DNA of 64,000 bases from a virus. Lineage: Duplodnaviria; Heunggongvirae; Uroviricota; Caudoviricetes. The position numbers and the translations under genes are program-made. The stretch lies in the IMG/VR virus record IMGVR_UViG_3300021388_000002; one strand, 5' to 3'. Below, one piece after another: positions 1-64,000 of the stretch (positions within the stretch are counted from its first letter, which is position 1; each line of letters starts with the position of its first letter). The notes under the pieces are model-generated. The model had not been told where the DNA came from, did not search any database, and saw only the letters and a list, made by a program, of their open reading frames with translations.

Positions 1-64
1 CCAGCACCCGCCGCTTGCTGACCGCACGCCACCGGAGGAATTCCGGGATCACCTGCCCGCCATC

Positions 65-703
65 GTGGCCGCCGCGGTCATGACGGTGGCCATCTCGTTC
101 CTGGGCTCGCTGCTGGGCTCGGCGGGCACCATCGGCGGGCTGGCCCTGGGCTCGCTGCTGTCCGGTACCGGCAGCTGGTACGGCGAGCGCGGCATCCGGC
201 TGGCCGCGGCGAAGGCGAAGGCCCGGCGGGAGGCGGCCCGGCGCAAGGGCGCACCGCTGAGCCCGCACGAGACCCAGGTGATCGGCCTGCGGGTGGAACG
301 CGAGCGTCGGCACCTGAGCCGCCGGCTGCCCCTGGTCCTCGCGGCCGGCATCGGGGCGGGCGCCCTGCTCGCGGGCGGCCTGGTGATCATGTCCACCCAG
401 GCTGCCACCGGCCGCACCGTATCCGAGGTCGTCCAGGGACGCCCAGCCGTGCCCAGCCGCAGCCAGCCGCGTCCCCCGGCGTCCCTGCCCGCGCCGGCCA
501 GCTCGCCAGCTGCCAGCGCGCCGTCTGCTGCGGCGCCCTCTGCCAGCGCGCGCCCTGACACCTCGCCATCTGCCAGCCAGCAGCCAGCCAGCAGCCAGCC
601 GCCAGCCAGTGTCACCGCATCCGGCAGTGCCACGGCGTCACCGGGCGCATCGCCGTCAGCTGCGGTCACGCCCGCGGCGACCGCTACAGGAGGCCAGCCA
701 TGA
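65..703 (+). CDS. Membrane protein with Ser/Pro/Ala-rich C-terminal tail
   Basis: Two hydrophobic segments then a low-complexity SPA tail; stop overlaps the next ATG (ATGA at 700-703). Confidence 0.6.
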   Translation: MAAAVMTVAISFLGSLLGSAGTIGGLALGSLLSGTGSWYGERGIRLAAAKAKARREAARRKGAPLSPHETQVIGLRVERERRHLSRRLPLVLAAGIGAGALLAGGLVIMSTQAATGRTVSEVVQGRPAVPSRSQPRPPASLPAPASSPAASAPSAAAPSASARPDTSPSASQQPASSQPPASVTASGSATASPGASPSAAVTPAATATGGQP

Positions 704-897
704 GAATGCCGTTTGAGATGCTGATGGAGCGCGTGATCGCCCTGGGCCCTGATGCCGGGGAGGTCACGATGGGCGAGCTGGCCCAGCTCTGGGGCGAGCC
801 CGTGAGCCGGATCGCTGATGCAATAACCGCTGTGCGGGTGCTCCAGGGCGAGCGGACCTATATCCCTGTTACCGAGCAGAGGGGGAGCAGTACATGA
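700..897 (+). CDS. Small hypothetical protein
   Basis: ATGA coupling to upstream gene, GC-rich codon usage. Confidence 0.55.
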   Translation: MRMPFEMLMERVIALGPDAGEVTMGELAQLWGEPVSRIADAITAVRVLQGERTYIPVTEQRGSST

Positions 898-916
898 TGC
901 TGGTGACCTTGCACCT

Positions 917-946
917 GTGAAGATCTTCGCCGGGCACGACGGCGGA
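917..946 (+). pseudogene. Orphaned N-terminal codons (VKIFAGHDGG) of the glycosyltransferase, cut off by the HNH insertion
   Basis: GTG AAG ATC TTC GCC GGG CAC GAC GGC GGA matches IRVFAGHDGG at 1623-1652; 11-nt identity cacgacggcgg. Confidence 0.65.
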
Positions 947-961
947 ACTTTTCTTTTCTAT

Positions 962-967
962 TACACT
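962..967 (+). promoter_or_regulatory. -10 box TACACT, probably a leaderless HNH transcript
   Basis: TANNNT hexamer 5 nt before ATG 973, no SD. Confidence 0.55.
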
Positions 968-972
968 AAAGT

Positions 973-1698
973 ATGCCTGGACGCTTGTGGACACCTGAAG
1001 AATACCGGGAACTTCGCGCAGCATATGTACGAGATAGTCCTATGGCCACGATAGCTATCGCCAAATACCTCCAGAGGTCGGTCAAAAGCGTGCAGATGCA
1101 TGCATTTCAACTTGGCCTTGAAAGGAACATAGGCAGGAAACGGCCTGATCCCAGGCTGGCGCCGGGTGATATTGTCGGCCGCTACAGGGTTATTAGCATT
1201 CTTCACTGGGAGCCGGCGAAGGAACGCGGATACGTGTATCTTTGCGAGAACACGTCTTGTGGTTGCAAGTCGGAGTTCCTGGATTCTACAGGTTATCGCA
1301 TGACTGGCGTAAAACCACGCTGTCGCTGCGCCATAGTGATACGGAATCCCGGCAAGAACTACATTAGATGGCAGTGGGACTACAAAGGAAAGACAGTCTC
1401 GGTAAACGAGCATCAGATCGTGATGGAAGGGCTGCTAGGCCGTCCGCTGTTGCCGGGAGAGAACGTGCACCATAAGAACGGCATACGGAACGATAATCAG
1501 CCACACAATCTGGAACTGTGGTCCGTGACGCAGCCCCCAGGGCAGCGTGTTGAGGACAGGACCGCCTGGGCTATCGAATGGCTTCGTACTTACGCGCCTG
1601 AAGTACTGGCTGAGGAGAAAAAATTAGGGTTTTTGCAGGTCACGACGGCGGCTCCGGCTGCAGCTATTACCGGATGGAGCTGCCGCTGCGCGAGATGA
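973..1698 (+). CDS. HNH homing endonuclease (free-standing)
   Basis: VHHKNGIRNDN..NLELW HNH motif, CxxxxC zinc knuckle, lower GC than neighbours. Confidence 0.9.
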   Translation: MPGRLWTPEEYRELRAAYVRDSPMATIAIAKYLQRSVKSVQMHAFQLGLERNIGRKRPDPRLAPGDIVGRYRVISILHWEPAKERGYVYLCENTSCGCKSEFLDSTGYRMTGVKPRCRCAIVIRNPGKNYIRWQWDYKGKTVSVNEHQIVMEGLLGRPLLPGENVHHKNGIRNDNQPHNLELWSVTQPPGQRVEDRTAWAIEWLRTYAPEVLAEEKKLGFLQVTTAAPAAAITGWSCRCAR

Positions 1699-2657
1699 TG
1701 CACGCCAGCGAGGACATCGAGGTGACCTTCGCCGACGCCGGGGACCGGCACCACCCGCCCTCGGTCACGCTGTCCATGCTGGCGGGTTATGACGTGATCG
1801 TGGCCCAGCGCTGGAACACGCACAAGGGCCTGGGCGTGTGGCGCCGGGCCCGCGGGCCGTTCAGCCGGACCGTGTACGAGCTGGACGACGACGTCTTCTC
1901 GATCACCCCGGAGAACTGGAACGCCTACCGGCTCTACCAGCGCCCCGACATCCGGGACGCGATCGAGCACGCCGCGGCCACCGCGGACCTGGTGACGGTG
2001 AGCACCGAGCCGCTGGCCGCGGTCATGCGTGCCTTCAGCGATCACGTGACGGTGCTGCCCAACTGCATCCCGGGCTGGGCCACCGCCATGAAGCGCACGC
2101 TCCGGGACCGGCCGCGGGTGGGCTGGAGCGGCGGGGCCAGCCACGGTGTGGACATCGGCCAGGTGGCCGCGCCCATCCGCCGGTTCCTGCGCCGGTTCAG
2201 CGGCTGGGACGCCCAGCTCGGCGGCACCGACTACCGGGCCACCATCCGCGCCCCGGCGGACCGGATGTTCTACCAGCCCTGGGTGCAGATCAACGACAAC
2301 CCCACCCGGTACTTCGCCGGGATTGATTTCGACATCGGCCTGTGCCCGCTGTACCCGACCACGTTCAGCGCCTCCAAGTCCGGGATCAAGGCGATCGAGT
2401 TCGGGGCGCGCGGCATCCCGGTGATCGCGAGCGACTGCCCGGCCTACCGCGGCGTGATCACCCACGGCGTCAGCGGCTTCCTGGTTAAGCAGGAGCACGA
2501 ATGGCTTAAATACATGAGCGAGCTGGCCGCCGATAATAACCTGCGCGCAACTATGGGCGCCGCCGCCCGCCAGATGGCGCGCCAGCACCTGATCGAGGAT
2601 CACTGGGTCCGCTGGCGGGATGCCTACGCCGGGCTGTTCAGCAGCGGGGCGCCATGA
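1623..2657 (+). CDS. GT-B glycosyltransferase (GT4-like); frame is open from ATT 1623, first ATG at 1674
   Basis: AGHDGGSGCSYYR N-terminus, YELDDD, DIGLCPL...SKSGIKAIEFGARGIPVIASD motifs. Confidence 0.85.
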   Translation: MRVFAGHDGGSGCSYYRMELPLREMMHASEDIEVTFADAGDRHHPPSVTLSMLAGYDVIVAQRWNTHKGLGVWRRARGPFSRTVYELDDDVFSITPENWNAYRLYQRPDIRDAIEHAAATADLVTVSTEPLAAVMRAFSDHVTVLPNCIPGWATAMKRTLRDRPRVGWSGGASHGVDIGQVAAPIRRFLRRFSGWDAQLGGTDYRATIRAPADRMFYQPWVQINDNPTRYFAGIDFDIGLCPLYPTTFSASKSGIKAIEFGARGIPVIASDCPAYRGVITHGVSGFLVKQEHEWLKYMSELAADNNLRATMGAAARQMARQHLIEDHWVRWRDAYAGLFSSGAP

Positions 2658-2785
2658 GGTTCCGGATCACCTACTGCGACGAGCGGGGCCAGGAGATCGC
2701 GGTAATCGAGGTCACCGCCACGGACAAGGCGGCGATCCCGCTGGACGCCCAGTACCTCCGGGTCCAGGCAGTGCCCGGAAGCTGA
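2654..2785 (+). CDS. 43-aa hypothetical protein
   Basis: ATGA overlap with glycosyltransferase stop; GC-rich third positions. Confidence 0.5.
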   Translation: MRFRITYCDERGQEIAVIEVTATDKAAIPLDAQYLRVQAVPGS

Positions 2786-2801
2786 GCAGGGGCCTCGCCG
2801 G

Positions 2802-3086
2802 TCAGCTGGCGACCGGCAGCACGTCCGGCAGGTGCGCCGCGGGCACGGGCACGGGCGGCCCGTCCGGCCACAGGATGCGCCGGATCGCCGCGGCCCGGAT
2901 CAGCCGCTGCCGCCCCGGGGTGCGGATGTAGTCATCGGGGGCGAGCTTGCCCTGGTCGCACCAGCGCGTGACCGTGCTGGCGCTGACCCGCAGCAGTACG
3001 GCAACTTCAGCTGGGCGCAGGAACCCGTCCTTCTCGGACAGGCGCTGCCACAGCTGCTCCCCCGTTGCGATCTGCGTTTCCGTCAT
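2802..3086 (-). CDS. BldC-like / excisionase-type MerR HTH DNA-binding protein
   Basis: LRPAEVAVLLRVSASTVTRWCDQGKL...IRTPGRQR resembles the BldC/HTH_17 signature. Confidence 0.75.
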   Translation of the reverse strand: MTETQIATGEQLWQRLSEKDGFLRPAEVAVLLRVSASTVTRWCDQGKLAPDDYIRTPGRQRLIRAAAIRRILWPDGPPVPVPAAHLPDVLPVAS

Positions 3087-3092
3087 AGGCGT

Positions 3093-3098
3093 ACGATA
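3093..3098 (-). promoter_or_regulatory. -10 box TATCGT, leaderless transcript of the BldC-like gene
   Basis: TANNNT 6 nt before ATG 3086. Confidence 0.5.
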
Positions 3099-3269
3099 CC
3101 GGCCGGCTGCATGATTTCACGGGGTTTCCGGGGTGGCGGGCGCTGCACCTGGGTATACCGCAGATGAGGACCAGGTGCGGATGGACTGGCTCGCGTGGGC
3201 CAGGAGTTCCGGCAGAGCCCCCCGATGGCCCCCGCTGGGCAGCCAGCTCACGGGGGCTCTGCTGTGCCT

Positions 3270-3461
3270 TCAGGCGGCCATGAACCCCGGCGGGGTGCCC
3301 GGGTCCGGCTCACCAGGCTCCGGCTCACCAGGCTCCGGCTCCCACTCCGGCGGGTCATACAGCAGCCGCGTGGCGACCGCGAGGGCGAGAACGGCACCGG
3401 CTACCGCTGTGCCCGCCACCGCCAGGGCAGTGAGCACCACGCGCCGGGAGGGCAGCGTCAT
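3270..3461 (-). CDS. Small membrane protein with EP/GEP repeats
   Basis: N-terminal hydrophobic helix, acidic Pro-rich tail. Confidence 0.5.
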   Translation of the reverse strand: MTLPSRRVVLTALAVAGTAVAGAVLALAVATRLLYDPPEWEPEPGEPEPGEPDPGTPPGFMAA

Positions 3462-3597
3462 AGCGGCAGCGTAGCCTTCTCCTGGCCCGGCCCGCAGCCG
3501 GCCAGGGAGAAGGGCCGGGCCCGGCCGGCCTGGGCAAGGCAGCCAGGTTGCGCCCGGCGGGGCCCGGCAAGGGCAGGAAGGTCAGTCCCGCGCTCTT

Positions 3598-3831
3598 TCA
3601 GGATGCCTGCTGGGCGGCCTGCGCGCCAGCCCCCGCCGGGCGGCGCCGCAGCGGGTGGTGCCGCCCGTACAGCCGGGTGACCCGGATGCGGCTGGCGATA
3701 CCGGGCAGCAGCGCGGCGTGCCGGTACGCCTTCAGCAGCGCGGCGGGCAGGCTGGCCGCGGTCACGCCGAACAGCAGCGTCCGGTTGCCGGGATAGGTGA
3801 CCTGCACCTGCCAGTGCCGTGTCTTTGCCAT
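3598..3831 (-). CDS. Hypothetical protein
   Basis: ATG 3831 with upstream AGGGG; coding-like codon usage. Confidence 0.45.
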   Translation of the reverse strand: MAKTRHWQVQVTYPGNRTLLFGVTAASLPAALLKAYRHAALLPGIASRIRVTRLYGRHHPLRRRPAGAGAQAAQQAS

Positions 3832-3932
3832 GATCGTCCCCTGCTGTGGTGGCGGCGCGGGAACGGTGCTGGCCGCCACCCCGCGGACGGGATGGCGGCC
3901 AGCGGCCCGGCGGGCCCTTGCGGGCTTCCAGG

Positions 3933-5579
3933 CTACAGCCGCCCGGCCGAGTGGTCGGCCAGCAGCACCGGGACCGCCGCGTCGAACCCGGAGACGTCCA
4001 GCGTGCCCGGGTCGGCCGGGTCGGCCACCGAGATGCGCGTCGGCACCGTCGCGACGAACTGCAGCTTCGCGCCGATGCCCATCGTCTGCCGGTAGGCCTC
4101 CAGGGCCTGGTGCGGGTGCGCCTGGCCCACGTTGATCTCACCATCGGTCCAGACGGTGAACGTGTCCACCTCCACCCGGTTCTGCGCGGCCCAGATCATC
4201 GGCAGCGCGATGTTGGTGGCACCCATGGGCAGGTCCGAGACCCGCCGCAGGACGGTGTCCAGCCGCATCCGCGGGGACAGGTCCAGCGGCCGGAACTCGT
4301 GGCTGAACCCGTACACGCCCCAGGCCGGCTCGGTGGCCATGGTAACCAGCGCCATGGCCGCCGTCATCTCCCGCGCCGTGCAGCCGTAGCCGGCCGCGTT
4401 CCAGCCCATCGACGCCGAGATGTCCAGCGCGATCATGGTCCGCTTCCCGGCCGGCTCCACCGCGCCGAAGGCCAGGTAGAACGCATCGGTCAGCGCATCG
4501 GTGACCTGCGGGATGGGCGCCCACCGGCTGGAGCCCTTCTGGCTGCGCCCGGTCGTGTAGACCCGGGCCGCGATCAGCAGCGACATCGGGTGCACCCGCC
4601 CGCGCCGCAGCAGCTCCGCGTCCCGCAGCCGGTCACACACCGCCCGCAGCCGGGCCGACATGGGCGCGATGACATCCAGCCGGGTCAGCGTCGGCAGGTT
4701 CCGGATCAGCGCGGTGATAGGCATGCCCGCATCGACCAGGGCACCCCAGACCTCCGGCATGGCCCGGGCCCCGTCCGGCAGCGCCTCCCACGGCAGCCCC
4801 GGGTAGTCGGCGATCAGCTGCACGTACGCCGCCGCCTTCGCCCGCCGGGCCAGCGCGGAGCCGGACGCCCGCTCGATGTCGCGCGCCCGCAGGTAAGCCC
4901 GGACCCAGTCTGGCATCAGCTCATCCGGCACCACGCCCGAGGTGACCCAGGCGAACAGCCGGCTGTGCATCTCCATGACGGTGCCGTCCGGCAGGGCCGG
5001 GTACGGGTGCGCCAGCCGCAGGATGTCGGCGTGCGTCCAGCCGTCCCGCTGCCGGTACTTGACCAGCTGGTAGGCCAGCGCGTCCGGGTCGCGGCCCAGG
5101 TACCAGGACGACACCGCCCGCCGGGTCACCGGGCCCCAGCCGCCGAACTGCTCGATGTACTTGCAGAACGTCGCCAGGGCCGAGCCGGTCCGCACGACAG
5201 CCGGGACCGCCCGCTCAGCCGCCCGGCGGCCCTCCGCGGTGGCGCCCAGCTGCAGGGCCGCCGCCAGCGCCAGCAGGGCAGGGGCCTGCCGCGGAGCCCG
5301 GCCCGCGACCGAGATCTGGGTGACCAGGCCCACCAGCTGCCCGGTGCGGTCCCGCGCCCAGGCCAGCACCAGCTCGCCGTTCTCGCGGGTCAGCTGCGCC
5401 TCGTCCACGTAGAACGTGCCGCCCGTGGTGCCCATGGTCAGGAACCGGCGCAGCCGCACCTCGTCAGCGACGGCAAAGCCCCAGCCCCCGGTGTGGTTGG
5501 GCACCTGCCGCGGGTCCGCCTGGACGTGCACAGGCGTAGCGGCGTTGCGGGTCCGGATCAGCTCCAGCGCATCGGTCAT
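3933..5579 (-). CDS. rsr: Ro60/Rsr TROVE-domain RNA-binding protein with vWA domain
   Basis: LRRFLTMGTTGGTFY, YQLVKYRQRDGWTHADILRLAHP, vWA MIALDISASM, FTVWTDGE; GGAGG SD at 5586-5590, so start is ATG 5579. Confidence 0.93.
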   Translation of the reverse strand: MTDALELIRTRNAATPVHVQADPRQVPNHTGGWGFAVADEVRLRRFLTMGTTGGTFYVDEAQLTRENGELVLAWARDRTGQLVGLVTQISVAGRAPRQAPALLALAAALQLGATAEGRRAAERAVPAVVRTGSALATFCKYIEQFGGWGPVTRRAVSSWYLGRDPDALAYQLVKYRQRDGWTHADILRLAHPYPALPDGTVMEMHSRLFAWVTSGVVPDELMPDWVRAYLRARDIERASGSALARRAKAAAYVQLIADYPGLPWEALPDGARAMPEVWGALVDAGMPITALIRNLPTLTRLDVIAPMSARLRAVCDRLRDAELLRRGRVHPMSLLIAARVYTTGRSQKGSSRWAPIPQVTDALTDAFYLAFGAVEPAGKRTMIALDISASMGWNAAGYGCTAREMTAAMALVTMATEPAWGVYGFSHEFRPLDLSPRMRLDTVLRRVSDLPMGATNIALPMIWAAQNRVEVDTFTVWTDGEINVGQAHPHQALEAYRQTMGIGAKLQFVATVPTRISVADPADPGTLDVSGFDAAVPVLLADHSAGRL

Positions 5580-5639
5580 GGCGCACCTCCTGTCGTGCGG
5601 TTCGTGCTGCGGTCGTGCGGGCTGAGGGCGCAGGGCCCC

Positions 5640-5718
5640 GCGAGCGAAAAGCGGCAGCCGGGCTGTTTTCACAGATTCCTTTGGATGAGAAAGGTGAGAA
5701 CCGGTCACCATCCGGCCC
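5640..5718 (-). ncRNA. Y-RNA-like gene 4 (short, no tRNA module)
   Basis: 5' GGGCCGGAUGGUGACCGGUU pairs with 3' CCGGCUGCCGCUUUUCGCUC; termini shared with the three upstream copies. Confidence 0.6.
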
Positions 5719-5748
5719 GCGGGGGCCCTGCGTCTTCAGTTGTGCCTG

Positions 5749-5873
5749 GCAAGCAAAGTGCGGCTACCGGGTTTTACGCGCTCTGCCGTTGAGCTACCGG
5801 GGTCACTGACCCCAGGCGGGACTCGAACCCGCAACCTCGCCATCCACAGTGGGTAACCGGTTGCCATCCGGCC
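5749..5873 (-). ncRNA. yrlA: YrlA-type Y RNA with permuted tRNA module (T arm, closed acceptor stem, D arm)
   Basis: GCGGG-UUCGAGU-CCCGC, CUGGGGUCA/UGACCCCGG, UAGCUCAACGGCAGAGC, enclosed by a GGCAACCGG/CCGGUAGCC stem; upstream of Ro60. Confidence 0.85.
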
Positions 5874-5892
5874 TGCCAGGTAAAGCGAGCTG

Positions 5893-5995
5893 GCGAGCGA
5901 AGCGCGAAGACCGGGTTCCCCGCCCTGCGGGGAGGGCCAGGTTTTATCCCGGCCCGGTGGAATCGAACCATCGGTAACCAGCCTTCATCCGGCCC
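5893..5995 (-). ncRNA. Y-RNA-like gene 2 (T-loop hairpin only)
   Basis: 5' GGGCCGGAUGAAGGCUGGUU pairs with AACCCGGUCUUC; contains UGGUUCGAUUCCA; 3' GCUUCGCUC. Confidence 0.65.
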
Positions 5996-6016
5996 GCCAG
6001 CAAATCGTGAGGAGAC

Positions 6017-6117
6017 GGGCGAAAGCTGAGCACCGGCTAGACCCCTGGAAGGGGCTGGGGCTTCACAGACCCCGGGTGGGCTTGCGCCCTGGCGTGATAA
6101 CCGCCGCTCTCCGGCCC
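6017..6117 (-). ncRNA. Y-RNA-like gene 1
   Basis: 5' GGGCCGGAGAGCGGCGGUUA pairs with UAGCCGGUGCUC; 3' GCUUUCGCCC. Confidence 0.6.
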
Positions 6118-6132
6118 GTCTCCAGGCCTGAT

Positions 6133-6149
6133 CCATAGCGTGAGCATCA
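6133..6149 (+). repeat. 17-bp motif CCATAGCGTGAGCATCA, copy 1 (inverted copy at 19484-19500)
   Basis: Exact 17/17 match. Confidence 0.85.
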
Positions 6150-6168
6150 TTACGCGATTCGCGTATTG

Positions 6169-6207
6169 TGGCCCCGGCGGGACTCGAACCCGCACACCCG
6201 GCTTAGG
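6169..6207 (-). pseudogene. 3' half of split tRNA-Arg(CCT)
   Basis: CCTAA GCCGG GTGT GCGGG TTCGAGT CCCGC CGGGGCC A; acceptor strand matches the 5' half at 6712-6744. Confidence 0.85.
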
Positions 6208-6279
6208 TTGGCCCGGCGGGACTCGAACCCGCACGCACGACTTAGGGGGTCGCCGCTCTATCCTCTGAGCTACGAGCCA
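6208..6279 (-). tRNA. tRNA-Arg(CCT), nested copy, C33
   Basis: Cloverleaf, loop CC CCT AA, U1-A72; overlapped by the endonuclease 3' end. Confidence 0.8.
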
Positions 6280-6688
6280 TTGGGTCTAGCAGGTATGCCG
6301 CAGCGTCCCTAGTACCTAGAGACTGGTTATTGCGGGCAGGCTGCAGTCTAAGGGCGACCGTGCGCCTGTAACCAGCTACATCTTCAATAGGGATCAGATA
6401 GACCTGGCTTAGAGCGGCTAGATAAACCCCGAAAAGATCAACTTGGCCCTCGTAACACTTACGCGGCGATCCGGGCCCCGAACTGGAGACATTGAACTCT
6501 AGCGCCGAACCGTCCCTCACCAGGCGTGCTGTTTTGCACTGAACCCGCTTGAACTGGCCGCTCGACTCAATGACCAGGTCATACCGCGTAACCCCAAATG
6601 GCACGAGCACGTTGTAGCCAGCATGCAGCAAGACCGAGAGAATAGCGCCTTCAGTCCGTGCACCCTTCTCATTGGTAGTGAGGGCCAT
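6242..6688 (-). CDS. PD-(D/E)XK endonuclease, I-Ssp6803I-like
   Basis: KGARTE...YDLVI...RVQCKT...YEGQVDLFGVY; stop codon lies in the anticodon loop of the nested tRNA. Confidence 0.85.
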   Translation of the reverse strand: MALTTNEKGARTEGAILSVLLHAGYNVLVPFGVTRYDLVIESSGQFKRVQCKTARLVRDGSALEFNVSSSGPGSPRKCYEGQVDLFGVYLAALSQVYLIPIEDVAGYRRTVALRLQPARNNQSLGTRDAAAYLLDPMARSSEDRAATP

Positions 6689-6695
6689 GGTTTAT

Positions 6696-6701
6696 AGACT
6701 A
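6696..6701 (-). promoter_or_regulatory. -10 box TAGTCT for the endonuclease (leaderless)
   Basis: 7 nt before ATG 6688. Confidence 0.5.
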
Positions 6702-6711
6702 CCAGCTAGCT

Positions 6712-6744
6712 GGCCGTGGCTCTGATCCATTGAGCTACGGGGCC
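6712..6744 (-). pseudogene. 5' half of split tRNA-Arg(CCT)
   Basis: GGCCCCG TA GCTC AATGGATCA GAGC C ACGGC C, then unrelated sequence. Confidence 0.85.
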
Positions 6745-6935
6745 AGAAGTCCCAGCTTGTCCCCGCTTGTCCCAGCGTCTTGCGGGCCAGGCCGCCACGG
6801 TGTGAAAGTGAACGTGTGCAGCCGGTCTGCTCCGGATCTGTGCGGATAGTGAAACGGTCCCGCCCTGTGGTCCCGGTAACCGGGATTCCTGGCAAATCAG
6901 GGCGGGACCAAAATTCCGGGCGCCCGGAAAATCAG

Positions 6936-7008
6936 AGGCGGGGCGGGGAATCGAACCCCGGTGCGGCGCTTTGCAGGCGCCTGCCTATCCAGACTCGGCC
7001 ACACCGCC
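6936..7008 (-). tRNA. tRNA-Cys(GCA)
   Basis: Cloverleaf, loop CT GCA AA, U73. Confidence 0.9.
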
Positions 7009-7013
7009 AGGAA

Positions 7014-7141
7014 GTGAGAGCAGCAGAGAAGTCCCGTCTAACCTGCCGCTTTGCCGCCGGAGACACCCGGCTTTCGGTATAACCGCCGCTGAGGTACCCG
7101 TCACAGCCCTCTACACATGACGGCAGGCTCGCTGCTCTCAC
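7014..7141 (-). ncRNA. Structured spacer RNA, unknown class
   Basis: Perfect 11-bp terminal stem GTGAGAGCAGC/GCTGCTCTCAC plus inner CCTGCCG/CGGCAGG; fills the Arg-Cys spacer. Confidence 0.5.
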
Positions 7142-7143
7142 CG

Positions 7144-7215
7144 TGCGCCCAGCGGGACTCGAACCCACATCGCCGGCTCCGGAGGCCGGTGCCCTATCCA
7201 TTGAACGATGGGCGC
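7144..7215 (-). tRNA. tRNA-Arg(CCG)
   Basis: Cloverleaf, CCGGC CT CCG GA GCCGG. Confidence 0.92.
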
Positions 7216-7265
7216 GTAAAATCGTGCTATTGCTGGCGGCCCTCCCACGGGACTGGCCGCCGTTC

Positions 7266-7634
7266 TCATGCTCTCTCAGCCGCCAGGTCGTGCTGACCGG
7301 GCCGCCGCCGGGGCACGTGCAGGGCCAGGATGCCGTGCTCATTCAGCAGGTCGCACACGTCGGCCCGGTCGTCGTAGTAGACCCCGATGCCCAGCGACAG
7401 GCACAGCTCCAGCTTGAGCGCGGGCGACTCGCGCGGGTGCGCGAACCAGACCTCGTGCACGGCGGTGCAGGTGATCCCGCGGGCGGCCACATCAGCGGCG
7501 ACCGTGCCACGGGTCCGGTCCCCGACCCCGGAGATGACGTAGACCTCGTGCCCGGCCGCCATCAGCGCGGCGGACAGGTCGCGGAAGTACGGCCAGTGGC
7601 TGCAGACCTGCCAGTAGTCCAGGCCGATCCGCAT
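7266..7634 (-). CDS. Small HAD-like hypothetical protein
   Basis: MRIGLDYW motif-I-like start, YYDDR motif-IV-like, ATG 7634. Confidence 0.6.
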   Translation of the reverse strand: MRIGLDYWQVCSHWPYFRDLSAALMAAGHEVYVISGVGDRTRGTVAADVAARGITCTAVHEVWFAHPRESPALKLELCLSLGIGVYYDDRADVCDLLNEHGILALHVPRRRPGQHDLAAERA

Positions 7635-7650
7635 CTTCTTCTCGTTCACG

Positions 7651-7733
7651 TGGCAGGACCAGGATTTGAACCTGGGAAGCCGAAGCAACCGTTTTACAGA
7701 CGGCCCCTTTTAGCCAGACTCGGGCACCCTGCC
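7651..7733 (-). tRNA. tRNA-Tyr(GTA)
   Basis: Long variable arm, loop CT GTA AA. Confidence 0.9.
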
Positions 7734-7734
7734 T

Positions 7735-7811
7735 TGGGGTGGCTGACCGGACTCGAACCGGCATCCTCTGGACCCACAACCCAGCGCCATAGCCTTTCAG
7801 CCACAGCCACC
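7735..7811 (-). tRNA. tRNA-His(GTG)
   Basis: Encoded G-1, C73 and CCA; loop TT GTG GG. Confidence 0.92.
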
Positions 7812-7812
7812 G

Positions 7813-7885
7813 TGGACGTACCTGGGATCGAACCAGGGACCTTCGCTGTGTGAGAGCGCTGCTCGTTCCGCTGAGCTACACGTCC
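7813..7885 (-). tRNA. tRNA-Val(CAC)
   Basis: Cloverleaf, loop CT CAC AC. Confidence 0.9.
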
Positions 7886-7951
7886 GTGCTGGCAAAACCA
7901 GCTGAATAACAGTTAATTACCGACGAACTTCAGCTAATTAACTGCCATACG

Positions 7952-8023
7952 CGCGCCCAGGAGGACTCGAACCCCCATTGGCGGCTCCGTAGGCCGCAGC
8001 CCTATCCGTTGGACGATGGGCGC
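7952..8023 (-). tRNA. tRNA-Arg(ACG)
   Basis: GCGGC CT ACG GA GCCGC. Confidence 0.92.
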
Positions 8024-8033
8024 TTGTCTTGCG

Positions 8034-8105
8034 TGGGCCCGGGAGGGATCGAACCACCGGCCTCCCCCGTGTCAGGGGGGTGCTCTCCCGCTGAGCTACG
8101 AGCCC
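8034..8105 (-). tRNA. tRNA-Val(GAC)
   Basis: CCCCC CT GAC AC GGGGG. Confidence 0.9.
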
Positions 8106-8227
8106 TTGTGTCCCATCCGCCTGGCTAGTGGCAGCTTCGCCCCGTGACCGGTGGCCACCCGCTCAAAATGGCTGGCGCGCCTTGGCAGCCGGGAGCCAGG
8201 GGGCAAGCAGGAGGGACTGCCTGCTAG

Positions 8228-8302
8228 CGGGGGCGACGGGATTTGAACCCGCGACGTCCAGATCGACAATCTGGCGCTCTGACCGGACTGAGCTACGTCC
8301 CC
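8228..8302 (-). tRNA. tRNA-Asp(GTC)
   Basis: CCAGA TT GTC GA TCTGG, G73. Confidence 0.92.
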
Positions 8303-8381
8303 TGGGGGTAGTGCGGTCGTGCTGATGATGCTAGCCGTGTGAGGCCACGTGGCTATCCGTGCAGTGGCTTGCGGCGCCTCG

Positions 8382-8453
8382 CTCCCCTGGCCAGACTCGA
8401 ACTGGAACCTTCCGGTTAACAGCCGGGCGCTCTGCCAATTGAGCTACAGGGGA
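8382..8453 (-). tRNA. tRNA-Asn(GTT)
   Basis: U1-A72, loop CT GTT AA. Confidence 0.92.
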
Positions 8454-9094
8454 TCGTTTATGAAGGCGGCCATCCGGGCGGGCTGCCGGGAGGGCCGGGC
8501 CAGGATAATGCTCACCATGGCAGCGTTGGCGGCGAGCAGGTACCCCGGGTAGATGAGCCCGGCCGCACTGGGCTGATGCACCAGGACCGCAGCCAGGGTC
8601 AGGGTGCCGCCGAGGCCGAACCAGGCGAAACCCGCCCAGGGCTCCCCGCCGGGATCAGCCCAGCCGTGCCGGTATGTCGGGATGAACGCGGCCAGGTCGG
8701 TCAGCGCCGAGATTGTGATGGCCGCCCAGACAGGCAGTGCCCGCGGGCTGGCGATAGCGATCGCCAGCATCACGATCCCGGCGCCAGCCAGTACGGTGCA
8801 CACGGCATCCAGGCGGCTGAATTCCCGGGTCCCGTACATCCAGGCCACGCAGAGCACGATCATGCAGGCAGCCGCATCCAGGCCGGTATAGAAGCCGCTG
8901 GCCAGCTGCCGGGGTGCTACCGCCAGCTCCCCGGCCGTCCCGGTCGCCGCGGCTGCGGACCACAGCGACCAGGACGATAGCCGCAGGTCAGCGCGCTCGT
9001 CCGGTTTCCGGCTGTCCCGGATCATGATCCAGCTGCCATACAGTGTGGCTGCTGCCGCCATGGCTGCCAGGATGATCGCTGCGGCTCCCGGCAT
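8444..9094 (-). CDS. Multi-pass membrane protein
   Basis: About 6-7 hydrophobic helices; stop falls inside the 5' end of tRNA-Asn. Confidence 0.7.
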   Translation of the reverse strand: MPGAAAIILAAMAAAATLYGSWIMIRDSRKPDERADLRLSSWSLWSAAAATGTAGELAVAPRQLASGFYTGLDAAACMIVLCVAWMYGTREFSRLDAVCTVLAGAGIVMLAIAIASPRALPVWAAITISALTDLAAFIPTYRHGWADPGGEPWAGFAWFGLGGTLTLAAVLVHQPSAAGLIYPGYLLAANAAMVSIILARPSRQPARMAAFINDPL

Positions 9095-9099
9095 CGCTG

Positions 9100-9495
9100 C
9101 TACGCCGCCTGTGTCTCAGCGGCCTGCCGGAACGACTCCAGCTCTGCGCTTGTGAACGGGTGTTCCAGGTATCCCGAATCGGACCATTCCTGGTACTCTA
9201 GCTCGCTGCTGTTGCTGCTGAGCCTGGTGACTGCGTAACGCACGTGGTAACCCGAATCCGTGCTGAGGGTGAAGGCCCCCGGCGTCAGCTCCGTCAGCTC
9301 ATAGCAGGTGACGGACCCCGATCTGGCCCGGGACGTATAGACCGTGCCAATCCTGGGTGGCCATTCGCTGGCGGTCTCGGATTCCACAAAATCCAGCCAG
9401 GAGGGCGTGTTCTCCGGGTTGAGCGCAAATGACAGGACATCCACTGCCGGGAGGCTGATGATGATGCGAAGCCGCTGGCCTGCCCTGGGCTTCAC
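9100..9495 (-). CDS. SRPBCC/polyketide-cyclase-like protein
   Basis: LSFALNPENTPSW...YHVRY..ELEYQEW pattern; coupled to neighbours. Confidence 0.6.
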   Translation of the reverse strand: MKPRAGQRLRIIISLPAVDVLSFALNPENTPSWLDFVESETASEWPPRIGTVYTSRARSGSVTCYELTELTPGAFTLSTDSGYHVRYAVTRLSSNSSELEYQEWSDSGYLEHPFTSAELESFRQAAETQAA

Positions 9496-10310
9496 GAGGA
9501 CGTCAGCCCCAGGTGGTCAGACAGGTCGGCCGGGCGGCTGGATTCCGGGCTGCTGCGGGTGTAGTAGTTGCAGGCCATGACAACCCGGAGCTGCGGGTAC
9601 CCGCTGGGTGGTCTCGGTGCCCGCACGCGCCGGATGAGCTGGTCCACGTAATGGGTATGGCCGCGACCATCAAAAGCCAGGAAATGCCCGGCTTGCGGGT
9701 AGATCACAATGGGGGCCTCTTCCACGGCGGCCAGGCCGCGCACGTCGCCCTGGCCGGCTATGCGCAGCGCCCCGCCGCAGCCGGCCGGATGGGAGGTGAA
9801 GTACAGCAGGCCCTGAACGGGCTGGGAATCGACGTGCAGCTCATACCGTGGGCCTTCTGGCTGCACGTTGAGCACAGCCCCGTACCGGATGTCCTGCGCG
9901 ACGCCCAGTTCCTCGGTGCTGATCTCCTGGGCCAGCTGCTTCAGCGGGCCGCGGTACAGGGTGTCAGCCCAGGGCAGCTGGCGGGCCAGGACGTTCCCGG
10001 GCACGACGTAAGTATCCAGCTGGAGAGCCTTGTCGTCCTCACGTGAGGTTACCGAGGTAGGCGTTATCACCTGGTGCACAACCGCAGCGGGATCGGCGGC
10101 CACAGCCAGCACCTGGCGCTGCCAGCCCGCAGGCAAGAGCGATGTCACGTCCCAGTCCCGCCAGCTGAACCGGGACGTCAGGACGGGTGCCGGGCGATGA
10201 CCAAGCAGCCAGTTCTGGCACGGGCTGGGATGAACCAGCCCTCCCTGGGAGCCGAGCGTGAACGGGACGCCGCATTCAGGGCAGGTACCAAGCCGAGATC
10301 GCGTCTTCAC
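9492..10310 (-). CDS. 2OG-Fe(II) dioxygenase-like protein with N-terminal Cys knuckle
   Basis: YELHVD (HxD), GGAL, HTHYV (distal His), terminal R; GGAGG SD. Confidence 0.7.
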   Translation of the reverse strand: MKTRSRLGTCPECGVPFTLGSQGGLVHPSPCQNWLLGHRPAPVLTSRFSWRDWDVTSLLPAGWQRQVLAVAADPAAVVHQVITPTSVTSREDDKALQLDTYVVPGNVLARQLPWADTLYRGPLKQLAQEISTEELGVAQDIRYGAVLNVQPEGPRYELHVDSQPVQGLLYFTSHPAGCGGALRIAGQGDVRGLAAVEEAPIVIYPQAGHFLAFDGRGHTHYVDQLIRRVRAPRPPSGYPQLRVVMACNYYTRSSPESSRPADLSDHLGLTSS

Positions 10311-10360
10311 TGGTTACCTCCTGTGCCTCACCGATTCCGTAAAGTCATCACCGTAACTCA

Positions 10361-10468
10361 TCAGGACCCGAGCCGCCCTGCCACCGCCTGCTCGGCGATC
10401 CGCCACAGCGGCTCGGTATCGAGCAGCAGCCCATCCATGTCAGCGAGCACGGCAAACTCAGCCATCAT
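10361..10468 (-). pseudogene. N-terminal fragment of a HAD phosphatase
   Basis: VLADMDGLLLDTEPLW motif I, then a stop after about 35 aa. Confidence 0.6.
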
Positions 10469-10583
10469 TACCGCCATTTCCGCCCGGCACTCCCTCCGGG
10501 CTCCCGCCTGTCTCCTGATCGCATCAGGCTTACCGTAACCCGTACGTGATCTTGAGGACAAGGCGGGGCGAAGTGATCACTCT

Positions 10584-10660
10584 TGGTAGCGGGGGCAGGA
10601 TTTGAACCTGCGGCCTCTGGGTTATGAGCCCAGTGTGCTGCCGAACTGCACCACCCCGCG
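10584..10660 (-). tRNA. Initiator tRNA-fMet(CAT)
   Basis: C1-U72 mismatch, GGG/CCC in anticodon stem, encoded CCA. Confidence 0.93.
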
Positions 10661-10661
10661 G

Positions 10662-10748
10662 TCGCGGTGACGGGAATCGAACCCGTGCGGTTTCACCCTA
10701 CGCGCTTGAAAGGCGCGCGGCCCGTTAGCCATCAGGGCCCCCACCGCG
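10662..10748 (-). tRNA. Atypical tRNA with TTC (Glu) anticodon and long variable arm
   Basis: 5-bp D stem GGCCC/GGGCC, 6-bp anticodon stem, loop CT TTC AA, about 13-nt variable region. Confidence 0.7.
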
Positions 10749-10755
10749 CTGACCG

Positions 10756-10830
10756 CGTCCCTGGCGGGCTTTGAACCCGCGTCACCGCCTTGAGAGGACG
10801 GCGTCCTGAGCCTGACTAGACGACAGGGAC
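10756..10830 (-). tRNA. tRNA-Glu(CTC)
   Basis: TCGTCTAG D arm, loop CT CTC AA. Confidence 0.9.
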
Positions 10831-11055
10831 CTGGATACTGCTGCTGAAGCATCGGATAGTAGTTACCTGTGCACGGAGGTGGACAGTTGCTAGCAGCAGA
10901 GTTACGGTGCCCTTACTGTCCGCAACAGAGGAAGGGGCCTCCATGGATTTCGTGACTTACCGGTTCACGACCTACCGGTTCTGACGCCCGGCCCCCGCTG
11001 GGGCAACCCCCCGTAACCACAGGAGCCAGGTCTGCTGCCCGGGACCTGGCTCCTG

Positions 11056-11128
11056 TGCGCCCGGCAGGATTTGAACCCGCGACCATCTGCTTAGAGGGCA
11101 GCCGCTCTGTCCGCTGAACTACGGGCGC
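11056..11128 (-). tRNA. tRNA-Arg(TCT), C33
   Basis: CTGC/GCAG stem closes the 7-nt loop CC TCT AA. Confidence 0.85.
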
Positions 11129-11143
11129 CGGTACAGTGCAGGC

Positions 11144-11374
11144 GTGGCCATCGACCAGGGAATTCTCCGGCAGCTCGCCGAGGCCGACATCGACGCCGTG
11201 CCGGCCGGCGACGGCAGGCTCCTGACCCTGACGCACCGCCCGACCGGGATCACCCTGGAGCGGCCGGTGTTCGCTGACGCGCTGAACGTGAGTCACGGCA
11301 TCGGGGCCTTGCTGACCGAGGCGGGCAAGACCGGGTGGGCCGCCAGGGACTCGAACCCTGAACGTGCAACTTAA
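11144..11374 (+). CDS. Small hypothetical protein, antisense to the tRNA array
   Basis: GC3-rich codons; 3' end overlaps tRNA-Lys. Confidence 0.4.
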   Translation: MAIDQGILRQLAEADIDAVPAGDGRLLTLTHRPTGITLERPVFADALNVSHGIGALLTEAGKTGWAARDSNPERAT

Positions 11375-11407
11375 AAGGATGCTGCTCTGCCATTGAGCTA
11401 GCGGCCC
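11336..11407 (-). tRNA. tRNA-Lys(TTT)
   Basis: Cloverleaf, loop CT TTT AA. Confidence 0.9.
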
Positions 11408-11408
11408 G

Positions 11409-11448
11409 TGGGCCGGGCGGGGCTTGAACCCGCGACCCCCGTCTTAGG
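11409..11448 (-). pseudogene. 3' half of split tRNA (anticodon uncertain, Lys-like body)
   Basis: (CC)TAA GACGG GGGTC GCGGG TTCAAGC CCCGC CCGGCCC A; pairs with the 5' half at 11949-11980. Confidence 0.8.
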
Positions 11449-11522
11449 TGGCACGGGTGGGACTTGAACCCACGTACGGCCGATTATGAGTCGGCTGCTT
11501 GGACCAGCTCAGCTACCGCGCC
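11449..11522 (-). tRNA. tRNA-CAT (Met or Ile2), nested copy
   Basis: GCCGA CT CAT AA TCGGC; HNH stop lies in its anticodon loop. Confidence 0.85.
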
Positions 11523-11933
11523 TCGGCCGAACTGGACATCCCGGGCACACTTAATAGAGCAAGAGGACGGATTGCCGCCCTTGACCAGGTGCGTCTGCCT
11601 GCGCAGCCGCTCGAAAGATTTACCGCACCCGGGGCAGACCAGCATAACTACAGCCGCTGGTTTATGCCCCTTCCTGATGTTGGCTGCTCGTGCCAGAGAC
11701 TGGATGTTCGCCGGATCATCATTAGACGGATCGTCGTCTATATGATCAGCGTCCACCTCCTGGGCTGGAATAGCGCCAAGCCGGATTGACAGCAGGTAAC
11801 GAGCGAAGCTCATCGTTGTCCGGTGATGTGGGCTGGTGAGAACAACGATCTTCCTGTTCTGCTTCTGGTCCAGATAGGGCCCATATACCGTGTACGCAGT
11901 AAACGGGGCTGGATGGGGCAGAAGGCTGGCCAC
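11484..11933 (-). CDS. HNH endonuclease with C-terminal Cys motifs
   Basis: VDADHIDDDPSNDDPANIQ HNH core, CPGC and CSIKC. Confidence 0.85.
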   Translation of the reverse strand: MASLLPHPAPFTAYTVYGPYLDQKQNRKIVVLTSPHHRTTMSFARYLLSIRLGAIPAQEVDADHIDDDPSNDDPANIQSLARAANIRKGHKPAAVVMLVCPGCGKSFERLRRQTHLVKGGNPSSCSIKCARDVQFGRGAVAELVQAADS

Positions 11934-11939
11934 GCGATC

Positions 11940-11945
11940 ATTATA
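11940..11945 (-). promoter_or_regulatory. -10 box TATAAT for the HNH (leaderless)
   Basis: Consensus hexamer 6 nt before GTG 11933. Confidence 0.65.
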
Positions 11946-11948
11946 CGT

Positions 11949-11980
11949 GACGTCACTCTGACCAGCTGAGTTACCGGCCC
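11949..11980 (-). pseudogene. 5' half of split tRNA
   Basis: GGGCCGG TA ACTC AGCTGGTCA GAGT G ACGTC. Confidence 0.8.
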
Positions 11981-11985
11981 GTGCG

Positions 11986-12057
11986 TGGCGGAAGGTGGGA
12001 TCGAACCACCGGCCTCTCCCTTATGAGGGGATCGCTCTGCCCCTGAGCTATACCGCC
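11986..12057 (-). tRNA. tRNA-CAT (Met or Ile2)
   Basis: TCCC CT CAT AA GGGA. Confidence 0.88.
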
Positions 12058-12061
12058 GTGG

Positions 12062-12135
12062 TGGGCGAGGGAGGATTTGAACCTCCGACCTTTTCCTTAT
12101 CAGGGAACTGCGAGAACCGGCTACGCTGCTCGCCC
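12062..12135 (-). tRNA. tRNA-Ile(GAT)
   Basis: Loop CT GAT AA. Confidence 0.88.
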
Positions 12136-12146
12136 ATGGTGCTGCG

Positions 12147-12234
12147 CGGAGGAGGTGGGGATCGAACCCACACGGGAGTTACCCCTGACCGTTTTCGGGA
12201 CGGTATCCGGCGCCAGCCCTCGGATGGCCCCTCC
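12147..12234 (-). tRNA. tRNA-Ser(CGA), C33
   Basis: GGAGG acceptor, long variable arm, ACCGT CC CGA AA ACGGT, G73. Confidence 0.85.
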
Positions 12235-12312
12235 AGGTGAAACAGGCAGTGCTGGCAAGGGCGGGTCTCCGACCGCGCGCACTTACATGCCAGCACCAGG
12301 TTCAGGATAAAG

Positions 12313-12399
12313 CGGAGGATGTGAGATTTGAACTCACGAGGGTGTTACCCCAACGCGCTTTCCGGGCGCGCGCCATAGGCCGGACTAGGCGAATCCTCC
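12313..12399 (-). tRNA. tRNA-Ser(GGA), C33
   Basis: CGCGC CC GGA AA GCGCG, long variable arm. Confidence 0.88.
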
Positions 12400-12403
12400 C
12401 GGT

Positions 12404-12751
12404 CTAGCTGAGCCACCAGCGGTACCAGCGCCAGATCACCCAGGCCGCAACCAGCCCGAAGACGCGAACCCTGCCGCCGATCATCCAGATGATGGCCAGG
12501 CTCCCGGCGATGGTGATCCAGCTGCTCAGCTTCTGCCAGCGCCAGCCGGGCAGCCGCTCCAGCTTGCGGACCTGGCCCGTCCAGGTGTTGACCGCACCGC
12601 GCTTGCGCCAGATCCGGAAATGCAGGTGAGCGCTGAGCCGGCGGTCCTGGTCAGACCAGGTGCCCTTGCCGGCGAGCCAGTGCCCGGTGCGCACGCGCAG
12701 GTTGTGCTGCGTGGCGGTACGCGGCGGCTCACCCCAGGACCGTCGCGGCAC
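12404..12751 (-). CDS. Trp-rich small membrane protein
   Basis: C-terminal hydrophobic helices; fills the Ser-Ser spacer. Confidence 0.5.
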   Translation of the reverse strand: MPRRSWGEPPRTATQHNLRVRTGHWLAGKGTWSDQDRRLSAHLHFRIWRKRGAVNTWTGQVRKLERLPGWRWQKLSSWITIAGSLAIIWMIGGRVRVFGLVAAWVIWRWYRWWLS

Positions 12752-12776
12752 ATCCGGGTGATACCCGCCAGGAGCG

Positions 12777-12865
12777 CGGAGGATACAGGATTTGAACCTG
12801 TGAGGGACGCGATGCCCAACCTCATTAGCAGTGAGGCGCCATAGACCGGACTAGGCGAATCCTCC
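12777..12865 (-). tRNA. tRNA-Ser(GCT)
   Basis: CCTCA CT GCT AA TGAGG. Confidence 0.92.
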
Positions 12866-12879
12866 TTGGCCGTGCTCAG

Positions 12880-12964
12880 TGTCCGAGGAGAGATTTGAAC
12901 TCTCACGCTCCGTGGGGAGCACCAGGGCCTGAACCTGGCGTGTCTGCCGTTCCACCACCCGGAC
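12880..12964 (-). tRNA. tRNA-Leu(CAG)
   Basis: CCAGG TT CAG GC CCTGG, long variable arm. Confidence 0.92.
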
Positions 12965-13066
12965 GGGGGAGACCACATTGCCGGTTTTCGCTGACGGTTG
13001 TGGCGGATGCCGCATGAGGTTCAGTCAGGCGGTCCAGCGTCAGGTCAAGACAGGATGTGATCTCAG

Positions 13067-13139
13067 AGTGGGTGACGGGGGTCGAACCCGCGGCCTCTAC
13101 CTTGGCAAGGTAGCGCGCTGCCAGCTGCGCTACACCCAC
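13067..13139 (-). tRNA. tRNA-Gly(GCC)
   Basis: CTACC TT GCC AA GGTAG, U73. Confidence 0.92.
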
Positions 13140-13149
13140 ATGTACTGCG

Positions 13150-13189
13150 AGCCCCACAGCGGGATCGAACCGCTGACCTTCGCCTTACG
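13150..13189 (-). pseudogene. 3' half of split tRNA-Thr(CGT)
   Basis: CGT AA GGCGA AGGTC AGCGG TTCGATC CCGCT GTGGGGC T. Confidence 0.88.
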
Positions 13190-13261
13190 AGCCTGCTCGG
13201 AGGATCGAACTCCGACTATTTCCTTACCAAGGAGGCGTGCTGCCATTGTCACTAAGCAGGC
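13190..13261 (-). tRNA. tRNA-Thr(GGT), nested copy
   Basis: GCCTGCT/AGCAGGC acceptor, loop TT GGT AA; anticodon stem has mismatches. Confidence 0.78.
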
Positions 13262-13662
13262 GTGTTCAGCTCATACTGCTCGGCCAGCCTGATCCCCTTC
13301 TGCTGGTTGTTCCTGGCCGGCTCCAGCCTGAGCGATCCGAGACGGCTTCCCACGTCCTCGACCGGCACCAGGTAGACCTTGGTGTTCTGCGGGCAGTAAA
13401 CGCCGAAGTACTCAGCTTCTCCCCGGTAAGGCCGGGTGCTGCCGCCGCGGTGAGCGTGCGAGCTGGCTGCGTTGAAATCTATGCGGCCATCTCGCATCCA
13501 GCCCGTTTTGCACTGGATGCGCAGGAACTTACCCCCATCGTCCACCACCATGTCGTAGCGACGGCCGTTCCCGAAAGGGATCAGTACGCTGTCGTAGACC
13601 TGGAGAAGGGCTGCCATGACGATGGCTTCGGTCCGATCGCCGATGCTGTGTGTATTAGGCAC
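13252..13662 (-). CDS. PD-(D/E)XK endonuclease, I-Ssp6803I-like
   Basis: IGDRTE...RYDMVVD...RIQCKT...Y.GEAEYFGVY; stop inside the nested tRNA-Thr. Confidence 0.88.
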   Translation of the reverse strand: MPNTHSIGDRTEAIVMAALLQVYDSVLIPFGNGRRYDMVVDDGGKFLRIQCKTGWMRDGRIDFNAASSHAHRGGSTRPYRGEAEYFGVYCPQNTKVYLVPVEDVGSRLGSLRLEPARNNQQKGIRLAEQYELNTPA

Positions 13663-13668
13663 ACCATC

Positions 13669-13674
13669 ATCTTA
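13669..13674 (-). promoter_or_regulatory. -10 box TAAGAT for the endonuclease (leaderless)
   Basis: 6 nt before GTG 13662. Confidence 0.55.
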
Positions 13675-13677
13675 CAC

Positions 13678-13709
13678 AGGCGACGCTCTGCGGGCTGAGC
13701 TAGCGGGGC
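13678..13709 (-). pseudogene. 5' half of split tRNA-Thr(CGT)
   Basis: GCCCCGC TA GCTC AGCCCGCA GAGC G TCGCC T. Confidence 0.88.
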
Positions 13710-13813
13710 GGGAAGGCTGCCGCTGAGTATCTGGGACAGCCTGTATCAGATGACGCAGCTTCTGTGCGTCAGGTGGGCCAGCCCGGCGGGCCGGCAGCCA
13801 GTGAACTAGAGGT

Positions 13814-14269
13814 ATGCGAGCTTCCCCCGGAGACGTCTTCGCGGCCCTGTTCGCCGCGCACCAGGCGGGCGATCACTGGGCCCAGACCTCAGCGCAGGCC
13901 ACCACCAAGGGCCAGCCTGGTGCGCGGGGCCGCCGGGCCTGCGCGGCGCATGTCGCGACGCTGACCGCGGGCAAGGCCGCCGCCCTGGCCGCGCTGCAGC
14001 TGTCCGGGCGCCAGATCAGGCCCGGCCGGGCGGTGATAGCCCTGGCCGCTGACGCCGCCTCGCATTACCTGGCGGACCGGCGCAGCTCTGAGCCGCTGAC
14101 CGGGCTGGCCCGGCTGGCGCACCTGGCCGGGCGGGGCGAGTTCTGGGCACTGGGCCAGCCGCGGCCCGGCCGGGACGACAACCCCGTGCTCGGGACCGGC
14201 AGTTACGCGCTGGATCAGGCGTTCCACATCGGGTGCCTGTGGGCAGCGTCCGCCTGGATGGCATGCTAG
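13814..14269 (+). CDS. DUF3307-like membrane protein
   Basis: HQAGDHWAQT, HVATL, SHYLADRR, LDQAFH His/Asp motifs. Confidence 0.75.
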   Translation: MRASPGDVFAALFAAHQAGDHWAQTSAQATTKGQPGARGRRACAAHVATLTAGKAAALAALQLSGRQIRPGRAVIALAADAASHYLADRRSSEPLTGLARLAHLAGRGEFWALGQPRPGRDDNPVLGTGSYALDQAFHIGCLWAASAWMAC

Positions 14270-14344
14270 CTGGGGTCTGAGGGCTCGAACCTCACGCCTC
14301 CGGGACCAAGGCCCGGCGCTCTGCCAGCGATGAGCTACACCCCA
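14270..14344 (-). tRNA. tRNA-Gln(TTG), C33
   Basis: U1-A72, G73, CCGGG CC TTG GT CCCGG. Confidence 0.85.
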
Positions 14345-14348
14345 CCAG

Positions 14349-14423
14349 AGCCGCCTGCCGGGCTTGAACCGGCCACCTGCTGATTACAAGTCAGCCGCTC
14401 TGCCAGCGATGAGCTAAGGCGGC
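14349..14423 (-). tRNA. tRNA-Thr(TGT)
   Basis: GCTGA CT TGT AA TCAGC. Confidence 0.92.
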
Positions 14424-14773
14424 ACCGTCTTGTGCCCGGGGCGCAGGAAAACCCGGGCCTTTGCGGCTCCGGGCTCCTGCGTTCGTGACTGTCAGGCGTG
14501 GTAAAACATCAGGTCGGTTTCGGTGGTAACCATGACCGCCTCCTCCCGTCAGTAACCATTGGTAGTGGAACCGTAACTCAGAAACAGGTAACTGAAAGGG
14601 TAGTTCTGTCTTACCCAGGACCACAGGGGCCGCAGGTGATCTCGCTGCCGAGGGGCTGGCACATGGAACAGGATCAGGGGACTCCGGCCGCGCGCGCCGT
14701 TATGAGCGAGGTATCCCTGACCGGGCCGGACGGGCGCCTTCGCTCCCCGTTCCCGGCGTCGTGACCGTCCTGC

Positions 14774-14852
<79 letters not shown>

Positions 14853-14859
<7 letters not shown>

Positions 14860-14917
14860 TCGAACGGGGCACCTGCTCATTACGAGTGAGCTGTTCTTCC
14901 GGCTGAACTACCGGGGC
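14853..14917 (-). pseudogene. Truncated tRNA-Thr(CGT) lacking the 3' acceptor strand, fused into tRNA-Leu(GAG)
   Basis: GCCCCGG, D arm, GCTCA CT CGT AA TGAGC, then a T arm whose last 7 nt are the Leu 5' end. Confidence 0.8.
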
Positions 14918-15025
14918 AGCAGCAGCCTGCGAGACCAGGGTCGCAAACTCCTGGCACACCGCACAGGCGTCCCTGTTCCCGGTCCCGCCAGGTAATGCCC
15001 GCGTAGACCGGTCTCGGCTGCCTAG

Positions 15026-15102
15026 CTGCGGTGCCTGGAATCGAACCAGGGTTATCTCCGGGTCCAGAGCCCGGCGGGTTTGCCAGCGTCCCCCACACCG
15101 CA
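15026..15102 (-). tRNA. tRNA-Gln(CTG)
   Basis: CCGGG CT CTG GA CCCGG, U1-A72. Confidence 0.88.
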
Positions 15103-15119
15103 TCGTGAAGCAAAAACCG

Positions 15120-15202
15120 TGGGCGAGGAGGGAGTTGAACCCTCACGCCGGTTAAGGCACTGGTACTTGAGGCCAGCGCGTCTGCCGTTCCGCCACCCGC
15201 CC
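15120..15202 (-). tRNA. tRNA-Leu(CAA)
   Basis: Loop CT CAA GT, long variable arm. Confidence 0.9.
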
Positions 15203-15206
15203 GGGT

Positions 15207-16172
15207 CTAGCACCGGCCCTGGTAGGCGCCCGCCAGGAACGTCGTCCAGGCGTCCCAGTCGGTGCCGTCATGAGACAGCTCGATCGCGGCCCCGGCGTTG
15301 CCCAGCGAGGCGTAGGTGGACAGCGCCCCGTGGTTGGGATTGATCTGCCAGTACCCGCGCTCGCCCACACCGCCGGTTGCGAACTGATTGCCACCAGATT
15401 CGGCCTGGGCGATCTCAGCCGCCATGAACGCCTCGTCCGGGGCGCCGCCCGCCTGGTCCCATAGCGCCTCCAGCCCGGCGCAGGACAGCGTGCCGGACAG
15501 CGCGGTCATGGTGCGCGCCGCAGTGGCGGCCAGGGCAGCCGGGACCAGGGCCGGGGTGGCGTCACCCGGGATGGCCAGCACCTCGCCCGCCATGATCAGG
15601 CTGGGATTGGCGATGACCGCGCGGTTGGCGTCCCAGATCCGGTGCCAGGCTGCCGCGCTGCCCAGTGTCTTCAGCGCGATCGCGGACAGCGTGTCACCCG
15701 GCTGGACGGTGTAGTGCCGGCTGCCCGGGGCCGCCTCGTGGTGCACGACCAGGGCGTCCGTGGTGATGCGGTCCGCCGGGATGTGCGGCGGGAGCGGCGT
15801 GGCGTATATCCGCCAGTCCTGCACCACCTGCTCGGCGTAGGGCTCATCCAGCGCCGGGGTAACCGGGTCCGTCACGGGCGGCGGGGCGAAACTGGCCAGC
15901 TGTGCGGTGATCTGGCCGCCAGGCTGTGCCGGGACCTGCTGGCTCCAGACGGCTGGCGCTGCCACCGGGGTGAAGACGGCCATGGCCGGGGACTGAGGGG
16001 CCAGGAGAGCACCCGCGGCCAGCGCGGCCGGAGCTGCCTTGACCGCCGCGCCCTGGGCCATGGCCTGCGCAGCTGTGGGAGCTGCATGCTGCGGCTGGCT
16101 GTACGGGGCCCTGCGGTGCCTGCCGGGGCTCACGGATGCTCTCCTGACCGGCGGCCGGAGGGGGAGGGACAT
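15207..16172 (-). CDS. LysM + lysozyme/transglycosylase-like protein
   Basis: YTVQPGDTLSAIA LysM; IAQAESGGN...GYWQIN catalytic-type motif. Confidence 0.85.
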   Translation of the reverse strand: MSLPLRPPVRRASVSPGRHRRAPYSQPQHAAPTAAQAMAQGAAVKAAPAALAAGALLAPQSPAMAVFTPVAAPAVWSQQVPAQPGGQITAQLASFAPPPVTDPVTPALDEPYAEQVVQDWRIYATPLPPHIPADRITTDALVVHHEAAPGSRHYTVQPGDTLSAIALKTLGSAAAWHRIWDANRAVIANPSLIMAGEVLAIPGDATPALVPAALAATAARTMTALSGTLSCAGLEALWDQAGGAPDEAFMAAEIAQAESGGNQFATGGVGERGYWQINPNHGALSTYASLGNAGAAIELSHDGTDWDAWTTFLAGAYQGRC

Positions 16173-16255
16173 AAATGGCCGCCTGAACGGGTCACGAGCA
16201 GATCATGAGGGCCGTTCAGGCCAGGCCGGGAGCGTAAGAACCCGGAAAGGTCTTG

Positions 16256-16330
16256 TGCGCCGGGAGAGATTTGAACTCCCGTCCATCTGATTAAGGGTCA
16301 GACGCTCTACCAGGCTGAGCTTACCGGCGC
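16256..16330 (-). tRNA. tRNA-Lys(CTT), C33
   Basis: TCTGA CC CTT AA TCAGA; 3-nt acceptor-D linker. Confidence 0.87.
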
Positions 16331-16341
16331 GTAGTACACAG

Positions 16342-16414
<73 letters not shown>

Positions 16415-16623
16415 GAGGTCCCGGGGCCGTGCCGGTCCAGAGCCTGCCCCAGCCGCTGACCGTGTGCGTCACGGCGCTAGCTGAGCAGGGTGCCGACACC
16501 GTTGTGAGGTGCCCCGGGAGGCATGAGACCCGGACCCCGGCCGAGGTCAGGCTTTACCGGGGCAGCGCTACCCTCCCGGTCACTGGCTCCCATTCACGGG
16601 GCCTGCACCAGCGTCATGCCTAG

Positions 16624-16695
16624 TGGGACCTGGAGATTCTGAGACTCCGACCTACGGTATTTCACACCGTCGCTCTGCCGCTGAGCTAAGGCCCC
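16624..16695 (-). tRNA. tRNA-Phe(GAA) with non-canonical T loop
   Basis: ACGGT GT GAA AT ACCGT; T arm GGAG-TCTCAGAAT-CTCC lacks TTC. Confidence 0.72.
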
Positions 16696-16789
16696 ATGGA
16701 TTTTCCGTTAGCGGAGCTAATGACTGCTGTCCCCGCTTGTGTTAGCCTCGCCGTAACCCGCACATATCGTCCAGTTACGGAATGTGATA

Positions 16790-18016
16790 ATGGCCCCGGT
16801 TACCGCTCCTGCCCGGCCCGCTCGTGTCACCTACCGGGACGTCTTCGCAGTCCGGGAGTTCACCGTGCTGTGGGCGGCCCAGCTGGCCTCGATCGCCGGG
16901 GACCAGTTCGCCCGGATCGCCCTGACGGTACTGGTTTATGACCGGACCCGGAGCGGGCTGCTGGCCGCGGCCACCTTCACCGCGTCCATGCTGCCTATGT
17001 GCCTGGGCGGTATCGGCTTGAGCTGGCTGGCTGACCGCTATCCCCGACGCACCGTGATGGTGGCCTGCGACGCCGTCAGTTTCGTGCTCGTGCTGATCAT
17101 GGCCATCCGCGGGATGCCGCTGGCGGTGCTGGTGGCCCTGCTGGCTGCGGTGTCGCTGGTGTCGGCCCCGTTCGCCTCAGCGCGGGGAGCCGCCAACCGG
17201 GACGTGCTCGGCGCGGAGGCGTACCCGCTCGGCATGGCGGTTACCCTGTCCACCTACCAGGCCGGCCAGGTGGCTGGGTTCGCGGTGGGCGGGGTCCTGA
17301 CCGGGCTGGCCGGGCCACGCGGGGCGCTGCTCGCCGACGCGGCCACGTTCGCCGCCTCGGCGGCACTGATCCTGGCCGGGGTCCGGAGCCGCCCGGCAGG
17401 TAACCCGGCAGCCCAGCTGGAGGGCTCCCAGCTGCTGACCGGGCTGCGGGCCGTGCTCAGCAGCCGGGTTGCGCGGCTGTCCCTGCTGGCCGGGTGGCTG
17501 CCCGCATTTGTCGCGGTCACAGACGGGATCGCCGTGCCGCTGGCGCACTCGCTGGGCGGCGGGCCCGTCACCGCCGGGTGCCTGCTCGCTGCTACTGCCG
17601 CCGGGGTGACCGCCGGGCTGCTGCTATGGCCCCGGCTGGTGCCTGCCACCCGTGGCACCCGCCTGGCTGTGCTGCTCGCCGGGATATCCGCTGCCGTGCT
17701 GGCCGGGTTCGCCGGGCGGCCACCGCTGGCCGGGGCACTGGCCCTGCTGGCGGTTTCCGGGGCTTTCACCTGCTACATGACCTCAGCCAACGCGGTGTTC
17801 GCGGAAGCCGTGCCGGCCGAGCACCTGGGCGCCGCGTTTGGTGTCGGCAACGCCGGGATCATGGCCGGGCAGTCGCTGGCCATCGTGGCGGCCGGGGCCA
17901 TGCTCACCTGGCTCACCCCGCCTGCTGTCATCGCGGTCTGGGGCGGCCTCGGGGTTCTCGCCGCACTGGCGCTGGCCGGGCCGTGGCACCGCCAGCTGGG
18001 TGCCGGCACTGCCTGA
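16790..18016 (+). CDS. MFS transporter
   Basis: About 12 TM helices, motif A-like LADRYPRRTVMV. Confidence 0.88.
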   Translation: MAPVTAPARPARVTYRDVFAVREFTVLWAAQLASIAGDQFARIALTVLVYDRTRSGLLAAATFTASMLPMCLGGIGLSWLADRYPRRTVMVACDAVSFVLVLIMAIRGMPLAVLVALLAAVSLVSAPFASARGAANRDVLGAEAYPLGMAVTLSTYQAGQVAGFAVGGVLTGLAGPRGALLADAATFAASAALILAGVRSRPAGNPAAQLEGSQLLTGLRAVLSSRVARLSLLAGWLPAFVAVTDGIAVPLAHSLGGGPVTAGCLLAATAAGVTAGLLLWPRLVPATRGTRLAVLLAGISAAVLAGFAGRPPLAGALALLAVSGAFTCYMTSANAVFAEAVPAEHLGAAFGVGNAGIMAGQSLAIVAAGAMLTWLTPPAVIAVWGGLGVLAALALAGPWHRQLGAGTA

Positions 18017-18186
18017 TCCGCAGGTATGGCCGTATAAATGGCAACGTGTTACGGTGACACTACTTTCCGTACGGAGCAGAGGGAGAAGACCATGAGGACG
18101 CATCTGTTCGGCTAGCCGCCCGTTCAGGCAGAGCCGGGGTATCCAGGAGGGAGCCCCGGCTCTGCGCACGTCACCAGGAATTCTCC

Positions 18187-18263
18187 TGGTCGGGACGGCG
18201 GGACTCGAACCCGCGGTTTCCGCGCCCCAGACGCGGCGCGCTGCCAGACTGCGCTACATCCCG
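18187..18263 (-). tRNA. tRNA-Pro(TGG), C33
   Basis: C1-G72, CCGCG TC TGG GG CGCGG, encoded CCA. Confidence 0.88.
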
Positions 18264-18451
18264 CTGTGTGGTGCTCCCGCTCTGCGCCGGCCGCCATTCG
18301 CCAGGGACCAGGCCCTGGTGTTACCGACCCGGACGTCCTTCTCCTGCACACCCCGGCCGGGCCTCGGTACGAACGCACCACACACAAGCTGCGATCACTG
18401 GCAGAGCGTGGCCCTTCACTGCCGCTGCACTTAGAGCCGGTGATCGCTGAG

Positions 18452-18525
18452 TCGGAGCGGCGGTATTTGAAACCGCGACCTTCCGGCCCCCAGCCGGACG
18501 CTCTGCCAACCTGAGCCACGCTCCG
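18452..18525 (-). tRNA. tRNA-Pro(GGG)
   Basis: TCCGG CT GGG GG CCGGA. Confidence 0.9.
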
Positions 18526-18529
18526 TTAC

Positions 18530-18654
18530 GGTACGACGCTGGACTTCAGTCAGCTCCCTCTCCAGCAAGGGGCGCCCCATCGTTGCCTGGTTATGAGCCA
18601 GGACGAGTAAGAAGACGCATGCCGCGAACAGGGGGTTACCCTGCACGTCGTACC
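18530..18654 (-). ncRNA. Structured spacer RNA carrying a CAT anticodon-like stem-loop
   Basis: 9-bp terminal stem GGTACGACG/CGTCGTACC; CCTGG CTCATAA CCAGG at 18586-18602. Confidence 0.55.
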
Positions 18655-18657
18655 TAG

Positions 18658-18731
18658 TCGGGAAGGGGAGATTTGAACTCCCGGCCTCTCGCCCCCGAAG
18701 CGAGCGCGCTGCCAAGCTGCGCCACTTCCCG
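18658..18731 (-). tRNA. tRNA-Pro(CGG)
   Basis: CTCGC TT CGG GG GCGAG. Confidence 0.92.
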
Positions 18732-18873
18732 CTGTACCGGCTTTTCCCGTTTACTGGTGCTGGCCAGGCACTCCAGACGTGACTAGGGAGGAGGATTTAA
18801 GGGATTTAGCTGCCGCCCGGGTACCCGGAGATACCCACCAGTTGCCAAGTGCGTCCATCCCGCCGGTACCTCG

Positions 18874-18947
18874 TGGAGCTACGGAGATTTGAACTCCGGA
18901 CCTTTTCCTTGCGAAGGAACTGCGCTACCGGACTGCGCTATAGCCCC
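18874..18947 (-). tRNA. tRNA-Ala(CGC)
   Basis: G3-U70, loop TT CGC AA. Confidence 0.9.
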
Positions 18948-19049
18948 AGGTGCACGCCGGGCGCTTCCGTCCCGGTTATCAATTGGCGCCGTGCCCGCCA
19001 GATGCCAGCCACCCCAGGTACTCATCGCGATGTTTCGCCAGGGCGCTTA

Positions 19050-19178
19050 ACCACCTTTAATGCGGTGCTCTGCCATTTGAGCTACCGGCATGATAATGGT
19101 GCGCTTTTCCGCAACGCGTACTTTGCTCACCACTATCTCCCAAATGCCGGGACGGGATTCGGACCCGCATCTTCCGCC
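19050..19178 (-). ncRNA. Circularly permuted tRNA-like module C with extended acceptor arm
   Basis: T arm GCGGG TCCGAAT CCCGT, then CCGGCAT [52 nt] ATGCCGG, then D arm TA GCTC AAATGGCA GAGC. Confidence 0.7.
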
Positions 19179-19179
19179 G

Positions 19180-19252
19180 TGGAGCCTAGGAGACTCGAAC
19201 TCCTGACCTTCTGCGTGCCACGCAGACGCGCTACCAGCTGCGCCAAGGCCCC
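19180..19252 (-). tRNA. tRNA-Ala(GGC)
   Basis: G3-U70, TCTGC GT GGC AC GCAGA. Confidence 0.92.
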
Positions 19253-19254
19253 TC

Positions 19255-19320
19255 ACGGGTGCTCTATCCGCTGAGCTACAGATCGATGACCTGGCAGGAT
19301 TCGGACCTGCGACCTCCCGC
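19255..19320 (-). ncRNA. Circularly permuted tRNA-like module B
   Basis: GCGGG AGGTC GCAGG TCCGAAT CCTGC CAGGTC ATC GATCTG TA GCTC AGCGGATA GAGC A CCCGT. Confidence 0.78.
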
Positions 19321-19323
19321 TAA

Positions 19324-19388
19324 GACGGCGCTCCAGCCATCGAGCTTCTGGCCGTGGCCAGGCGGGATTCGGACCCGCGCCCTCCGTC
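19324..19388 (-). ncRNA. Circularly permuted tRNA-like module A
   Basis: GACGG AGGGC GCGGG TCCGAAT CCCGC CTGGCC AC GGCCAG AA GCTC GATGGCTG GAGC G CCGTC. Confidence 0.78.
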
Positions 19389-19396
19389 GCTTATGG

Positions 19397-19454
19397 GGTG
19401 CTGCCCCCGGACCGGGCTGTCTAGCAACGCCAGTCCGGGCCGGGAGGCAGCACC
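19397..19454 (-). other. Long hairpin directly 5' of the permuted modules
   Basis: GGTGCTGCC...GGCAGCACC terminal stem. Confidence 0.6.
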
Positions 19455-19483
19455 ATGTGGACGGGGGATGGCGCCCCCGTCAT

Positions 19484-19500
19484 TGATGCTCACGCTATGG
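19484..19500 (-). repeat. 17-bp motif CCATAGCGTGAGCATCA, copy 2, next to TTGACA (19504-19509)
   Basis: Exact inverted copy of 6133-6149. Confidence 0.85.
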
Positions 19501-19554
19501 TCTTGTCAATATTCAGGTGATATACCCGCGCGGCTCTCGCGTTGCTGGTATTCG

Positions 19555-19627
19555 CAGGGACCGGGAGAGTCGAACTCCCACCTTCACAGCTTTGGAGGCT
19601 GTCGCTCACCATCTGAGCCAGATCCCT
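19555..19627 (-). tRNA. tRNA-Trp(CCA), first gene of the array
   Basis: A1-U72, G73, ACAGC CT CCA AA GCTGT. Confidence 0.9.
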
Positions 19628-19642
19628 ATGCACTTATGCGCT

Positions 19643-19679
19643 AAAAAACCGCCCTCCGGGAGCTTTCCCTGGGGGCGGT
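19643..19679 (-). terminator. Intrinsic terminator upstream of the first tRNA (attenuator)
   Basis: ACCGCCC...GGGCGG hairpin followed by T6 on the minus strand. Confidence 0.8.
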
Positions 19680-19701
19680 CGCCTTCGCGTGGCTTCGGCA
19701 G

Positions 19702-19797
19702 CTACGTGGCGACCCTCCCGGTCCCCCAGGGCAGGCAGCGCTGAATTGACAGGCTGTGATTCCTGTCTTCGCGCTTGGCTGCCGGGTAGGACGTCAT
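19702..19797 (-). CDS. 31-aa leader peptide MTSYPAAKREDRNHSLSIQRCLPWGTGRVAT
   Basis: ATG 6 nt after the -10 box; ORF overlaps the antiterminator arm and stops 22 nt before the terminator. Confidence 0.7.
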   Translation of the reverse strand: MTSYPAAKREDRNHSLSIQRCLPWGTGRVAT

Positions 19798-19803
19798 GTA
19801 CCC

Positions 19804-19833
19804 AGCATACGGCATGTCCGTTAGAGTATGCAA
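19804..19833 (-). promoter_or_regulatory. Promoter of the tRNA array: -35 TTGCAT, 18-nt spacer, -10 TATGCT
   Basis: Consensus-like boxes directly upstream of the leader ATG. Confidence 0.7.
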
Positions 19834-19944
19834 GTCAATTAACCAGATTTTCTGGCGACAGTGTTTGCCCAGGCCAGTACCGGTAAGCTGGCGCCCGCCT
19901 GTGGCCGCCAGCGGAGCCGGGTCTGTGACAGCACGAGGAGGCAC

Positions 19945-21021
19945 ATGACCCGCCTGCTTCTCACCGGGGCGTCTGGTTTTGCCGGTCATCACTTCCTGGA
20001 GCACACCCTGGCCACCACGGACTGGGATGTGGTGGCCACCGGCTCATTCCGGCACCGCGGCACCTCGGACCGGATCGCCCAGGTGCTGCAAGGCCGCACG
20101 GTGCCGGGGCGCGCGGTGCCTGGCAGGCTGAGCTGGCTGGATCGCACGGACGTGCTCACCCACGACCTGACGGCGCCCTTCAGCCCGCAGGCGCTGCACC
20201 GGATCGCCGGGCGGGGCGGGCTGGACTACCTGGTCGCGATGGCGTCGATGAGCCACGTGGACACCTCAATCACGGACCCGGTGGCGTTCTGCGAGAACAA
20301 CCTGGCGGTCATCCTGAACACGCTGGAGGCGGCCCGGCAGCTGCAGCCCCGCGCGGTCGTGGTGATCAGCACCGATGAGGTCTACGGACCGGTCGTTCCC
20401 GGCCACGATCACCGGGAGTGGGCCACGCCGCTGCCGTCCAACCCGTACGCGGCATCCAAGGCAGCGCAGGAAGCAGTCTCAATTTCATACTGGCGCACCT
20501 ACGGTGTCCCGGTGATCATCTCAAACGCGATGAACCTGATCGGGGAGCGCCAGCACCCGGAGAAGTTCGTGCCCAAGGTGCTGGCCGACGTGCTGGCTGG
20601 CCGGGAGACGGTCATCCACGGCTCACCCGGCGCGATTGGCTCCCGGCACTACCTGCACGCCCGGAACATGGCGGACGCAGTGCTGTTCCTGCTCCGCGGC
20701 GACCGCCCGGCCGTCTTCCCGGCGCACGCCGTCCCCGGCCGCCCGGCCGCGCAGGCCCTGCGGCCTGACCGTTACAACATCGCCTCAGCGGACCGGATCG
20801 ACAACCTGACCCTGGCCCGGATGATCGCGCAGTACGCGGGCCGGCCGCTGCTGTACCGGCTGGAGGACTTCCACGGCCAGCGGCCCGGCCACGACCCGCA
20901 CTACGGCCTGGACCCGGGCAAGATCACCGCGCTGGGGTGGAAGCCACCTGTCCCGTTCGCCGCATCCCTGGAGCGCACGGTGCGCTGGACGGCTGCGCAT
21001 CCTGAGTGGCTGGCCGGCTAG
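19945..21021 (+). CDS. NAD-dependent epimerase/dehydratase (dTDP-glucose 4,6-dehydratase-like)
   Basis: LLTGASGFAG, ASMSHVD, STDEVYG, YAASK, RPGHD. Confidence 0.92.
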   Translation: MTRLLLTGASGFAGHHFLEHTLATTDWDVVATGSFRHRGTSDRIAQVLQGRTVPGRAVPGRLSWLDRTDVLTHDLTAPFSPQALHRIAGRGGLDYLVAMASMSHVDTSITDPVAFCENNLAVILNTLEAARQLQPRAVVVISTDEVYGPVVPGHDHREWATPLPSNPYAASKAAQEAVSISYWRTYGVPVIISNAMNLIGERQHPEKFVPKVLADVLAGRETVIHGSPGAIGSRHYLHARNMADAVLFLLRGDRPAVFPAHAVPGRPAAQALRPDRYNIASADRIDNLTLARMIAQYAGRPLLYRLEDFHGQRPGHDPHYGLDPGKITALGWKPPVPFAASLERTVRWTAAHPEWLAG

Positions 21022-21253
21022 CCTGCCGCACCCGGCCGGATGGGGCTGGTGTCGAATACGCCCAGGCACGGCATGATCTGCACCGAGCCTTCGGCTACCC
21101 GGTACCCGCCGCCCAGCCGCACGAAGGAAGGACCCAGCACGAAACTGTTGCCATTGGAGCACGAGATCATGCCAGCACCGTACGTCCGCTCCCGCCCGGA
21201 TGTATACACGCGTGCGCCGGCCCAGCCGGGCTCCCGGAGGGTAGGGTCGCTGC

Positions 21254-21580
21254 ATGACCACTGCCGCCGCTACTGCCGTGCGCTCAGGGGATAGGCCGGC
21301 ACCACGCGGGGCATGGTTCATTGCAGACGAGTCTCCGGGCCGCCTGGGCGCGGGGGAAGTCTGGATCGATGCAGCAGCGATGGACGTGTACGGCCGGGGG
21401 GACGCTGCCCCGGCAGTCGTGGTTGAAGGCGGCAGCCGGGCCAGCTGGCTCGGGGCCGTCATCCGGTTCAGCCGCTATCCCGGCCTGGTGTCGCCGGTCA
21501 CGTACAGGGTGACCGCGCGGCGCATGGGGCCGGGGCGGGTGAATCTGGGCCGGCCGTACTACGTCCTGAAACAGCCCTGA
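21254..21580 (+). CDS. Hypothetical protein
   Basis: GGAGG SD, operon position. Confidence 0.55.
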   Translation: MTTAAATAVRSGDRPAPRGAWFIADESPGRLGAGEVWIDAAAMDVYGRGDAAPAVVVEGGSRASWLGAVIRFSRYPGLVSPVTYRVTARRMGPGRVNLGRPYYVLKQP

Positions 21581-21593
21581 TGGAGGGAACGGC

Positions 21594-21815
21594 ATGGAGG
21601 GGCGGAACAGCCTGCCAGCACCGGAATTCCGGGGCGGCGAGGAGCCGGATTTCAGCGCGATTACCCCCGGCGAGGTGATGCCGGATGAGGCAGTCGCGGA
21701 ACTGGTGGCCGGCGGGTATGGCCGGCCCGGCATCACGACCTCGCTGGCGACCGACGTCTCCGACCCCGGGCAGCCGTGGCCGCTGGCCAGTGACTGGATG
21801 GCGAGCCTGCGCTGA
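21594..21815 (+). CDS. Hypothetical protein
   Basis: TGATG coupling to the next gene. Confidence 0.55.
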   Translation: MEGRNSLPAPEFRGGEEPDFSAITPGEVMPDEAVAELVAGGYGRPGITTSLATDVSDPGQPWPLASDWMASLR

Positions 21816-22363
21816 TGCCGGCATCGAGGGCTGGCACAGTCGCCAGCTCCGTCCGCACCGCCCTGGCGATGGAGCGTGACTGGCTGCGCCGCATCCCGGA
21901 GGACGACCGCCGGTTTATCCCGTGGATTCCCTTCCAGCTGTTCAGCTTCGTCGCGCTGATGGCCGAGGCAGGCAAGGAGCTGAAGGACCCCGAGCACTAC
22001 CTGGAGATCGGCTCCAAGATGCTCATCGCCCGGGACCTGTTCGGCCTGGACGCCCGCGGGTTCGACCGGGTGGGGGAGTTCGTGCGGGCCGCGTGCTCGG
22101 TCGGGCTGAACGCCGTCACCGCCGATGCGCGGGAGTACGCCGGCTATGGCCGGGCTGATGTCATCTGGTTCAACCGGGTGGCGCGGGACACCGGGATCGA
22201 GGCTGAGGTCGAGGTCTGGCGCTCGGCCCGGCCCGGGGCCGTGGTGATCTGCGCCAACCTGGAGCAGGCCCCGCCGGCGCACTGGTTCCCGGTGCTGGAT
22301 GACTGGGACTCTGGCCGCCGCGGGATCTGGCAGAAGCCCGGCGAGCCAGGGACCGGCTGGTAA
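21815..22363 (+). CDS. Class I SAM-methyltransferase-like protein
   Basis: YLEIG, GFDR, ADAREY, DVIWFN; the Gly-rich loop of motif I is short. Confidence 0.65.
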   Translation: MPASRAGTVASSVRTALAMERDWLRRIPEDDRRFIPWIPFQLFSFVALMAEAGKELKDPEHYLEIGSKMLIARDLFGLDARGFDRVGEFVRAACSVGLNAVTADAREYAGYGRADVIWFNRVARDTGIEAEVEVWRSARPGAVVICANLEQAPPAHWFPVLDDWDSGRRGIWQKPGEPGTGW

Positions 22364-22509
22364 TCTGCTGCTGCTATGCAGCCGTAGCTGCCCGGCTCCG
22401 GGCACGGACGGGCCCAGCACGTCCCGACCACTGCCCGGGATCTGCTGTGCTCATTACGGGGCGTCCGTGCCCGGCCAGGCTGCACCATCGGCCCCAGCTG
22501 CGATAATCT

Positions 22510-23025
22510 GTGCGTAGCCTGTGGCACTTAGGCGCTCAGCGAGCGGGTGAGCCGGGAGGACCCTACCCGGAAGGCCTTGCTCCCGTGCTGCATCTCCAGT
22601 GCCCGGGGTGCCTGACTCAGGCGTTTCTTGAGTGCGCGTGCCCCGATGGACACACAGCCAGTTACGGCTACCACGTCCCGACCTGCCCGATGGCCAACCC
22701 AGATGCGGCGGTTGCGTGCCCGCCGGATTCTGATTGCTGCCACGAGAACCACGACCACGCCGCGGCGGCCAACGCCTGCCCCGGCAACCACGCCGATGCC
22801 GAGTGCCCGGAGCCGAAGAACTGCCGGGTCTGGAAGGGCGCGACGGCTGACGCGAAGCACCCGCTGTTCGTCGCCGGCAGCCACCCGCTGTTCAAGGGCA
22901 GCGACCCGGGTGACTGCCCGGGTGGCCACTGCCACAAGGACGTGCAGGGCTGCACCGTCTGCCGTCCCCTGATCATCACCGCACCGTCTGGCGGCTACAC
23001 CGTCATGCAGGGGGTGAACCGGTAA
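22510..23025 (+). CDS. Cys/His-rich protein (start uncertain, possibly GTG near 22585)
   Basis: Many CxxC/H motifs; TAATG coupling to the next gene. Confidence 0.65.
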   Translation: MRSLWHLGAQRAGEPGGPYPEGLAPVLHLQCPGCLTQAFLECACPDGHTASYGYHVPTCPMANPDAAVACPPDSDCCHENHDHAAAANACPGNHADAECPEPKNCRVWKGATADAKHPLFVAGSHPLFKGSDPGDCPGGHCHKDVQGCTVCRPLIITAPSGGYTVMQGVNR

Positions 23026-23462
23026 TGGCGCAGACCGCGATTGACGCCTCCCGCAGCACGCTGATGCTCAACGCCAACCTGCCGGTCGGCACCTCGGGTG
23101 CGCCGGGCACTCAGCTCACCGCGCTGGCCTCGGGCGCGATGAAGCTGAAGCTGACCAGCACGGCCAGCACCGGGTCGGCCTCCGGCACGGAGCTGAGCGG
23201 CACTGGGTACACCTCCGGCGGCACGGCCATGCCGGGCGCATCGACGGCCAGCTCGGCGGGCTCCAACGTCACCCTGCCGGGCACGGCGGCCATCTCCTGG
23301 ACCAACGGCTCCGGCGGCGCCTGGTCGATCGTGTCACTGGAGCTGACCGACAGCAACCCGACCCGGGTCTGGTACGGCAACTGGAACGGCCAGCCGATTT
23401 CCGTGGCGAACGGGAACACGTTCCAGGTTGCGGCCAACGCCGTAACAGCAGGTGGCTTCTGA
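23025..23462 (+). CDS. Virion structural protein (minor tail type)
   Basis: GTELSGTGY and WYG..ISVANGNTFQ pattern seen in actinophage tail modules. Confidence 0.65.
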   Translation: MAQTAIDASRSTLMLNANLPVGTSGAPGTQLTALASGAMKLKLTSTASTGSASGTELSGTGYTSGGTAMPGASTASSAGSNVTLPGTAAISWTNGSGGAWSIVSLELTDSNPTRVWYGNWNGQPISVANGNTFQVAANAVTAGGF

Positions 23463-23555
23463 GTTCGATTTAGCCTTCTGACCTGGCCAGCTGGTAGTAC
23501 TCAGCAGCATCCAGCTGGCCAGGCAGCGTTGCGGTGCGCCCGGGGAAGGCGGTAG

Positions 23556-24563
23556 TTGCCTGTGTCAGTCACGACGGAGCTGTTCGCCAACCCGGGCAGC
23601 GCCAACCCGGTCGTCACCAGCGGCGGCACGACCACGCCAGCCAGCGGCACAAGCGAGAGCTGGACCATCACGGGACTGTCCGGGGTGTTCCCCGCGGTAT
23701 CCAGCTCGGCCAGCCCGCCGACGTTCTGCCGCTGCGTGGACCCGAACAAGCCCACCGAGATCCTGTGGATCACGAACATCAGCGGCACTACAGCCACGGT
23801 CACGCGCGGCGCTGAATCCACCGCCACGGTCAACCACGGCTCGAACTTCCAGCTGGAGCTGCTGCTCACCGGAGGCGGCCTGGGCAACCTGTCCCAGGGC
23901 TGGCCTGGCGAGATCAACACAGTCGCCAGCAAGACAGCGAACTACACCTGCACGGCGAGCGACAACGTGCTGCTGTGCAACGCCAGCTCGGGAGCGTTCA
24001 CGATCACGCTGCCGACCGCGGTGGGGGCACTGGGCCGGACCTATACCGTCAAGAAGACCGACTCCAGCACCAGCGCGGTCACGATCGCCACCACCTCATC
24101 CCAGACGATCGACGGGGCCACCACCCGGGCCATCTCCCTGCAGTACGGCTACATCGAGGTGACCTCGGACGGCTCCAACTGGCAGGTGGTCTCCTGGTAC
24201 AACGGCACCGACCCCTGGCACGACCTGGCGCCCACGCTGTCCGGCTGGTCTCAGCGCTCCAGCGCCCACCCGCTGCAGTACCGGTTCGTGCCGAACATGC
24301 TGAACGCAGTGCAGCTGGTCGGCAGCGTGTCCGGCACGGCCCTGGCCTCCGGTACCCAGACGCTGTGCTACCTGCCATCGGGCTACTACCCAACCACGTA
24401 CGCGGCCGAGGCCATGGTCATCAACTCCTCCGGCCGCTCGGTCACCACCGACGTGCCCAACGTGACGATCGGAACGGACGGCAGCCTTCAGCTCCGCAAC
24501 TGCCAGGGTGCCACCATCCTGCAGTTCGACTGCCTGTTCTCTCTTGACGTGAACAACAGCTGA
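23556..24563 (+). CDS. Minor tail / fibre-like protein
   Basis: KTANYT..ITLPTA..YTVKKTD..TIDG fibre-type motif; Ser/Thr-rich. Confidence 0.7.
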   Translation: MPVSVTTELFANPGSANPVVTSGGTTTPASGTSESWTITGLSGVFPAVSSSASPPTFCRCVDPNKPTEILWITNISGTTATVTRGAESTATVNHGSNFQLELLLTGGGLGNLSQGWPGEINTVASKTANYTCTASDNVLLCNASSGAFTITLPTAVGALGRTYTVKKTDSSTSAVTIATTSSQTIDGATTRAISLQYGYIEVTSDGSNWQVVSWYNGTDPWHDLAPTLSGWSQRSSAHPLQYRFVPNMLNAVQLVGSVSGTALASGTQTLCYLPSGYYPTTYAAEAMVINSSGRSVTTDVPNVTIGTDGSLQLRNCQGATILQFDCLFSLDVNNS

Positions 24564-24576
24564 GGCAGGGCCACTC

Positions 24577-27500
24577 ATGGCTGCGCTGACCTCCGCGATC
24601 CCGGGCCAGGCTGTTCCCGGCCTGACCGTTCCCGGCCAGATCGTCGCCACCCAGCTGACCGCCGCGCTGGGCGCTGCCGGGTCGGTGGCGACAGGCGCCA
24701 CGCTGCCCGCCGTAACCACGCTGAGCGGCACTGGCTCGGTGGCGACGGGCGCCACGCTGCGCCCCGTGGCCACGCTGAGCGGCACTGGCTCGGTGGCAAC
24801 GGGCGCCACGCTGCGCCCCGTGGCCACGCTGAGCGGCACTGGCTCGGTGGCGGCAGCGGTTACGCTGCCCGGTGGCGCCACGCTGAGCGGCACTGGCTCG
24901 GTGGCGGCAGCGGTTACGCTGCCCGGTGGCGCCACGCTGAGCGGCACTGGCTCGGTGGCGGCAGCGGTTACGCTGCCCAGCGGGGCCACGCTGAGCGGCA
25001 CTGGCTCGGCAACCGGGGCGGGCACCACCCAGGCGTCCGGAGCTGCCACGCTGGCCGGCGCCGGGTCAGCCAGCGGGGCTGGCACTGTCCAGGTACCCGG
25101 CGCGGCCACGCTGGCAGGCACCGGGTCAGCCAGCGGGGCTGGGACAGTCCAGGTGCCCGGAGCCGCCACGCTGGGCGCGGCTGGCTCGGTGACGGGCACA
25201 GAGACGGCGCCGGCCACAGCCACGCTGAGCGGCGCTGGCTCGGTGACAGGCGCCGCCACGCTGCCGGGTGCCGCCACGCTGGCCGGCGCCGGGTCGGTGG
25301 CTGCGGCTGAGACCGCACAGGCCCCGGCCACACTGGGTGCCGCCGGCTCGGTGACGGATACGGTCACGCTGCCCGGCGGCGTCACCCTGGCCGGGACCGG
25401 GTCGCTGGCCGGGGCCGGGGGAGTGCAGGTTCCCGGGGCGGCCTCGCTGGCCGCGGCGGGCGCGCTCACGGGCACGGCCACCCTGCCTGGTGCGTCAGCC
25501 CTGGCGGGTGCGGGCTCAGCTACGGCGGGTGCCACGGCGCAGGCCCCGGCCACGCTGGCGGGCGCCGGGTCGCTGAGCACAGCCGCCGGGCTGGCCGCTG
25601 CCGCCACGCTGGCTGCCGCAGGCTCGGTAACCGGCGCTGCCGCACTGGCGGCGGGCACAGCCCTGGCGGGCACGGGCTCGGCAGCGGCCAGCGTGGTGGC
25701 ACCCGGTACGGCCACGCTGAACGGCACTGGCTCGGTAACAGCAGGGGGCACCGCCCAGGCACCGGCCACGCTGAGTGGCATCGGCTCGGTGACCGCTGCG
25801 GGCACCGTCCAGGTCCCGGGCGCCGCCACGCTGGGCGGCACGGGCACAGTGGCCACGGCGATCACGCTGGGCGCGGCGGGCACGCTGGCCGGCACAGGCA
25901 CGGTCACCGCAACAGCAGCCGGGCAGGTCCCGGCCACACTGGGCGGCACCGGGTCGCTGGCCAGCGCGGTCACGCTGCTCAGCCCGGCGGGGCTGAATGG
26001 CACGGGCGCGATCACCGCGGCGGCAGCCGGCCAGGCCCCGGCCCCGCTGGCGGCGGCGGGCGCGATGGCCGCTGCGGGCGTGGTGCTGGTGCCCGGGACG
26101 GCCTCGCTGGCCGGGACCGGGTCGGTCAGCGCTGCGGGGGTAGTGCTGGTGCCCGGGGCGGCCTCGCTGGCCGGGGCCGGGCTGCTCACCGCTGCGGCCA
26201 CGCTCCCCGGTGCGGCCACGCTGGCAGGTTCCGGGTCGGCCACGGGCGCCGGGACCGCGCTGGCCCCGGCCTTGCTGGCAGGCACGGGCTCGGTAGCAGG
26301 GACCGCACTGCTGGCCAGCCTGGTCACGCTCGGCGGCACCGGCTCCGTCAGCGCCAGTTCCGGGCAGCTGGCCCCGGCCACGCTGGCAGGCACAGGCTCA
26401 GTAGCGGGCGCTGTATTGCTGCCCGGTGCGGCGGCACTGGCCGGGACCGGGCTGATCACCACGACCGCCACCCTCCCGGGTGCGGCGGCGCTGTCCGGGA
26501 AGGGCACGGTCACCGCCGGCGGGACCGTGCTGGTCCCGGCCGTGCTCGCGGGCACGGGCACGGTCACAGGCGCCGGGGCGGTGCAGGTACCCGGCGCGGC
26601 CACGCTGGGCGGCGCTAGCTCACTGGCAGGCGGCCCGGTACTGGCCAGCGCGGCCACGCTGGCGGGCACGGGCTCGCTGGCGGCCACGGCGGTCACGGCA
26701 GCGGGCACGGCCCTGGCGGCCACCGGCTCGCTGGCGGGCACGGTCACCATGCCCGGTGCCGCGGTCCTGGCGGGCACCGGGCTGACTATTACGGGTGCGA
26801 CCATGCTGCCCCCGGCCACGCTGGCGGGTGCCGGCTCGGCCGCCGCTGCGGCAGCAGCCCAGGCCCCGGCCGCGCTGAGCGGCACGGCCTCGGTCACGGC
26901 AGCCACGGCGGCACTGGTCCCGGCTGCACTGAGCGGCACGGCCTCGGTCACGGCAGCCGCGGGGCAGCTGGCCCCGGCCACCCTGACCGCAGCCGGCTCG
27001 CTGACCAGCACCGCGGCGCTGCCTGGTGCGGCGGGGCTGGCCGCAGCGGGCAGCGTGACCGGTGCGGGGCAGGTACTGGTGCCCGGGGCGGCAGCCCTGG
27101 CCGGCACCGCGGCGCTGGGCGCCGCCCCGGCTGTGCTGGTGCCCGGGGCGGCAGCCCTGGCGGCGTCCGGGCTGGTATCGGCAGGCAGTGCCCAGGCGGC
27201 TGCTGCTTCACTTAGCGGAGCTGGGTCGGCCACGGGCCCGGGCACGCTGGCGGGCACCACCGCGCTGGCGGGCACCGGCCTGCTCACCGGCACCATCACC
27301 CTGCCCCTGGCGGCCACGCTGGCGGCCAGCGGCGCGGTGGCGGCCAGCACAGCCCAGGCGGCCCCGGCGGCCCTGGCAGGTACCGGGCTGATCACCGCGG
27401 CTCCCGCCCAGGGTGCCGGGGCCGCACTGGCGGGCTCCGGCTCGGTCCTGGCCGCTGCCGTGCAGGGCGGCCTGGCGGCGCTGGCCGGGACGGGCGCCTG

Positions 27501-30500
27501 CACGGGGGCCAGCGCGCTCACCCTGCCCGGTGCGGCCACGCTGAGTGCGGCGGGCTCGGTGCTGGCCGCCACAGCCCAGGGCGCCGGAGCCGGGCTGGCA
27601 GGCACCGCCTCGGTCAGTGCGGCCGGGCTGGTGCTGGTGCCGGGTGGTGCCAGCCTGGCCGCCGCCGCCACGGTCACCGCGACCGCCGGGCTGCTGGCCG
27701 CCGCCACCATGGCCGCCGCCGGGTCACTGAGCGCGGCAGCCATGGTAGACGTGCCCGGCGTGGCGGTCCTGGCGGGCACGGGCGCCCTGGCCGGCGCAGC
27801 CGTCCTGCCCGCACCGGCCACACTGAGCGCCGCGGGGCTGGTGACGGCGGCGGCCATCCAGCAGGCCACAGCCACGCTGGCCGGCACGGGCACGGTCAGT
27901 GCGGCCGGGATGGTGGACGTGCCGGGGGCGGCCACCCTGGCAGCGGCCGGGTCGCTGGCCGCGGCGGCGGCCCCGCAGGCGGGCGCCACCCTGGCAGGCA
28001 CGGCCACCGTCAATGCCGCCGCCATGGTGGACGTGCCGGGAGCGGCCACCCTGGCGGGTACGGCCTCGGTCACCGCCGCCGCCATGGTGGACGTGCCGGG
28101 CGCGGCCACCCTGGCAGCTGCCGGGTCGCTGGCCGCGATGCCGGTGATCCTGGCGGGCACGGCCCTGAACGCTGCCGGCCTGCTGGGCGCCGCAGGCACC
28201 GGTCTGTCTCCTGCCACCCTGGCCGGAACCGGGGCCCTGACTGCACCCGCGGGCATCCAGCAGGCCGGCGCCAGCCTGGCCGGGACGGCATCGGTGACCG
28301 CTGCCCCGGCCGGGGCCGCGGGCGCGAGCCTGGCCGGCACCGGGTCGCTGGCCACCCTGGCGGTAACCGGGGGAGCGGCCACCCTGACCGGGGCTGGCGC
28401 GGTCACCGCCGCTGGCATGGTGAACGTGCCGGGAGCAGCAGCCCTGGCGACGGCCGGCACGCTGAGCACTGCCGCGGGGCTGCTGGCCGGCACGTCCATG
28501 GCCGCGGCCGGGCTCGTGACCGGGACAGTCACACAGCCCGGGGCCGCGACCCTGGCGGGCACGGCAGCGCTGAGCACCAGCGGCACCCAGGCGCACACCG
28601 CAGCCCTGGCCGGCACAGGCACCGTGAGCACCGCCGTAACCGGGACGGCCAGCGCGGCCCTGGCCGCATCCGGCTCACTGGCGGCCGGCGCGGTCCTGCC
28701 TGGCGGGGTCACCCTGGCCGCAGCGGGCACAGTCGCGGCCCTCTCGCCCAGCCTGACCGCACCCGCCACGCTGAACGGCAGGGCCTCGGTCACCATCAGC
28801 GGGGCGCTGATCCAGGAGGTAACGGCGCTCCTGGCCGGGACCGGGGCCATCAGCCCGCAGGGCGTCATCGCCGGGGCCGCGGACCTGGAGGCGGCGGGCT
28901 CGGCAGGCACCACATGGGGTGCGGATGCGGTCCTGAGCGCAGCTGGGTCGCTGGCCGCCGGGTCAGCCCTGGCGGTGACCGCGCTGCTGGCCGGTGCGGG
29001 CAGCCTGACGGGCGCGGCGGCCCAGGCGCCGGGTGCCCTGCTGCCCGCGGCGGGGTCGCTGACCGCAGCCCCGGCCGTCCTCGTGCCCGGGGCAGCCACG
29101 CTGACGGCAGCCGGCACTGTCCTGGCTGTGCCAGGTGTGATGGCAGAGGTTACGCTGGGTGCTGCGGCCTCGGTTACGGCCGGGGCAGGTGCCGGCGCAC
29201 CAGCTGCCCTGGCCGCGGCCGGGTCGCTGACCGCGTTCCCGGGGGCGGCGCACGTCGCAGCCCTGGCGGGCGCGGCCTCGCTGACGGCGGCGGCAGTAGC
29301 GGGCGCGGCTGCTACCCTGGCCGGGTCTGCCGCCCTGGCACAGCCCGTGGTCAGCCAGGGCGGCAGCATCACGCTCAGCGCAGCCGGGTCGCTGATGGCC
29401 CTGGCCACGGCGGCACCTGCGGCTGACCTGGCGGGCACCGCTGACCTGGCGAGCCTGCCCGTGGTGGCGGCCGGGACTGAGCTGGCGGGCACCGCGCTCC
29501 TGGCGGCGGCCCCGGCCACGGCCAGTGCAGCAACCCTGGCGGGCGCCGCCGGCCTGGCCATGCTCGTGGTCAGCCAGGGCGGCAGCGCCGCGCTCGGTGC
29601 GGCCGGCACGATAGCGGGAACGGCCACGCTGCCCGGGGCGGCCACCCTGAGCGGCGCGGCGGCTCTCGGCGCTTCCGGCACAGGCGCGCACGTGGCGGCC
29701 CTGACCGCAGCCGGGTCACTCATAGCGGCTGCGGTTCAGGGCGTGAGCGCCACCCTAGCCGGCACGGGCGTGCTCGCGGGCACCGCCACGCTGCCCGGGG
29801 CGGCCACCCTGGCGGGCAGCGGGACGGTGCTGGCCGGGGCGGCCCTGACCCCGGCCGGGATGCTGAGCGGGCAGGCCCTGCTGAGCGCGGCGGCAGCCCT
29901 GCCCGCCCCGGCCGCACTGGACGGGACTGCCTCACTGGACGCCGCGCCCGGTGTGGCCGCCGGGGCGGACCTGGAGGCCGCTGGCTCAGTGGCAGCGGTC
30001 CCGGTCCAGCTGGCGGTGACCGGCCTGGCGGGCACGGGCGCGCTGGCGGGCCTGCCGCTGACCGCGGCGCAGGTCACGCTCACCGGGACAGCCGCCCTGA
30101 CCGCCGCAGCCCTGGCAGCCGCCGGCACGGGCCTGCAGGGCCAGGGACTGCTGGCAGCGGCGGCGGCCCAGGACGCGGGAACGGCACTGCCAGCGGCCGG
30201 GTCGGTCGATGCCACCCGGGACCAGTTCGCGGACCTGGCCGGCGCCGGGCTGCTGGCCGCAGCCGCCACGCTGGCCCCGGTAGCGGTGCTGACGGCGGCG
30301 GGCACGCTGGCCGCGGTCCAGGTCGCCGGCGTGCCCGCAGATCTGGATGGCGGGGGGCTGCTCACGGCCGGCGCAACCCTGGCCCTGCCGGGAAGCGCGG
30401 ACCTGGAAGCCGCCGGGTCGCTGGCCGGCATCTCCCGGGTCCGGCCACCGCAGCTGCCCGGCGGCAGCACCGGCACCAGTGTCACGCCGCTGGCCACCTC

Positions 30501-30645
30501 GGTCCCGGTCGTGGTCATCGAGGCCACCGCAGACGCGGCTGTGCTCCAGCCGATGATCAGCCGCACCCCGGCCCCGGCCGCCGCGGGCGCCACCTCGGGC
30601 GCGCTGGTGAGCGCTGGGGCGGGCAGCTCGGCCAGCGTAAGCTGA
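24577..30645 (+). CDS. Giant Ala/Gly/Thr-rich repeat protein (2022 aa), probably virion-associated
   Basis: About 100 degenerate 18-20-aa repeats (ATLAGTGS core); near-exact 54-bp tandem units at 24.7-25.0 kb. Confidence 0.8.
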   Translation: MAALTSAIPGQAVPGLTVPGQIVATQLTAALGAAGSVATGATLPAVTTLSGTGSVATGATLRPVATLSGTGSVATGATLRPVATLSGTGSVAAAVTLPGGATLSGTGSVAAAVTLPGGATLSGTGSVAAAVTLPSGATLSGTGSATGAGTTQASGAATLAGAGSASGAGTVQVPGAATLAGTGSASGAGTVQVPGAATLGAAGSVTGTETAPATATLSGAGSVTGAATLPGAATLAGAGSVAAAETAQAPATLGAAGSVTDTVTLPGGVTLAGTGSLAGAGGVQVPGAASLAAAGALTGTATLPGASALAGAGSATAGATAQAPATLAGAGSLSTAAGLAAAATLAAAGSVTGAAALAAGTALAGTGSAAASVVAPGTATLNGTGSVTAGGTAQAPATLSGIGSVTAAGTVQVPGAATLGGTGTVATAITLGAAGTLAGTGTVTATAAGQVPATLGGTGSLASAVTLLSPAGLNGTGAITAAAAGQAPAPLAAAGAMAAAGVVLVPGTASLAGTGSVSAAGVVLVPGAASLAGAGLLTAAATLPGAATLAGSGSATGAGTALAPALLAGTGSVAGTALLASLVTLGGTGSVSASSGQLAPATLAGTGSVAGAVLLPGAAALAGTGLITTTATLPGAAALSGKGTVTAGGTVLVPAVLAGTGTVTGAGAVQVPGAATLGGASSLAGGPVLASAATLAGTGSLAATAVTAAGTALAATGSLAGTVTMPGAAVLAGTGLTITGATMLPPATLAGAGSAAAAAAAQAPAALSGTASVTAATAALVPAALSGTASVTAAAGQLAPATLTAAGSLTSTAALPGAAGLAAAGSVTGAGQVLVPGAAALAGTAALGAAPAVLVPGAAALAASGLVSAGSAQAAAASLSGAGSATGPGTLAGTTALAGTGLLTGTITLPLAATLAASGAVAASTAQAAPAALAGTGLITAAPAQGAGAALAGSGSVLAAAVQGGLAALAGTGACTGASALTLPGAATLSAAGSVLAATAQGAGAGLAGTASVSAAGLVLVPGGASLAAAATVTATAGLLAAATMAAAGSLSAAAMVDVPGVAVLAGTGALAGAAVLPAPATLSAAGLVTAAAIQQATATLAGTGTVSAAGMVDVPGAATLAAAGSLAAAAAPQAGATLAGTATVNAAAMVDVPGAATLAGTASVTAAAMVDVPGAATLAAAGSLAAMPVILAGTALNAAGLLGAAGTGLSPATLAGTGALTAPAGIQQAGASLAGTASVTAAPAGAAGASLAGTGSLATLAVTGGAATLTGAGAVTAAGMVNVPGAAALATAGTLSTAAGLLAGTSMAAAGLVTGTVTQPGAATLAGTAALSTSGTQAHTAALAGTGTVSTAVTGTASAALAASGSLAAGAVLPGGVTLAAAGTVAALSPSLTAPATLNGRASVTISGALIQEVTALLAGTGAISPQGVIAGAADLEAAGSAGTTWGADAVLSAAGSLAAGSALAVTALLAGAGSLTGAAAQAPGALLPAAGSLTAAPAVLVPGAATLTAAGTVLAVPGVMAEVTLGAAASVTAGAGAGAPAALAAAGSLTAFPGAAHVAALAGAASLTAAAVAGAAATLAGSAALAQPVVSQGGSITLSAAGSLMALATAAPAADLAGTADLASLPVVAAGTELAGTALLAAAPATASAATLAGAAGLAMLVVSQGGSAALGAAGTIAGTATLPGAATLSGAAALGASGTGAHVAALTAAGSLIAAAVQGVSATLAGTGVLAGTATLPGAATLAGSGTVLAGAALTPAGMLSGQALLSAAAALPAPAALDGTASLDAAPGVAAGADLEAAGSVAAVPVQLAVTGLAGTGALAGLPLTAAQVTLTGTAALTAAALAAAGTGLQGQGLLAAAAAQDAGTALPAAGSVDATRDQFADLAGAGLLAAAATLAPVAVLTAAGTLAAVQVAGVPADLDGGGLLTAGATLALPGSADLEAAGSLAGISRVRPPQLPGGSTGTSVTPLATSVPVVVIEATADAAVLQPMISRTPAPAAAGATSGALVSAGAGSSASVS

Positions 30646-30705
30646 AAGCCAGGTCAGCCGCGCCGCAAGCCCCGGCGCGCGGGACTTACCGTCAAGGGAG
30701 TCCTG

Positions 30706-31653
30706 GTGACCGCGACCGTCTTCTACGACAGCGCGAACGAGATCGCCGTCCTGACGAACACGTTCACGAATACCGCGGGCCAGGCGGCTGACCCCGACAC
30801 CGTGACCTGCATCGTCACCGATCCCTCCGCTGCTTCCGTCACGCACAGCTACGCCGGCGCACTGCCCGCCGACGTCACCAAGATCAGCGTGGGCAAGTAC
30901 ACGCTGTCGGTGTCCTGCTCACCCGCTGAGGCGGGAGCCGATGGCCTGTGGGGATTCGAGTGGGTGGGCACCGGGGCAGTCTCGGACGTCCAGCCAGGCA
31001 CCTGGCGGGTCCTCCCGGCCTCCGTCGCCCAGCTGTGGTACGCGGGCCTGGAGGAGATGAAAGACCGGCTCGGCATCACCGACACCTCCGAGGACTACGG
31101 CCTGCAGACCTCGATCGCGGCCAGCGCGGGGTGGATCAACGAGTACTGCGGGCGGCACTTCAACCGGGTCACCGAGGCCCGCACGTACGCGCCGCACGAC
31201 ATCTGGCTGCTGGAGACCGATGACATCGTGCCGGGCACGCCCATCGCAGTGGCCATTGACCAGGACGGCGACGGCGTGTTCGAGGAAGCCTGGACCCAGG
31301 GCGTGGACTACCAGCTCCGGCTGGGCGACGGCCTGTATAACGTCAGCGCGACCGGCATAGCCCGGCCCTACCGGCAGATCCAGGTCATCGGCTCGGGCCG
31401 GTGGTTCCCGTTCACCTGGCCGTACGCCCCGCTCAACCGGGTCCAGGTCACCACGACCTGGGGCTGGCCCGCAGTGCCGTGGCAGGTCGCGGAGGCCAAC
31501 CGCATCCTGGCTGCGGACCTGTTCCGGTCCAAGGACGCCCCGTTCGGCGTGGCGGGCATGGGTGACCTCGGCATCGTGCGCATCCAGTCCAACCCGTGGC
31601 TGGCCGAGCTGCTGCGGCCTTTTGTCAGTGCCACCCGGAAAGTAGGCGTGTGA
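30706..31653 (+). CDS. Head-tail adaptor fused to an N-terminal structural domain
   Basis: LEEMKDRLGITD...WINEYCGRHF and VTTTWGWPAVP gp6/gp15-like pattern. Confidence 0.75.
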   Translation: MTATVFYDSANEIAVLTNTFTNTAGQAADPDTVTCIVTDPSAASVTHSYAGALPADVTKISVGKYTLSVSCSPAEAGADGLWGFEWVGTGAVSDVQPGTWRVLPASVAQLWYAGLEEMKDRLGITDTSEDYGLQTSIAASAGWINEYCGRHFNRVTEARTYAPHDIWLLETDDIVPGTPIAVAIDQDGDGVFEEAWTQGVDYQLRLGDGLYNVSATGIARPYRQIQVIGSGRWFPFTWPYAPLNRVQVTTTWGWPAVPWQVAEANRILAADLFRSKDAPFGVAGMGDLGIVRIQSNPWLAELLRPFVSATRKVGV

Positions 31654-31747
31654 TGTTCGTGCTGACGACAGCCAGCTGCAGCGCACTAGTGCCGGTGATC
31701 ATCCCGAAGGCGGGCGGCGCGGTACCCAGCGGGAGCCGGGGCCGGTA

Positions 31748-32407
31748 GTGGCCGCGGTCACGAAGAAAGCTGCGGTCAGCGCCAAGCGGGTCGCAGCCAA
31801 CAAGAAGTACGCCGCAGCCGGCCGCGCGGCCCAGAAGGCCAGGACGCTGGCGTACCAGAAGGCCCACGGCGGGAAAAAGCCCCCGCGGACCAAGAAGCAG
31901 ATCGCCGCGGCTAATAAATACGCCGCCGCGGGGCGGGCCGCGCAGAAAGCCCGCCGGGCGGGCAAGACCCCGGTACAGGCCAAGACGGCCAAAGCCCCGG
32001 CGAACTCCCAGCTGGGCTGGGACTTGGACTTGCACCTGCTCCCGGTGTGCGGCCCGGTGGCCCTGGCCGAGCACCTGATCATGCAGTTCCCGTGGGCGGA
32101 CATTACCGATCAGGACATCGCTGACCTGGCCCGGTACGCCGGAACCGTTACTCTTGCTAACCTTTTCGAGGCGGCGGCCGAGCATGGCCTGGGCGGGTAC
32201 GTGCTGGATACCTGGACCCGGTGTGACGAGGAGCTGGCCGCCTCCGGCATGGTGGCCGGCCTGGACACCGGAAATGGCTATCATGCCGCGCTGATCGACC
32301 CGGCCGGGATACTCTCCTGGGGCATGGTGCTGCCGTGGCCGTCGCGGCCCGCCGAGGCGTGGCACCTGGGATGGAGGCCCGATGAGCGTGCAGTCCGGGG
32401 ACGATGA
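31748..32407 (+). CDS. Lys/Ala-rich basic N-terminus plus Cys-peptidase-like domain
   Basis: KKAA/AAGRAAQKAR duplicated; CGPVAL...YHAAL...SWG. Confidence 0.6.
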   Translation: MAAVTKKAAVSAKRVAANKKYAAAGRAAQKARTLAYQKAHGGKKPPRTKKQIAAANKYAAAGRAAQKARRAGKTPVQAKTAKAPANSQLGWDLDLHLLPVCGPVALAEHLIMQFPWADITDQDIADLARYAGTVTLANLFEAAAEHGLGGYVLDTWTRCDEELAASGMVAGLDTGNGYHAALIDPAGILSWGMVLPWPSRPAEAWHLGWRPDERAVRGR

Positions 32408-32828
32408 CTACGAGATCGACCCGGCAGTAGACCTGCCGCCGCCCCCGCAGCTGCCGTACCCGCGGCCAGCCGGGTCCGGTGTCCCGGTGAGCGCGGTCCC
32501 GGCGACCTTTCACGTCCCGGACGAGGACGGCGAGACCAATGGCCCTGGAAGTACCAATGAGAGGGATGAGCCCAGCGGGTCAGCTGGGCCGGCTGAGCCG
32601 CATGACGAGAACGGCGAGCACGCCGAGCTGCCGGACCTGGAGTCCCTGCTGCACATGGCGCAGGGGCTGGACCCGGAGGGCCTGAGCGCCATCGACGCCA
32701 TGGCCACCATTCACAGCCGGTGGCGCAGGGCCTGGGCCGAGACGGGCGCCTTCACCGATGAGGAGACGTTCCGGCTGGTAGTCATCCTGGTGGCGGTTTC
32801 GGCGGGAGGGCTGCGCTCGCTATCCTGA
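32382..32828 (+). CDS. Acidic hypothetical protein
   Basis: Operon position, GC3 bias. Confidence 0.6.
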   Translation: MSVQSGDDDYEIDPAVDLPPPPQLPYPRPAGSGVPVSAVPATFHVPDEDGETNGPGSTNERDEPSGSAGPAEPHDENGEHAELPDLESLLHMAQGLDPEGLSAIDAMATIHSRWRRAWAETGAFTDEETFRLVVILVAVSAGGLRSLS

Positions 32829-32865
32829 TCCTGCAGCGGGCCGGAGCGACCGCGCCCAGGGCAGC

Positions 32866-33351
32866 ATGATCCGGAGCCCTTTCATGCCCGCAGCCGGGAT
32901 GCCGTCACCTGATCCCGCCACGGAACTGCGGCACCTGCGGGCCGAGATCGCGGACCTGAAGCAGCTGGTCGCGGACTCCCGGCTGCAGACCCAGCTGGTG
33001 CGCCTGCACCTGATCCGGCACCGGGGGCTGACGGTGCGGCATGGCTGGCTGCGGTATGTCGTCAAGGATCTGGAAACCAACCCGCGCACCCAGTACAAGG
33101 TGCATTTCTGGGGCGTGCTGTACTGGCTGGTCAATTTCCCGGCTATCACGTGCCTGTTCTTCTTCGCCCCCGCGTTGTGGCTCAGGCTCGGCATTTTCAT
33201 CACGCTGATCTACAGCATCTATGCCAATTTTGCGACAGACTACGGCGGCATGTCGGCTGCCATGGCAAGCTTCGGGGATCATCCGCTGCCGGAAATCCCG
33301 GTGGAGAACCACACCGCCCCCGCCGGGGCACCAGGAGGGCCACTGCCATGA
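32866..33351 (+). CDS. Membrane protein
   Basis: Two C-terminal hydrophobic helices; ATGA coupling. Confidence 0.65.
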   Translation: MIRSPFMPAAGMPSPDPATELRHLRAEIADLKQLVADSRLQTQLVRLHLIRHRGLTVRHGWLRYVVKDLETNPRTQYKVHFWGVLYWLVNFPAITCLFFFAPALWLRLGIFITLIYSIYANFATDYGGMSAAMASFGDHPLPEIPVENHTAPAGAPGGPLP

Positions 33352-33572
33352 CCGGATCGTTCAGCGGGTCCCAGAACGGCATCGTCATCGGCCGCGGCGG
33401 GACCGGCACCGACGAGAGCGCGCCCGAGTGCCCGGTGTGCTGGGCTTTGCTTGGCGGGGACCACGGCGGGTACTGCCCGAATGCGCGCAAAGCCCCGGAG
33501 GACTGGACGGACGCAGCGCCACCCGGGTTCGGCCGGCCACCGCGCGAGCGGACTGCGCCGCCCGGTGAGTGA
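33348..33572 (+). CDS. Hypothetical protein (CPVC...HGGYC zinc motif)
   Basis: Coupled start and stop. Confidence 0.55.
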   Translation: MTGSFSGSQNGIVIGRGGTGTDESAPECPVCWALLGGDHGGYCPNARKAPEDWTDAAPPGFGRPPRERTAPPGE

Positions 33573-33843
33573 GGCCACCCCGGTGGTCATGCTGGACTGG
33601 TCCCTGTGGTGCCCCCGGCACCTGGAGCCCTACCACGCCCAGTGGCCTAAAGGCGCTGCCCCGGCCATGATGGCCCTGTTCCGGGCCGCGTCCGCCATGC
33701 CCGCGGTCCAGGATGCGGCCCGGCACGACGCCCGCAAGCTGACCGGCGCGCTGCAGCAGTTCGCCCCCCTGTGCTGTTTCGTCGGGGCCGGGGTGCTGGA
33801 GCAGATCTACGCTGAGACCGCGCCCGGCTGGCGGCCCGCATGA
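33565..33843 (+). CDS. Hypothetical protein
   Basis: GTG start, coupled to the next gene. Confidence 0.55.
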   Translation: MSEATPVVMLDWSLWCPRHLEPYHAQWPKGAAPAMMALFRAASAMPAVQDAARHDARKLTGALQQFAPLCCFVGAGVLEQIYAETAPGWRPA

Positions 33844-34025
33844 GCAAGGACCCGCTGCCGCGGCTGCTGCCCTGGTACATCCGGGCCGCGCTGGGCGTGC
33901 TGACCTGGGTGACCTGGCCCGCCCGGGTCCGGGAGCTGAAGCGCCTGGGCTACCAGCGGGTGGGCTGGATGACCTGGGAGGCCGGCCCGGAGAACCCGCT
34001 GCCCACCTGGCTGGAGGACCGCTGA
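33840..34025 (+). CDS. Hypothetical protein
   Basis: ATGA and TGATG coupling. Confidence 0.55.
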   Translation: MSKDPLPRLLPWYIRAALGVLTWVTWPARVRELKRLGYQRVGWMTWEAGPENPLPTWLEDR

Positions 34026-34441
34026 TGGACCTGGTCGCTATCACTAACGCACTGGCCGAGCAGATCACCACGTACACCGGCCTGCGGGCGCTCGGCCAGG
34101 CCCGGGACAGCGTGACCCCGCCCTGCGCGGTGATCATCCCCGGGAACCCGGCCGTCAGCTACGGCAGCACCATGGATGAGACCCTGTCCATGAACCTGAT
34201 GGTGCTGCTGATCATCTCTGACGCGGCCCCGGTGGAGATGACCCAGCGCGCCCTGAACACCTACCTCGGCATCGGGGCCGGGGAGGGCGAGTCGGTGCCC
34301 GCGGCCATCCTGCAGGACCCCTCGCTGGGCGGCGTGGCGCACTGGTGTGAGCCAGTATCGGTGACCAACTACGGCCGGATCGAGTACGCCGGGGTGACTT
34401 ACTTCGGGGCCAGGCTCAATGTGACGGTCGGCGCCCAGTAA
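34025..34441 (+). CDS. Tail terminator-like protein
   Basis: TPPCAVI..., TNYGRIEYAGVTYFGARLNV pattern; position in the tail module. Confidence 0.7.
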   Translation: MDLVAITNALAEQITTYTGLRALGQARDSVTPPCAVIIPGNPAVSYGSTMDETLSMNLMVLLIISDAAPVEMTQRALNTYLGIGAGEGESVPAAILQDPSLGGVAHWCEPVSVTNYGRIEYAGVTYFGARLNVTVGAQ

Positions 34442-34535
34442 TCAGCGCCGGGCCGCGCTACGATGCGAACGTAGGATCTCGCGCCTGCGGCCCTGCTGGG
34501 AGCCAGGCTTCTCCGACCGACGAGGAGCCGTTCCC

Positions 34536-35492
34536 ATGCCCCAGCCGACGATCATGCCTGGCGGCGACACCTGGACCGTCACCCGCGTGCGCATTCCCGA
34601 GCACGTCGTCCCGGGCAAGCGCCTGGGCCGCCACGTCGTGCACGACTCGCGGAACCGCCGGTACCCCTACCAACGCAAGACCCGCAAGCTGACCAGCCAG
34701 CTGTGGACCCGGAACATCCCCATCCTGGACCAGGGCGACGTCGGGTCCTGCACGGGCAACATGACGGTCGGCGGCCTGGGCACGGCCCCGCTGTTCGCGG
34801 TGGCGGACCGCTCGGCCACCTACCTGAACGAGCAGCTGGCCCTGGCCATCTACTCCGCGGCCGAGACCATCGACGGGGACGGGCCCTACCCGCCGAACGA
34901 CAACGGCAGTTCCGGGCCGAGCGCCGAGCAGGCGGCGAAGAACATGGGCCTGATCAGCGGTTACACCCACGCGTTCACCCTGGAAGACCTGCTCGATGCG
35001 CTGGAGGACGGCCCGGCCGGGATCGGGTCGAACTGGTATGACTCGATGGATACCCCGGACTCCTCGGGCCTGGTCACCATCAGCGCTGACGCCCAGGTCC
35101 GCGGTGGCCACGAGTACCTGTGCCGGGGCAAGGATGTCGCGAGCCAGCTGCTGCACTTTGACAACAGCTGGGGCTCAGGCTGGGGCGTGCAGGGCTCATT
35201 CACGATGAGCTACGACACCGTGACCCGGCTGCTGGGCGAGCAGGGGGACGTGACCGTGCCGCTGCCGCTGAGCGTGCCCGCACCCACTCCGGTGCCCACA
35301 CCTAAGCCCACGCCCACGCCGACGCCCACGCCGACGCCCACGCCGACGCCCACGCCAGCACCGGACCAGGACCCGGCCGACCTGACGCTGGCCCGGCAGG
35401 TGCGGTCCTGGGTGAGCCAGCGGCAGCACGGCCCGGCGGCGCAGATCGCCAGCGACCTGAAGCTGTGGCTGGCCGCCAAGGGCCTGGACTGA
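34536..35492 (+). CDS. Papain-like (C1 family) cysteine peptidase with (PT)n linker
   Basis: DQGDVGSCTG, GGHEY, NSWG..WG catalytic motifs. Confidence 0.85.
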   Translation: MPQPTIMPGGDTWTVTRVRIPEHVVPGKRLGRHVVHDSRNRRYPYQRKTRKLTSQLWTRNIPILDQGDVGSCTGNMTVGGLGTAPLFAVADRSATYLNEQLALAIYSAAETIDGDGPYPPNDNGSSGPSAEQAAKNMGLISGYTHAFTLEDLLDALEDGPAGIGSNWYDSMDTPDSSGLVTISADAQVRGGHEYLCRGKDVASQLLHFDNSWGSGWGVQGSFTMSYDTVTRLLGEQGDVTVPLPLSVPAPTPVPTPKPTPTPTPTPTPTPTPTPAPDQDPADLTLARQVRSWVSQRQHGPAAQIASDLKLWLAAKGLD

Positions 35493-35701
35493 TGCCAATG
35501 GAGGCCTATCCCGACGTCAGCGTGCAGACCCCGGACGGGACGCTGCGGGTCTGCCAGCCGGTCACGGTCGTGTACGACACCCTGAGCGATTCAGCCGTCA
35601 CGCTCGCGGCCGGGGAGCCGGAGATCACGCTGGCCGGCCGGCCCATCAGCCGGGACCAGGCGGAACAGCTGATCAAGGCGGCCAGGGAGGCACAGGCATG
35701 A
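35471..35701 (+). CDS. Hypothetical protein
   Basis: Operon position. Confidence 0.5.
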   Translation, partial: GRQGPGLMPMEAYPDVSVQTPDGTLRVCQPVTVVYDTLSDSAVTLAAGEPEITLAGRPISRDQAEQLIKAAREAQA

Positions 35702-35873
35702 AGCTAGTGGCGGTAAGGAAGCGCACGGCTCTGGGCAGCTCGGCTGCTGCCCTGGCCGCTGCGGGCATCGCCCTCTACATCACGAGCGGCGGGGCCTGGT
35801 GGGTGTTCTACGTGTACCTGGCCTCGCTGGCTCTCAGCTTCCTGGCTCTCCGCGGCGGGAGACAAGCCAGCTG
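35698..35873 (+). CDS. Small two-helix membrane protein
   Basis: ATGA coupling; hydrophobic. Confidence 0.5.
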
Positions 35874-36056
35874 ATGGCAGACCTGGAATCCGTGATCGAT
35901 GAGTGGGCACGGGCCCAGATCGCGGCAGCCGTCCAGCTGCCCGTCCAGCCAGGCGAGCCGGTGAGCCGGGATCTCGCGCACCACATCCGGATGAGCGAGC
36001 AGCTGATGGCCCAGATCATCCGGCCCGGCCCGCTGTGCGTGGTGACAGGGGTCTGA
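35874..36056 (+). CDS. Hypothetical protein
   Basis: Follows the upstream stop directly. Confidence 0.5.
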   Translation: MADLESVIDEWARAQIAAAVQLPVQPGEPVSRDLAHHIRMSEQLMAQIIRPGPLCVVTGV

Positions 36057-36070
36057 CAGGTGGTAATCAA

Positions 36071-36097
36071 ATGCGCGTCCTGATTGTTCATCCAGGC
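36071..36097 (+). pseudogene. Orphaned N-terminus (MRVLIVHPG) of the downstream glycosyltransferase
   Basis: Same 9 residues recur with different codons at 36698-36724. Confidence 0.75.
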
Positions 36098-36123
36098 AGC
36101 CATGAATTACATCCTGGACCAGG

Positions 36124-36129
36124 TAATCT
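36124..36129 (+). promoter_or_regulatory. -10 box TAATCT for the HNH (leaderless)
   Basis: 6 nt before ATG 36136. Confidence 0.55.
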
Positions 36130-36135
36130 CTGTGT

Positions 36136-36681
36136 ATGACCAGGAGATACGCAGAGATACCCGTCACTTGGGAGATGCACGAGCGGTTCGAGGCCAAGCT
36201 GCTGCCAGGTCCGCCATCGCCCGACGAGGAGCTAGCACCAGGCCCGTGCTGGCACTGGTCGGGCGGCCATTTCAAGAAAACGGGCTATGCCATGTTCAGC
36301 GTCAAGCACGCGGACGGGCACTGGGCACCAACTACCGCGCACCGGATTGCGTGGCGGCTGTACCGGGGCGAATTCGACCCCGAGCTGGAACCAGATCATC
36401 TGTGCCGAAACAGAGCGTGTGTGAACCCCTGGCATGGCGAGCCAGTAACGCGGCGCGTCAACATGCTTCGTGGCGACCATCCGACTGCGATTCTCAGCAG
36501 GCTGGGCAAATGCCCGCACGGGCACGAGATGACAGAGGACAATACGCTCACGCGAAAGAGCGGCAAGCGCGAGTGCAAGGCCTGCGTTCAGGCCCGCGAC
36601 CGGGCGCGCAGCAAAGACCGCAAAGAGCACTATCAGCGGATGTACCAGAACCGGAAAGCGAGGCGTGCTGTCGCCTCCTAG
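36136..36681 (+). CDS. HNH homing endonuclease
   Basis: CWHWSG, AHRIAW, DHLCRNRACVNPWH, CPHGHE...RECKAC. Confidence 0.92.
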   Translation: MTRRYAEIPVTWEMHERFEAKLLPGPPSPDEELAPGPCWHWSGGHFKKTGYAMFSVKHADGHWAPTTAHRIAWRLYRGEFDPELEPDHLCRNRACVNPWHGEPVTRRVNMLRGDHPTAILSRLGKCPHGHEMTEDNTLTRKSGKRECKACVQARDRARSKDRKEHYQRMYQNRKARRAVAS

Positions 36682-36697
36682 AGGAGGTGATGCCCCC

Positions 36698-37763
36698 ATG
36701 CGTGTACTGATAGTGCACCCTGGTTTAAGGTCCCGACTTCTCCGTGCACGACGTATATGCCGGATGGCATGAGGCCCTGGCCGGGCTCGGCTGCCAGGTG
36801 GCGGGCTATAACCTCAACGACCGGCTGATCTTCTACTCGATGGCCCTGATGGACACGGGTGAGAAAGACGAGAACGGCCTCCCGGTCGTGCGCCAGGCCA
36901 TGATCCAGGAGCAGGCCTATGCCGCCGCGATCCAGGGCCTGAGCCACGCCTGCTACACATTCTGGCCCGACGTCGTGCTGTTCATCTCGGCTTTCTTCAT
37001 AAACGCTGCGACATTCCAGCTGCTGCGCGAGCGGCGGCACAAGCTGGTCATCCTGCACACAGAATCGCCCTATCAGGACGAGGAGCAGCTGGTCAGGGGA
37101 CAGCTGGCCCACCTGAACCTGCTGAATGACCCCACCAACATTGATGAGTTCAGGCGGTTCAGCCGGGCGGCGTACATGCCGCATGCCTACCGGCCCTCGG
37201 TGCACTATCCCCGGCGCGGCCCAGTCGATCCGGCCCGGGCCAGTGACCTGTGCTTCATCGGCACCGCGTTCCGGTCCCGGGTTGAGTTCTTTGAGGCCAT
37301 GGACCTGTCCGGGCTGGATGTGCTGATCGGCGGCAACGACTGGGGCTCGATCCCGGCCGGCTCCCCGGTTGCGCCGCTGATCGGCTCCGGGCTGGGCAAC
37401 CCGGACTGCGTGGACAACCCCCAGGCGGCTGAGCTGTACCGGCACGCGCGGATGGGCATCAACTTCTACCGCCGTGAGGCTGAGGAAGGCTGGGACACCC
37501 GGGCCTGGGCCATGGGCCCGCGGGAAGTGGAGATGGCGGCCATCGGGCTGCCGTTCCTGCGCGACCCGCGCGGCGAGGGTGACGAGGTGCTGCCCATGCT
37601 GCCAACTTTCGCCGGTCCCGAGGACGCCAGCGAGCAGCTGCGCTGGTGGCTGGAGCATGAGGCCGAGCGCGAGAAAGCGGCGGCTGAAGCCCAGGCGGCG
37701 ATCGCGGGCCGCACCTTTGAGGCCAGCGCACGCACATTTCTCCAGCTCGTCAGCAAGCTATGA
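36698..37763 (+). CDS. Glycosyltransferase (CgeB/DUF3880-like); frame broken by a 7-nt insert at 36725-36731
   Basis: Strong SD + MRVLIVHPG in one frame; PDFSVHDVY...MGPREVEMAAIG in the +1 frame; ORF track starts at GTG 36744. Confidence 0.8.
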
Positions 37764-37799
37764 GGCATAACCCGGTACGTACGTGGGATACTGAGGGAC

Positions 37800-38228
37800 G
37801 TGACCGAGCCGCTGCCACTTCTGGTTGATATCGCACGTCAGTCCACGCTCACGCAGGGCCTGGAGGTGCAGTCAGGAGGCTTCGAGGCGGTCAGAGGAGA
37901 CATTGCCCAGCTCGGTCTTGAGGTGGGCAAGATCGTGACCGCAGTAGCCGCCCTACAGCAGAAGGTAGCAACGCTCATGTCCGAAGACGCCACCGTCGCA
38001 GCCGAAGCAGCCGACATCGAGACCCAGCAGGGCAACATCAGCACTGCTCTGGGCAGCATCCAGCAGCTGTTCGCCGCCCTCCAGACCGAGGTCTCCCAGG
38101 GCAACCTGTCGCAGGCCACCCTGGACGCCCTGTCCAAGGCCCAGAAGGACCTGGACGCCGTGGGCGCCACCGCGCAGACCGACGTGACGGCTGACACGCC
38201 GTCCAGCACGCCAGTCACCGGGTCCTGA
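37800..38228 (+). CDS. Coiled-coil hypothetical protein
   Basis: Heptad-like Q/A/L-rich sequence. Confidence 0.6.
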   Translation: MTEPLPLLVDIARQSTLTQGLEVQSGGFEAVRGDIAQLGLEVGKIVTAVAALQQKVATLMSEDATVAAEAADIETQQGNISTALGSIQQLFAALQTEVSQGNLSQATLDALSKAQKDLDAVGATAQTDVTADTPSSTPVTGS

Positions 38229-38642
38229 CCCACCCGCTTACGGGCGCAGAGCGCCGTCTGGCTGCGATCCTTCCCGCGGCCAGGCGGCGCTCTTGTGCGT
38301 GCATCCGCTGCGGCTAACGTACCGGGCTGCATCAGCACGGCAAAAATAACCCGCCGGGCGGTGTCATGTCCGGAGCGGGATCAGCTCTCTGCTGACGGGC
38401 GGCCCGGCGCGGCAGGGCAGCACCCGCGGTTCATCACCATTGCTCATGAGCCCTGGCCGGTGACCGGGCCGCCTGGCATGTGCACCCCCAGGGTCGGCTA
38501 CTGCGGCCCTGCGCTCCGCTCCAACAGCGTTCCCTCTGCCGGGGTTAGCTCCAGGCATCCGTCTCGCGTCGCCGCGCCCTCATCTCGCCCGGCCGGGTAC
38601 AGGCAGCTCGACTCGCTTACGCGCCCTGGGGGTACGGCCAGC

Positions 38643-38999
38643 CTACAGGCCGAAGTACGCCACGTCCTCGGCGTCCAGCTCGAATGCGGCCTCGCTGTTG
38701 GTCTCGAACGAGCGCTGCCACCGCTGGAAGTCCTCGACCTGACGGCGGTGCTGCTCCACCTTGGCGTAGCACTCGTTCAGCCGGGCCTGGCGCTGCGGGT
38801 CCACTACCGCGTCCAGCCGCTCGCCCCCGGTCACGGGGCGCACGCGGAACTCCACGCCTGACTCGCGCAGCCGCGCCTCAGCCTGGCCCTGCTCGGCTTC
38901 CCAGAATTCCAGCCGCTCCTCGTGGTACGTGACCTGGTCAGCGCACGCGCTCGCGAGCACACCGCCGGCATAACTGAACCACAGCTCGTTCCGCAGCAT
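38643..38999 (-). CDS. Hypothetical protein
   Basis: ATG 38999 after GGGG SD, charged helical sequence. Confidence 0.6.
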   Translation of the reverse strand: MLRNELWFSYAGGVLASACADQVTYHEERLEFWEAEQGQAEARLRESGVEFRVRPVTGGERLDAVVDPQRQARLNECYAKVEQHRRQVEDFQRWQRSFETNSEAAFELDAEDVAYFGL

Positions 39000-39001
39000 G
39001 G

Positions 39002-39298
39002 TTACCCCCAGCTCAGGTTGGCCAGCGCGCAGCTGGCCCTGCCCTTGGGACCGTACCGGACGCGGCGCCCGACTGCCGGGGAATCGAATGCTTCCAGCAC
39101 CAGCCGGGCCACCAGCACGGTGCGGACCCGGCCGTAGCGGGACAGCGTGACCACCAGGTACCCACGGGAGTTGCGGTGAGCGGTGATGAGGCCGCCGGCT
39201 GACCCGGCCCGGCGCAGCGCGGCAACGTTCCCGGCATCGGAGATCTCGTAGAACCCCGCGTACCCCCGCACGGGCCGCCATCGTTCGGTATCCATCAC
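39002..39298 (-). CDS. NUMOD4-domain protein (degenerate HNH-type endonuclease)
   Basis: ERWRPVRGYAGFYEISDAGNV, GYLVVTL; HNH residues are not intact. Confidence 0.75.
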   Translation of the reverse strand: MMDTERWRPVRGYAGFYEISDAGNVAALRRAGSAGGLITAHRNSRGYLVVTLSRYGRVRTVLVARLVLEAFDSPAVGRRVRYGPKGRASCALANLSWG

Positions 39299-39580
39299 AC
39301 AGGCCCGTACCGTGCTGATTGCTAGCGAGCGGGCTGTCCCGCGCCGGAGAACGGGGCAGGCCGCTCCAGCGCGGGCCGGGCCTGTGGTGCAGCCCGCCTG
39401 GCTGATGATCCCGGTGAGGCCGGCAAGCGGCCAGGCCGGGCTGCACTGCCAGGCTAGCTGCTCAGCGGGGTGTTCATAAAGCTCTGGCGTTACAGTTGTT
39501 CCTGACGTTGCCGTGGCCCGTAGCTGCTAGCCGACAGTACGGACGAGAGCCGGCTCCCTTTTCCTTCTGAGGAGCCTGGC

Positions 39581-40027
39581 TTGTCCCGAATCCATGGCCG
39601 TAACGGCGTGGCGTACGTCGCGGTTGACGGCGCCGGGGGCGCGAACCCCACTGCCGCGCCGATGGCCTTCCTGAGCGACTGGTCGATCAACTTCACCGTG
39701 GCCAAGGTCGATGTGACCTCCATGGGTGACAGCAACCTGATCTACGTCGCCGGCCTCCCGGACGCATCGGGAGACTTCAGCGGCTTTTTCGACACCGCCA
39801 CCGCGCAGACCTACGTCGCAGCCACAGACGGCCTGCCGCGGAACTTCTACCTCTACCCGTCTACCATCGCGGCCCAGATGTCTCCTGTGCCCCAGTACTT
39901 CTTCGGCACGATCCTCCCTGACTACGCGATCGCGGGCGGCGTGACGGCAGCGGTGTCGCTCAAGAGCACCTGGAACGCGGCCAGCAAGATCCAGCGGTAC
40001 CCGACCTACGGCAACCCGGGCACCTGA
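39581..40027 (+). CDS. Major tail protein
   Basis: DWSINFTVAKVDVTSMGD...GLPDASGDFSGFFD; directly before chaperones and tape measure. Confidence 0.8.
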   Translation: MSRIHGRNGVAYVAVDGAGGANPTAAPMAFLSDWSINFTVAKVDVTSMGDSNLIYVAGLPDASGDFSGFFDTATAQTYVAATDGLPRNFYLYPSTIAAQMSPVPQYFFGTILPDYAIAGGVTAAVSLKSTWNAASKIQRYPTYGNPGT

Positions 40028-40112
40028 TCCCGCCCCGGACGCCAGGGCACCGGAGTGACACGGTGCCCTGGCCCGGGTTCGTACCGGCGACGAGCAACTG
40101 CAGGAGGCAGCT

Positions 40113-40691
40113 ATGTCCCAGGACGCAGGCATCGACCTGGACTACGACGACCCCAGGGCCTGGGATACCGAGCTGGCCCGCATCCAGGGCGAGAGCGCGG
40201 GCCTGCCCGAGCCCCAGCCGGCCGAGATCGAGATCGCGCCGGGCCAGATCGTGACCTCGGACCGCACCATCGAGTTCATGGGCGCGCGGTTCCGGATCGC
40301 GGACAAGATCGGGCTGATGCCCCTGCTGAAGTTCAGCGCGGCCTCGGACATGAACACCGCGGACCCGCGGGCACTGGCTGCCATGTACGCCATGCTGCGC
40401 GACTGCATCCACCAGGGCAGCCCGGCCTGCAGGGAATGCGCGGCCTGCAAGGCGGGTGACGAAGCCAGCTGCAAGGACAGCGACCCCGGTGACTGGAAAC
40501 GGTTCGAGGATCACGCCATCGACACCAAGGCCGAGGCCGATGACCTGCTGGACGTCATCACCAAGACCATGGAGCTGATCGCCGGGCGCCCTACCGAGCC
40601 GCCCTCTACCTCCTCGCCTGGACGGCAAAGCACGCGGGACGCGTCGATGGCACGCTCCTCCGCTCGGGCGCGCCGGGGCTCCAGGCGCTGA
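40113..40691 (+). CDS. Tail assembly chaperone
   Basis: Position; LMPLLKF...ELIAGRPT pattern. Confidence 0.7.
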   Translation: MSQDAGIDLDYDDPRAWDTELARIQGESAGLPEPQPAEIEIAPGQIVTSDRTIEFMGARFRIADKIGLMPLLKFSAASDMNTADPRALAAMYAMLRDCIHQGSPACRECAACKAGDEASCKDSDPGDWKRFEDHAIDTKAEADDLLDVITKTMELIAGRPTEPPSTSSPGRQSTRDASMARSSARARRGSRR

Positions 40692-40711
40692 GCCCGCGGC
40701 AGGCCTGCAAC

Positions 40712-40939
40712 GTGGCCTACGCGCTCCTGGCTGAAGGCCGGAACACCGAGGAGGCGATCGAGCAGCTGGACGCCGCCATCGGCATGACAGAGGACCCGGC
40801 TGAGGAGGCCAGGCGGGAGCTGCGCAAGCACCAGGAAGCCTCCGGCATGACGTTCGAGAACCCGGACGCGCCGGTCGCGCCGCCAGACCAGGACGGGGTG
40901 GAGAGCTGGATGACACGCGATGAGGAGTTCGGCCGGTGA
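40712..40939 (+). CDS. Second tail assembly chaperone ORF (possible frameshift extension)
   Basis: The -1 frame stays open upstream, overlapping the first chaperone. Confidence 0.55.
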   Translation: MAYALLAEGRNTEEAIEQLDAAIGMTEDPAEEARRELRKHQEASGMTFENPDAPVAPPDQDGVESWMTRDEEFGR

Positions 40940-41295
40940 TCAGTCACTTCGTCCTGGATGAGAGCGCGTTCGAGGAGCTGTTCCGGACCGAGGACAGCCC
41001 GGTCGGCAAGCTGGTAGAGGAGCTGTCCGAGCGGGCGGCGCTCATCGCCCGGGGCGTGGTGCACGTCCGGCCCGGCACCCCGCGCTCCACGGTGTGGACA
41101 CCCCGCAGCACAGCCTGGCCGCGCGGCTACACCAAGGCCAGCATCCACGTGCACGGACCGGTCCGCGGCCGGGACTGGATCTACGGCGGGGTCAACGCCG
41201 CGGGCAACCCCGGCTTCTTCCTGGAGCACCCGGCCGAGCAGATGTACCAGCCCTACCCGTTCCTGACCACCGGCCTGGACTCGCTGGGGCTGTGA
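40936..41295 (+). CDS. Tail-completion / neck protein (HK97 gp10-like)
   Basis: FLEHP...YPFLTTGLD C-terminal pattern. Confidence 0.6.
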   Translation: MISHFVLDESAFEELFRTEDSPVGKLVEELSERAALIARGVVHVRPGTPRSTVWTPRSTAWPRGYTKASIHVHGPVRGRDWIYGGVNAAGNPGFFLEHPAEQMYQPYPFLTTGLDSLGL

Positions 41296-41344
41296 CCATG
41301 ACCCGCCAGCCGCACCGGGAGGGGGGTGCTGCCTTATCGCCCGC

Positions 41345-44300
41345 ATGCTTGGCGAGGCCTTCGTTGTTATCTCCACCATCGGCCCGGATCGCGCGACGAT
41401 TGACGCTGATGTCCGCAAGGCCACCACCGGGCTGCACCCGCAGGTCCCGCTCGGCGCCACCCCGGACCTGAAGGCGATCGCCGCCGCGCTGGCCAAGATC
41501 CAGGCCCAGATTGACGCCTTCCAGGAAAAAGCCAAGATCGGGGCCCAGGCTGATATCAGCAGCGTGATGGCGGCCCTGGCGGACCTGGAGGCCCGGGTCC
41601 AGGCAGCTAAGCCGGACATCAGGATCGGCGCGGACATCAGCGGCGTGCCCGCGGCGATGGCCCGGCTGCAGGCTGAGCTGAAGGCGATGAGCACCGGGAG
41701 CAGTGTCTTCGCTGACATGCTGGACCTGAACGTCCCGCAGGGCCAGCTCATCAAGCAGCTGAACCTGCTGCGGCGGCTGGTCCAGCAGTCCGACCTGTCT
41801 GACATGCTCGGCGTCAACCTGAACACCTCCCAGCTGAAAGAGCAGCTGGAGAAGGTCGCGGACCTGTCCGAGACGGTAGACGTCGGCGCTAACACCGAAA
41901 GCGCGAACGCTGCCATCGAGGCTCTGCGCGCCCGGATTGATGCCGCTTCGGGCGGCCTGGCCATCCTGCGGGTCGGCGCGGATACCAAGGAAGCTGAGGC
42001 GGCTGTCCTGGCGCTGCAGGCCCGGCTGGAGAAGCTGAGGGCCCAGTCCACCAAGCTGATCATCACGGGTGACCCCAGCATGCTGGAAGCCCAGATCGCC
42101 AAGCTGGAGGCCAGCCTGGCCAGGCTCCGGCAAGAAGGCTCGGATCTGGTGTTCAAGGCCAACACGACCGGGGCCACGGCCCAGATCGCCAGGCTGGAAA
42201 AGCAGGTCAGCGACCTGTACGCCCGGTGGGACAAGCTGGACGAGGCCGGCGCCCCGGACGTGGACATCACCGCGGTGACCACGAAGATCCTCGCCCTGGA
42301 AGCCCAGCTGCAGGTACTGAAATCCAGCGCCGAGGCCATCAAGTTCGCCGCCGACAACAAGGCCATCAACGCCTCGATCACCGCGACCGAGGCCAAGATC
42401 GAGGCGCTGAAAGAGCAGGCCGCCAGCGTCAAGCTGGGCTCGCTCGATACCGCCGGGCTGCTCGCGGCCCAGGCCGGGATCACCGGCATCGAGGCAGCCA
42501 TGGCCCGGATGGCACCCGCCACCGCAGAGGCCACCACGCTGTGGGGCGGCCTGAACAAGACCCTGGCCACGACCGGCGTCGGCTGGACCGCGACCATCGG
42601 CGGCATCGCGGGCTGGCACATCGTGCTGGACGCCGCGATCGAGGCGGCCATCATCCTGGCAGGCTCGGTCCTGGCCCTGGGCGCCGCCGCGGCAGCGGTC
42701 TACCCGGCCATCGACCAGCTCGGCTACGGGATCAACCACAGCCTGCAGGCCATGACGGCGCTGGGCACCGACGCCGGGCCGCTGGCGGGCAAGCTGGACC
42801 AGCTGCAGCGCTCGGTCGTGCCGCAGGTCTACGAAGCGCTCGGCGGTGCGCTGCAGCTGGTGACCGGCCAGGCGGGCGTGCTGGCCAAGACGGCCCACGA
42901 GGTCGTCACCATGTTCGATGACTGGATCGCCAGGATCGACATCTGGGCGGGTCACCAGAGAAGCATGGACGGCCTGCTGCAGGGCGGTGTCGGCTACCTG
43001 TCCCAGCTGGGGAAGTTCTTCGGCATCCTGGCCCAGGCCATCAACAACCTGCTGGCCAAGGACCCCGGCATCGCCCACTACTTCCTGGACATCTTCCAGG
43101 GCATCGCGCTGCTGCTGGAGGGGTTCTCCAAGCTGCCCGCGCCGATCGTGGAGACGGTGCTGGCCCTGCACGGCATCTATATCTGGGGCAGCGTGCTGGG
43201 CGGCATCCTGCTCAAGGTCGCCACCGGCATCGGCCACCTGGTCGGCGTCCTGGCCGGCCTGGCCACCGACCCGCTGTTCTGGGTCGTGGCCGCTGCCGCC
43301 GCGGTGAGCTACCTCTCCTACCAGCTGACCCAGGCCTCCACATACGCCAAGAGCTTCAACGCCGCGCTGGAAGCGGGCCTGGCCAGCGACACCGCCAGCC
43401 AGGCCATCACGCAGATCAGCAGCGACATCGGCAAGCTGAACGAGCAGATCGGGGAAGTCCCTAACCGGCTGAACAACGTCCAGGACGCGGCAGACCGGGC
43501 GTTCACGGCCGGGGGCAAGGCGCTTGAGCAGGGCATCGGCGCCTTCACCAAGGGCAACATAGCGTCCGCCACCGGGAACTGGCTCAAGATGCTGGGCGAT
43601 GTCGGCAAGGGGTTCGCTGACACAGCCACCGGGATTCTCCACTTCACCCAGACCGGCAACGACGTGGCCCAGTTCCGGGGCGAGATCACCAAGCTGACCG
43701 GTGAGCAGAACAACCTGTTCGAGGCCACCGGGAAGCTGATCGACAAGAACAACCACCTGGGTACCGGGGCGCTGAGCGTCAGCCAGGCCTTCGCGCTGAT
43801 GGACATGGCCGGCGTCCAGTCCAGCGACAGCTTTGAGCTGATCATGCAGAAGGTCACCAACCTGATCCACGGCTACCAGGCCATGTCCATCCAGGGCGGG
43901 CTGCTGGCCAACACGATCAACGCGATGAACTTCCAGACCGCCCAGCAGGACTCCAAGGTCCAGGCGGTCAACTCGGCCTGGGACAACTTCTTCAGCACCG
44001 TGACCGGCGGGGTCTCCGGGTTCGACAGCTTCGCCACCCAGTCCATGGGCCTGTACTCCTCCCTGGGCGACGCCGCCGCCAAGCTGTCGGTCTCCAACGG
44101 CAAGGCGTCCATCGCGCTGCAGGCCACCACGGCGGCGGCGAACACCGGCAAGGCCTCGATGACCGGGCTGAACACGGCCAGCCTGCAGCTGCGGGACTCG
44201 TTCGTGCAGACCGCTACCTCGGCCAACACCCAGATGGACAACCTGACCACGCTGGCCAGCGCGGCCGGGCTCGGGGCCCGGGGCACCGCGCTGCTGACCC

Positions 44301-47125
44301 AGGCCAACAAGGACATGGTGGCCCAGATGCTGCCCGCGGCCAAGGGCAGCCAGCAGATGACGGACATCCTGTACGCGCTGGCCCAGCACGGCGGCTACCA
44401 GGGCGCGGACAGCTTCAAGGCCCTGGCCACCTGGGTGGGCAAGACCAAGGACCCGATGACCGACCTGGACAAGATCACCACCACCCTGACCACCGACTCG
44501 GCCAACCTGGCCAAGGACGTCCAGAACCTGTCGATCGCCCTCGGGCAGACCCTGAACAGCGCCATGGCGGCGGCGGTGCTGCAGGCAACCGGCGGGCAGA
44601 AGGTATTCGACAACTTCGCCAACTCCATCCTGCACACCCAGTTCAACAGCCAGCAGGACCAGAATTCCTCGCTGGCCCTGGCCCAGTCCCTGCTGGCCCT
44701 GACCGGCAACGTCGCGGACGCGCACTCGGAGTTCGATGCCTTCGCGCAGAAGTCCCTGAAGCTGAACCAGGACCAGGCTGACCAGCTGTGGAACGAGATC
44801 AAGGGCAAGCTGAACCCGGCCATCAGCGACCTGACGAACACCACCGTGCCGCAGGCCAGGTCGGCGTTTGACGACTGGGCCAAGAACGGCCTGGACCTGT
44901 CCAAGAGCAAGGCGGATGACCTGTGGAACGAGCTGAACAGCAAGCTCAACCCCAAGATCAATGAGCTGATCAACAGCAGCGTGCCCGGCGCCAAGAAGGC
45001 CTTCATCGACTGGGCTGAGAACTCCCTGAAGCTGACCCAGGGCCAGGCCTCGAACCTTTACACCGAGCTGCAGACGCTGCAGAACTACATCAACGGCATG
45101 CACGGCACCAACCTGAACGTGCTGATGAACGGCAAGGGCCAGTTCACCGTGGCCGGGATCAACGCCATCACCGGCAACCAGGCACCCGGCGTGCAGCTGG
45201 CCGCGGGCGGCATCATCAACCTGGGCTCCGGGCCGACCGCCGACGACGTGCTGGCCCTGGTGTCCCGCGGGGAGTACGTGATCCGGGCCTCCTCGGTGGC
45301 CAAGTACGGCAAGCCGCTGCTGGACCAGCTCAACGCGGGCAAGCTCGCCGAGGGCGGCCCGGTCAGCAAGCTGGCGCGGTACGCCACGGGCGGCGTGGTC
45401 GCGGACCCGTACTCGGGCAACCTGACAACCACCTACCTGGGCGACATGTATAACACGTTCCAGGCCGACATGACCAACACCATGGTGGCGGACATGCGGA
45501 CCGCGATGAAAAGCGCGGAGGCGGCGGCCAAGGCAGCGGCATCAGGTGGGTACTCCGGCCCGGGTGGCGGCGCCCCGGGCGCGAACGCCGCACTGGCCCG
45601 GCAGCTCTACCCGGCCTGGGGCTCGGGCTCAGAGTGGACGGCGTGGAACAACGTGGCCATGGCCGAGTCGGGCTGGAACCAGTTCGCGGACAACCCCAGC
45701 TCGAACGCCTACGGCATCCCGCAGGCACTGCCCTACACCAAGATGCCCCGGGCGGCCTGGCCAGCCAGCGCGGGCGGATCATCCAACCCGACCGCGCAGA
45801 TCACCTGGATGATCTCCTACATCAAGTCGGTGTACGGCGACCCGATCGGGGCGTGGGCGCACGAGCAGGCCGACCACTGGTACGCCGAGGGCGGGCTGAT
45901 CCCGGCGCTCGCCAGCGGCGGCATGATCCCGGCGCTGGCCTCGGGCGGGACAACGGCGGCGGCGAACTGGGTCAAGAACGTCAAGGCCCGGCAGAAGGCT
46001 GAGCTGCACGGCTACCAGGATTTCGAGGCGGCCTGGAAGGAATCGCTCCGGGTGGCCAAGAAGGGCAGCTGGACCTCCGGGCACCGCTCCGGGCTGACCT
46101 CGGAGCTGGGCACGCTGACCCGCCGGCAGGCCAGAGAGGAAGCGATCTACGACGGCGTGCTGAAGTCCCCGACCAAGGCGGACCTGAGCAAGTGGGACAC
46201 CTCACTGAAAGACCTGATCACCACCCTGAAGGACCAGGATCTGTCGTACAAGGGCGGTCACCCGTCCCAGCTGGCCGCGCTGCGCACGGACATCTCCGCG
46301 CTGGAGAACATCACCGCCAAGCCGGTCCCGGCCGGGGTGGCCGCGCTCGCCAGCCCCGGCACCGCCCCGAAGTCCTGGCTGTCCAACACGGACCGGACGG
46401 CGCTGTATAACGCGGCCACCGCGGAGTCCGCGGCGTTCTGGGCGCTGTATGACAGCAAGCTGCCCAAGGGCACAGCCAAGAAATACCAGACCCAGCTGGC
46501 CGCCTGGGATAAGGTGCTGCGCGCCCAGCAGCTCAAGACGTTCGGCATGACTGCCGGGACCAGGGGCTGGTGGGGCGGCGGCCCCGGGCTGTTCCAGCAG
46601 CTGATGAACAGCTTCAACTCACCCAAGACCCCGCCCAACTGGAACGCCTTCTCCTCGGCGCTGAGCTACATGATCAAGGAGGTTGAGGGCACTGGCATCA
46701 AGGGCGGCATCAACCCGCCCGGCACGCCCGCCAACTCCGGCTGGGTGCCCTACCACTTCTTCAACAGCGCCTGGCGCAAGCTGCTGGACGCCCTGAACAC
46801 GGTGGCCGCCGACCTCAAGCCGGTAGAGCCGTGGAACCCGGGCAACCTGGGCCCCAGCCACACAGTCGGCGGCGGCGTGCTGACGTTCGACCAGGGCGGC
46901 CTGCTGCCCCCGGGCCTGAGCATGACCTGGAACGGCACCGGCCGCCACGAGCTGGTCACCCCGGCGGGCGCGGGCCAGACCGGCGGCGGGACGCACATCC
47001 ACCTGCACACCCACGGCCCGGTCGGCTCCCAGGCCGAGCTGGAGGCGTGGCTGCTGAAGTCGGTGCGCAAGGTCGTCCGAGTCCAGGGCGGCGGCAACGC
47101 GCAGCGGGCGTTTGGCCGGCACTAG
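41345..47125 (+). CDS. Tape measure protein with C-terminal transglycosylase-like domain
   Basis: 1926 aa, Ala/Leu helical; GEYVIRA motif; AMAESGWN...AYGIPQALP domain. Confidence 0.9.
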   Translation: MLGEAFVVISTIGPDRATIDADVRKATTGLHPQVPLGATPDLKAIAAALAKIQAQIDAFQEKAKIGAQADISSVMAALADLEARVQAAKPDIRIGADISGVPAAMARLQAELKAMSTGSSVFADMLDLNVPQGQLIKQLNLLRRLVQQSDLSDMLGVNLNTSQLKEQLEKVADLSETVDVGANTESANAAIEALRARIDAASGGLAILRVGADTKEAEAAVLALQARLEKLRAQSTKLIITGDPSMLEAQIAKLEASLARLRQEGSDLVFKANTTGATAQIARLEKQVSDLYARWDKLDEAGAPDVDITAVTTKILALEAQLQVLKSSAEAIKFAADNKAINASITATEAKIEALKEQAASVKLGSLDTAGLLAAQAGITGIEAAMARMAPATAEATTLWGGLNKTLATTGVGWTATIGGIAGWHIVLDAAIEAAIILAGSVLALGAAAAAVYPAIDQLGYGINHSLQAMTALGTDAGPLAGKLDQLQRSVVPQVYEALGGALQLVTGQAGVLAKTAHEVVTMFDDWIARIDIWAGHQRSMDGLLQGGVGYLSQLGKFFGILAQAINNLLAKDPGIAHYFLDIFQGIALLLEGFSKLPAPIVETVLALHGIYIWGSVLGGILLKVATGIGHLVGVLAGLATDPLFWVVAAAAAVSYLSYQLTQASTYAKSFNAALEAGLASDTASQAITQISSDIGKLNEQIGEVPNRLNNVQDAADRAFTAGGKALEQGIGAFTKGNIASATGNWLKMLGDVGKGFADTATGILHFTQTGNDVAQFRGEITKLTGEQNNLFEATGKLIDKNNHLGTGALSVSQAFALMDMAGVQSSDSFELIMQKVTNLIHGYQAMSIQGGLLANTINAMNFQTAQQDSKVQAVNSAWDNFFSTVTGGVSGFDSFATQSMGLYSSLGDAAAKLSVSNGKASIALQATTAAANTGKASMTGLNTASLQLRDSFVQTATSANTQMDNLTTLASAAGLGARGTALLTQANKDMVAQMLPAAKGSQQMTDILYALAQHGGYQGADSFKALATWVGKTKDPMTDLDKITTTLTTDSANLAKDVQNLSIALGQTLNSAMAAAVLQATGGQKVFDNFANSILHTQFNSQQDQNSSLALAQSLLALTGNVADAHSEFDAFAQKSLKLNQDQADQLWNEIKGKLNPAISDLTNTTVPQARSAFDDWAKNGLDLSKSKADDLWNELNSKLNPKINELINSSVPGAKKAFIDWAENSLKLTQGQASNLYTELQTLQNYINGMHGTNLNVLMNGKGQFTVAGINAITGNQAPGVQLAAGGIINLGSGPTADDVLALVSRGEYVIRASSVAKYGKPLLDQLNAGKLAEGGPVSKLARYATGGVVADPYSGNLTTTYLGDMYNTFQADMTNTMVADMRTAMKSAEAAAKAAASGGYSGPGGGAPGANAALARQLYPAWGSGSEWTAWNNVAMAESGWNQFADNPSSNAYGIPQALPYTKMPRAAWPASAGGSSNPTAQITWMISYIKSVYGDPIGAWAHEQADHWYAEGGLIPALASGGMIPALASGGTTAAANWVKNVKARQKAELHGYQDFEAAWKESLRVAKKGSWTSGHRSGLTSELGTLTRRQAREEAIYDGVLKSPTKADLSKWDTSLKDLITTLKDQDLSYKGGHPSQLAALRTDISALENITAKPVPAGVAALASPGTAPKSWLSNTDRTALYNAATAESAAFWALYDSKLPKGTAKKYQTQLAAWDKVLRAQQLKTFGMTAGTRGWWGGGPGLFQQLMNSFNSPKTPPNWNAFSSALSYMIKEVEGTGIKGGINPPGTPANSGWVPYHFFNSAWRKLLDALNTVAADLKPVEPWNPGNLGPSHTVGGGVLTFDQGGLLPPGLSMTWNGTGRHELVTPAGAGQTGGGTHIHLHTHGPVGSQAELEAWLLKSVRKVVRVQGGGNAQRAFGRH

Positions 47126-47128
47126 CCC

Positions 47129-50100
47129 ATGGCAACCTTCCCCGGCAAGCCCCCCAACGCCCTGGGCTTCAAGGCCGAGCTGCTGCTGAACGGCCTTTGG
47201 ACCGACATCACCGCGTACTGCTACCTGCGGGACCCGGTCACGATCGCCAACATGGGCCGCACGGATGAGTCCGGCACCATCCAGACGGCCACGCTGAACC
47301 TGACCCTCAACAACCGCGACGGCCGGTTCACGCCCAAGAACTCGGCGGGCGCCTACTACCCGAACATCACCCGGAACTGCCAGATCCGGATCTCGGTGAA
47401 CGCGACCAGCCAGACGGGCGTGGCGTACTCCGGGTACCGGTTCTGGGGCGAGGTCAGCGCCTGGCCGCCGCTGTTCGACATCAGCCAGCGCGACCTGTAC
47501 GTGCAGATCACCGCCTCGGGCATCTGGCGCCGGATCGGGCAGAACCAGAACACCATCGGCAGCGCCACGACCCGCTACATCCGGCTGCTGACAGGCACCG
47601 CGGCGCCCGCCGCGTACTGGTCGATGGAGGACGGCTCCGGGTCCACCCAGTTCGCGCTGACCGAGGGCACCGGGACCAACCTGATCCCGACCGGCACGCC
47701 CTCCTACGCGGCGGACAGCACCAGCTTCCCCGGGTCGGACGCGATCGCGCAGCTGAACACGGCCCGGATCGCGGCCAACGTCAGCTCCACCGCCACGCCC
47801 ACGAGCAACATCATCCAGTTCGCGCTCTCGGTCCCGCAGGCCGGCGACTCCACCGCCAGCACGTTCCCCGCGGGCGGGATCATCACCACCATCCTGGCCG
47901 CGGGCACGGTCGGCCGGATCGACGTGACGCTGGCCTCCAACCAGCTCACGATCACCGGGTACGCCACCGCAGCCGGCGGCGCCACGCTGTTCACCGGCAC
48001 CATCTCCACCAAGGTCAACGGCATCCCGGTCGTGGTCAGCGTGGAGATCACCCCGTCCGGCGGCTCCATCGCCTGGGCCCTGCGCGCGATCAAGCCGGGC
48101 GCCAGCTCGGTGCTCGGCCAGGTCTCCGGCACCTACGGGTCGGCCTCGATCGGCCAGGTCACCCAGATCCAGCTGGACCCGCAGGGGCGGCTGAACGACA
48201 CCGGGTTCGGCCAGCTCGCGGTCTACTACGTGCTGCCCACGCTGACCTCGGTGGCGGGCGCGGCGGGCGGCTGGGCCGGGGAGAACGCGGTCACCCGGTT
48301 CACCCGGCTGTGCACCGAGTCCTCCATCCCGTACTACGTCATCGGCTCGTCATCCACCACGATGGGGCCGCAGGCCGACGACACCATGCAGAACGTGCTG
48401 CAGACCATCGAGAGCACCGATGGCGGCCTGCTGTTCGAGACCACCACCCAGTTCGGGCTCGGCTACCGGACGCTGGCCTCGATGCAGAACCAGAGCGCGG
48501 CGGTCTCGGTGCCCTACACCTCGGGCGCGCTCGGCGCCCCGCTGAGCCCGACCTACGATGACCAGCTCCTGCACAACGAGTGGACGCTGACCAACTACGA
48601 CAATTACGTGGTCACCGCGGTGGTCACGTCCGGGCCGGTCAGCATCCAGCCGCCACCCAACGGCGTGGGCTCGGGCTACACGGCCACCCGGACGGTCAAC
48701 GCGGCCACCGACGCCCAGGTCAATGCCCTGGCCCAGCAGCTGCTGTACCAGGGCTCGGTCGATGACGTGCGCTACCCGGTCGTGCTGTTCAACTTCCAGC
48801 GCACCCTGGCCGCGCCGTACTTCAGCTCGGTGCCGTCGCTGCGGATCGGGGACTACCTGGCCCTGACCTCGATGCCGTCGTTCCTGGGCGGCGGCACATC
48901 CAAGCAGCTGATCTGGGGCTGGACCGAGCACCTGGGCGGGGATACGCCCGGCTGGGACATCAGCTTCAACACCATCCCGGAGTCGCCGTTCGAGTCCGCC
49001 TTCTCCCCCGGCACGTACTCCATCACCCAGGGGCCAGCCAACACGGTCGCGGGCGCAGCATCGGTCGGGTCATCGACGGCCAGCACGGTGGCCGGCAGCC
49101 AGATCGCGGTGGCCAGCGTGACCGGCGCGGCGCTGTCCAACACGATCACCGCCCGGTCGATCGGCGGGACCACCCAGTACATCGCCGCGGCCACGCCGTA
49201 CGACTGGTCGCTGACGCTGACCACCACGCCCACGGACGCCACCTATTTCGGCACCACCCAGGAGCTGGCCGCGCCGATCGCGGTGGGCGACACCTTCACC
49301 CACTCGGCCGGGCTCGGCGGCCCGTTCACGGTGACCAGCATCGACACGCCCTCGGGCGGCAGCTGCGAGGTGCACTTCACCCCGACCGCGACCGCGGTGA
49401 TGTCCTCGGGCACCGTTTACGGCGGCAAGAACGGCGACCAGTGGATCAACACCTCCGGCGGGAACCAGGTCAACGTCTGGGCCGCGGGCACCTGGACCCC
49501 GCTGGCCTGGAATGCCACCAACGTCATCCAGGCCGGGTCCATCACGGCCACCCAGATCGCGGCCAACACGATCACCGCCAGCCAGATCGCGGCGGGCATC
49601 GTGCTGGCCGGGATCGTCAACGGCACCACCATCCAGGGCGCGACGCTGATCGCCTACGGGACCACGGGCGAGATCCTGGTCTATTCCGGCGCGCCGGCCA
49701 GCGGCAACCTGATCGGCAGCTGGAGCGGGCAGGCCGGCAGTGACAGCCAGGGCAACGCCTATCCCGCAGGCCTCATGGCCACCAGCCTGAACCTGCCCAA
49801 CCAGGCCAGCTCACCGCCCGCGGTCAGTGGCGCGAGCACCTTCTACTCTGACCACAACGGCAAGCCGCACTACCTGTCCCAGACCGGCGTGGACTCCGTG
49901 CTGGAGCGGTCCACGGTCAACGTCTACAACTTCGTGCTGGGCAGCCAGACCTCATGGGCCAACCTGTCCGCGCCCCTGGCGTACTACGCCAACGAGTCCA
50001 ACCAGTCGAGTGCCTTTGAGATCGAGGTCCGCGGCAACGGTGTCTGGGGCTCCGGCACGGTGTACGGATGGGTCACCACCCTGTCGATCGACGGCACCGC

Positions 50101-50416
50101 GGTCGGCGGCGGCGCGTCGATGACCACCGATGGCACGGGATTCGTCGCGGGCAACACATTCGCGTACATGATCTCGTACCTGATCAGCTTCCAGTCGGCC
50201 GGGACGGGAGCCACGGTGGCGATCTCCGCGGCGGGCCTGATGCAGCGGACGGGCCGGAGCATGGCCTACAACTCCGGCATCACGCTGGCCGGCAACGTCA
50301 CGTATTCCGTGGACTCCACGGTCAACCACACGTTCCAGATCGTGGCGGCCTGGACCAACACCAGCTCCGGGGAGTCCCTGACCACATACGCAACCAGACT
50401 GACGCGCTACAACTGA
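47129..50416 (+). CDS. Large minor tail protein
   Basis: Follows tape measure; WTDIT...LTLNNRDGRFTP...RI.V...FWGEV pattern. Confidence 0.8.
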   Translation: MATFPGKPPNALGFKAELLLNGLWTDITAYCYLRDPVTIANMGRTDESGTIQTATLNLTLNNRDGRFTPKNSAGAYYPNITRNCQIRISVNATSQTGVAYSGYRFWGEVSAWPPLFDISQRDLYVQITASGIWRRIGQNQNTIGSATTRYIRLLTGTAAPAAYWSMEDGSGSTQFALTEGTGTNLIPTGTPSYAADSTSFPGSDAIAQLNTARIAANVSSTATPTSNIIQFALSVPQAGDSTASTFPAGGIITTILAAGTVGRIDVTLASNQLTITGYATAAGGATLFTGTISTKVNGIPVVVSVEITPSGGSIAWALRAIKPGASSVLGQVSGTYGSASIGQVTQIQLDPQGRLNDTGFGQLAVYYVLPTLTSVAGAAGGWAGENAVTRFTRLCTESSIPYYVIGSSSTTMGPQADDTMQNVLQTIESTDGGLLFETTTQFGLGYRTLASMQNQSAAVSVPYTSGALGAPLSPTYDDQLLHNEWTLTNYDNYVVTAVVTSGPVSIQPPPNGVGSGYTATRTVNAATDAQVNALAQQLLYQGSVDDVRYPVVLFNFQRTLAAPYFSSVPSLRIGDYLALTSMPSFLGGGTSKQLIWGWTEHLGGDTPGWDISFNTIPESPFESAFSPGTYSITQGPANTVAGAASVGSSTASTVAGSQIAVASVTGAALSNTITARSIGGTTQYIAAATPYDWSLTLTTTPTDATYFGTTQELAAPIAVGDTFTHSAGLGGPFTVTSIDTPSGGSCEVHFTPTATAVMSSGTVYGGKNGDQWINTSGGNQVNVWAAGTWTPLAWNATNVIQAGSITATQIAANTITASQIAAGIVLAGIVNGTTIQGATLIAYGTTGEILVYSGAPASGNLIGSWSGQAGSDSQGNAYPAGLMATSLNLPNQASSPPAVSGASTFYSDHNGKPHYLSQTGVDSVLERSTVNVYNFVLGSQTSWANLSAPLAYYANESNQSSAFEIEVRGNGVWGSGTVYGWVTTLSIDGTAVGGGASMTTDGTGFVAGNTFAYMISYLISFQSAGTGATVAISAAGLMQRTGRSMAYNSGITLAGNVTYSVDSTVNHTFQIVAAWTNTSSGESLTTYATRLTRYN

Positions 50417-50428
50417 AGGAGCGGCCCG

Positions 50429-50920
50429 ATGGCATCGGACATGCCGGCCCTGGACGCGACCATGCACGTCGCCTCGGTGACCTACGCGTGCACGTTCGGC
50501 CTGACCACGGCCAGCCGGGGGCTGGTCAGCTTCATGGTGCCCCAGCCGGTGCAGTTCGCGTTCGGGTTCGAGACCGGCCAGGACCAGCCCGACCCGGCGG
50601 CGGACCTGCGGGACATCACCACCGACTACTCCTGGTTCGACCAGGACACGGTGGAGGCGGGCATCGCCAGTGCCCTGGGCACGATCTGCGGCGCCATCGC
50701 GGCGCTGCTCGGCACGGAGGCCGCCGAGGTCGAGGGCACCGTGACGGTACTGCGGACCTGGCGCGTCAATCCCAACCAGGTGGGCACCGCGGCGCCGGTC
50801 CAGGTCCCGGACGCGCCCATCCTGTATAACGAGACGATGCCCTACCCCCCGGCGGCGCCCGCCCAGGTGATCCAGGGCAGCGCGGGCGTCAGCGGCTCGG
50901 GCGGCGCGGGCAGCGGCTGA
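50429..50920 (+). CDS. Hypothetical tail-associated protein
   Basis: AAGGAG SD, GC3 bias. Confidence 0.6.
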   Translation: MASDMPALDATMHVASVTYACTFGLTTASRGLVSFMVPQPVQFAFGFETGQDQPDPAADLRDITTDYSWFDQDTVEAGIASALGTICGAIAALLGTEAAEVEGTVTVLRTWRVNPNQVGTAAPVQVPDAPILYNETMPYPPAAPAQVIQGSAGVSGSGGAGSG

Positions 50921-50966
50921 GCCGGAAATGCCCGCGTGAGGCGGCGCGGGTGGTTACGCTGGCACC

Positions 50967-51242
50967 ATGTTCAGGCTGGCCAGCTGGTGGCTGTGGGAGA
51001 TCCGGGTCAGCATCGGCATCTACGCGGCCGGGCTGCTGATCGCGTCCCTGACCTACCTGATGACCGCCAGCGGGCCGGCACCGTGCCCGTACAGCCCCGG
51101 TGACTGCGCCGGGGCGCAGCTGTCGGGCCGGGTCCCGGCCACGCTGATCAGCCGCTTCCCGCGGCACACCCCGCGGCTCGTCACCAGTAGTAGCGCCGCG
51201 GGCCGAAGCTCCGGCCGGCAAAACCCAGCACCAGCAAGATGA
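50967..51242 (+). CDS. Small membrane hypothetical protein
   Basis: Hydrophobic N-terminus; overlaps an opposite-strand ORF. Confidence 0.4.
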   Translation: MFRLASWWLWEIRVSIGIYAAGLLIASLTYLMTASGPAPCPYSPGDCAGAQLSGRVPATLISRFPRHTPRLVTSSSAAGRSSGRQNPAPAR

Positions 51243-51336
51243 GGCCCAGGACGATCACGATGATGCCCAGCGTCCACAGCAGGGCCACCTTGAGCAGGAA
51301 CGCCAGCACCAGCAGGATGATGCCAAGGATGATCAC
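51181..51336 (-). CDS. 51-aa membrane protein (DUF6131-like)
   Basis: MIILGIILLVLAFLL...GRSFGPRRYYW; GGAG SD. Confidence 0.65.
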   Translation of the reverse strand: MIILGIILLVLAFLLKVALLWTLGIIVIVLGLILLVLGFAGRSFGPRRYYW

Positions 51337-51345
51337 GGGAGACTC

Positions 51346-51981
51346 CTAGCGGTAAACGGGCAGGTGATAGTACGTGGCCCACTTGATGAACGCCGGGTTC
51401 GCCCGGGGGATCGGGCCCGGGCAGCCGTGGCCCACGAACGCCCCGCGCGAGTCGGAGATGATCCGGGGCAGCGTGACGGTCGGGCGGCCACCCGTGACCG
51501 GGACGGTGACCGGCAGCCCGGCCAGGTCGGCGTAGAACCCGCAGTCGGCCACGATCTGCCGCTGGAGCGTGCTGTTCGCTTTCGCCAGTGCTGCGGAGTC
51601 CCTGTCCGCCTGGGCCTGGGTGTGCCGGAGGGAGTGCACCTGGCCCGTGGTGAACAGCAGGTTGGCCGCGCCGACGCCGAGCACCACCACGAACAGCACC
51701 ACGACGGCGTAGGCCAGCGCCATGGCCTGGCCCCGGCTGGCGGGCGGCGCCACGATCTGGGCCTGGCTGACATCGATCCGGGCCTGGTCCACGTGCACGT
51801 CATCGTGCCGGGAGCTGCGGTCGCTGACCCGCTCGGTGACGGGCTCCGGGCCTGGCGCGGGCACCGCTCCCGGCGCGGGCACCGGCTCCGGCAGCGGCCC
51901 AGGCGCGGGGGCTGGCCCCGGCGCGGGCAGCGCATCCGGGGGCGGCACCGGCCCCGGTACTGGTCCTGGCTCAGTGGTCAC
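51346..51981 (-). CDS. Membrane protein with Pro-rich N-terminus
   Basis: One TM helix, coiled coil, C-terminal Cys pair. Confidence 0.6.
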   Translation of the reverse strand: MTTEPGPVPGPVPPPDALPAPGPAPAPGPLPEPVPAPGAVPAPGPEPVTERVSDRSSRHDDVHVDQARIDVSQAQIVAPPASRGQAMALAYAVVVLFVVVLGVGAANLLFTTGQVHSLRHTQAQADRDSAALAKANSTLQRQIVADCGFYADLAGLPVTVPVTGGRPTVTLPRIISDSRGAFVGHGCPGPIPRANPAFIKWATYYHLPVYR

Positions 51982-52267
51982 CGGATGGCCCCCGCGAAAT
52001 AGAGTGCTGCGACGGCCCAGACGCAGATGCTGAGCCAGAGCCAGAAGATTTCCCGATAAACCCGCCCAGCAGCGCCCCGACGTGAAAGCTCGCCCCGATA
52101 CCCGACATCGCCAGCCCAGTGATAATCACCGAATCGGACGGCTCGCGCACCGCGAACACTTCCACCATGATCAGGGTCAGGCCGCCGAGCGTCAGGATCA
52201 CGTCCTTGATGATCGCCCAGCTGTCCAGGAACCCGGCCATGAAGCCTGTCCCGTTCCACCGGCCCAC
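51971..52267 (-). CDS. Holin-like two-helix membrane protein
   Basis: KDVILTLGGLTLIMVEV...VIITGLAM hydrophobic pair. Confidence 0.5.
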   Translation of the reverse strand: MGRWNGTGFMAGFLDSWAIIKDVILTLGGLTLIMVEVFAVREPSDSVIITGLAMSGIGASFHVGALLGGFIGKSSGSGSASASGPSQHSISRGPSGDH

Positions 52268-52732
52268 GCCCACCTTCCCCAGCTGCAGCCACTGCCTGGT
52301 GTGGGCCAGCTCGCGGTGTTGCCTGGGCCGGAGCGCTCCAGTTACGAGTCTAGCTGGATTGGCGGGACACAGCTGGCACCGCGGCCCTATGATCATCGTG
52401 GGGCACCAGGGGAGGGTACATGGGCGGGACGCGGGCTCGGCACGCACCCGCCTTCCGCTATGGGATTCCGCGGCCGGCCCAGGACGCGCTCCCGCCTGCT
52501 CTCCGCTGGATCAGCCTGCCGCTGCTGCCCGGATTACCCTGCTCACCGTGGCAGCGGCTCCGGCCCCCGCCGCCCGTCCCGCCCCGCGCCGGCCAGGCTC
52601 CCACTCCCATGGCCGCCGCGGCTCCCAGCCAGGGACGGGGGCGGGGGCACCTGCGGCAGCGGGAAGCAGAATGAATGCCCGCTTTCCGGGGTCTTAGGGC
52701 GCAGCTGGCGGTTCCAGGCAATACTTAGCGTT

Positions 52733-53017
52733 ATGCCAACTGCATCGGGTGCGCATGCTGACAGGCCGAAACGTGATCCAGACCCGCTGAATACCGGCCC
52801 GCAGCAGGTGCTGCGACTGGCCCAGCAGGGAATGACCCAGCGCGATATCGCCAGTCTGCTGCACATCTCCCAGCCCACCGTGACCCGGCGCATCCGGGAA
52901 GGGGTTGAGGCCAGGAAAACCCAGCGTATGCTCGTCACGATCCTGGTCCTCGCCACGCTGTTCACCCTGAGTGTCATGGCTATCGCGGCAGCGCTGGGCA
53001 CCCTCGCCTGGGGCTGA
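52733..53017 (+). CDS. HTH protein with C-terminal transmembrane helix
   Basis: GMTQRDIASLLHISQPTVTRRI HTH; hydrophobic tail. Confidence 0.65.
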   Translation: MPTASGAHADRPKRDPDPLNTGPQQVLRLAQQGMTQRDIASLLHISQPTVTRRIREGVEARKTQRMLVTILVLATLFTLSVMAIAAALGTLAWG

Positions 53018-53156
53018 TTCAGGCCCCGCGGATCACCGGCCGCGGCGCTGCGGATCACAGCCGAATCTGATTCATTCAGCAGAACGCGTTGCCGCTGCCT
53101 GCGCGCTCATGCCACGCTTCCGGCATCTCCATCCACACCACTGCCGGGAGTTCCGC

Positions 53157-54023
53157 ATGCGCCACCGCGCCTCTGGCCGCCACGGGCGGTATCACGAACG
53201 CAGGCCCCGCTGGGCTTACCTGACCGCACCGCTGGCCGTGCTCCTCGCGGGCCTGCTGTGCGCCGGGCTGTCGGGGGACCTGACCGCGCACGCCGCGGCG
53301 AGCAGCACGGGCCGCGCCCAGGCCGCCATAGCCGGTCCCGCTGGCATCACGCTGAGCAGTACCCAGATGAGCGCGCAGATACGGCTGGCTGCGCTCCGGG
53401 ACGCCCAGGCACGGGCTGCGGCGGCAGCCCTCGCCGCGACCTACACGGTACGGCCGGGCGACTCGCTGTCCCAGGTGGCCACCCGGCGGTGCCCCTCCGC
53501 GGCGGACTGGACCGGCATCTACGCCGCCAGCCGGGCCCGCAGGTGGACCGCGGTGGACGCCAACACTCTGGCGGTGGGCCAGAAGCTGTGGATCTCGTGC
53601 CGGTACGTCGCGGCTGCCCTGCGGTTCGCCCCGGTGCCGCCCCCGCCGCCACCCGCGCCCAGGATCACCATCGTCGCCAGCGTGCGGCCCGCAGGCTACA
53701 CCAGCACCAGCGGCTACCGGCACCGCTACTACCGCGGTTACGCGGCCAGCTACGCCAGCCAGGCGCCCGCCGCCACGGCCAGCTACCAGGGCTCATCCTC
53801 GTTCCAGTTGTGTGTGATCGCCCGCGAGTCCGGCGGCAACGCCGTTGCTGTCAACGCCAGCTCTGGCGCAGGCGGCCTCTATCAGTTCCTGCCGTCCACA
53901 TGGCACGCCCTTGGCTTCAGCGGCCTGCCGGAAGACGCCCCGGTGGCAACCCAGAACGCGGCCTTCGCCAAGGCCTACGCGGAGTCTGGGACGTCTCCAT
54001 GGTCGGCCTACGACGGCTGCTGA
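53157..54023 (+). CDS. Secreted LysM + Rpf-like transglycosylase
   Basis: YTVRPGDSLS LysM; CVIARESGGN...GGLYQFLPSTW. Confidence 0.85.
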   Translation: MRHRASGRHGRYHERRPRWAYLTAPLAVLLAGLLCAGLSGDLTAHAAASSTGRAQAAIAGPAGITLSSTQMSAQIRLAALRDAQARAAAAALAATYTVRPGDSLSQVATRRCPSAADWTGIYAASRARRWTAVDANTLAVGQKLWISCRYVAAALRFAPVPPPPPPAPRITIVASVRPAGYTSTSGYRHRYYRGYAASYASQAPAATASYQGSSSFQLCVIARESGGNAVAVNASSGAGGLYQFLPSTWHALGFSGLPEDAPVATQNAAFAKAYAESGTSPWSAYDGC

Positions 54024-54053
54024 CGGGCACCTGAGCACAGCGGACGGCAGGCT

Positions 54054-54605
54054 ATGCGTTTCCCCCTCATGCGCCTGGTATGCACGCTGCTGGCTGCCAG
54101 TGCCCTGGTCACCGTCGCCGCAGTGGCCAGCCTCTCCGCGGACGGGAGGCTGGGAACGGTGATCGCCAGCCGCGGGGCCGTCCCGGCTACGCAGCCAGGC
54201 AGGCCCACGCCCGCCAGGACGGCCCCGCAGCCCGGTTTCACTGTTGTCGTGCCCAGCCGGACAGATGCGGCCCGGGCAGACAGCCCCCCGCTGGCCGTCA
54301 GCCCGGCCGCAGACGCCGCCCCGCAGCCGGCACCAGACCCAGCCGCGCCGGCCAGCACCGGCACCCCTGCCGCGCCTGCGGGCACCTGGGCGGCCAGCCC
54401 GCCGGGGTCTGCGGACACGGCCACGGGCACGGCCACGGGCACGGCCACGGCCACGGCCACGGGCACGGCCACGGACACGCAGACGGTCACGGCCACGCAG
54501 ACGGTCACGGCGGCACCCGTCACCCCCGATCCCGCCTCCACCCCCGGGCCCAGCCCGGCCACCCCCATTCCTGGCACCTCAGCCCCTGCGGAGACATCAC
54601 CATGA
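54054..54605 (+). CDS. Secreted Thr/Ala/Pro-rich protein
   Basis: Signal-like N-terminus, ATGT repeats; ATGA coupling. Confidence 0.5.
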   Translation: MRFPLMRLVCTLLAASALVTVAAVASLSADGRLGTVIASRGAVPATQPGRPTPARTAPQPGFTVVVPSRTDAARADSPPLAVSPAADAAPQPAPDPAAPASTGTPAAPAGTWAASPPGSADTATGTATGTATATATGTATDTQTVTATQTVTAAPVTPDPASTPGPSPATPIPGTSAPAETSP

Positions 54606-55063
54606 AGCACCTGCTCGCTGCCGTCACCCTGCTCGCCGGGCTCATGGGCCTGGTCGCCCTGGCCAGCCCGCCCCCGGCCGCGCAGGCAGCCACCCTGACC
54701 GTAGGCCAGCGCATCCTGGCGCAGGCGCAGACCCGTGCGGGCGACGCCTACGACTACGGCGCCACCGGCCCCACGGCGTTTGACTGCTCGGGCCTGGTGT
54801 ACTGGGCGGCGGGCCGGGCCGGGCTGAGGAACTGGCCACGGGACACCTTTGACATCGCCGCGGAGATCGGCACGCGGTTCGAGATCGTCACGCACCCGCA
54901 GGCGGGGGACCTGGCCCTGTGGGGCCCTGTGAGCGCGCCGTACCACGTGGAGATCGTCACCAGCCCCAACCACAGCTTCGGCGCGCAGACCTACGGCATC
55001 CCGGTCGGCGGCCACGCGGACACCTATTTCGAGCCGTCGTTCTACCTGCGCGCCCTGTACTGA
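54602..55063 (+). CDS. NlpC/P60 cell-wall peptidase
   Basis: YDYGATGPTAFDCSGLV...GDLAL...HV. Confidence 0.9.
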   Translation: MKHLLAAVTLLAGLMGLVALASPPPAAQAATLTVGQRILAQAQTRAGDAYDYGATGPTAFDCSGLVYWAAGRAGLRNWPRDTFDIAAEIGTRFEIVTHPQAGDLALWGPVSAPYHVEIVTSPNHSFGAQTYGIPVGGHADTYFEPSFYLRALY

Positions 55064-55280
55064 CGCCCGGGCGCCTAGACTCGGAGGCGACAGCAACCAT
55101 TCACCCGTCCGGATGACTGACAGCTGCCGCCGTGGTGTGGTGCCGCGGGATGTGCGAAGGCCCCGGCCTGGGCTGACGACGACCAGGCCGGGGCCTTCGC
55201 ATCGAACGGGAGCTCCTACCGGAAGACCAGGAGCAGGAAGATGAACAGCACGGCGTCCCACCAGGCCAGCCGGGCCCAGT

Positions 55281-55529
55281 TCACGGGCGGCCCTGCCCGT
55301 TGCTGGGCCGGGTGCGGACCTCGGCCAGCAGCTTTTCTGCGACGTCGATCAGGGAGGCGCAGTTCTGGGTCAGGAGCCGGTAGTTCTCCCGGTAGCGCCG
55401 GACGGTCTCCCAGAGCCGCCAGCGCTGCGTGCGGATGAACCTGCTGTTGGCCATGATGACCTGGTGCCGGGCCTTGATAGCAGCCAGGTCGTCCAGGATG
55501 GCCTGCACCCGGATGTCAGGCGTGGCCAT
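55281..55529 (-). CDS. Hypothetical protein
   Basis: TGATG coupling. Confidence 0.55.
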   Translation of the reverse strand: MATPDIRVQAILDDLAAIKARHQVIMANSRFIRTQRWRLWETVRRYRENYRLLTQNCASLIDVAEKLLAEVRTRPSNGQGRP

Positions 55530-56485
55530 CAGTGCACCGCCGCCGGGCCGGCCAGCGTCAGCCACGCCCCCAGCCCGGAGAGCACCAGCCCGGCGCCGCC
55601 CAGCGCGACCAGCCCCCGGACAATCCACGGACTCCGCTCGGGCAGGTCCGGGGAGTTATCGAGCAGCCAGTGGACCCGCAGCCGGTGCGACGGTGTTCCC
55701 CACACCCGGGTGACCAGCTTGTTCAGGCCCCGATCAGAGCGGATCTTACTGGCAGACCGCTGCCCGACGAACCACTGAACGTCATCAGCGACCCGGCGGA
55801 CCGGGGGCAGCCGCTTCATCATCAGGCCGATAATGCCGCCGACCACCGTCGCGACCCACGTCGCAGCCGCGATCCAGGAGTTCACCTCGCTGGCCCCGGC
55901 CCCGTACTTCGCAGGGACCTGGTAGCCGTGATGGACGGCCCACTGGACTTTCCAGCTGATCAGCAGGATCAGGCCGACCGCCAGCAGCGACGCCGCACCG
56001 AGCAGCGCGACCGCGATCACATAGTGGCGAGGGCGGACATCGTCGTCGGCGGGGTACTTCGGCTTGGCGAAGATCAGGGTCAGCACGAACCCGGCGCCGA
56101 GCGCGATCAGGGTGTCCCGGATCGAATGCCGGTCCAGCTGCCACAAGGCGGGCGCCCAGTGCGGGGTTGCCGCCAGCCGGGCGGGATACCAGTTCAGGTG
56201 CAGCCAGTTCGACAGATGGACCGGGAGCCGGTCCCACAGATCCTTGGGGTACCAGTCGAAATACCAGCCGCCCGCGCCGCCATAACTGGTGCTGTACCTG
56301 ACCTGGATGCCGAAGAAGTACAGGGCATTGCCGATCCACTTCACCATGTGGCCGAGCAGGACGCCCCACACGACCGTCTCCAGGCCGAGCCAGGACAGCA
56401 GCCTGATCTCCGGCAGGTCTGTGGACTTGCGGCGGCGTCCCGGCCGGACCGGGTAGGCGGCATCCTCGGGCGTGATCGCGGTCAT
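55529..56485 (-). CDS. Multi-pass membrane protein
   Basis: About 5 hydrophobic helices, GGGAG SD. Confidence 0.65.
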   Translation of the reverse strand: MTAITPEDAAYPVRPGRRRKSTDLPEIRLLSWLGLETVVWGVLLGHMVKWIGNALYFFGIQVRYSTSYGGAGGWYFDWYPKDLWDRLPVHLSNWLHLNWYPARLAATPHWAPALWQLDRHSIRDTLIALGAGFVLTLIFAKPKYPADDDVRPRHYVIAVALLGAASLLAVGLILLISWKVQWAVHHGYQVPAKYGAGASEVNSWIAAATWVATVVGGIIGLMMKRLPPVRRVADDVQWFVGQRSASKIRSDRGLNKLVTRVWGTPSHRLRVHWLLDNSPDLPERSPWIVRGLVALGGAGLVLSGLGAWLTLAGPAAVH

Positions 56486-56552
56486 GGGCGTGCTCCCTCG
56501 TGCTGGCGGGCATACCGGGCCACAGCCCAGTACTGGATGGCGCAGATCAGTT

Positions 56553-57155
56553 TCATGAGCTGGCCTTCGCGGTCACCGTGCCCGCGGGCACGGGCACGGA
56601 CGGGCTGGGCGTGCAGGTGGCCGGGCTCGTACCGCTAGCGGGTGTGCAGGCATAGGTCGTGGTGACGGTGGGCGCGGGCCGCGGGGTGCCGCCGGTCTGG
56701 TACTGCAGCAGGAGCTGCGGCAGGGTGGCCTCCAGCCACGTCCTGGCCTGCGGCTTGGTCCGGACCTTCTCCGCGGAGCCCAGGGCAGCGTTCTTGAAGT
56801 TCGTGCGCTGGTCCTCCGGGACGCCCAGGCAATCGAAGACCTTCACGCGGGCCGCGGTGACCTGGGCACCGTTCTTGCCGCTGGCGCTGGACAGGAACAC
56901 CAGGTGAATGGTGTGGATCTGCTCCAGCGGCGTGCCGGAAATGCACTTCGCCACCAGCGCCTTAGCCTGGGCGATGTCCGCCGAAGTGGTCGGGTCGGCC
57001 ATCGCCGAGCTGGCGACCGCGCGACCCTGGCTCGCGCCCGCACTGGCCCGGGTGGCGTCAGCGCCGCTGCCGGATCTGCTGCAGCCAGCCAGGACCGGGA
57101 TGGCCAGGACGGCGATGGCAGCAGCGCCGGCCAGGCGGGATCGGGTTCTCGTCAC
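56553..57155 (-). CDS. Lipoprotein
   Basis: Signal peptide with lipobox LAGC. Confidence 0.7.
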   Translation of the reverse strand: MTRTRSRLAGAAAIAVLAIPVLAGCSRSGSGADATRASAGASQGRAVASSAMADPTTSADIAQAKALVAKCISGTPLEQIHTIHLVFLSSASGKNGAQVTAARVKVFDCLGVPEDQRTNFKNAALGSAEKVRTKPQARTWLEATLPQLLLQYQTGGTPRPAPTVTTTYACTPASGTSPATCTPSPSVPVPAGTVTAKASS

Positions 57156-57266
57156 AGGTGCACTCCGTTCGGTGCGGGAAGGGTTCAGGTGCGCCGGGTG
57201 CCGCAGCCTGCGGAGGCCCGGTGTGGAAGTATCTTCCAGTATCTTACAGTCTTATCGCGGCCAGGA

Positions 57267-57560
57267 TTATTCCGTGCTGCGACGGCGCCTCTGCGGACGC
57301 GCCCAGACGGGCAGCCCCAGCCGGGCATCCCGCAGAGCGCGCCGCTGGTTCAGCACTTTCCGCTGGATACGCCGGACCGCCGCCGCCCGGGAATCCCGGC
57401 CCCGCAGGATGGCGCGGGTCTCCTCGGCGCCCAGGATGGCCGCGATCAAGGTCAGGTCGGTCTCGGTCAGGGCGTTCGCGGTCAGCGCCCGCTTGAGGGC
57501 GTCGATGCGGTGCTCGCCCGTAAGCGGGTGATAGGCATGGGAGGCCTGGCTCTGGCTCAT
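57267..57560 (-). CDS. Hypothetical protein
   Basis: ATGA coupling. Confidence 0.55.
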   Translation of the reverse strand: MSQSQASHAYHPLTGEHRIDALKRALTANALTETDLTLIAAILGAEETRAILRGRDSRAAAVRRIQRKVLNQRRALRDARLGLPVWARPQRRRRSTE

Positions 57561-57913
57561 GCCGGGTCCTGCGGCGGCTGGGTGCTCAGCGGCGGGGGCG
57601 GGACATCAGGCAGCGGGCCTGGCGGGCGGCCGGCAGCCACATCCAGCGCGCTGGCCAGGGCCTGCCGGTCACGCAGCAGCTCCCAGGTCAGCTCCCGGTC
57701 CTGGCCGGCCCGGCGCAGCGTCCGCAGGTGCAGGATGACGAATATGAGCACCGCGGCCTGGGTCGCGGCAACCCACCACAGGCCGCCCGCGAGCGCCCCG
57801 GCCAGGAACAGGGCCGGGATGACCGCGATGACCTTCAGGGCCCGGCCGTACCGAGCGTCCTCCCGGTCGCGGGTGGCCAGCTGCTCCTGGCAGTGCCAGC
57901 TGTCGCGCATCAT
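57557..57913 (-). CDS. Membrane protein
   Basis: Two hydrophobic helices; TGATG coupling. Confidence 0.55.
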   Translation of the reverse strand: MMRDSWHCQEQLATRDREDARYGRALKVIAVIPALFLAGALAGGLWWVAATQAAVLIFVILHLRTLRRAGQDRELTWELLRDRQALASALDVAAGRPPGPLPDVPPPPLSTQPPQDPA

Positions 57914-58479
57914 CACCGGCCCCCGGTTCCCGCGCGGTCCAGCCAGCCCAGGTCCGTGATGACCCCGCGGTGCTCGTCCAGCCGGACCGGCTCGGCCCCG
58001 GCCCGCTCGGCCTTCATCACCCGGTCGGCCAGGACGACGTTCACCGCGCAGGCCAGGTTCAGGCAGTGCAGGGACGGGATGACCACGAAATCGGTGCAGT
58101 GCCGCTTGCTTACCTGGCCGAGGCCGCCATCCTCGGGGCCGAACACATACACCGCGTCCTGCGGGTGCTCGAACCAGGTGAGCGGGGTCGCGCTGGGCAT
58201 GACCTCCACGGCCACGATCCGGGTACCGGAAGCGAACGCCTCGAACGGGTAGTCGCACCAGCACAGCTCAGTGTCCGCGTACGCCTTCATGCGCTCCTCC
58301 CGCGGCAGCCGGCGCCGGGCGGCCAGCTCCTCGGTGACCCGCTGGCCGGTGACCCACAGCTGGCGCACGCCGAACGAGCTGCAGGCCCGGAGCGCGCCCG
58401 CCACGTTGTGCCCGTGCTTGGGGTTGGTCAGGATGACGGCCGGGAGCCGGCCCCGGCCCGCCGGGTAGGTATGGCTCAT
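57913..58479 (-). CDS. SpoU/TrmH-family RNA 2'-O-methyltransferase
   Basis: NPKHGHNVAGALRAC, VFGPEDGGL, VIP...LNLACAV SPOUT motifs 1-3. Confidence 0.9.
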   Translation of the reverse strand: MSHTYPAGRGRLPAVILTNPKHGHNVAGALRACSSFGVRQLWVTGQRVTEELAARRRLPREERMKAYADTELCWCDYPFEAFASGTRIVAVEVMPSATPLTWFEHPQDAVYVFGPEDGGLGQVSKRHCTDFVVIPSLHCLNLACAVNVVLADRVMKAERAGAEPVRLDEHRGVITDLGWLDRAGTGGR

Positions 58480-59288
58480 GATGTCTCCTCCAGATCCGGC
58501 ACCAGTTCTGCCGGGAACGTCTCTTTCAGCTCATACGCCTGGGTAGCGCCGATCAGCGCGTACATGGCGGACGGGCGCTTAGCCTGAGCGTCCTGCCGGG
58601 CAGTCTGCTTCTCTATCCATTGCCGCTGCGTGCCGTCGTCGGTGCGGACCATCCACGGCAGCCGGGTTCCTTCCCCCAGCCGGGGCGGCAGCAGAGCCGG
58701 AAACACGCCCGTGCCCGCGGGCGTACCCGTGTCCGCGGCTGTGCCCGTGGCTGTGGCCGCAGCCGGCTGCTGTGCCCGTTGCTCGGCCTCACGCAGCAGC
58801 CGGATAATGGGCTCCGAGACGTACCGGCAGACAACGGCGTACTCCTCACCGTCCATGTCCCGGATGGCTTTCCAGGCGATGGCAGCGTTCATCGAGTCCA
58901 CCGCCTTGCGCAGCGCGGTGTGGAACCCCTCAGAAATCATGGAACGGATGGCGCTCTCGGTGACGCCATACGGGCCACCGAGCGCACGCAGCTCCTGGCG
59001 CAGGCGGCGCAGCTCACCGATCAGCTCCAGGGTCTCGCCCGGCGAGGCGAAACCCTTCTCAGCCCGGCGGGCCGCCGCTGCGATCTTGCGGTCCTCCATG
59101 CCCGCATAGGGCAGCGGGGAGCCGGCCGCCTCGTCCGGGATGAACGTGGCCAGGTCCACCAGGGCGCCATAGGCCTGCCGGACGTCAGTGATGTCCTCCC
59201 AGCCCAGCTCCTCGCCGTGGGCCTCGAACACCCGCTTGAGCGTGCCCAGGGCCTCTTTCGCGGTCGCCCGCATAGTCTGGTCAGTCAT
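58476..59288 (-). CDS. Hypothetical protein
   Basis: GGAG SD, ATGA coupling. Confidence 0.6.
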   Translation of the reverse strand: MTDQTMRATAKEALGTLKRVFEAHGEELGWEDITDVRQAYGALVDLATFIPDEAAGSPLPYAGMEDRKIAAAARRAEKGFASPGETLELIGELRRLRQELRALGGPYGVTESAIRSMISEGFHTALRKAVDSMNAAIAWKAIRDMDGEEYAVVCRYVSEPIIRLLREAEQRAQQPAAATATGTAADTGTPAGTGVFPALLPPRLGEGTRLPWMVRTDDGTQRQWIEKQTARQDAQAKRPSAMYALIGATQAYELKETFPAELVPDLEETS

Positions 59289-59653
59289 GGTCCTGTCTCC
59301 TGTTCTGCGATGATCTGCTCGCGCAGCCGCCGGGCCGCTTTCTGGAACCGGGCGTCCTCGGCCATGTTGGCTCGCAGGCCCAGGCTGAACAGATGCTGCC
59401 AGCAGTAGATGCCATCCGGGGCTTGCGCCTCGCGGGTGGAGGGGAAGATAGCCTCGAACTTCCACCAGGCGCTTTTCCGGCAGCGGTACTTTTCCAGCTC
59501 GGCTGGGTCGGGTGGCTGGCCGCGGCGGCCATAGATCGCCTTCAGCGGCATGTGGGACCACCGGTAGCCGTCGCACGGGTGCGCCTCGTCCAGCCGGGTC
59601 ACCCAGGGCAGCCGGGCGACCAGCTGCATGCGCGGGGTCATTGTCGCGGTCAT
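59285..59653 (-). CDS. Hypothetical protein (Cys motifs)
   Basis: Coupled operon. Confidence 0.6.
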   Translation of the reverse strand: MTATMTPRMQLVARLPWVTRLDEAHPCDGYRWSHMPLKAIYGRRGQPPDPAELEKYRCRKSAWWKFEAIFPSTREAQAPDGIYCWQHLFSLGLRANMAEDARFQKAARRLREQIIAEQETGP

Positions 59654-60087
59654 GTGGGCTGCACCTCCAGGTGCTGGTCGATAAGCTCGGCGATCAGGGC
59701 GCCGGCCAGGGCCAGCCGCTCCAGCCGCGGGTCAGCGTCCGCAGCGGCCAGCAGCTCCATCGCGGCCAGGGCCAGATCAGTGTCCGGGCGGGGTACCGCG
59801 CCGCTGGCCAGGTGGAACCGCGCCTGCGTGATCGCGTCAATACCTTCACTGACCGGGACGCACCCGGGGTTCCCCGGTATCTGCTCTCCCGCTCTCCTCC
59901 GCAGCCGGCTCAGAGCCACCAGGGTCTCCTGCTCCCAGGCCAGCCGGGCTGCCTGCCGCTCCCGGATCTCCTGGGCCTCGGCCGGGTCCTGGCCGGGCCG
60001 GGTCGCGAACTTCGCCAGGGACCGCTGATGCGCGCGGATCTTCATCCGGGCCAGGCTGGCCAGCCAGTCCAGCTGGTCTTTGTTCAC
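59650..60087 (-). CDS. Hypothetical protein
   Basis: Coupled operon. Confidence 0.6.
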   Translation of the reverse strand: MNKDQLDWLASLARMKIRAHQRSLAKFATRPGQDPAEAQEIRERQAARLAWEQETLVALSRLRRRAGEQIPGNPGCVPVSEGIDAITQARFHLASGAVPRPDTDLALAAMELLAAADADPRLERLALAGALIAELIDQHLEVQPT

Positions 60088-60533
60088 TGTCCCTCCTGCC
60101 GGACCTGGTGGGCCCCGCAGCCGCTGCAGGCGTACCGGCCAGGCTGCACCCTCGCGAACACTGTGCCGCCGCAGACGGTGCAGGCCTCAGCGTTCCCGGG
60201 CAGGATGCGCCGGGTGTCCTCCTCGGTCCACGTCTGGGCGCCTTCCTGGGTCCTGGCACGCTGGACGGCCATGCCCGTCAGGAGCCCGTCCAGCCAGGCG
60301 GCACCGACCACGCTGAAAGCCGCCCGCACGCCGGAAACACCGGGGCTGGACTGCATCATGGCCCGCTGCGCCCGCTGCTGGGCGACGTAAACCGCTGAGG
60401 CGGGGTCGATGAGCCGGCCGGCCACCTGCACGAAATCCTGGCCGGCGTCCGACTGCGCATCCAGGTCGGTCAGGGCCTGGCTGAGAAGCCAGAAATCGGG
60501 ATGGTCGGGGCGGCCGGGGAAGTCCTTGCTCAT
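60084..60533 (-). CDS. Hypothetical protein with C-terminal zinc ribbon
   Basis: CTVCGG...CSGCG; GGAG SD. Confidence 0.65.
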   Translation of the reverse strand: MSKDFPGRPDHPDFWLLSQALTDLDAQSDAGQDFVQVAGRLIDPASAVYVAQQRAQRAMMQSSPGVSGVRAAFSVVGAAWLDGLLTGMAVQRARTQEGAQTWTEEDTRRILPGNAEACTVCGGTVFARVQPGRYACSGCGAHQVRQEGQ

Positions 60534-60551
60534 GATGATGTCTCCTGCTCC

Positions 60552-60767
60552 TCAGAATGTGCCGAGCATGGTCACGGTCAGCGGCCGGGGCGGGCGCCCG
60601 TAGCCGTCTCCGTAGACCATCAGCTGGCAGGTCTGGGCCAGGTGCCGGGCGCAAGTCCTCTGGGCGTCTGACTGGCGCGTGCCTACCTGGACGAGCGCTT
60701 TGGCTGGGTGCGTGCATTCAGGCACGCCTGTATACCGGTGCTGGCAGTTTGCGGCGGGCGGTTTCAT
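60552..60767 (-). CDS. Small Cys/His protein
   Basis: CQH...CTH...CARHL. Confidence 0.5.
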   Translation of the reverse strand: MKPPAANCQHRYTGVPECTHPAKALVQVGTRQSDAQRTCARHLAQTCQLMVYGDGYGRPPRPLTVTMLGTF

Positions 60768-60781
60768 GCTGGCTCCTGTTC

Positions 60782-63481
60782 TTACCGGCTCAGCCGGTGG
60801 ATGGTGCGGCCCCTGGCCGGGGTCCGGAGTGGCTTGTCTGAAGGCCCTTTCAGGAAACTTCGCACCAGGGAGATCCGGGCGGTCTGGCCGTTGGCCAGGC
60901 ACACCGCGCAGACGTCGTGATCGTCGTCGGTGACGTAGCCGGTCCGCCCGGCCGGGGTGGGCTTGTGGCGGCGCGGGCGGCCCTCCTCATCCTCATCGGT
61001 GTAGGAGTCGATGTGCCGGTAGAACTCCTCCACCCACCAGCGGCACTGCCAGTCCACGGCCCGCGGGAAGTGCGCGGCAGGCTCCTCGATGTAGGTCACC
61101 TTGCGCAGGGTGATGATGTGCACAGTGTCGTGCCGCAGGGACCGCGCGACCCGGCGGCGGGTGGCCGGGGCCGAGGCGGTCACCCGGCGGGAGCGGGCCA
61201 GCTCCATCCCCAGGAATCTCCACAGGCTGTGGACCAGGCTCAGCAGGGTCTCCCCGTTGGTCCGGAACCGCTCCCCGGTGCTGATCCGGGAGCCGAACGG
61301 GAGCAGGGCGACCTGCTGCGGGACCAGCTGGCCGACCAGGTTGGCGACCCGGGCCGCCCGGGCCTCATGGCCTTTCCACCGGCCGAACGCCACGTCGTCA
61401 TTGATCAGCAGCCACAGCACGAGGCGGACGGACTCCACCGGCACCGTCCGGGCCTGCGGCAGCCCAAACGCGCCGCCGCGCTCACTGCGGGCGTAGGTCA
61501 CGGTCCGCTCCCAGGACACGGCCCGGACGGGCAGCCAGTACCCGGCGGACAGCTCACTCAGCCAGGGCCGGTCCAGCCAGGCGAACCCGGCCGGGGCGGG
61601 CATCTCGCCCTCGTCCAGGATCAGCGGGCCGGGGGTGCGGGCGTCCCACTCCTCGCGCATCTTGGTGCACATCGGCGCAGTGACCTGGTAGGTGCCGGCT
61701 TCGGCCAGCCCGCGGGCGATCAGATGAGCCAGCTCAGTACCCTGGGGGATGTCGATGGCGCCGCGCAGGTCGATCGGCCAGTACATGGACGCGGTACGGT
61801 GATCCTGGTCCAGGCTGTTGCGCATGTGGAAAGCCAGGTAGTCAGCCAGCGGGTCACCAGGCTGCTGGTAGTGCTTAACCAGCCAGGCGTGCTGATCGAG
61901 CACGGCATCGGCGGGCCAGGTGGCGCGCAGCCAGACACCCTCGGCGGCTTCCCGGGTGCGGATCAGGCCGCTGCTGTCCTCAGTGCCGGGGATCAGCCCC
62001 TGGGCGCGCCGGTCAGCCTCCTCGTGCGCCCGGTGGTAAGCCCGGATCTGCTCTGGGGTCCCGGCCAGGACGCGGCCGGGATCATCGGGATCATCAGGGT
62101 CCAGATCCTCGATCACCAGGTCAGCATCAGTGCCCTCGATCGCGCGGCGGTCACCGCTGACCACAGCATCCGGGCCGCCCTGCCCATGCGGGCCAGCAGC
62201 GAGCGCACGGGCGAACGATGGCGTCCCGGGATCGGCACGCCAGACCCGGGCGCCGGGCTCGATCGAGGTCCCATCGGGCAGGGTGATGCCGGTGTCCACG
62301 TAGCCAAGCGGCTGCTCGGCCGCGATGATGTCGCCCACCTGGGTGCCGTCCGGCATGCCCTCACCGCCGTCTGTGCGCTCGCCGCTCACGATCAGCTTGC
62401 CGGCGATCACGCCTTCCGGGGGCTCACCCGGGGGCAGGCCTGGCAGCGGGCCGGGCTGCTCACCGCGCAGCATCTGGCGGCCCTGGGGGTAGACATGGCT
62501 GAACTCAGGCGGGATCACCGTGCCTTCCGGCATCCCGAACGAGTAGGCGCCCGGCACGTTCTTCGCGCCGGCCTGGGCGATCTGCTTCAGGATCTCCGGG
62601 TCGGACATCTCCTCGGGGGTGAGCCCGCGCCCCAGCCGGGCAGCCAGCTCGTCGGAGACGTCCAGCGGAGGCCGGGGCCGGCCTGATCCCGCGCCGGCGA
62701 ACGCCTGGTTGGCGCTGCTGGCATAGTCCGGCGGGATGAGCGGCCCAGTAGTGCCAGGCTTGCGGAACGCGGCCGGGATGTCCTGCCCTGAATCTTCCCG
62801 GCGCCCGGAACTTCTGGCCGTGGCCGGGTCAGGCCAGCCCAGCTCATCTGCGATGCGGCGAGGCCCCTGGGCATCATGGTGCTGCTCGTAGGAAGCCGGC
62901 ACAGGGGCGATCTCCCCGAAAGTAAGGGTGGTGGCGCGCGGGTCTGCCTGGATGTCCTCGCTGGACAGGCGGTACGGGCTGCGGTAAACCCGGGCACCGG
63001 CCGGGATCGGGGTGCCGTCTGCCGTCTGGCCGGGTACTTTCGTGACGCCGAGCAGGTCCCCGGCGCCCTCGGGCGGGGCGGGGTCATCGCCGGTCGCGAA
63101 GATAATGCTGATTTCTTCAGCTGGGTCCCGGCCCTGCGCCCAGCCCGGCAGGGGCTCAGCGGCCGGGACAGGCCCCGGCTGGGTGACCGGCCGGATGCCG
63201 CTGAAGTGCAGCGTGGCTGCCTGCACGGGCTGGCCTGCAGCGGGCGGCCTGCGGTCGGCGTAGACGCTGGACCCCCGGGGCAGCACAGTGCCGTCGTCAG
63301 TCCGGGCCTCCTCCCGGAGCGTGCCCAGCAGCTCCCCGGCTTCCCGCGGCGGCGTGCTGTCCCCGATCGTGATGATGACCGCGCCGCTGTCCTCGCCCTC
63401 GGGCCGGGCCCGGACCCATCCCGGTGACCGGGGCTGGCGGGGCTGGCTGCGGCGCTGGCGCCTGTTCCGGCCACTGCTCAC
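60782..63481 (-). CDS. Large hypothetical protein (about 900 aa) with internally repeated N-terminal modules
   Basis: Three DGT.(L/I)P.G..VY-type repeats; C-terminal WWV..FYR...SFLKGP motif; GGAGG SD before GTG 63481. Confidence 0.7.
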   Translation of the reverse strand: MSSGRNRRQRRSQPRQPRSPGWVRARPEGEDSGAVIITIGDSTPPREAGELLGTLREEARTDDGTVLPRGSSVYADRRPPAAGQPVQAATLHFSGIRPVTQPGPVPAAEPLPGWAQGRDPAEEISIIFATGDDPAPPEGAGDLLGVTKVPGQTADGTPIPAGARVYRSPYRLSSEDIQADPRATTLTFGEIAPVPASYEQHHDAQGPRRIADELGWPDPATARSSGRREDSGQDIPAAFRKPGTTGPLIPPDYASSANQAFAGAGSGRPRPPLDVSDELAARLGRGLTPEEMSDPEILKQIAQAGAKNVPGAYSFGMPEGTVIPPEFSHVYPQGRQMLRGEQPGPLPGLPPGEPPEGVIAGKLIVSGERTDGGEGMPDGTQVGDIIAAEQPLGYVDTGITLPDGTSIEPGARVWRADPGTPSFARALAAGPHGQGGPDAVVSGDRRAIEGTDADLVIEDLDPDDPDDPGRVLAGTPEQIRAYHRAHEEADRRAQGLIPGTEDSSGLIRTREAAEGVWLRATWPADAVLDQHAWLVKHYQQPGDPLADYLAFHMRNSLDQDHRTASMYWPIDLRGAIDIPQGTELAHLIARGLAEAGTYQVTAPMCTKMREEWDARTPGPLILDEGEMPAPAGFAWLDRPWLSELSAGYWLPVRAVSWERTVTYARSERGGAFGLPQARTVPVESVRLVLWLLINDDVAFGRWKGHEARAARVANLVGQLVPQQVALLPFGSRISTGERFRTNGETLLSLVHSLWRFLGMELARSRRVTASAPATRRRVARSLRHDTVHIITLRKVTYIEEPAAHFPRAVDWQCRWWVEEFYRHIDSYTDEDEEGRPRRHKPTPAGRTGYVTDDDHDVCAVCLANGQTARISLVRSFLKGPSDKPLRTPARGRTIHRLSR

Positions 63482-63696
63482 GGGGTCACCTCCAGGGAAC
63501 GGGCGCTGATCATGATGGCGGGCGCGGGGCACGTGCGGGAGCAGGCCGGGACCCGCCGGAACAGCCGGTAAGCCTGCTCACAGGCGTGGCATGCCTCGCA
63601 CCGGTACCGCCGGGCCGGGTGGCCGCGGGCACACCGGTAGGACCACACCCACCGGGCGGTGCCAGTACACACGCGCAGGAAACCGTCGCACAGCAC
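63478..63696 (-). CDS. Small zinc-finger-like protein
   Basis: CDG...CTG...CARGH...CEACHAC. Confidence 0.5.
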   Translation of the reverse strand: MLCDGFLRVCTGTARWVWSYRCARGHPARRYRCEACHACEQAYRLFRRVPACSRTCPAPAIMISARSLEVTP

Positions 63697-63702
63697 GGCG
63701 GC

Positions 63703-63990
63703 CTACCGGTAGCCCTCGCCGGCCGGCGGCTGGGGGCCAGGCGGGATCTGGCCGTGCTCCAGGTACTGCAGGGCTTCTGACGAGCACGTGTACTCGTTGT
63801 TCATCAGCTCGGCGAGCGCTGCGTCGAACGCCTGCTCGCGCAGGGTCATCAGGTGCTCCTGCTCGGGGTCCGCCGCCACCTGCGTCACGTCACCGGTACG
63901 CAGGTACAGCGGGATAGCGGCATTGGTGACCAGATACGCCCAGCGGATAGTCTCGGCCAGGGTGGGCAGGTCGGCGGGCTCGCGGGCCAT
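63703..63990 (-). CDS. Hypothetical protein
   Basis: Coding-like composition. Confidence 0.55.
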   Translation of the reverse strand: MAREPADLPTLAETIRWAYLVTNAAIPLYLRTGDVTQVAADPEQEHLMTLREQAFDAALAELMNNEYTCSSEALQYLEHGQIPPGPQPPAGEGYR

Positions 63991-64000
63991 ATCAGGCCTC

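What the first reader, a model, noticed from the sequence alone, without database searches (positions are those of the whole stretch)
13150..13709. Nested cassette 1: tRNA-Thr(CGT) split at the anticodon loop by an I-Ssp6803I-like nuclease plus a complete tRNA-Thr(GGT)
Seen: 5' half, -10 box, nuclease ORF, intact tRNA-Thr(GGT) overlapped by the ORF stop, 3' half. The inner tRNA's discriminator U sits exactly at position 33 of the outer tRNA, so joining the halves gives a perfect TT CGT AA loop with TCGCC/GGCGA and GCCCCGC/GTGGGGC stems. Known: I-Ssp6803I is a PD-(D/E)XK homing endonuclease in a group I intron of a tRNA anticodon loop. Here there is no room for a ribozyme core (15 nt before the ORF, none after). 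Inference: intron-less tRNA homing compensated by a carried isoacceptor, or a half-ligation route in which processing of the inner tRNA defines the junction.
Basis: partly seen in the sequence, partly recalled or inferred. Interest (0 to 1): 0.84.

Follow-up and report, generated by a model that had tools for sequence, protein, structure and literature searches.

The report
Endonuclease-plus-tRNA cassette splitting phage tRNA-Thr
A small selfish DNA cassette, made of a DNA-cutting enzyme gene joined to its own threonine tRNA gene, sits in the anticodon loop of an older threonine tRNA gene in a phage tRNA array; there is no self-splicing intron, and related phages suggest the split outer gene is a leftover, not a working gene.

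Summary
On the minus strand, 13709-13678 and 13189-13150 are two halves of one tRNA-Thr(CGT) gene, with 21 of 21 stem pairs when joined. Between them lie 15 nt, an intact 136-codon I-Ssp6803I-family PD-(D/E)XK nuclease gene (Pfam PF11645, E 5e-35; PDB 2OST, E 3e-6) and a complete tRNA-Thr(GGT). The nuclease's stop codon is U8-A9-G10 of that tRNA. No group I intron is detectable, and there is no room for one.

Two more cassettes of the same build lie in this array. Nine syntenic metagenomic arrays carry the same nuclease-plus-tRNA module at the same place.

These relatives change the reading:
- The upstream tRNA piece is always kept and can run to position 48.
- The 3' half is usually absent, or sits about 23 nt away.
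- One array has the Thr gene uninterrupted, with the nuclease in the neighbouring tRNA-Gly instead.

I therefore read it as a free-standing homing-endonuclease cassette that carries a replacement tRNA. The outer halves are most likely a DNA relic. RNA-level rejoining is unsupported.

The scan has noted the same design in other phages before. I found no paper describing it. It is a new variant of a known kind.

The parts
13678..13709 (-). 5' part of the outer tRNA-Thr(CGT) gene (positions 1-32): acceptor strand, D arm, 5' strand of the anticodon stem, T32
   Evidence: Read directly. Pairs 7/7 and 5/5 with the 3' half. 28/33 identical to the same piece in L020, where homology with the window starts exactly at position 1. 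The D loop AGCCCGCA lacks G18, which L020 keeps.
13663..13677 (-). 15-nt junction/spacer holding a -10-like hexamer TAAGAT (13674-13669) 6 nt before the start codon. Probably the decayed remainder of a tRNA anticodon arm carried by the cassette.
   Evidence: Read directly. The same hexamer-6 nt-start geometry occurs in L018, L056 and cassette 3. The simple sigma-70 scan finds no full promoter, so the promoter is inferred only. In L055 and L056 the matching stretch is an intact anticodon arm plus variable loop.
13252..13662 (-). Intact 136-codon PD-(D/E)XK homing-endonuclease gene of the I-Ssp6803I family (GTG start). Its last 10 nt, including the stop TAG, overlap the inner tRNA.
   Evidence: Pfam PF11645 E 5e-35, 121 bits. 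PDB 2OST E 3.3e-6 with YD...QxK aligned. 462 homologues, the closest 93% identical. 44% identical to the second copy at 6242-6688.
13190..13261 (-). Inner, complete tRNA-Thr(GGT), physically coupled to the nuclease gene
   Evidence: ARAGORN. Rfam tRNA 39.8 bits against a cut-off of 29. The same tRNA type (GCCTGCT...GCAGGCT) follows the nuclease in L017, L053, L056 and L020. Its anticodon stem has two C-A mismatches that L056 lacks.
13150..13189 (-). 3' part of the outer tRNA-Thr(CGT) gene (positions 34-73): anticodon CGT, A37 A38, 3' stem strand GGCGA, variable loop, T arm, acceptor strand, discriminator. Base 13190 could equally be outer U33.
   Evidence: Read directly. Orphan T arm at 13170. 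Joined tRNA folds. Variable loop, T arm and trailer CGCAGT match the intact Thr(GGT) of L018 and L060. The joined gene is 82% identical to L018's.

Best explanation
This is a DNA-level selfish cassette, not an intron.

The mobile unit is a free-standing I-Ssp6803I-type PD-(D/E)XK homing-endonuclease gene. It has its own leaderless-type start (a TANNNT hexamer 6 nt before the start codon). It is fused head-to-tail to a complete tRNA-Thr(GGT) gene, and the nuclease's stop codon lies inside that tRNA.

The enzyme is inferred to cut the nearly palindromic anticodon-arm DNA of a sensitive tRNA-Thr allele near positions 33/34. Break repair from a cassette-bearing phage then copies in the nuclease plus its own, presumably resistant, tRNA. 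The resident gene's 5' part survives as the left recombination arm. Its 3' part is kept (this window, L056) or lost (most relatives).

The outer tRNA-Thr(CGT) is therefore a split relic that is most likely not rejoined. Decoding is covered by the inner tRNA, by the array's other Thr tRNAs and by the host.

Shown: the anatomy, family membership of the nuclease, absence of a ribozyme, conservation of the nuclease-tRNA module, variable fate of the outer halves, and a switch of the nuclease from the Thr site to the Gly site.

Inferred: cleavage specificity, homing, promoter use, and non-function of the outer tRNA.
For: Anatomy and nuclease:
- The anatomy and pairing of the halves are confirmed.
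- The nuclease is PF11645 and matches 2OST. I-Ssp6803I recognises a 23-bp pseudo-palindromic target (PMC3384342), which fits an anticodon arm.
- No group I model hits at E<=1 or at gathering score in eight relatives. Only 15 nt of the insert are neither ORF nor tRNA.

Relatives:
- Syntenic arrays (Gln(ttg), tRNA piece, nuclease, Thr(ggt), Gly(gcc), Leu(cag), Ser(gct)) carry the module in L017, L018/L019, L020, L053, L054, L055, L056 and L060. The stop codon lies inside the tRNA each time.
- The upstream tRNA piece is present in all but L054, where it is degenerate. It runs to position 48 in L055 and L056.
- No 3' half adjoins the inner tRNA in L017, L018, L053, L054 or L060. In L056 it lies about 23 nt away, its acceptor pairs only 5/7 and the upstream D stem is broken.

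Mobility:
- L059 has an uninterrupted, nuclease-free Thr(ggt) at the orthologous place; its flank matches the window's 92% over 25 nt.
- In L059 the nuclease sits instead in tRNA-Gly(gcc): the resident Gly 5' part, the nuclease, then a different intact Gly allele. That nuclease nests inside the Thr-associated clade (95/95 support).

Wider family:
- Members sit within a few nt of a tRNA gene in Ktedonobacteria, Solirubrobacterales, Streptomyces, Haloarchaeobius and the cultured T5-like phage My1.
- Homing endonucleases that cut tRNA genes and rearrange phage tRNA clusters are experimentally known (SegB: PMC13096335; cited in PMC8421152).
Against: - No cleavage data exist.
- No near-identical empty-site allele was found. 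L059 is a distant relative, and two exact-pattern scans of IMG/VR were blank.
- The outer halves here show no decay in any stem (21/21 pairs). This means either a recent event or some constraint.
- The flush junction between inner position 73 and outer position 34 occurs in all three cassettes of this phage, one of which has an unrelated HNH nuclease. Simple break repair does not predict that.
- The inner tRNA has a different anticodon from the outer, so 'replacement' is not exact.
- The promoter is only a -10-like hexamer.
Confidence: 0.65

Rival explanations
1. Local rearrangement relic without cassette homing. The nuclease nicks or cuts tRNA genes of its own array, and error-prone repair has produced partial tRNA duplications and fragments, as SegB does in T6. 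The nested look is a by-product, inherited vertically, and the unit does not move as nuclease plus tRNA.
For: SegB-driven tandem amplification of a tRNA plus segB, with microhomology at the junction (PMC13096335). The module sits at the same array position in nearly all relatives. L056 shows a 13/15 duplication of positions 34-48 on both sides of the insert. Arrays hold other orphan tRNA pieces.
Against: The nuclease moved to the neighbouring tRNA-Gly in L059, with the same layout and a foreign Gly allele. Homology between the window and L020 starts exactly at position 1 of the outer tRNA, so the unit is exchanged as a block. Three cassettes share the same register in one array.
Confidence: 0.18
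2. Ribozyme-free RNA splicing. The outer tRNA is functional: RNase P and RNase Z release the inner tRNA, a further cut frees the 5' half, and an RNA ligase joins the halves into tRNA-Thr(CGU).
For: The halves have perfect stems, and the junction with the inner discriminator is flush in all three cassettes. The outer acceptor strands pair in the minimum-energy fold of the 571-nt transcript. The phage encodes Ro60 with Y-RNA-like genes, so it does deal with RNA quality control.
Against: - The 3' half is absent in six related arrays and displaced in L056.
- The register is not conserved, and cassettes 2 and 3 would give tRNAs without U33.
- The window's D loop lacks G18 while L020 keeps it.
- The fold z-score is only -1.9.
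- No nuclease is known that would cut after position 32/33 of the 5' half.
- None of the ten large reading frames scanned with Pfam matched an RNA ligase family.
- A second Thr(CGT) gene makes the product redundant.
Confidence: 0.07
3. The outer halves act as an RNA clamp rather than a tRNA. Pairing of the 5' and 3' halves gives a tRNA-like acceptor/T-arm end. This lets RNase P and RNase Z excise the whole cassette from the array transcript, or stabilises the nuclease mRNA as an artificial tRNA scaffold does.
For: Acceptor pairing closes the whole 571-nt fold. The T arm and acceptor are intact. tRNAs in this array abut with 0-2 nt spacers, so processing is by neighbouring tRNA structures.
Against: Most relatives do without the 3' half. 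The nuclease has its own start signal inside the clamp. There is no comparative covariation yet.
Confidence: 0.07

Closest known systems
I-Ssp6803I, the PD-(D/E)XK homing endonuclease of the group I intron in Synechocystis tRNA-fMet (PDB 2OST; PMC3384342)
   Same: Same protein family (PF11645, 121 bits; 2OST E 3e-6). Same kind of host gene and same place in it, a tRNA anticodon loop. A pseudo-palindromic target is expected.
   Different: There is no group I intron around the gene, so the host tRNA cannot be restored by self-splicing. A complete second tRNA gene is carried instead. The setting is a phage tRNA array of an actinobacterial-type (about 65-70% G+C) phage, not a cyanobacterial chromosome.
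SegB of phage T4/T6 and the T5 tRNA-region endonucleases: free-standing homing endonucleases in phage tRNA clusters (PMC2330249 as cited in PMC8421152; PMC13096335)
   Same: A free-standing nuclease gene among phage tRNA genes. It is inferred to cut tRNA genes of relatives and to carry neighbouring tRNA genes along. Nuclease-driven duplications of tRNA DNA occur.
   Different: SegB is GIY-YIG and lies between intact tRNA genes. Here the fold is PD-(D/E)XK, the gene lies inside a split tRNA gene, and its reading frame ends inside the tRNA it carries.
HNH endonuclease genes linked to long tRNA arrays in Mycobacterium, cyanobacteria and mycobacteriophages (PMC5966550, PMC8421152)
   Same: Long arrays of about 38 tRNA genes with embedded endonuclease genes, thought to help the arrays spread and diversify.
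   Different: Those papers describe adjacency only. They describe neither a nested split tRNA nor a coupled replacement tRNA.
Nuclease-plus-tRNA cassettes nested in split tRNA genes, noted earlier by this scan on other DNA (e1-5355234, e1-5387095, e1-3829496, e1-5322616, e1-2722251)
   Same: Same layout: 5' half, nuclease, intact tRNA, 3' half, no ribozyme. Several have PD-(D/E)XK nucleases in phage arrays.
   Different: These are unchecked AI notes on other genomes, and I did not re-test them. This case adds a syntenic series of relatives showing the 5' piece reaching position 48, frequent loss of the 3' half, and a Thr-to-Gly site switch.

Membership tests
PDDEXK_5 / I-Ssp6803I-type homing endonucleases (PF11645) | Sequence matches the family profile above the curated cut-off | tested here: met
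   121 bits against a cut-off of 26.1, E 5e-35, profile positions 2-137 of 138
PDDEXK_5 / I-Ssp6803I-type homing endonucleases (PF11645) | Similarity to the solved I-Ssp6803I structure, with the catalytic-core motif conserved | tested here: met
   2OST_A E 3.3e-6. YD(M/L)V and (I/V)Q(C/V)K blocks aligned. Assigning these as catalytic residues rests on my memory of Zhao et al. 2007.
PDDEXK_5 / I-Ssp6803I-type homing endonucleases (PF11645) | Site-specific cleavage of the uninterrupted tRNA allele | not testable with these tools
   Needs an enzyme assay on the joined outer gene, the inner gene and L018/L059-type alleles
Group I intron in a bacterial or phage tRNA anticodon loop | Ribozyme core (P3-P9) detectable around the endonuclease ORF | tested here: not met
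   No Intron_gpI hit at E<=1 in 5-21 kb. None at gathering score in eight related arrays. Only 15 nt of the 487-nt insert are neither ORF nor tRNA.
Group I intron in a bacterial or phage tRNA anticodon loop | U at -1 and G at the last intron position | tested here: not met
   The insert ends with the inner tRNA's C72/T73, not G
Free-standing homing endonucleases of phage tRNA clusters (SegB type) | Nuclease gene with its own expression signals among tRNA genes, not inside an intron or intein | tested here: met
   ORF in the array with a TANNNT hexamer 6 nt before the start codon. The same geometry occurs in L018, L056 and cassette 3. The promoter is not shown experimentally.
Free-standing homing endonucleases of phage tRNA clusters (SegB type) | GIY-YIG catalytic domain | tested here: not met
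   The domain is PD-(D/E)XK. It works like SegB but is not a member.
Free-standing homing endonucleases of phage tRNA clusters (SegB type) | Presence/absence polymorphism among related genomes at the same locus | tested here: met
   L059 has an uninterrupted Thr(ggt) without the nuclease at the orthologous place, and has the nuclease in tRNA-Gly instead. No near-identical empty site was found.
Split or intron-containing tRNA genes rejoined at RNA level (archaeal BHB type) | Bulge-helix-bulge motif at the exon-intron junctions and a splicing endonuclease | not tested
   Not examined. The window looks like tailed-phage DNA (tape-measure-type PHROG hits), and no such enzyme is known in bacteria or their phages (established knowledge).

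The most novel reading that the evidence does not exclude
The split outer tRNA is a working gene. The nuclease-plus-tRNA insert would be removed from the transcript by ordinary tRNA-processing enzymes: RNase P and RNase Z acting on the inner tRNA, plus one more cut. The halves would then be sealed by an RNA ligase. That would be a protein-dependent, ribozyme-free tRNA intron in a bacterial virus, with the flush 73/34 junction as its design feature.
Probability: 0.07. Interest if true: 0.9.

Novelty: new variant of a known kind. Interest (0 to 1): 0.6.

Why it matters
Homing endonucleases are thought to survive inside essential genes only by hiding in self-splicing introns or inteins. This design shows a third way: break the gene and bring a spare copy.

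If confirmed, it would explain several things:
- why phage tRNA arrays carry so many small nuclease genes and tRNA fragments;
- how tRNA alleles are swapped between phages;
- why tRNA finders miss or miscall genes in such arrays.

The nuclease's stop codon lies inside the carried tRNA. Cutting out the tRNA would therefore leave the nuclease message without a stop codon. This suggests a built-in brake on nuclease expression that could be tested.

The enzymes themselves would be compact, sequence-specific cutters of tRNA genes.

Tried and rejected
- Group I intron: rejected.
- Close DNA relatives among deposited phages and plasmids: only scattered tRNA matches. The nuclease has no plasmid match and only distant phage matches.
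- Whole genome: none held for this window.
This says nothing about expression or about empty sites.
- IMG/VR exact-pattern scans for the joined anticodon arm and for the outer T arm plus acceptor: blank.
- IMG/VR protein scans: one distant locus for cassette 1 and none for cassettes 2 and 3.
- Four protein look-ups returned no DNA.
- ARAGORN intron mode as evidence: rejected as unreliable in arrays. It gives chimeric calls and a false tRNA-Ser at 58110-58806.
- Microhomology at the right junction as the cause of the flush join: considered and dropped. Once the register is fixed, only 0-1 nt are shared in each cassette.
- Remnant of an older nuclease gene upstream of the 5' half: none.
- Full sigma-70 promoter: none found by the simple scan.
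- How the first nest arose, and why position 73 abuts position 34, is still unexplained.

Full report
**What is there**

The window carries about 38 tRNA genes on the minus strand between 6.2 and 19.6 kb. Next to the array is a Ro60 gene (TROVE plus vWA domains). Elsewhere there is a 1926-aa protein with tape-measure and transglycosylase PHROG hits. It therefore looks like part of a large phage, at about 65-70% G+C. Earlier notes of this scan say the same.

On the minus strand the finding reads as follows:
- 13709-13678 is a tRNA 5' part: acceptor strand GCCCCGC, D arm, anticodon-stem strand TCGCC, then T32.
- 13677-13663 is a 15-nt spacer.
- 13662-13252 is an intact 136-codon ORF with a GTG start.
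- 13261-13190 is a complete tRNA-Thr(GGT) (ARAGORN; Rfam 39.8 bits).
- 13189-13150 is a tRNA 3' part: CGT AA, GGCGA, variable loop, T arm, GTGGGGC, discriminator.

Joined, the two outer parts fold as a canonical tRNA-Thr(CGT) with every stem pair formed. The 12 pairs between the halves would arise by chance at about 1e-5.

**The nuclease and the missing ribozyme**

The ORF matches Pfam PF11645 at 121 bits against a cut-off of 26.1. It also matches the solved I-Ssp6803I structure 2OST at E 3e-6, with the YD...QxK blocks aligned.

cmscan at E<=1 over 5-21 kb finds no group I intron. Eight related arrays have none at gathering score. Only 15 nt of the 487-nt insert are neither ORF nor tRNA. The insert ends in C-T rather than the G expected at the end of a group I intron. 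It is not a group I intron.

**The design repeats**

Two more cassettes of the same build lie in the same array:
- Cassette 2, 6744-6168: a second PF11645 gene, 44% identical to the first, plus an inner tRNA-Arg(CCT), inside a split tRNA-Arg(CCT).
- Cassette 3, 11980-11408: a weak HNH_3 match plus an inner tRNA(CAT), inside a split tRNA with a CCT-like loop.

A scan for orphan T arms finds exactly these three 3' halves. The rest are one unrecognised tRNA-like unit and the Y-RNA-like units.

**What the relatives show**

The closest homologues of the nuclease (55-93% identity) lie in metagenomic tRNA arrays with the same gene order as the window. That order is Thr(cgt), Leu(gag), sometimes Thr(tgt), Gln(ttg), a tRNA piece, the nuclease, Thr(ggt), Gly(gcc), Leu(cag), Ser(gct). 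The arrays are L017, L018/L019, L020, L053, L054, L055, L056 and L060. Five points follow.

1. The nuclease gene always runs into the following tRNA, and its stop codon lies in that tRNA. In the Thr cases the stop is usually TAG at positions 8-10. In cassettes 2 and 3 it is TAA in the anticodon loop. In phage My1 it is TGA at positions 5-7 of tRNA-Ile. Nuclease plus tRNA is thus one conserved module.

2. A 5' tRNA piece stands in front of the nuclease in all but L054, where it is degenerate. In L055 and L056 it is not a half. It runs through a complete anticodon arm and variable loop to about position 48. In the window, the 15-nt 'spacer' matches the start of the 3' half at 10 of 16 positions. 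It looks like the decayed remainder of that arm.

3. The 3' half is usually missing. Nothing like it follows the inner tRNA in L017, L018, L053, L054 or L060. In L056 a 3' fragment starts about 23 nt after the inner tRNA. It repeats positions 34-48 of the upstream piece (13 of 15 identical). Its acceptor pairs only 5/7, and the upstream D stem is broken. The register 'discriminator = U33' is therefore not conserved.

4. The joined outer tRNA is most like the intact Thr(GGT) that follows the nuclease in L018 (82% identity). It shares that tRNA's variable loop, T arm and trailer CGCAGT, as does L060. The outer gene is thus a normal allele of the array's Thr gene at this position.

5. In L059 the Thr gene at this position is uninterrupted and has no nuclease in front. 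The 25 nt just upstream of it match the window's flank just upstream of the 5' half at 92%. The L059 nuclease sits instead in the next tRNA. There the layout is the 5' part of the resident tRNA-Gly(gcc), the nuclease, then an intact Gly(gcc) of a different allele, with no 3' half. In a tree this Gly-associated nuclease nests within the Thr-associated clade (95/95 support). The nuclease therefore changes tRNA sites and leaves the same footprint each time.

Between the window and its closest relative L020, homology begins exactly at position 1 of the outer tRNA. Identity is 28/33 in the 5' part, 14/15 in the spacer and 363/401 in the ORF. The differences in the 5' part fall in the D loop, where the window has lost G18 and L020 keeps it, and at one wobble-compatible acceptor position.

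**Wider family**

PF11645 genes in Ktedonobacteria, Chloroflexia, Solirubrobacterales, Streptomyces and Haloarchaeobius nearly always lie within a few nt of a tRNA gene. The tRNAs are Lys, Arg, Asn, Ile, Met, Ala and Asp, in either orientation, and no group I intron is present. The family as a whole is tRNA-gene-associated and mostly free-standing.

**How it most likely works**

I-Ssp6803I recognises a 23-bp pseudo-palindrome (PMC3384342). An anticodon arm in DNA is a natural near-palindrome centred on the anticodon.

I infer that the enzyme cuts a sensitive Thr allele near positions 33/34. The break would then be repaired from a phage that carries the cassette.
- The recipient's 5' part pairs with the donor's upstream tRNA piece and survives.
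- The nuclease and its own tRNA allele are copied in.
- The recipient's 3' part is either replaced or left behind.

This reading accounts for four things: the sharp boundary at 32/33, the well-kept positions 1-32 next to a decayed 34-48, the agreement in isotype between the upstream piece and the carried tRNA (Thr/Thr, Gly/Gly, Arg/Arg), and the variable fate of the 3' half.

A TANNNT hexamer 6 nt before the start codon recurs here (TAAGAT) and in L018, L056 and cassette 3. It fits the leaderless transcripts common in Actinobacteria (established knowledge). A simple sigma-70 scan finds no full promoter, so this remains an inference.

Experimental precedent exists for endonucleases that cut phage tRNA genes, spread the neighbouring tRNA genes and cause duplications there. 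The example is SegB.

**What stays unexplained**

- The junction of inner position 73 with outer position 34 is flush in all three cassettes of this phage, although one has an unrelated nuclease. Break repair does not predict this, and junctional microhomology is only 0-1 nt.
- The outer stems are undecayed.

These two points keep the RNA-level readings alive: rejoining of the halves, or a tRNA-like clamp. The outer acceptor strands do pair in the minimum-energy fold, though the z-score is only -1.9. Several points speak against these readings:
- loss of the 3' half in most relatives;
- the lack of U33 in the joined tRNAs of cassettes 2 and 3;
- the missing G18;
- a redundant intact Thr(CGT) at 14845-14918;
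- none of the ten large reading frames scanned with Pfam matched an RNA ligase family.

**Novelty**

Free-standing endonucleases in phage tRNA clusters are known, and so is I-Ssp6803I in a tRNA intron. I found no paper describing a nuclease-plus-tRNA cassette nested in a split tRNA gene.

This scan has noted the same design on other DNA several times. Those are unchecked notes and are not counted as support. I class this as a new variant of a known kind.

Noticed in passing
window 6168-6744 (minus strand): Cassette 2 has the same build. It consists of the 5' part of a tRNA-Arg(CCT) from 6744, a PF11645 ORF at 6688-6242 (E 1.4e-26), an inner tRNA-Arg(CCT) at 6279-6208, and a 3' half from 6207. 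The inner and outer T arms are nearly identical, while the acceptor and anticodon stems differ in a compensated way. The joined loop is CA-CCT-AA, without U33.
   Followed up: partly
window 11408-11980 (minus strand): Cassette 3 has the same build with an unrelated nuclease. It consists of a 5' part from 11980, an ORF at 11933-11484 (weak HNH_3 match, E 1.5e-3), an inner tRNA(CAT) at 11522-11449, and a 3' half from 11448. TATAAT lies 6 nt before the GTG start. The ORF's stop codon lies in the inner tRNA's anticodon loop.
   Followed up: partly
L017 5976-6325; L059 3027-3392: Complete bacterial class A RNase P RNA genes (296 and 271 bits) lie inside the related tRNA arrays, directly after tRNA-Thr(GGT). 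The window's own array has none at E<=1 in 5-21 kb.
   Followed up: partly
window c1, c2, c3; L017, L018, L053-L056, L059, L060; L057 (phage My1) 1498-1965: In every case the nuclease ORF ends inside the downstream tRNA. RNase P cutting at the tRNA's 5' end would therefore remove the stop codon from the nuclease message. tRNA maturation and nuclease translation may be mutually exclusive.
   Followed up: no
window 3933-5711 and 5743-6117 (minus strand): A Ro60 homologue (TROVE plus Ro60 vWA domains) lies next to Y-RNA-like units. YrlA matches at 47.6 bits, below the gathering score, and there are orphan T arms at 5968 and 5828.
   Followed up: partly
window 12148-12234 (minus strand): A tRNA-like unit with a good T arm is missed by ARAGORN and hits tRNA-Sec at 31.9 bits. 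It is probably a long-arm tRNA (Ser type), as at the matching place in L017 (around 7915-8010).
   Followed up: no
L014 2676-4055; L015 2528-4057 (Haloarchaeobius chromosomes): A PF11645 gene is flanked by two identical tRNA-Asp(GTC) genes, plus extra 23-nt copies of the tRNA's 3' end. This is a whole-tRNA duplication around the nuclease in an archaeon.
   Followed up: no
L001-L006, L010, L011, L021-L039 (Ktedonobacteria and soil metagenomes): The nuclease gene ends 3-8 nt from the 3' end of a tRNA-Lys gene on the opposite strand, in dozens of loci. No tRNA fragments were detected by BLAST.
   Followed up: partly
window 58110-58806 (minus strand): ARAGORN's intron mode calls a tRNA-Ser(cga) with a 600-nt intron here. 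The structure is poor and I regard it as a false positive.
   Followed up: yes

Follow-up and report, generated by a model that had tools for sequence, protein, structure and literature searches.

A candidate ribosome-mediated attenuator with a nearly complete amino-acid repertoire at the head of a phage tRNA gene array

Why phages carry tRNA genes, and at what times they make use of them, has been debated for about fifty years, the current proposals being codon compensation, substitution for host tRNAs that have been degraded, and evasion of defences that cleave tRNAs (PMC10264068, PMC11555353). The locus described here raises the related question of what lets such genes be transcribed. It lies in a stretch of 64,000 nucleotides (the window) taken from a phage contig of 164,629 bp, in which an array of 38 tRNA genes, about 13 kb long and covering all 20 amino acids, is headed by a short leader. 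The leader lies within the 317-nt gap between a sugar epimerase/dehydratase gene, which starts at 19945 and runs in the opposite direction to the array, and the gene for tRNA-Trp. A hairpin with the appearance of a terminator stands in that gap, and the 15 nt that follow its T-run leave no place for a separate tRNA-Trp promoter, so that the hairpin must be either leaky or regulated. The comparisons reported below lead us to favour, with moderate confidence, a leader that acts as a ribosome-mediated transcription attenuator between the promoter and the first tRNA gene.

The window DNA has a G+C content of about 70%, and its structural genes include those for a head-tail adaptor, a peptidase and a protein of 1,926 residues that we take to be the tape measure. 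One tail-region protein matched solely proteins of Streptomyces and Thermobifida phages, which is why we regard the phage as an uncultured one with an actinomycete host; from those phage matches only, Actinobacteria is the likely host phylum. A blastn search with the window region gave no match, and no homologue was found, in cultured phages, and the leaders of other clades matched cultured phages through the tRNA only. An exact search of IMG/VR for the window's terminator returned no match either. Among the matches listed by a pattern scan of metagenomes, none was real when checked by nhmmer (chance matches), and a similar scan of genome contigs gave chance matches only, with no prophage copy or host. 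Within the array, neither the leader nor its promoter motif was found a second time. The array is interrupted by protein genes, including one that lies on the opposite strand, and for that reason a single leader may not control all 38 tRNAs; the proposal in the preliminary description that the whole set would be switched on thus goes too far. The coordinates of the features are collected in Table 1.

Table 1. Features of the leader and of the tRNA array that follows it (positions are those of the window)
Feature	Position	Strand	Remarks
-35-like hexamer TTGCAT	19828..19833	(-)	Part of conserved TTGCATACT; read directly
-10-like hexamer TATGCT	19804..19809	(-)	6 nt ahead of the start codon; read directly
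Leader reading frame, 31 codons + TAG	19702..19797	(-)	ATG 19797-19795, stop 19704-19702
Hairpin P1, within the frame	19721..19792	(-)	Predicted by folding; core GACAGG/CCTGTC 19767-19762 + 19753-19748, extended stem around it
Antiterminator 5' strand (putative)	19708..19731	(-)	CCCTGGGGG 19731-19723, GGG 19719-19717, GGTCGCC 19714-19708; last 10 codons
Shared strand (antiterminator 3' strand and terminator 5' arm)	19666..19683	(-)	Paired in both folds
Terminator hairpin + T6 (putative)	19643..19680	(-)	Bulged hairpin 19680-19647, T6 19648-19643, -24 kcal/mol
tRNA-Trp(CCA)	19554..19627	(-)	First gene of the array; starts 15 nt past the T-run
tRNA-Phe(GAA)	16624-16695		In the array; Rfam
tRNA array	6206..19627	(-)	37 genes by ARAGORN + tRNA-Phe(GAA) by Rfam = 38

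Relatives of the locus were gathered through the neighbouring epimerase gene, through a 16-mer taken from the frame's end and through a conserved element downstream of tRNA-Trp, the last of these searches leaving the leader itself unconstrained. The leader was found in this way at the head of syntenic tRNA arrays in metagenomic phage contigs, and 17 distinct leaders were compared (the window, L214, L212, L223, L220, L221, L003, L091, L005, L004, L219, L386, L369, L399, L354, L352 and L390), together with L213, which encodes the same peptide as L212 behind a different promoter. Since synteny, and not frame composition, was what led to these relatives, they provide an unbiased replicate of an observation that had been made post hoc.

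Several signs suggest that the leader frame is translated. All 17 distinct relatives keep it open, at a length of 31 to 38 codons, and in 11 leaders in which stop codons were counted there were none in this frame, as against 18 in the +1 frame and 4 in the +2 frame. Hairpin P1 follows the start codon at a distance of 27, 30 or 33 nt and the frame lengths range from 93 to 114 nt, meaning that several independent insertions or deletions have all been multiples of three. In L223 and L220 the motif CCTGGA is shifted by 1 nt relative to the frame, and the adjoining TAG nevertheless remains in frame; in the nearest relative of the window the stop codon is TAA and not TAG. One leader, L219, has lost its stop (TAG to TTA), and its frame continues through the hairpin. 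The G+C content at third codon positions (GC3, 0.74-0.89) exceeds GC1 and GC2 in every leader, as is typical for genes of high-G+C organisms.

The start signals add to these signs. The promoter boxes proposed for the window in the preliminary description, TTGCAT and TATGCT separated by 18 nt and followed 6 nt later by ATG, are indeed present. They agree with the sigma-70 consensus at only 7 of 12 positions, a weak match for which the promoter scanner made no call, and we accept this promoter solely because of its position and of the conservation of TTGCATACT. That motif is conserved in six relatives and lies at the same distance in L214, L212, L223 and L003, while L220 keeps only TTGCATAC, again at the same distance. 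An ANNNT hexamer precedes the ATG or GTG by 6-7 nt in each of 12 leaders listed, and 6-7 nt from the -10 box to the start is the spacing expected of leaderless actinobacterial mRNAs. A leaderless start, as proposed earlier, thus fits by position in the window's clade, but it does not extend to all relatives: in the six leaders of clade C the promoter (TTGACA-17-TAnnnT) is located 70-90 nt upstream, and the start is preceded by a Shine-Dalgarno sequence of the AGGAG type. The start signals of L221 include, in addition, a strong promoter some 70 nt upstream as well as GGAGGA before the ATG. The presence of two kinds of start signal for one and the same frame would be hard to explain otherwise, and it is a further reason for reading the frame as translated.

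What is unusual about the frame is the range of amino acids that it encodes. The window's frame of 31 codons contains 19 of the 20 kinds, Phe being absent, and 16 of them fall within the first 21 codons; both the frame and its composition had been read correctly in the preliminary description. A possible link between the missing Phe codon and an absent tRNA-Phe was ruled out, as Rfam finds a tRNA-Phe(GAA) gene in the array (Table 1). Across the 17 leaders the number of kinds is 17-20 (mean 18.4), with all 20 present in L223 (31 codons) and L399 (38 codons). Windows drawn from the phage's own proteins contain on average 13.4-14.2 kinds, the probability of at least 19 kinds in 31 residues being 0.001, and none of 200,000 such draws reached 20 kinds in 31 residues. 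When bases were shuffled within codon positions the mean was 15-16 kinds (P from 0.0003 to 0.26 for the individual leaders), and in its two other frames the leader DNA encodes 12.4 and 13.6 kinds on average. Drift simulated between leaders, with the divergence set to that observed, would leave about 15 kinds, against the 18-20 observed (P<0.03 in 17 of the 19 comparisons).

This repertoire is kept up by peptides that share very little sequence. The pN/pS ratio is 0.5-1.3, the differences are evenly distributed over the codon positions, and the peptide alignment has no invariant column and two near-invariant ones. Rare residues relocate between leaders rather than vanish: Trp, for example, is found near codon 24 in most leaders and at codon 4-7 in L214, L223 and L220. 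These comparisons indicate that selection is holding the composition of the peptide and not its sequence. The earlier expectation that related arrays would have leader frames of conserved amino-acid diversity and variable sequence was therefore borne out. The codons that had been singled out in the window's frame (AGG twice, TCA, ATT and AAT) are there, and they are rare in the genes of this phage. Rare codons account for some 20% of the frame as against 11% in the phage genes, an approximately two-fold excess that is consistent among leaders, although modest and individually marginal. The tRNAs of the array can read 29 of the 31 leader codons; given that they also read 96% of the codons of the phage genes, matching of leader codons to array anticodons is uninformative, and it was set aside.

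A competing reading of the same data is that the leader is a structured, non-coding RNA to which a protein, a small molecule or a tRNA binds, the open frame in it being incidental. At the G+C content of the window an open run of about 33 codons is expected by chance about half the time (an estimate from base composition), and pN/pS ratios near 1 are equally expected of non-coding DNA. Furthermore, both P1 and the terminator are conserved as RNA. The P1 core is kept in all relatives, one of its columns being doubly changed in the window (G-C to A-U), and in L221 the outer stem has changed from CAGCA/TGCTG to CAGCG/CGCTG. The loop sequence of P1, however, varies, which counts against this reading. 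No family, T-box included, reached its gathering score in the leader in an Rfam search of 19000-20200 with E-values up to 10; the best match there, ctRNA_pGA1, scored 21.8 bits against a threshold of 45 (E=0.12) and covered the terminator only, the others being at chance level. An incidental frame would also leave unexplained why the amino-acid diversity is confined to one frame and held against drift, why stop codons are absent from that frame and not from the other two, and why the indels are in frame, the stop codon stays in frame despite a 1-nt shift, GC3 is raised and start signals of two different kinds are conserved. We consider a non-coding leader very unlikely, and continue with a frame that is probably translated.

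Between the frame and the first tRNA gene an intrinsic terminator had been proposed, and a hairpin followed by six T residues was found there. A simple terminator scanner misses the hairpin of the window owing to its bulges. In all leaders the corresponding hairpin has a folding energy of -22 to -31 kcal/mol, and its pairing is supported by covariation. Among 12 relatives, paired cells amount to 80.8%, with a covariation score of 0.225 as against 0.130 after shuffling; none of 500 shuffles reached either value, and both are well above slid controls. A hairpin with a T-run is the textbook form of an intrinsic terminator, and we infer that this one terminates transcription. The T-tract is the less regular part of the signal. 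A run of at least five T follows the stem in the window, L212, L213, L223, L399, L354, L352 and L390, but 9 of the 17 distinct leaders have no such run past the hairpin, their tracts being interrupted. For mycobacterial RNA polymerase the U-tract is required in vitro, and NusG helps at poor tracts (PMC3993855).

The poor or interrupted tracts of these nine leaders, as well as a ACAACTNCA-like motif that is conserved between the hairpin and the tRNA in many relatives, could be accounted for if the frame were translated and the folds were real but the hairpin served for something other than termination, i.e. as a switch in precursor processing or stability (RNase cleavage, 5' maturation of tRNA-Trp) or as a polymerase pause. 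On the other hand, the remaining eight loci, the window among them, have canonical runs of 5-6 T directly after the stem, and such runs are rare at about 70% G+C; the canonical form of the signal at these loci thus counts against a role of this kind, which we regard as unlikely.

The predicted terminator competes with a second fold that involves the end of the frame. In the window, CCCTGGGGG (19731-19723) is the exact reverse complement of CCCCCAGGG (19675-19667), and GGTCGCC (19714-19708) can pair with GGCGACC (19683-19677), so the two helices noted in the preliminary description are exact. As both pairings make use of the 5' arm of the terminator, the two folds share a strand. The shared strand can be paired both ways in 12 of the 12 leaders tabulated and likewise in the six clade-C leaders, and the arrangement of frame, antiterminator and terminator that had been put forward for related arrays recurs in all of them. 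The strength of the alternative pairing was assessed by folding transcripts up to the terminator loop and by comparing them with dinucleotide shuffles of the upstream 70 nt. In every leader the 5' arm then pairs with the 3' end of the frame. The energy gain of the antiterminator in the window is -13.8 kcal/mol as against -6.0 in the shuffles (P=0.007), and the pairing is stronger than in shuffled sequences in 14 of the 17 leaders; it is no better than in shuffles in L214 and L004, and marginal in L223/L220 (P=0.10). In the shared strand of L214, the CCGCC core, which is invariant elsewhere, has a C-to-U change, and matching G-to-A changes are found in both the 3' arm of the terminator and the antiterminator strand. 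A single consensus antiterminator imposed on 12 sequences gave no significant column-wise covariation (41 of 500 shuffles reached its score). The partner strand differs between clades, and for this reason we rely on the tests made sequence by sequence. The partner strand falls 2-8 nt short of the stop codon, except in L212 and L213, where it spans the stop. When a ribosome was represented in six leaders by masking its footprint, a mask on the stop codon gave the terminator and a mask at codon 10 gave the full antiterminator.

The geometry suggests how such a leader could work. RNA polymerase would transcribe the 31-codon frame, and ribosomes would begin at or near its 5' end. The last third of the frame would constitute the 5' strand of the antiterminator, the partner of the terminator 5' arm. 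A ribosome that quickly reaches the stop codon would mask this strand, leaving the terminator to form, and transcription would halt before tRNA-Trp. With slow translation, with a stall in the first two thirds of the frame, or with no ribosome at all, the antiterminator would form first and polymerase would read through into the tRNA genes. With nearly all amino acids and about twice the usual share of rare codons in the frame, the transit time may report how well ribosomes decode in general and not how much of any one amino acid is available, and a negative feedback loop would act on the supply of tRNAs. We saw no clear anti-antiterminator in the leader, and it follows that an untranslated leader should read through. 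If read-through is the default in the absence of a ribosome, regulation would in turn need tight coupling of ribosome and polymerase, which would have to be assumed for this host; this counts against the model.

The preliminary description went further and proposed that stalling on almost any tRNA would free the antiterminator. Many kinds of codon are indeed placed where they could act in this way, but the reach had been overstated. In a simple model, only stalls within approximately the first 17-28 codons of the various leaders would free the antiterminator, and the last 8-19 codons would be silent. For the window, the sensing zone would comprise 13 kinds of amino acid (17 codons) if the antiterminator strand starts with the outer helix, and 17 kinds (22 codons, counted from the sequence) if only the inner helix is needed. 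With this restriction, the attenuator interpretation as a whole appears plausible in its mechanism, and the prediction that it made for related leaders has held. A more ambitious reading is that the phage possesses a sensor of overall aminoacyl-tRNA supply, which closes a feedback loop by inducing the phage's own complete tRNA set. Host tRNAs might run low, might be cut by anticodon nucleases or retron effectors, or might fail to keep pace with the codon demand of the phage; ribosomes would then lag on a test frame that contains nearly every amino acid, and the phage would transcribe tRNAs of its own. We offer this physiological signal as a tentative possibility, one that we would rate below even chances.

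The distribution of the leader bears on whether the frame is connected with the tRNA genes at all. A Trp-first tRNA array lies downstream wherever a related locus extends far enough. The leader is missing, by nhmmer, from four epimerase-bearing relatives that have no array in this place (L001, L012, L215 and L216-218). In L212, L220 and L354, inserted DNA lies between the hairpin and tRNA-Trp, and the inserts of L220 and L354 encode an HNH endonuclease. One could suppose that the product of the frame is a small functional peptide, that the frame has a leaky terminator of its own and that its proximity to the array has no regulatory meaning: the layout resembles a cassette of promoter, frame and terminator, and mobile DNA has separated this cassette from tRNA-Trp in the three loci just named. 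Yet the cassette is found only with the array, and tRNA-Trp has no room for a promoter of its own. Moreover, the peptide is almost unconstrained in sequence (see above), and a self-contained peptide gene would give no account of a frame end that is complementary to the arm of the terminator. A functional peptide of this type strikes us as scarcely probable, and attenuation remains the reading that we prefer.

If the leader is an attenuator, the expression of phage tRNAs would be tied directly to translational need, and the proposals that have been made for tRNA carriage would become testable with an element of 200 nt. Should the sensor reading also be true, phage tRNA arrays of this kind would be an inducible counter-measure rather than a constitutive supplement. 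The leader would also exemplify an unusual mode of selection, in which the sequence of a frame is almost free to drift and its amino-acid repertoire is nevertheless kept near the maximum. As a compact natural part, it could serve to report general translation speed in high-G+C bacteria.

Attenuation by a leader frame is known for some bacterial genes and is unreported for tRNA genes, into which it probably lets transcription here when decoding is slow; in our literature searches, no account of tRNA genes controlled by a leader peptide came to light. With the trpL, hisL, leuL and ilv leaders, of which actinobacterial examples have been described (PMC1262725), the phage leader shares a short upstream frame that comparative sequence signs suggest to be translated, mutually exclusive hairpins, and a stop codon beside the 5' strand of the antiterminator. 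P1, situated within the frame, could act as a pause site, as in leaders of the trp/his type. The phage leaders differ from this class in that no run of a single regulatory amino acid occurs and none of them is enriched for one amino acid, 17-20 kinds being present instead. Downstream there are tRNAs and not biosynthetic enzymes, and the lack of a clear anti-antiterminator means that the ribosome-free state would be one of read-through.

The mycobacterial polycysteine leaderless sORFs, in which ribosome pausing in the first cistron controls downstream expression (bioRxiv 10.1101/834739), have in common with the phage leader a short leaderless first-cistron frame of actinobacterial type. They act on the translation of the next gene, to whose ribosome-binding site they control access, whereas the output of the phage leader would be a terminator, with no downstream coding gene to unmask. 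They are also defined by their richness in Cys, while Cys codons number 0-2 in the phage leader frames.

Of the systems described, the closest is the validated uORF attenuator of whiB7/wblC in Actinobacteria, where efficient translation leads to a Rho-independent terminator and translation stress to an antiterminator (PMC10274678; PMC7157823). It is activated by knock-down of amino-acid biosynthetic genes, tRNAs and tRNA synthetases, and the whiB7 uORF of M. smegmatis contains all amino acids but Cys (PMC10274678). [quoted passage not shown] The phage leader resembles this system in the diversity of its frame, in the terminator/antiterminator layout, in the predicted logic and in the likely host phylum. 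The differences are equally clear. The whiB7/wblC uORF gates a transcription factor, whereas the phage leader precedes tRNA genes. The whiB7 uORFs, upstream of a gene of the WhiB family, are alanine-rich, with 25-40% Ala (PMC10274678; PMC7157823), as opposed to 4 Ala among the 31 codons of the phage frame. The latter is shorter than the whiB7 uORF as described and, in the window's clade, apparently leaderless. In the phage leader, the amino-acid diversity itself has the look of a selected trait.

The junction between the leader (the short reading frame and predicted terminator hairpin heading the tRNA array) and the first tRNA gene is a recurrent target of mobile DNA among the related metagenomic phage loci, the leader being retained each time. 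In locus L220 a 5′ fragment of tRNA-Trp is followed by an HNH-endonuclease gene and then by a complete second tRNA-Trp; a similar HNH insert lies downstream of the hairpin in L354, and in L212 an insert of ~400 nt, of lower G+C content, separates hairpin and tRNA-Trp. In a further relative, L219, the leader stop codon is replaced by TTA, and the extended frame, which crosses the terminator hairpin and ends at the start of tRNA-Trp, is among the genes called for the source metagenome.

Features in and around the tRNA array of the window and of related loci
Feature	Location	Strand	Remarks
Extended leader frame	L219 2025-2210	-	62 codons; 61-residue called gene
Conserved element, 3′ of tRNA-Trp	window 19257-19392	-	GCGAGAGCCG ... 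AGCGTGAGCA ... GACGGGG/CCCCGTC
MFS-transporter-like gene	window 16784-18016	+	inside array, strand opposite to tRNAs
LysM/SLT lysozyme-like gene	window 15207-16172	-	inside array
HNH-endonuclease gene	L220 about 1690-2220	+	between the 5′ tRNA-Trp fragment and the complete tRNA-Trp
13-bp inverted repeat, GCACGGCCTCCGC ... GCGGAGGCCGTGC	e.g. L003 about 5925-6000		conserved; immediately upstream of epimerase start
Ro60/TROVE protein gene	window 3933-5711	-	far end of array
Y-RNA-like (YrlA) element	window 5743-5867	-	Rfam, 47.6 bits (below gathering score, 69)
tRNA-Phe(GAA)	window 16624-16695	-	Rfam, 46 bits; unusual T-loop

On the other side of the leader, the 5′ UTR of the divergent sugar epimerase gene carries an inverted repeat that includes the GGAGG motif of this gene and could form a translational control hairpin. 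The repeat is present in L001, L003-L006, L012, L213 and L215; it is absent from the window.

Within the window's array, ARAGORN missed tRNA-Phe(GAA), and when this gene is counted all 20 amino acids are covered. The array may comprise more than one transcription unit, since it contains the MFS-transporter-like and lysozyme-like genes. The element 3′ of tRNA-Trp was found in all related loci, and is sufficiently conserved to serve as the search anchor for related arrays; it gives sub-threshold matches to YrlA. A YrlA-like element lies directly upstream of the Ro60/TROVE gene in the window.

Follow-up and report, generated by a model that had tools for sequence, protein, structure and literature searches.

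Natural bypassing has been documented thinly, the record consisting of T4 gene 60 with its relatives, one yeast mitochondrion and three candidate sites at UUA codons in terminase genes. The 50-nt gap of T4 gene 60 is carried by the MobA HNH element (Huang 1988; Bonocora 2011, both as cited in 10.1101/2022.08.31.505936), which Manning & Atkins (10.1101/2022.08.31.505936) describe as an HNH gene with an overlapping tail, a replacement segment and a gap that blocks self-nicking. The Byp elements of Magnusiomyces capitatus mitochondria, as outlined in PMC10732093, are GC-rich and 27–55 nt long, and the same source summarises the frameshifts and short hops seen at hungry codons in E. coli (Weiss et al. 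1987; Gallant and Lindsley). The closest described cases are the large terminase genes of the Streptomyces phage phiHau3 and of the StrepC.1 and S. catenulae prophages, with UUA-led gaps of 10 nt and 7 nt (PMC10732093); such gaps were found in three of 100 Streptomyces phage terminase genes (10 nt in phiHau3, 7 nt in one prophage), and a junction peptide of the terminase bypass was detected by MS in E. coli (PMC10732093). Bypass in phiHau3 was proposed, in the account given in PMC10732093, by Smith et al. 2013 and Antonov et al. 2023, and by the authors' own statement the UUA terminase sites have languished for want of more examples (PMC10732093).

Here we describe a site of this kind in a glycosyltransferase gene on a stretch of 64,000 nucleotides of viral DNA (IMG/VR record IMGVR_UViG_3300021388_000002), hereafter the window. 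A 7-nt gap led by TTA interrupts the gene nine codons from its start; the gap is real, conserved in relatives, flanked by matched codons and under selection, and the enzyme is probably made by a programmed ribosomal hop across it. UUA-led bypass is already known as a candidate mechanism. Our full-text literature search returned no report of such gaps in glycosyltransferase genes, nor any that connects UUA-led gaps with homing endonucleases.

A coding gap after the ninth codon of a glycosyltransferase gene

The source of the DNA is a large uncultured soil actinophage of about 70% G+C with 37 tRNA genes in the window, which also codes for a head-tail adaptor, a minor tail protein, a peptidase and a nucleotide-sugar epimerase. 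The gene product is a CgeB-like glycosyltransferase of GT-B fold (Pfam PF13524), for which 2572 homologues were detected; its relatives sit on IMG/VR contigs of 99–210 kb and in Actinomycetota MAGs and genomes, and the DNA of 35900–37800 was unmatched in the phage GenBank collection.

A strong Shine-Dalgarno sequence, GAGGAGG (36681..36687, plus strand, as are all features of this gene), overlaps the stop codon TAG 36679–81 of an HNH gene and serves ATG 36698. From there the codons ATG CGT GTA CTG ATA GTG CAC CCT GGT (36698..36724) encode MRVLIVHPG and end in the putative take-off codon, GGT 36722–24. The coding gap TTAAGGT follows at 36725..36731, and consists of TTA 36725–27, A 36728 and a second GGT at 36729–31, the putative landing codon. 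The remainder of the gene (36732..37763) resumes with CCC GAC TTC TCC GTG CAC, encoding PDFSVHDVY..., and runs for 343 codons to TGA 37761–63; this long frame is open from 36729 only, directly behind TAA 36726–28, which lies inside the gap as a stop in the +1 frame. Standard decoding from ATG 36698 ends at TGA 36770..36772 after 24 residues, in an open reading frame listed as 36665..36772. Deletion of 36725–36731 in silico gives MRVLIVHPG-PDFSVHDVY, which restores the family N-terminus exactly, since most homologues start MR(V/I)L(I/V)VHPGPDFSV(H/A)DV. An earlier note made from the DNA letters had pointed out the Shine-Dalgarno sequence, the opening codons, the TTAAGGT break, the matched GGT codons and the restoration of the protein when the 7 nt are removed; every one of these details was borne out. 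Scans of GC3 by frame, together with a scan for matched-codon hops, gave 36725 as the sole TTA-shift site in the window.

In the AlphaFold (AF2) model of the intact homologue P0004 (pLDDT 93.5), which in the PDB matches MshA, sucrose-phosphate synthase, PimA and BshA best, residues 2–7 form strand beta-1 of the N-terminal Rossmann-like domain and residues 8–12 the loop to helix alpha-1, and MRVLIVHPG thus spans the strand and the start of the beta1-alpha1 loop. Forty intact homologues show no variation at L4, H7, P8, G9, P10, F12, S13, V14, D16, N36, R40, T119, E120, P122 and Y123. The junction HPG|P, which falls in this loop of the GT-B fold, is accordingly invariant in the same 40 proteins.

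Gaps in related loci

We surveyed 111 loci, namely the window and the DNA of 110 homologous loci (among them 80 of 536 metagenome relatives), by aligning P0004 to each with a frameshift-aware dynamic programme. Counting the window, 30 of the 111 loci, which stand for 24 of 98 distinct proteins, have TTA-led frame-breaking inserts; these are 2, 4, 5, 7 or 10 nt long and fall at some eight conserved positions. The alignments held 49 frame-breaking events, 16 of which were close compensating pairs; these eight pairs of non-TTA shifts were taken as alignment wobble or old compensated indels. An in-frame TTA leads 31 of the 33 unpaired breaks, the two exceptions being a 1-nt loss in a T run (L072) and TTC[TAGCGTC]AGC (L102). 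TTA is otherwise scarce: ordinary TTA codons number 10 among 38,036 aligned codons of the gene family (10 of 3,964 Leu codons), and the high-GC3 frames of the window hold at most six in about 17,000 codons, mostly in 5' extensions.

The gaps stand after Pro8, Gly9, Pro10 and Asn/His11, in the loop after beta-1, after Asp16, within codons 36–40 (YNLNDRL) and after Tyr123 (TESPY|QD); judged by alignment, these positions are the most conserved motifs of the glycosyltransferase. The flanks are contiguous in 56 canonical loci, which read HPGPDFSV with no gap. Gaps of the window's type are also found in L001/L002, as GGA[TTAAGGT]CCT (78% protein identity), and in L035, as GGA[TTAAGGC]CCG (59%), other relatives have CCT TTA G CCC and similar gaps one codon downstream of the window site, and three genes (L081, L029, L031) contain two or three TTA sites. 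On a tree built with gap-bearing columns excluded, the frame-breaking gaps need at least 13 state changes. The earlier note had seen no in-frame TTA in the intact structural genes of 20–51 kb, had read the site as a matched-codon hop triggered by TTA on the phiHau3 precedent, and had raised conservation of the insert in homologues as a point to look at: TTA is extremely rare in the counts given above, the precedent is real (PMC10732093), the same gap is present in relatives 59–78% identical, and the comparison of gapped relatives supports the hop.

This recurrence also bears on whether the 7 nt might be an assembly or sequencing error. The window contig is known from a single assembly, which leaves some room for that explanation, but gaps of this type are also present in assemblies made independently, from other samples and sources (ENA and Logan for L001/L002, JGI for L035), and a non-repetitive 7-nt insert is atypical of errors; we therefore give an artefact hardly any credence.

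In-frame TTA inserts of 6 nt occur at the same spots as the frame-breaking ones, namely CCT[TTACCC], CCT[TTACTT], GAT[TTAGGC], CTT[TTACCC] and GGT[TTAGGC], with matched flanking codons in about half. The last of these lies at the window site itself, in L117 and L118. From these variants it appears that the beta1-alpha1 loop may tolerate two extra residues.

A second glycosyltransferase family shows the same feature. In the window it is represented by a Glycos_transf_1 gene at about 1623–2657, at the 5' end of which an HNH_3 gene (973–1698) is inserted between two diverged copies of its first codons (HNH/glycosyltransferase junction 1611–1680). Relatives of this gene have TTA gaps after codon 14, at SGC(A/S)|(F/W/Y)YRM: GCT[TTAGGCC]TGG in L112 (GCT to GCC), TCC[TTAATCC]TTC in L115 (TCC to TCC, with an AP2-domain gene upstream), the 5-nt GCC[TTACC]TGG in L114 and the 1-nt TTT[T]TAC in L113 (TTT to TTT), where tRNA-Phe would make a classical +1 slip along five U while UUA occupies the A site; L116 has the in-frame GCT[TTAGCC]TAC. 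About 47 of the 120 nearest proteins of this family are annotated with an N-terminus broken at the codon-14 spot. The phenomenon therefore extends beyond one gene. The hunt for candidates in other genes covered about 395 kb of related loci; the few that it raised, CCG[TTAACCT] on the minus strand of L034 and TAC[TTATCTAC] in L042–47, were dropped when homology gave no confirmation.

Composition of the gaps and the decoding of UUA

The flanking codons of the gaps are matched to a high degree. In all 11 distinct 7-nt gaps (X-TTA-N-X') the take-off and landing codons are synonymous, the residues being Pro (six gaps; CCT to CCC, CCT to CCT, CCA to CCA), Gly (three; GGT to GGT, GGA to GGT, GGA to GGC), Asp (GAT to GAC) and Leu (CTT to CTG). 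The 4-nt gaps are always NAT[TTAC], with TAT to TAC as the cognate pair alongside CAT to TAC and AAT to TAC, which are described as keeping the second and third bases; the 5-nt gaps are AAT[TTAAT] (AAT to AAT) and GAT[TTAAC], the 2-nt gap is CTT[TT]AAC (CUU to UUU), and the landing codon of the single 10-nt gap (L058) is unmatched. Insert origin rather than selection could account for part of this matching; of the in-frame inserts, too, about one in two has matched flanks. In 22 of 27 distinct cases the last base of the take-off codon is T, despite a GC3 of about 85–90%, and landing codons mostly end in C. Such a pattern would mean a weak wobble pair exchanged for a Watson-Crick one, which we offer as description only, and the T could equally be part of the inserted bases. 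In gaps of at least 5 nt the TTA is always followed by A or G, which gives TAA or TAG in the +1 frame.

A move by the P-site tRNA to a matched or near-matched codon, TTA being left unread, restores the canonical protein for all gaps and leaves the invariant motifs unaltered, an argument that Antonov et al. also made for phiHau3 with fewer sites (PMC10732093). The 1-, 2- and 5-nt gaps (L113, L031, L081, L029 and L114) leave no other repair of the frame than a move of the P-site tRNA while TTA is still undecoded.

The window site by itself would also allow another course, in which UUA is decoded by Leu-tRNA(UAA) and the ribosome then shifts by +1, skipping the A, to yield MRVLIVHPG-LG-PDFSV.... 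GGT would here be read in place of the rare AGG, by a Ty1-like Leu-AGG-N site or a quadruplet-like reading. The window does present two consecutive rare codons (TTA AGG T), each 4-nt and 7-nt gap is formally TTA plus one skipped base, and the product would equal a natural form, L117 and L118 reading GGT TTA GGC CCT (HPGLGPDFSV). Because relatives with the 6-nt in-frame insert tolerate the two residues, a +1 shift after UUA is a live rival at this site. The comparison of relatives nevertheless makes it unlikely: the shift does not mend the 1-, 2- and 5-nt gaps seen in the two families, it would place added residues within an invariant motif, and it leaves unexplained why the flanks of the 7-nt gaps are synonymous in 11 of 11 cases. 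Moreover, the Pro-type gaps have the common codon GCC after TTA and hence nothing to stall the A site, the phage has its own tRNA-Arg(CCU) for AGG, and tRNA-Leu(UAA) would be expected to re-pair poorly on UAA or UAG.

We accordingly retain the hop as the preferred reading. In this scheme ribosomes would initiate at ATG 36698 and synthesise MRVLIVHPG, whereupon peptidyl-tRNA-Gly would occupy GGT 36722–24 with UUA, the rarest codon of the system, in the A site, and decoding would stall. The peptidyl-tRNA would then release GGT, the mRNA would slide by 7 nt, and re-pairing on the identical GGT 36729–31 would allow decoding to restart at CCC and give the canonical enzyme (...HPG-PDFSV...); ribosomes that decoded UUA instead would produce the 24-residue peptide. 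From this arrangement we infer the hop and, with it, how efficient it is and that it depends on scarce Leu-tRNA(UAA). The 37 phage tRNA genes include Leu-CAG, Leu-GAG, Leu-CAA, Gly-GCC and Arg-CCU and lack Leu-UAA, and decoding of UUA is therefore left to the host.

The immediate context of the gap offers little that would assist a hop. Fold z-scores of the RNA around the gap were between -0.05 and -2.3, with no significant, shared or conserved structure, and a 7-bp hairpin in codons 2–7 has no greater strength where a gap is present (gap against intact alleles, Mann-Whitney p = 0.11), so that no stimulator is visible; an internal Shine-Dalgarno sequence is likewise absent, the sole one being that for initiation some 37 nt upstream. 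Hops without a stimulator are inefficient when measured in E. coli. A nascent chain of nine residues would also favour drop-off of the peptidyl-tRNA during the stall, and thereby counts against the hop.

Selection on gapped genes

Between gap alleles dN/dS was 0.22–0.45 at dS 0.7–1.1, the aligned codons contained no in-frame stop in any of the 111 loci, and the peptide M/V-R-x-L-x-x-H-P-G encoded by the nine upstream codons is retained, through synonymous changes, in 16 of 16 alleles with a gap at site 1. This pattern of substitution indicates that the gapped genes are under purifying selection.

These data weigh on the proposal that the gene is simply broken and the 7 nt are a tolerated scar, left for example by endonuclease-triggered repair, in which case the enzyme would be absent or would be made from GTG 36744 minus its first 14 residues. 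Gene callers do start this protein and about ten relatives at that GTG, and a glycosyltransferase may be dispensable for a phage. The GTG has no Shine-Dalgarno sequence ahead of it, however, whereas the strong one precedes ATG 36698, and a homologous Shine-Dalgarno sequence and spacer precede the glycosyltransferase gene in gapped and ungapped relatives alike. In the structural model, a protein begun at GTG 36744, that is at V14, would lose beta-1 and the invariant HPGP loop. Both the nine upstream codons and the gene body are under purifying selection at a dS of about 1 across alleles; gaps at codons 37–40 and 122, and genes with several gaps such as L081, are beyond rescue by internal starts; and random damage would not begin with TTA in 31 of 33 cases. 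A broken gene is thus improbable, and the hop continues to be the reading that we favour.

An HNH endonuclease gene beside the gap

The gene directly upstream, at 36136..36681 on the plus strand, encodes an HNH_3 homing endonuclease (Pfam PF13392, E 2.7e-9) and stands between two copies of the 5' end of the glycosyltransferase gene. The older copy of the nine codons is at 36071–36097 and differs from the copy at 36698 in the wobble base of seven of nine codons, all synonymously. It opens a leader ORF (36071..36139, plus strand) of 22 residues, in which the glycosyltransferase start is followed by SHEL-HPGPGNLCV; this leader contains an in-frame TTA (36107–09) and its stop overlaps the start of the HNH gene as ATGA. 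The earlier note had overlooked the 36071–36097 copy and the HNH gene. HNH homologues occupy the same place in L003 (76% identity) and L036/L038 (66%), all with a 7-nt TTA gap, and the leader tail LHPG..NLC(V/T) is conserved ahead of the endonuclease cassette in L003 and L036. Given this conservation, the cassette's left junction falls immediately behind codons 7–10, after HPG(P), which is also where the gaps lie. In L035 and L023 the HNH gene is absent and the gap is kept together with remnants of the older copy, L035 retaining also the last bases of the HNH ORF. A possible HNH remnant upstream of L001 was discarded on account of its weak similarity. A group I/II intron or an intein was also rejected, on the sequence, as an account of the HNH insert, given that no splice geometry joins the copies in frame and that the second copy still has the gap.

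Locus L047 is 98–99% identical to L042/L046 over 2.6 kb and differs from them by a 4-nt gap and by substitutions clustered at codons 6–22, with one at codon 38; as a sequence pattern, this resembles a short conversion tract. Taken with the coincidence of cassette junction and gap position, the L047 patch leads us to infer that the gap may protect the phage DNA from its own nuclease. It is a possibility, tentatively held, that the gap belongs to an HNH cassette inserted at codon 9/10, which brought in a recoded 5' end and whose gap blocks cleavage by the nuclease it encodes; the cassette may then offer a second, non-regulatory reason for the gap. Against this stand the second HNH/glycosyltransferase pair of the window, in which the family hot spot has no gap, and the gaps at codons 16, 36–40 and 122, which have no endonuclease nearby.

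In a broader and slightly more speculative form, TTA-led gaps might be mobile immunity patches: homing endonucleases of soil actinophages would drive, into the best conserved motifs of phage glycosyltransferase genes, inserts of 1–10 nt that destroy the target and spread by gene conversion, and such inserts would be free of cost to the protein because ribosomes stalled at UUA hop to a matched codon. If this were true, hungry-codon bypass would be a general and common way for actinophages to alter DNA and not protein, and the gaps would also sense the state of host Leu-tRNA(UAA).

Comparison with known systems

If the hop is confirmed, the two families would contribute over 25 distinct sites, a natural set far larger than any other of its kind, and with them a graded series of gaps (1, 2, 4, 5, 7 and 10 nt), in-frame controls and near-identical pairs with and without a gap. 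The rule that they suggest combines a TTA in the A site with a landing codon that matches. With such sites, what governs short hops and how far these depend on a rare tRNA could be tested directly. There is also a practical consequence for annotation: gene callers truncate these genes, and the annotated start is wrong for about 10–25% of entries in family 1 and about 40% in family 2.

The hungry-codon hops of E. coli resemble the process proposed here: with the A-site codon starved, the peptidyl-tRNA pairs anew on a cognate or near-cognate codon close by, and the shifts of +1, +2, +5 and +6 recall the 1–7 nt series of the present gaps. They were, however, laboratory constructs or errors of low efficiency, whereas the sites described here are natural, conserved and apparently required for expression. 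With the Byps of M. capitatus the glycosyltransferase gaps have in common that a gene family holds many inserts, that take-off and landing codons match and that there are signs of mobility, but those elements belong to a yeast mitochondrion, while the present gaps are 1–10 nt long, led by TTA and found in actinophages.

The likeness to the phiHau3 type is closer. In both, an in-frame UUA stands right after the last aligned codon (here TTA 36725–27 after Gly9), a short frame-breaking insert separates flanks that are contiguous in homologues and join at a conserved junction, and the landing codon is cognate to the take-off tRNA (here GGT to GGT); for phiHau3 the hop was proposed to occur when Leu-tRNA(UAA) is lacking. 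The present gene differs in being a glycosyltransferase, in having its gap nine codons from the start, and in having neither a 5' stem-loop nor an internal Shine-Dalgarno sequence; the gaps, moreover, are spread over 30 of 111 loci, about eight positions, lengths of 1–10 nt and two gene families. An endonuclease link is not described for phiHau3, whereas here an HNH gene adjoins the gap.

It is in this last respect that the locus recalls T4 mobA and gene 60. Gene 60 has UAG after its take-off codon, a take-off hairpin and a nascent-peptide signal, in contrast to the 7 nt and rare sense codon found here, and both the host gene and the phage lineage are unrelated. Common to the two systems are an HNH gene directly upstream, matched Gly take-off and landing codons, a diverged replacement segment (HomR there, the nine recoded codons here), a peptide tail that overlaps the start of the nuclease (the CTE there, LHPGPGNLCV with ATGA here) and the existence of relatives in which the nuclease is gone and the gap persists. 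Protection from cleavage has been shown for MobA and is presumed here. By analogy, then, the HNH cassette appears to work like the MobA cassette and is probably not a member of the MobA element family, and if our reading is correct a trigger of the phiHau3 type inside a layout of the gene 60/MobA style joins the two known phage cases at a single locus.

TTA-led gaps in the second glycosyltransferase family

The relatives of the second glycosyltransferase of the window (Glycos_transf_1) carried TTA-led gaps of 1, 5, 7 and 7 nt together with one in-frame 6-nt insert, all of them placed after codon 14 (loci from other assemblies: L112, about 1480–1500; L113, about 415–430; L114, about 405–420; L115, about 380–395; L116, about 440–450). 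Of the 120 proteins nearest to the second transferase, about 47 were annotated with a broken N-terminus at this same codon-14 spot.

HNH genes at the two glycosyltransferase starts

In the window, an HNH_3 homing-endonuclease cassette (36071–36681) lies at the first glycosyltransferase, with the start of the transferase copied on both flanks and the two copies showing wobble-only differences in 7 of 9 codons. The left copy continues into a 22-residue leader with an in-frame TTA at 36107–36109, and because the stop codon of this leader overlaps the HNH start (ATGA), the arrangement suggests that the nuclease is translationally coupled to the original start of the glycosyltransferase. At L003, a homologous locus, an additional 100-codon ORF of unknown function (2094–2396) separates the leader from the HNH gene, and its stop codon overlaps the HNH start as GTGA.

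In the region 918–2657, a second, low-GC HNH_3 gene (973–1698) is inserted at the 5' end of the second glycosyltransferase, the N-terminus of which is present twice, as KIFAGHDGG near 921 and again as RVFAGHDGG at 1626. Read in the HNH frame, the junction is GAG AAA AAA TTA. The sole possible start in the glycosyltransferase frame is an ATT (1623) 6 nt downstream of AGGAG. If tRNA-Lys slipped by −1 on the run of A, leaving the TTA unread, the HNH_3 protein would be fused to the second glycosyltransferase.

Possible gain of a gap and atypical frame breaks

Locus L047 was 98–99% identical to L042 and L046 across 2.6 kb, and the differences in glycosyltransferase codons 6–38 comprised a 4-nt gap, AAT[TTAC]TTC (inserted bases in brackets), and substitutions, which affected eight codons close to the gap as well as codon 38. 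This pattern is that of a short gene-conversion tract, by which the gap would have been introduced.

Two homologues of the first glycosyltransferase broke frame differently at codon 12. In L102, from a Micromonosporaceae MAG, the 7-nt insert TTC[TAGCGTC]AGC is led by a stop codon, not TTA, and can also be read as a single additional T together with a duplication of AGCGTC; either the gap is stop-led or the gene may be broken. In L072, a T run is short by one T (GAT TTT CCG TAG) and a gap, TAT[TTAC]CAG, follows at codon 122, 110 codons past the missing T, and the intervening stretch is therefore in a different frame; this arrangement may reflect either an error of assembly or another kind of shift.

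Genes adjoining the transferase held further possible hop sites on the minus strand, CCG[TTAACCT]GGC in L034 near 3069 and TAC[TTATCTAC]GTC in L042, L044, L046 and L047, each with an open high-GC3 frame on either side; homology gave no confirmation for either candidate.

Decoding of UUA and the base after TTA

The array of 37 tRNA genes in the window (6206–19627, minus strand) includes Leu-CAG, Leu-GAG and Leu-CAA, and Leu-UAA, Leu-UAG and Phe are all absent from it. With no Leu-UAA among the phage tRNAs, decoding of UUA is therefore left to the host.

Across both families, TTA was always followed directly by A or G in gaps of at least 5 nt, so that each such TTA is overlapped by a TAA or TAG stop in the +1 frame. 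In the phiHau3 gap, placing a +1-frame stop doubled recoding (Antonov et al., PMC10732093).
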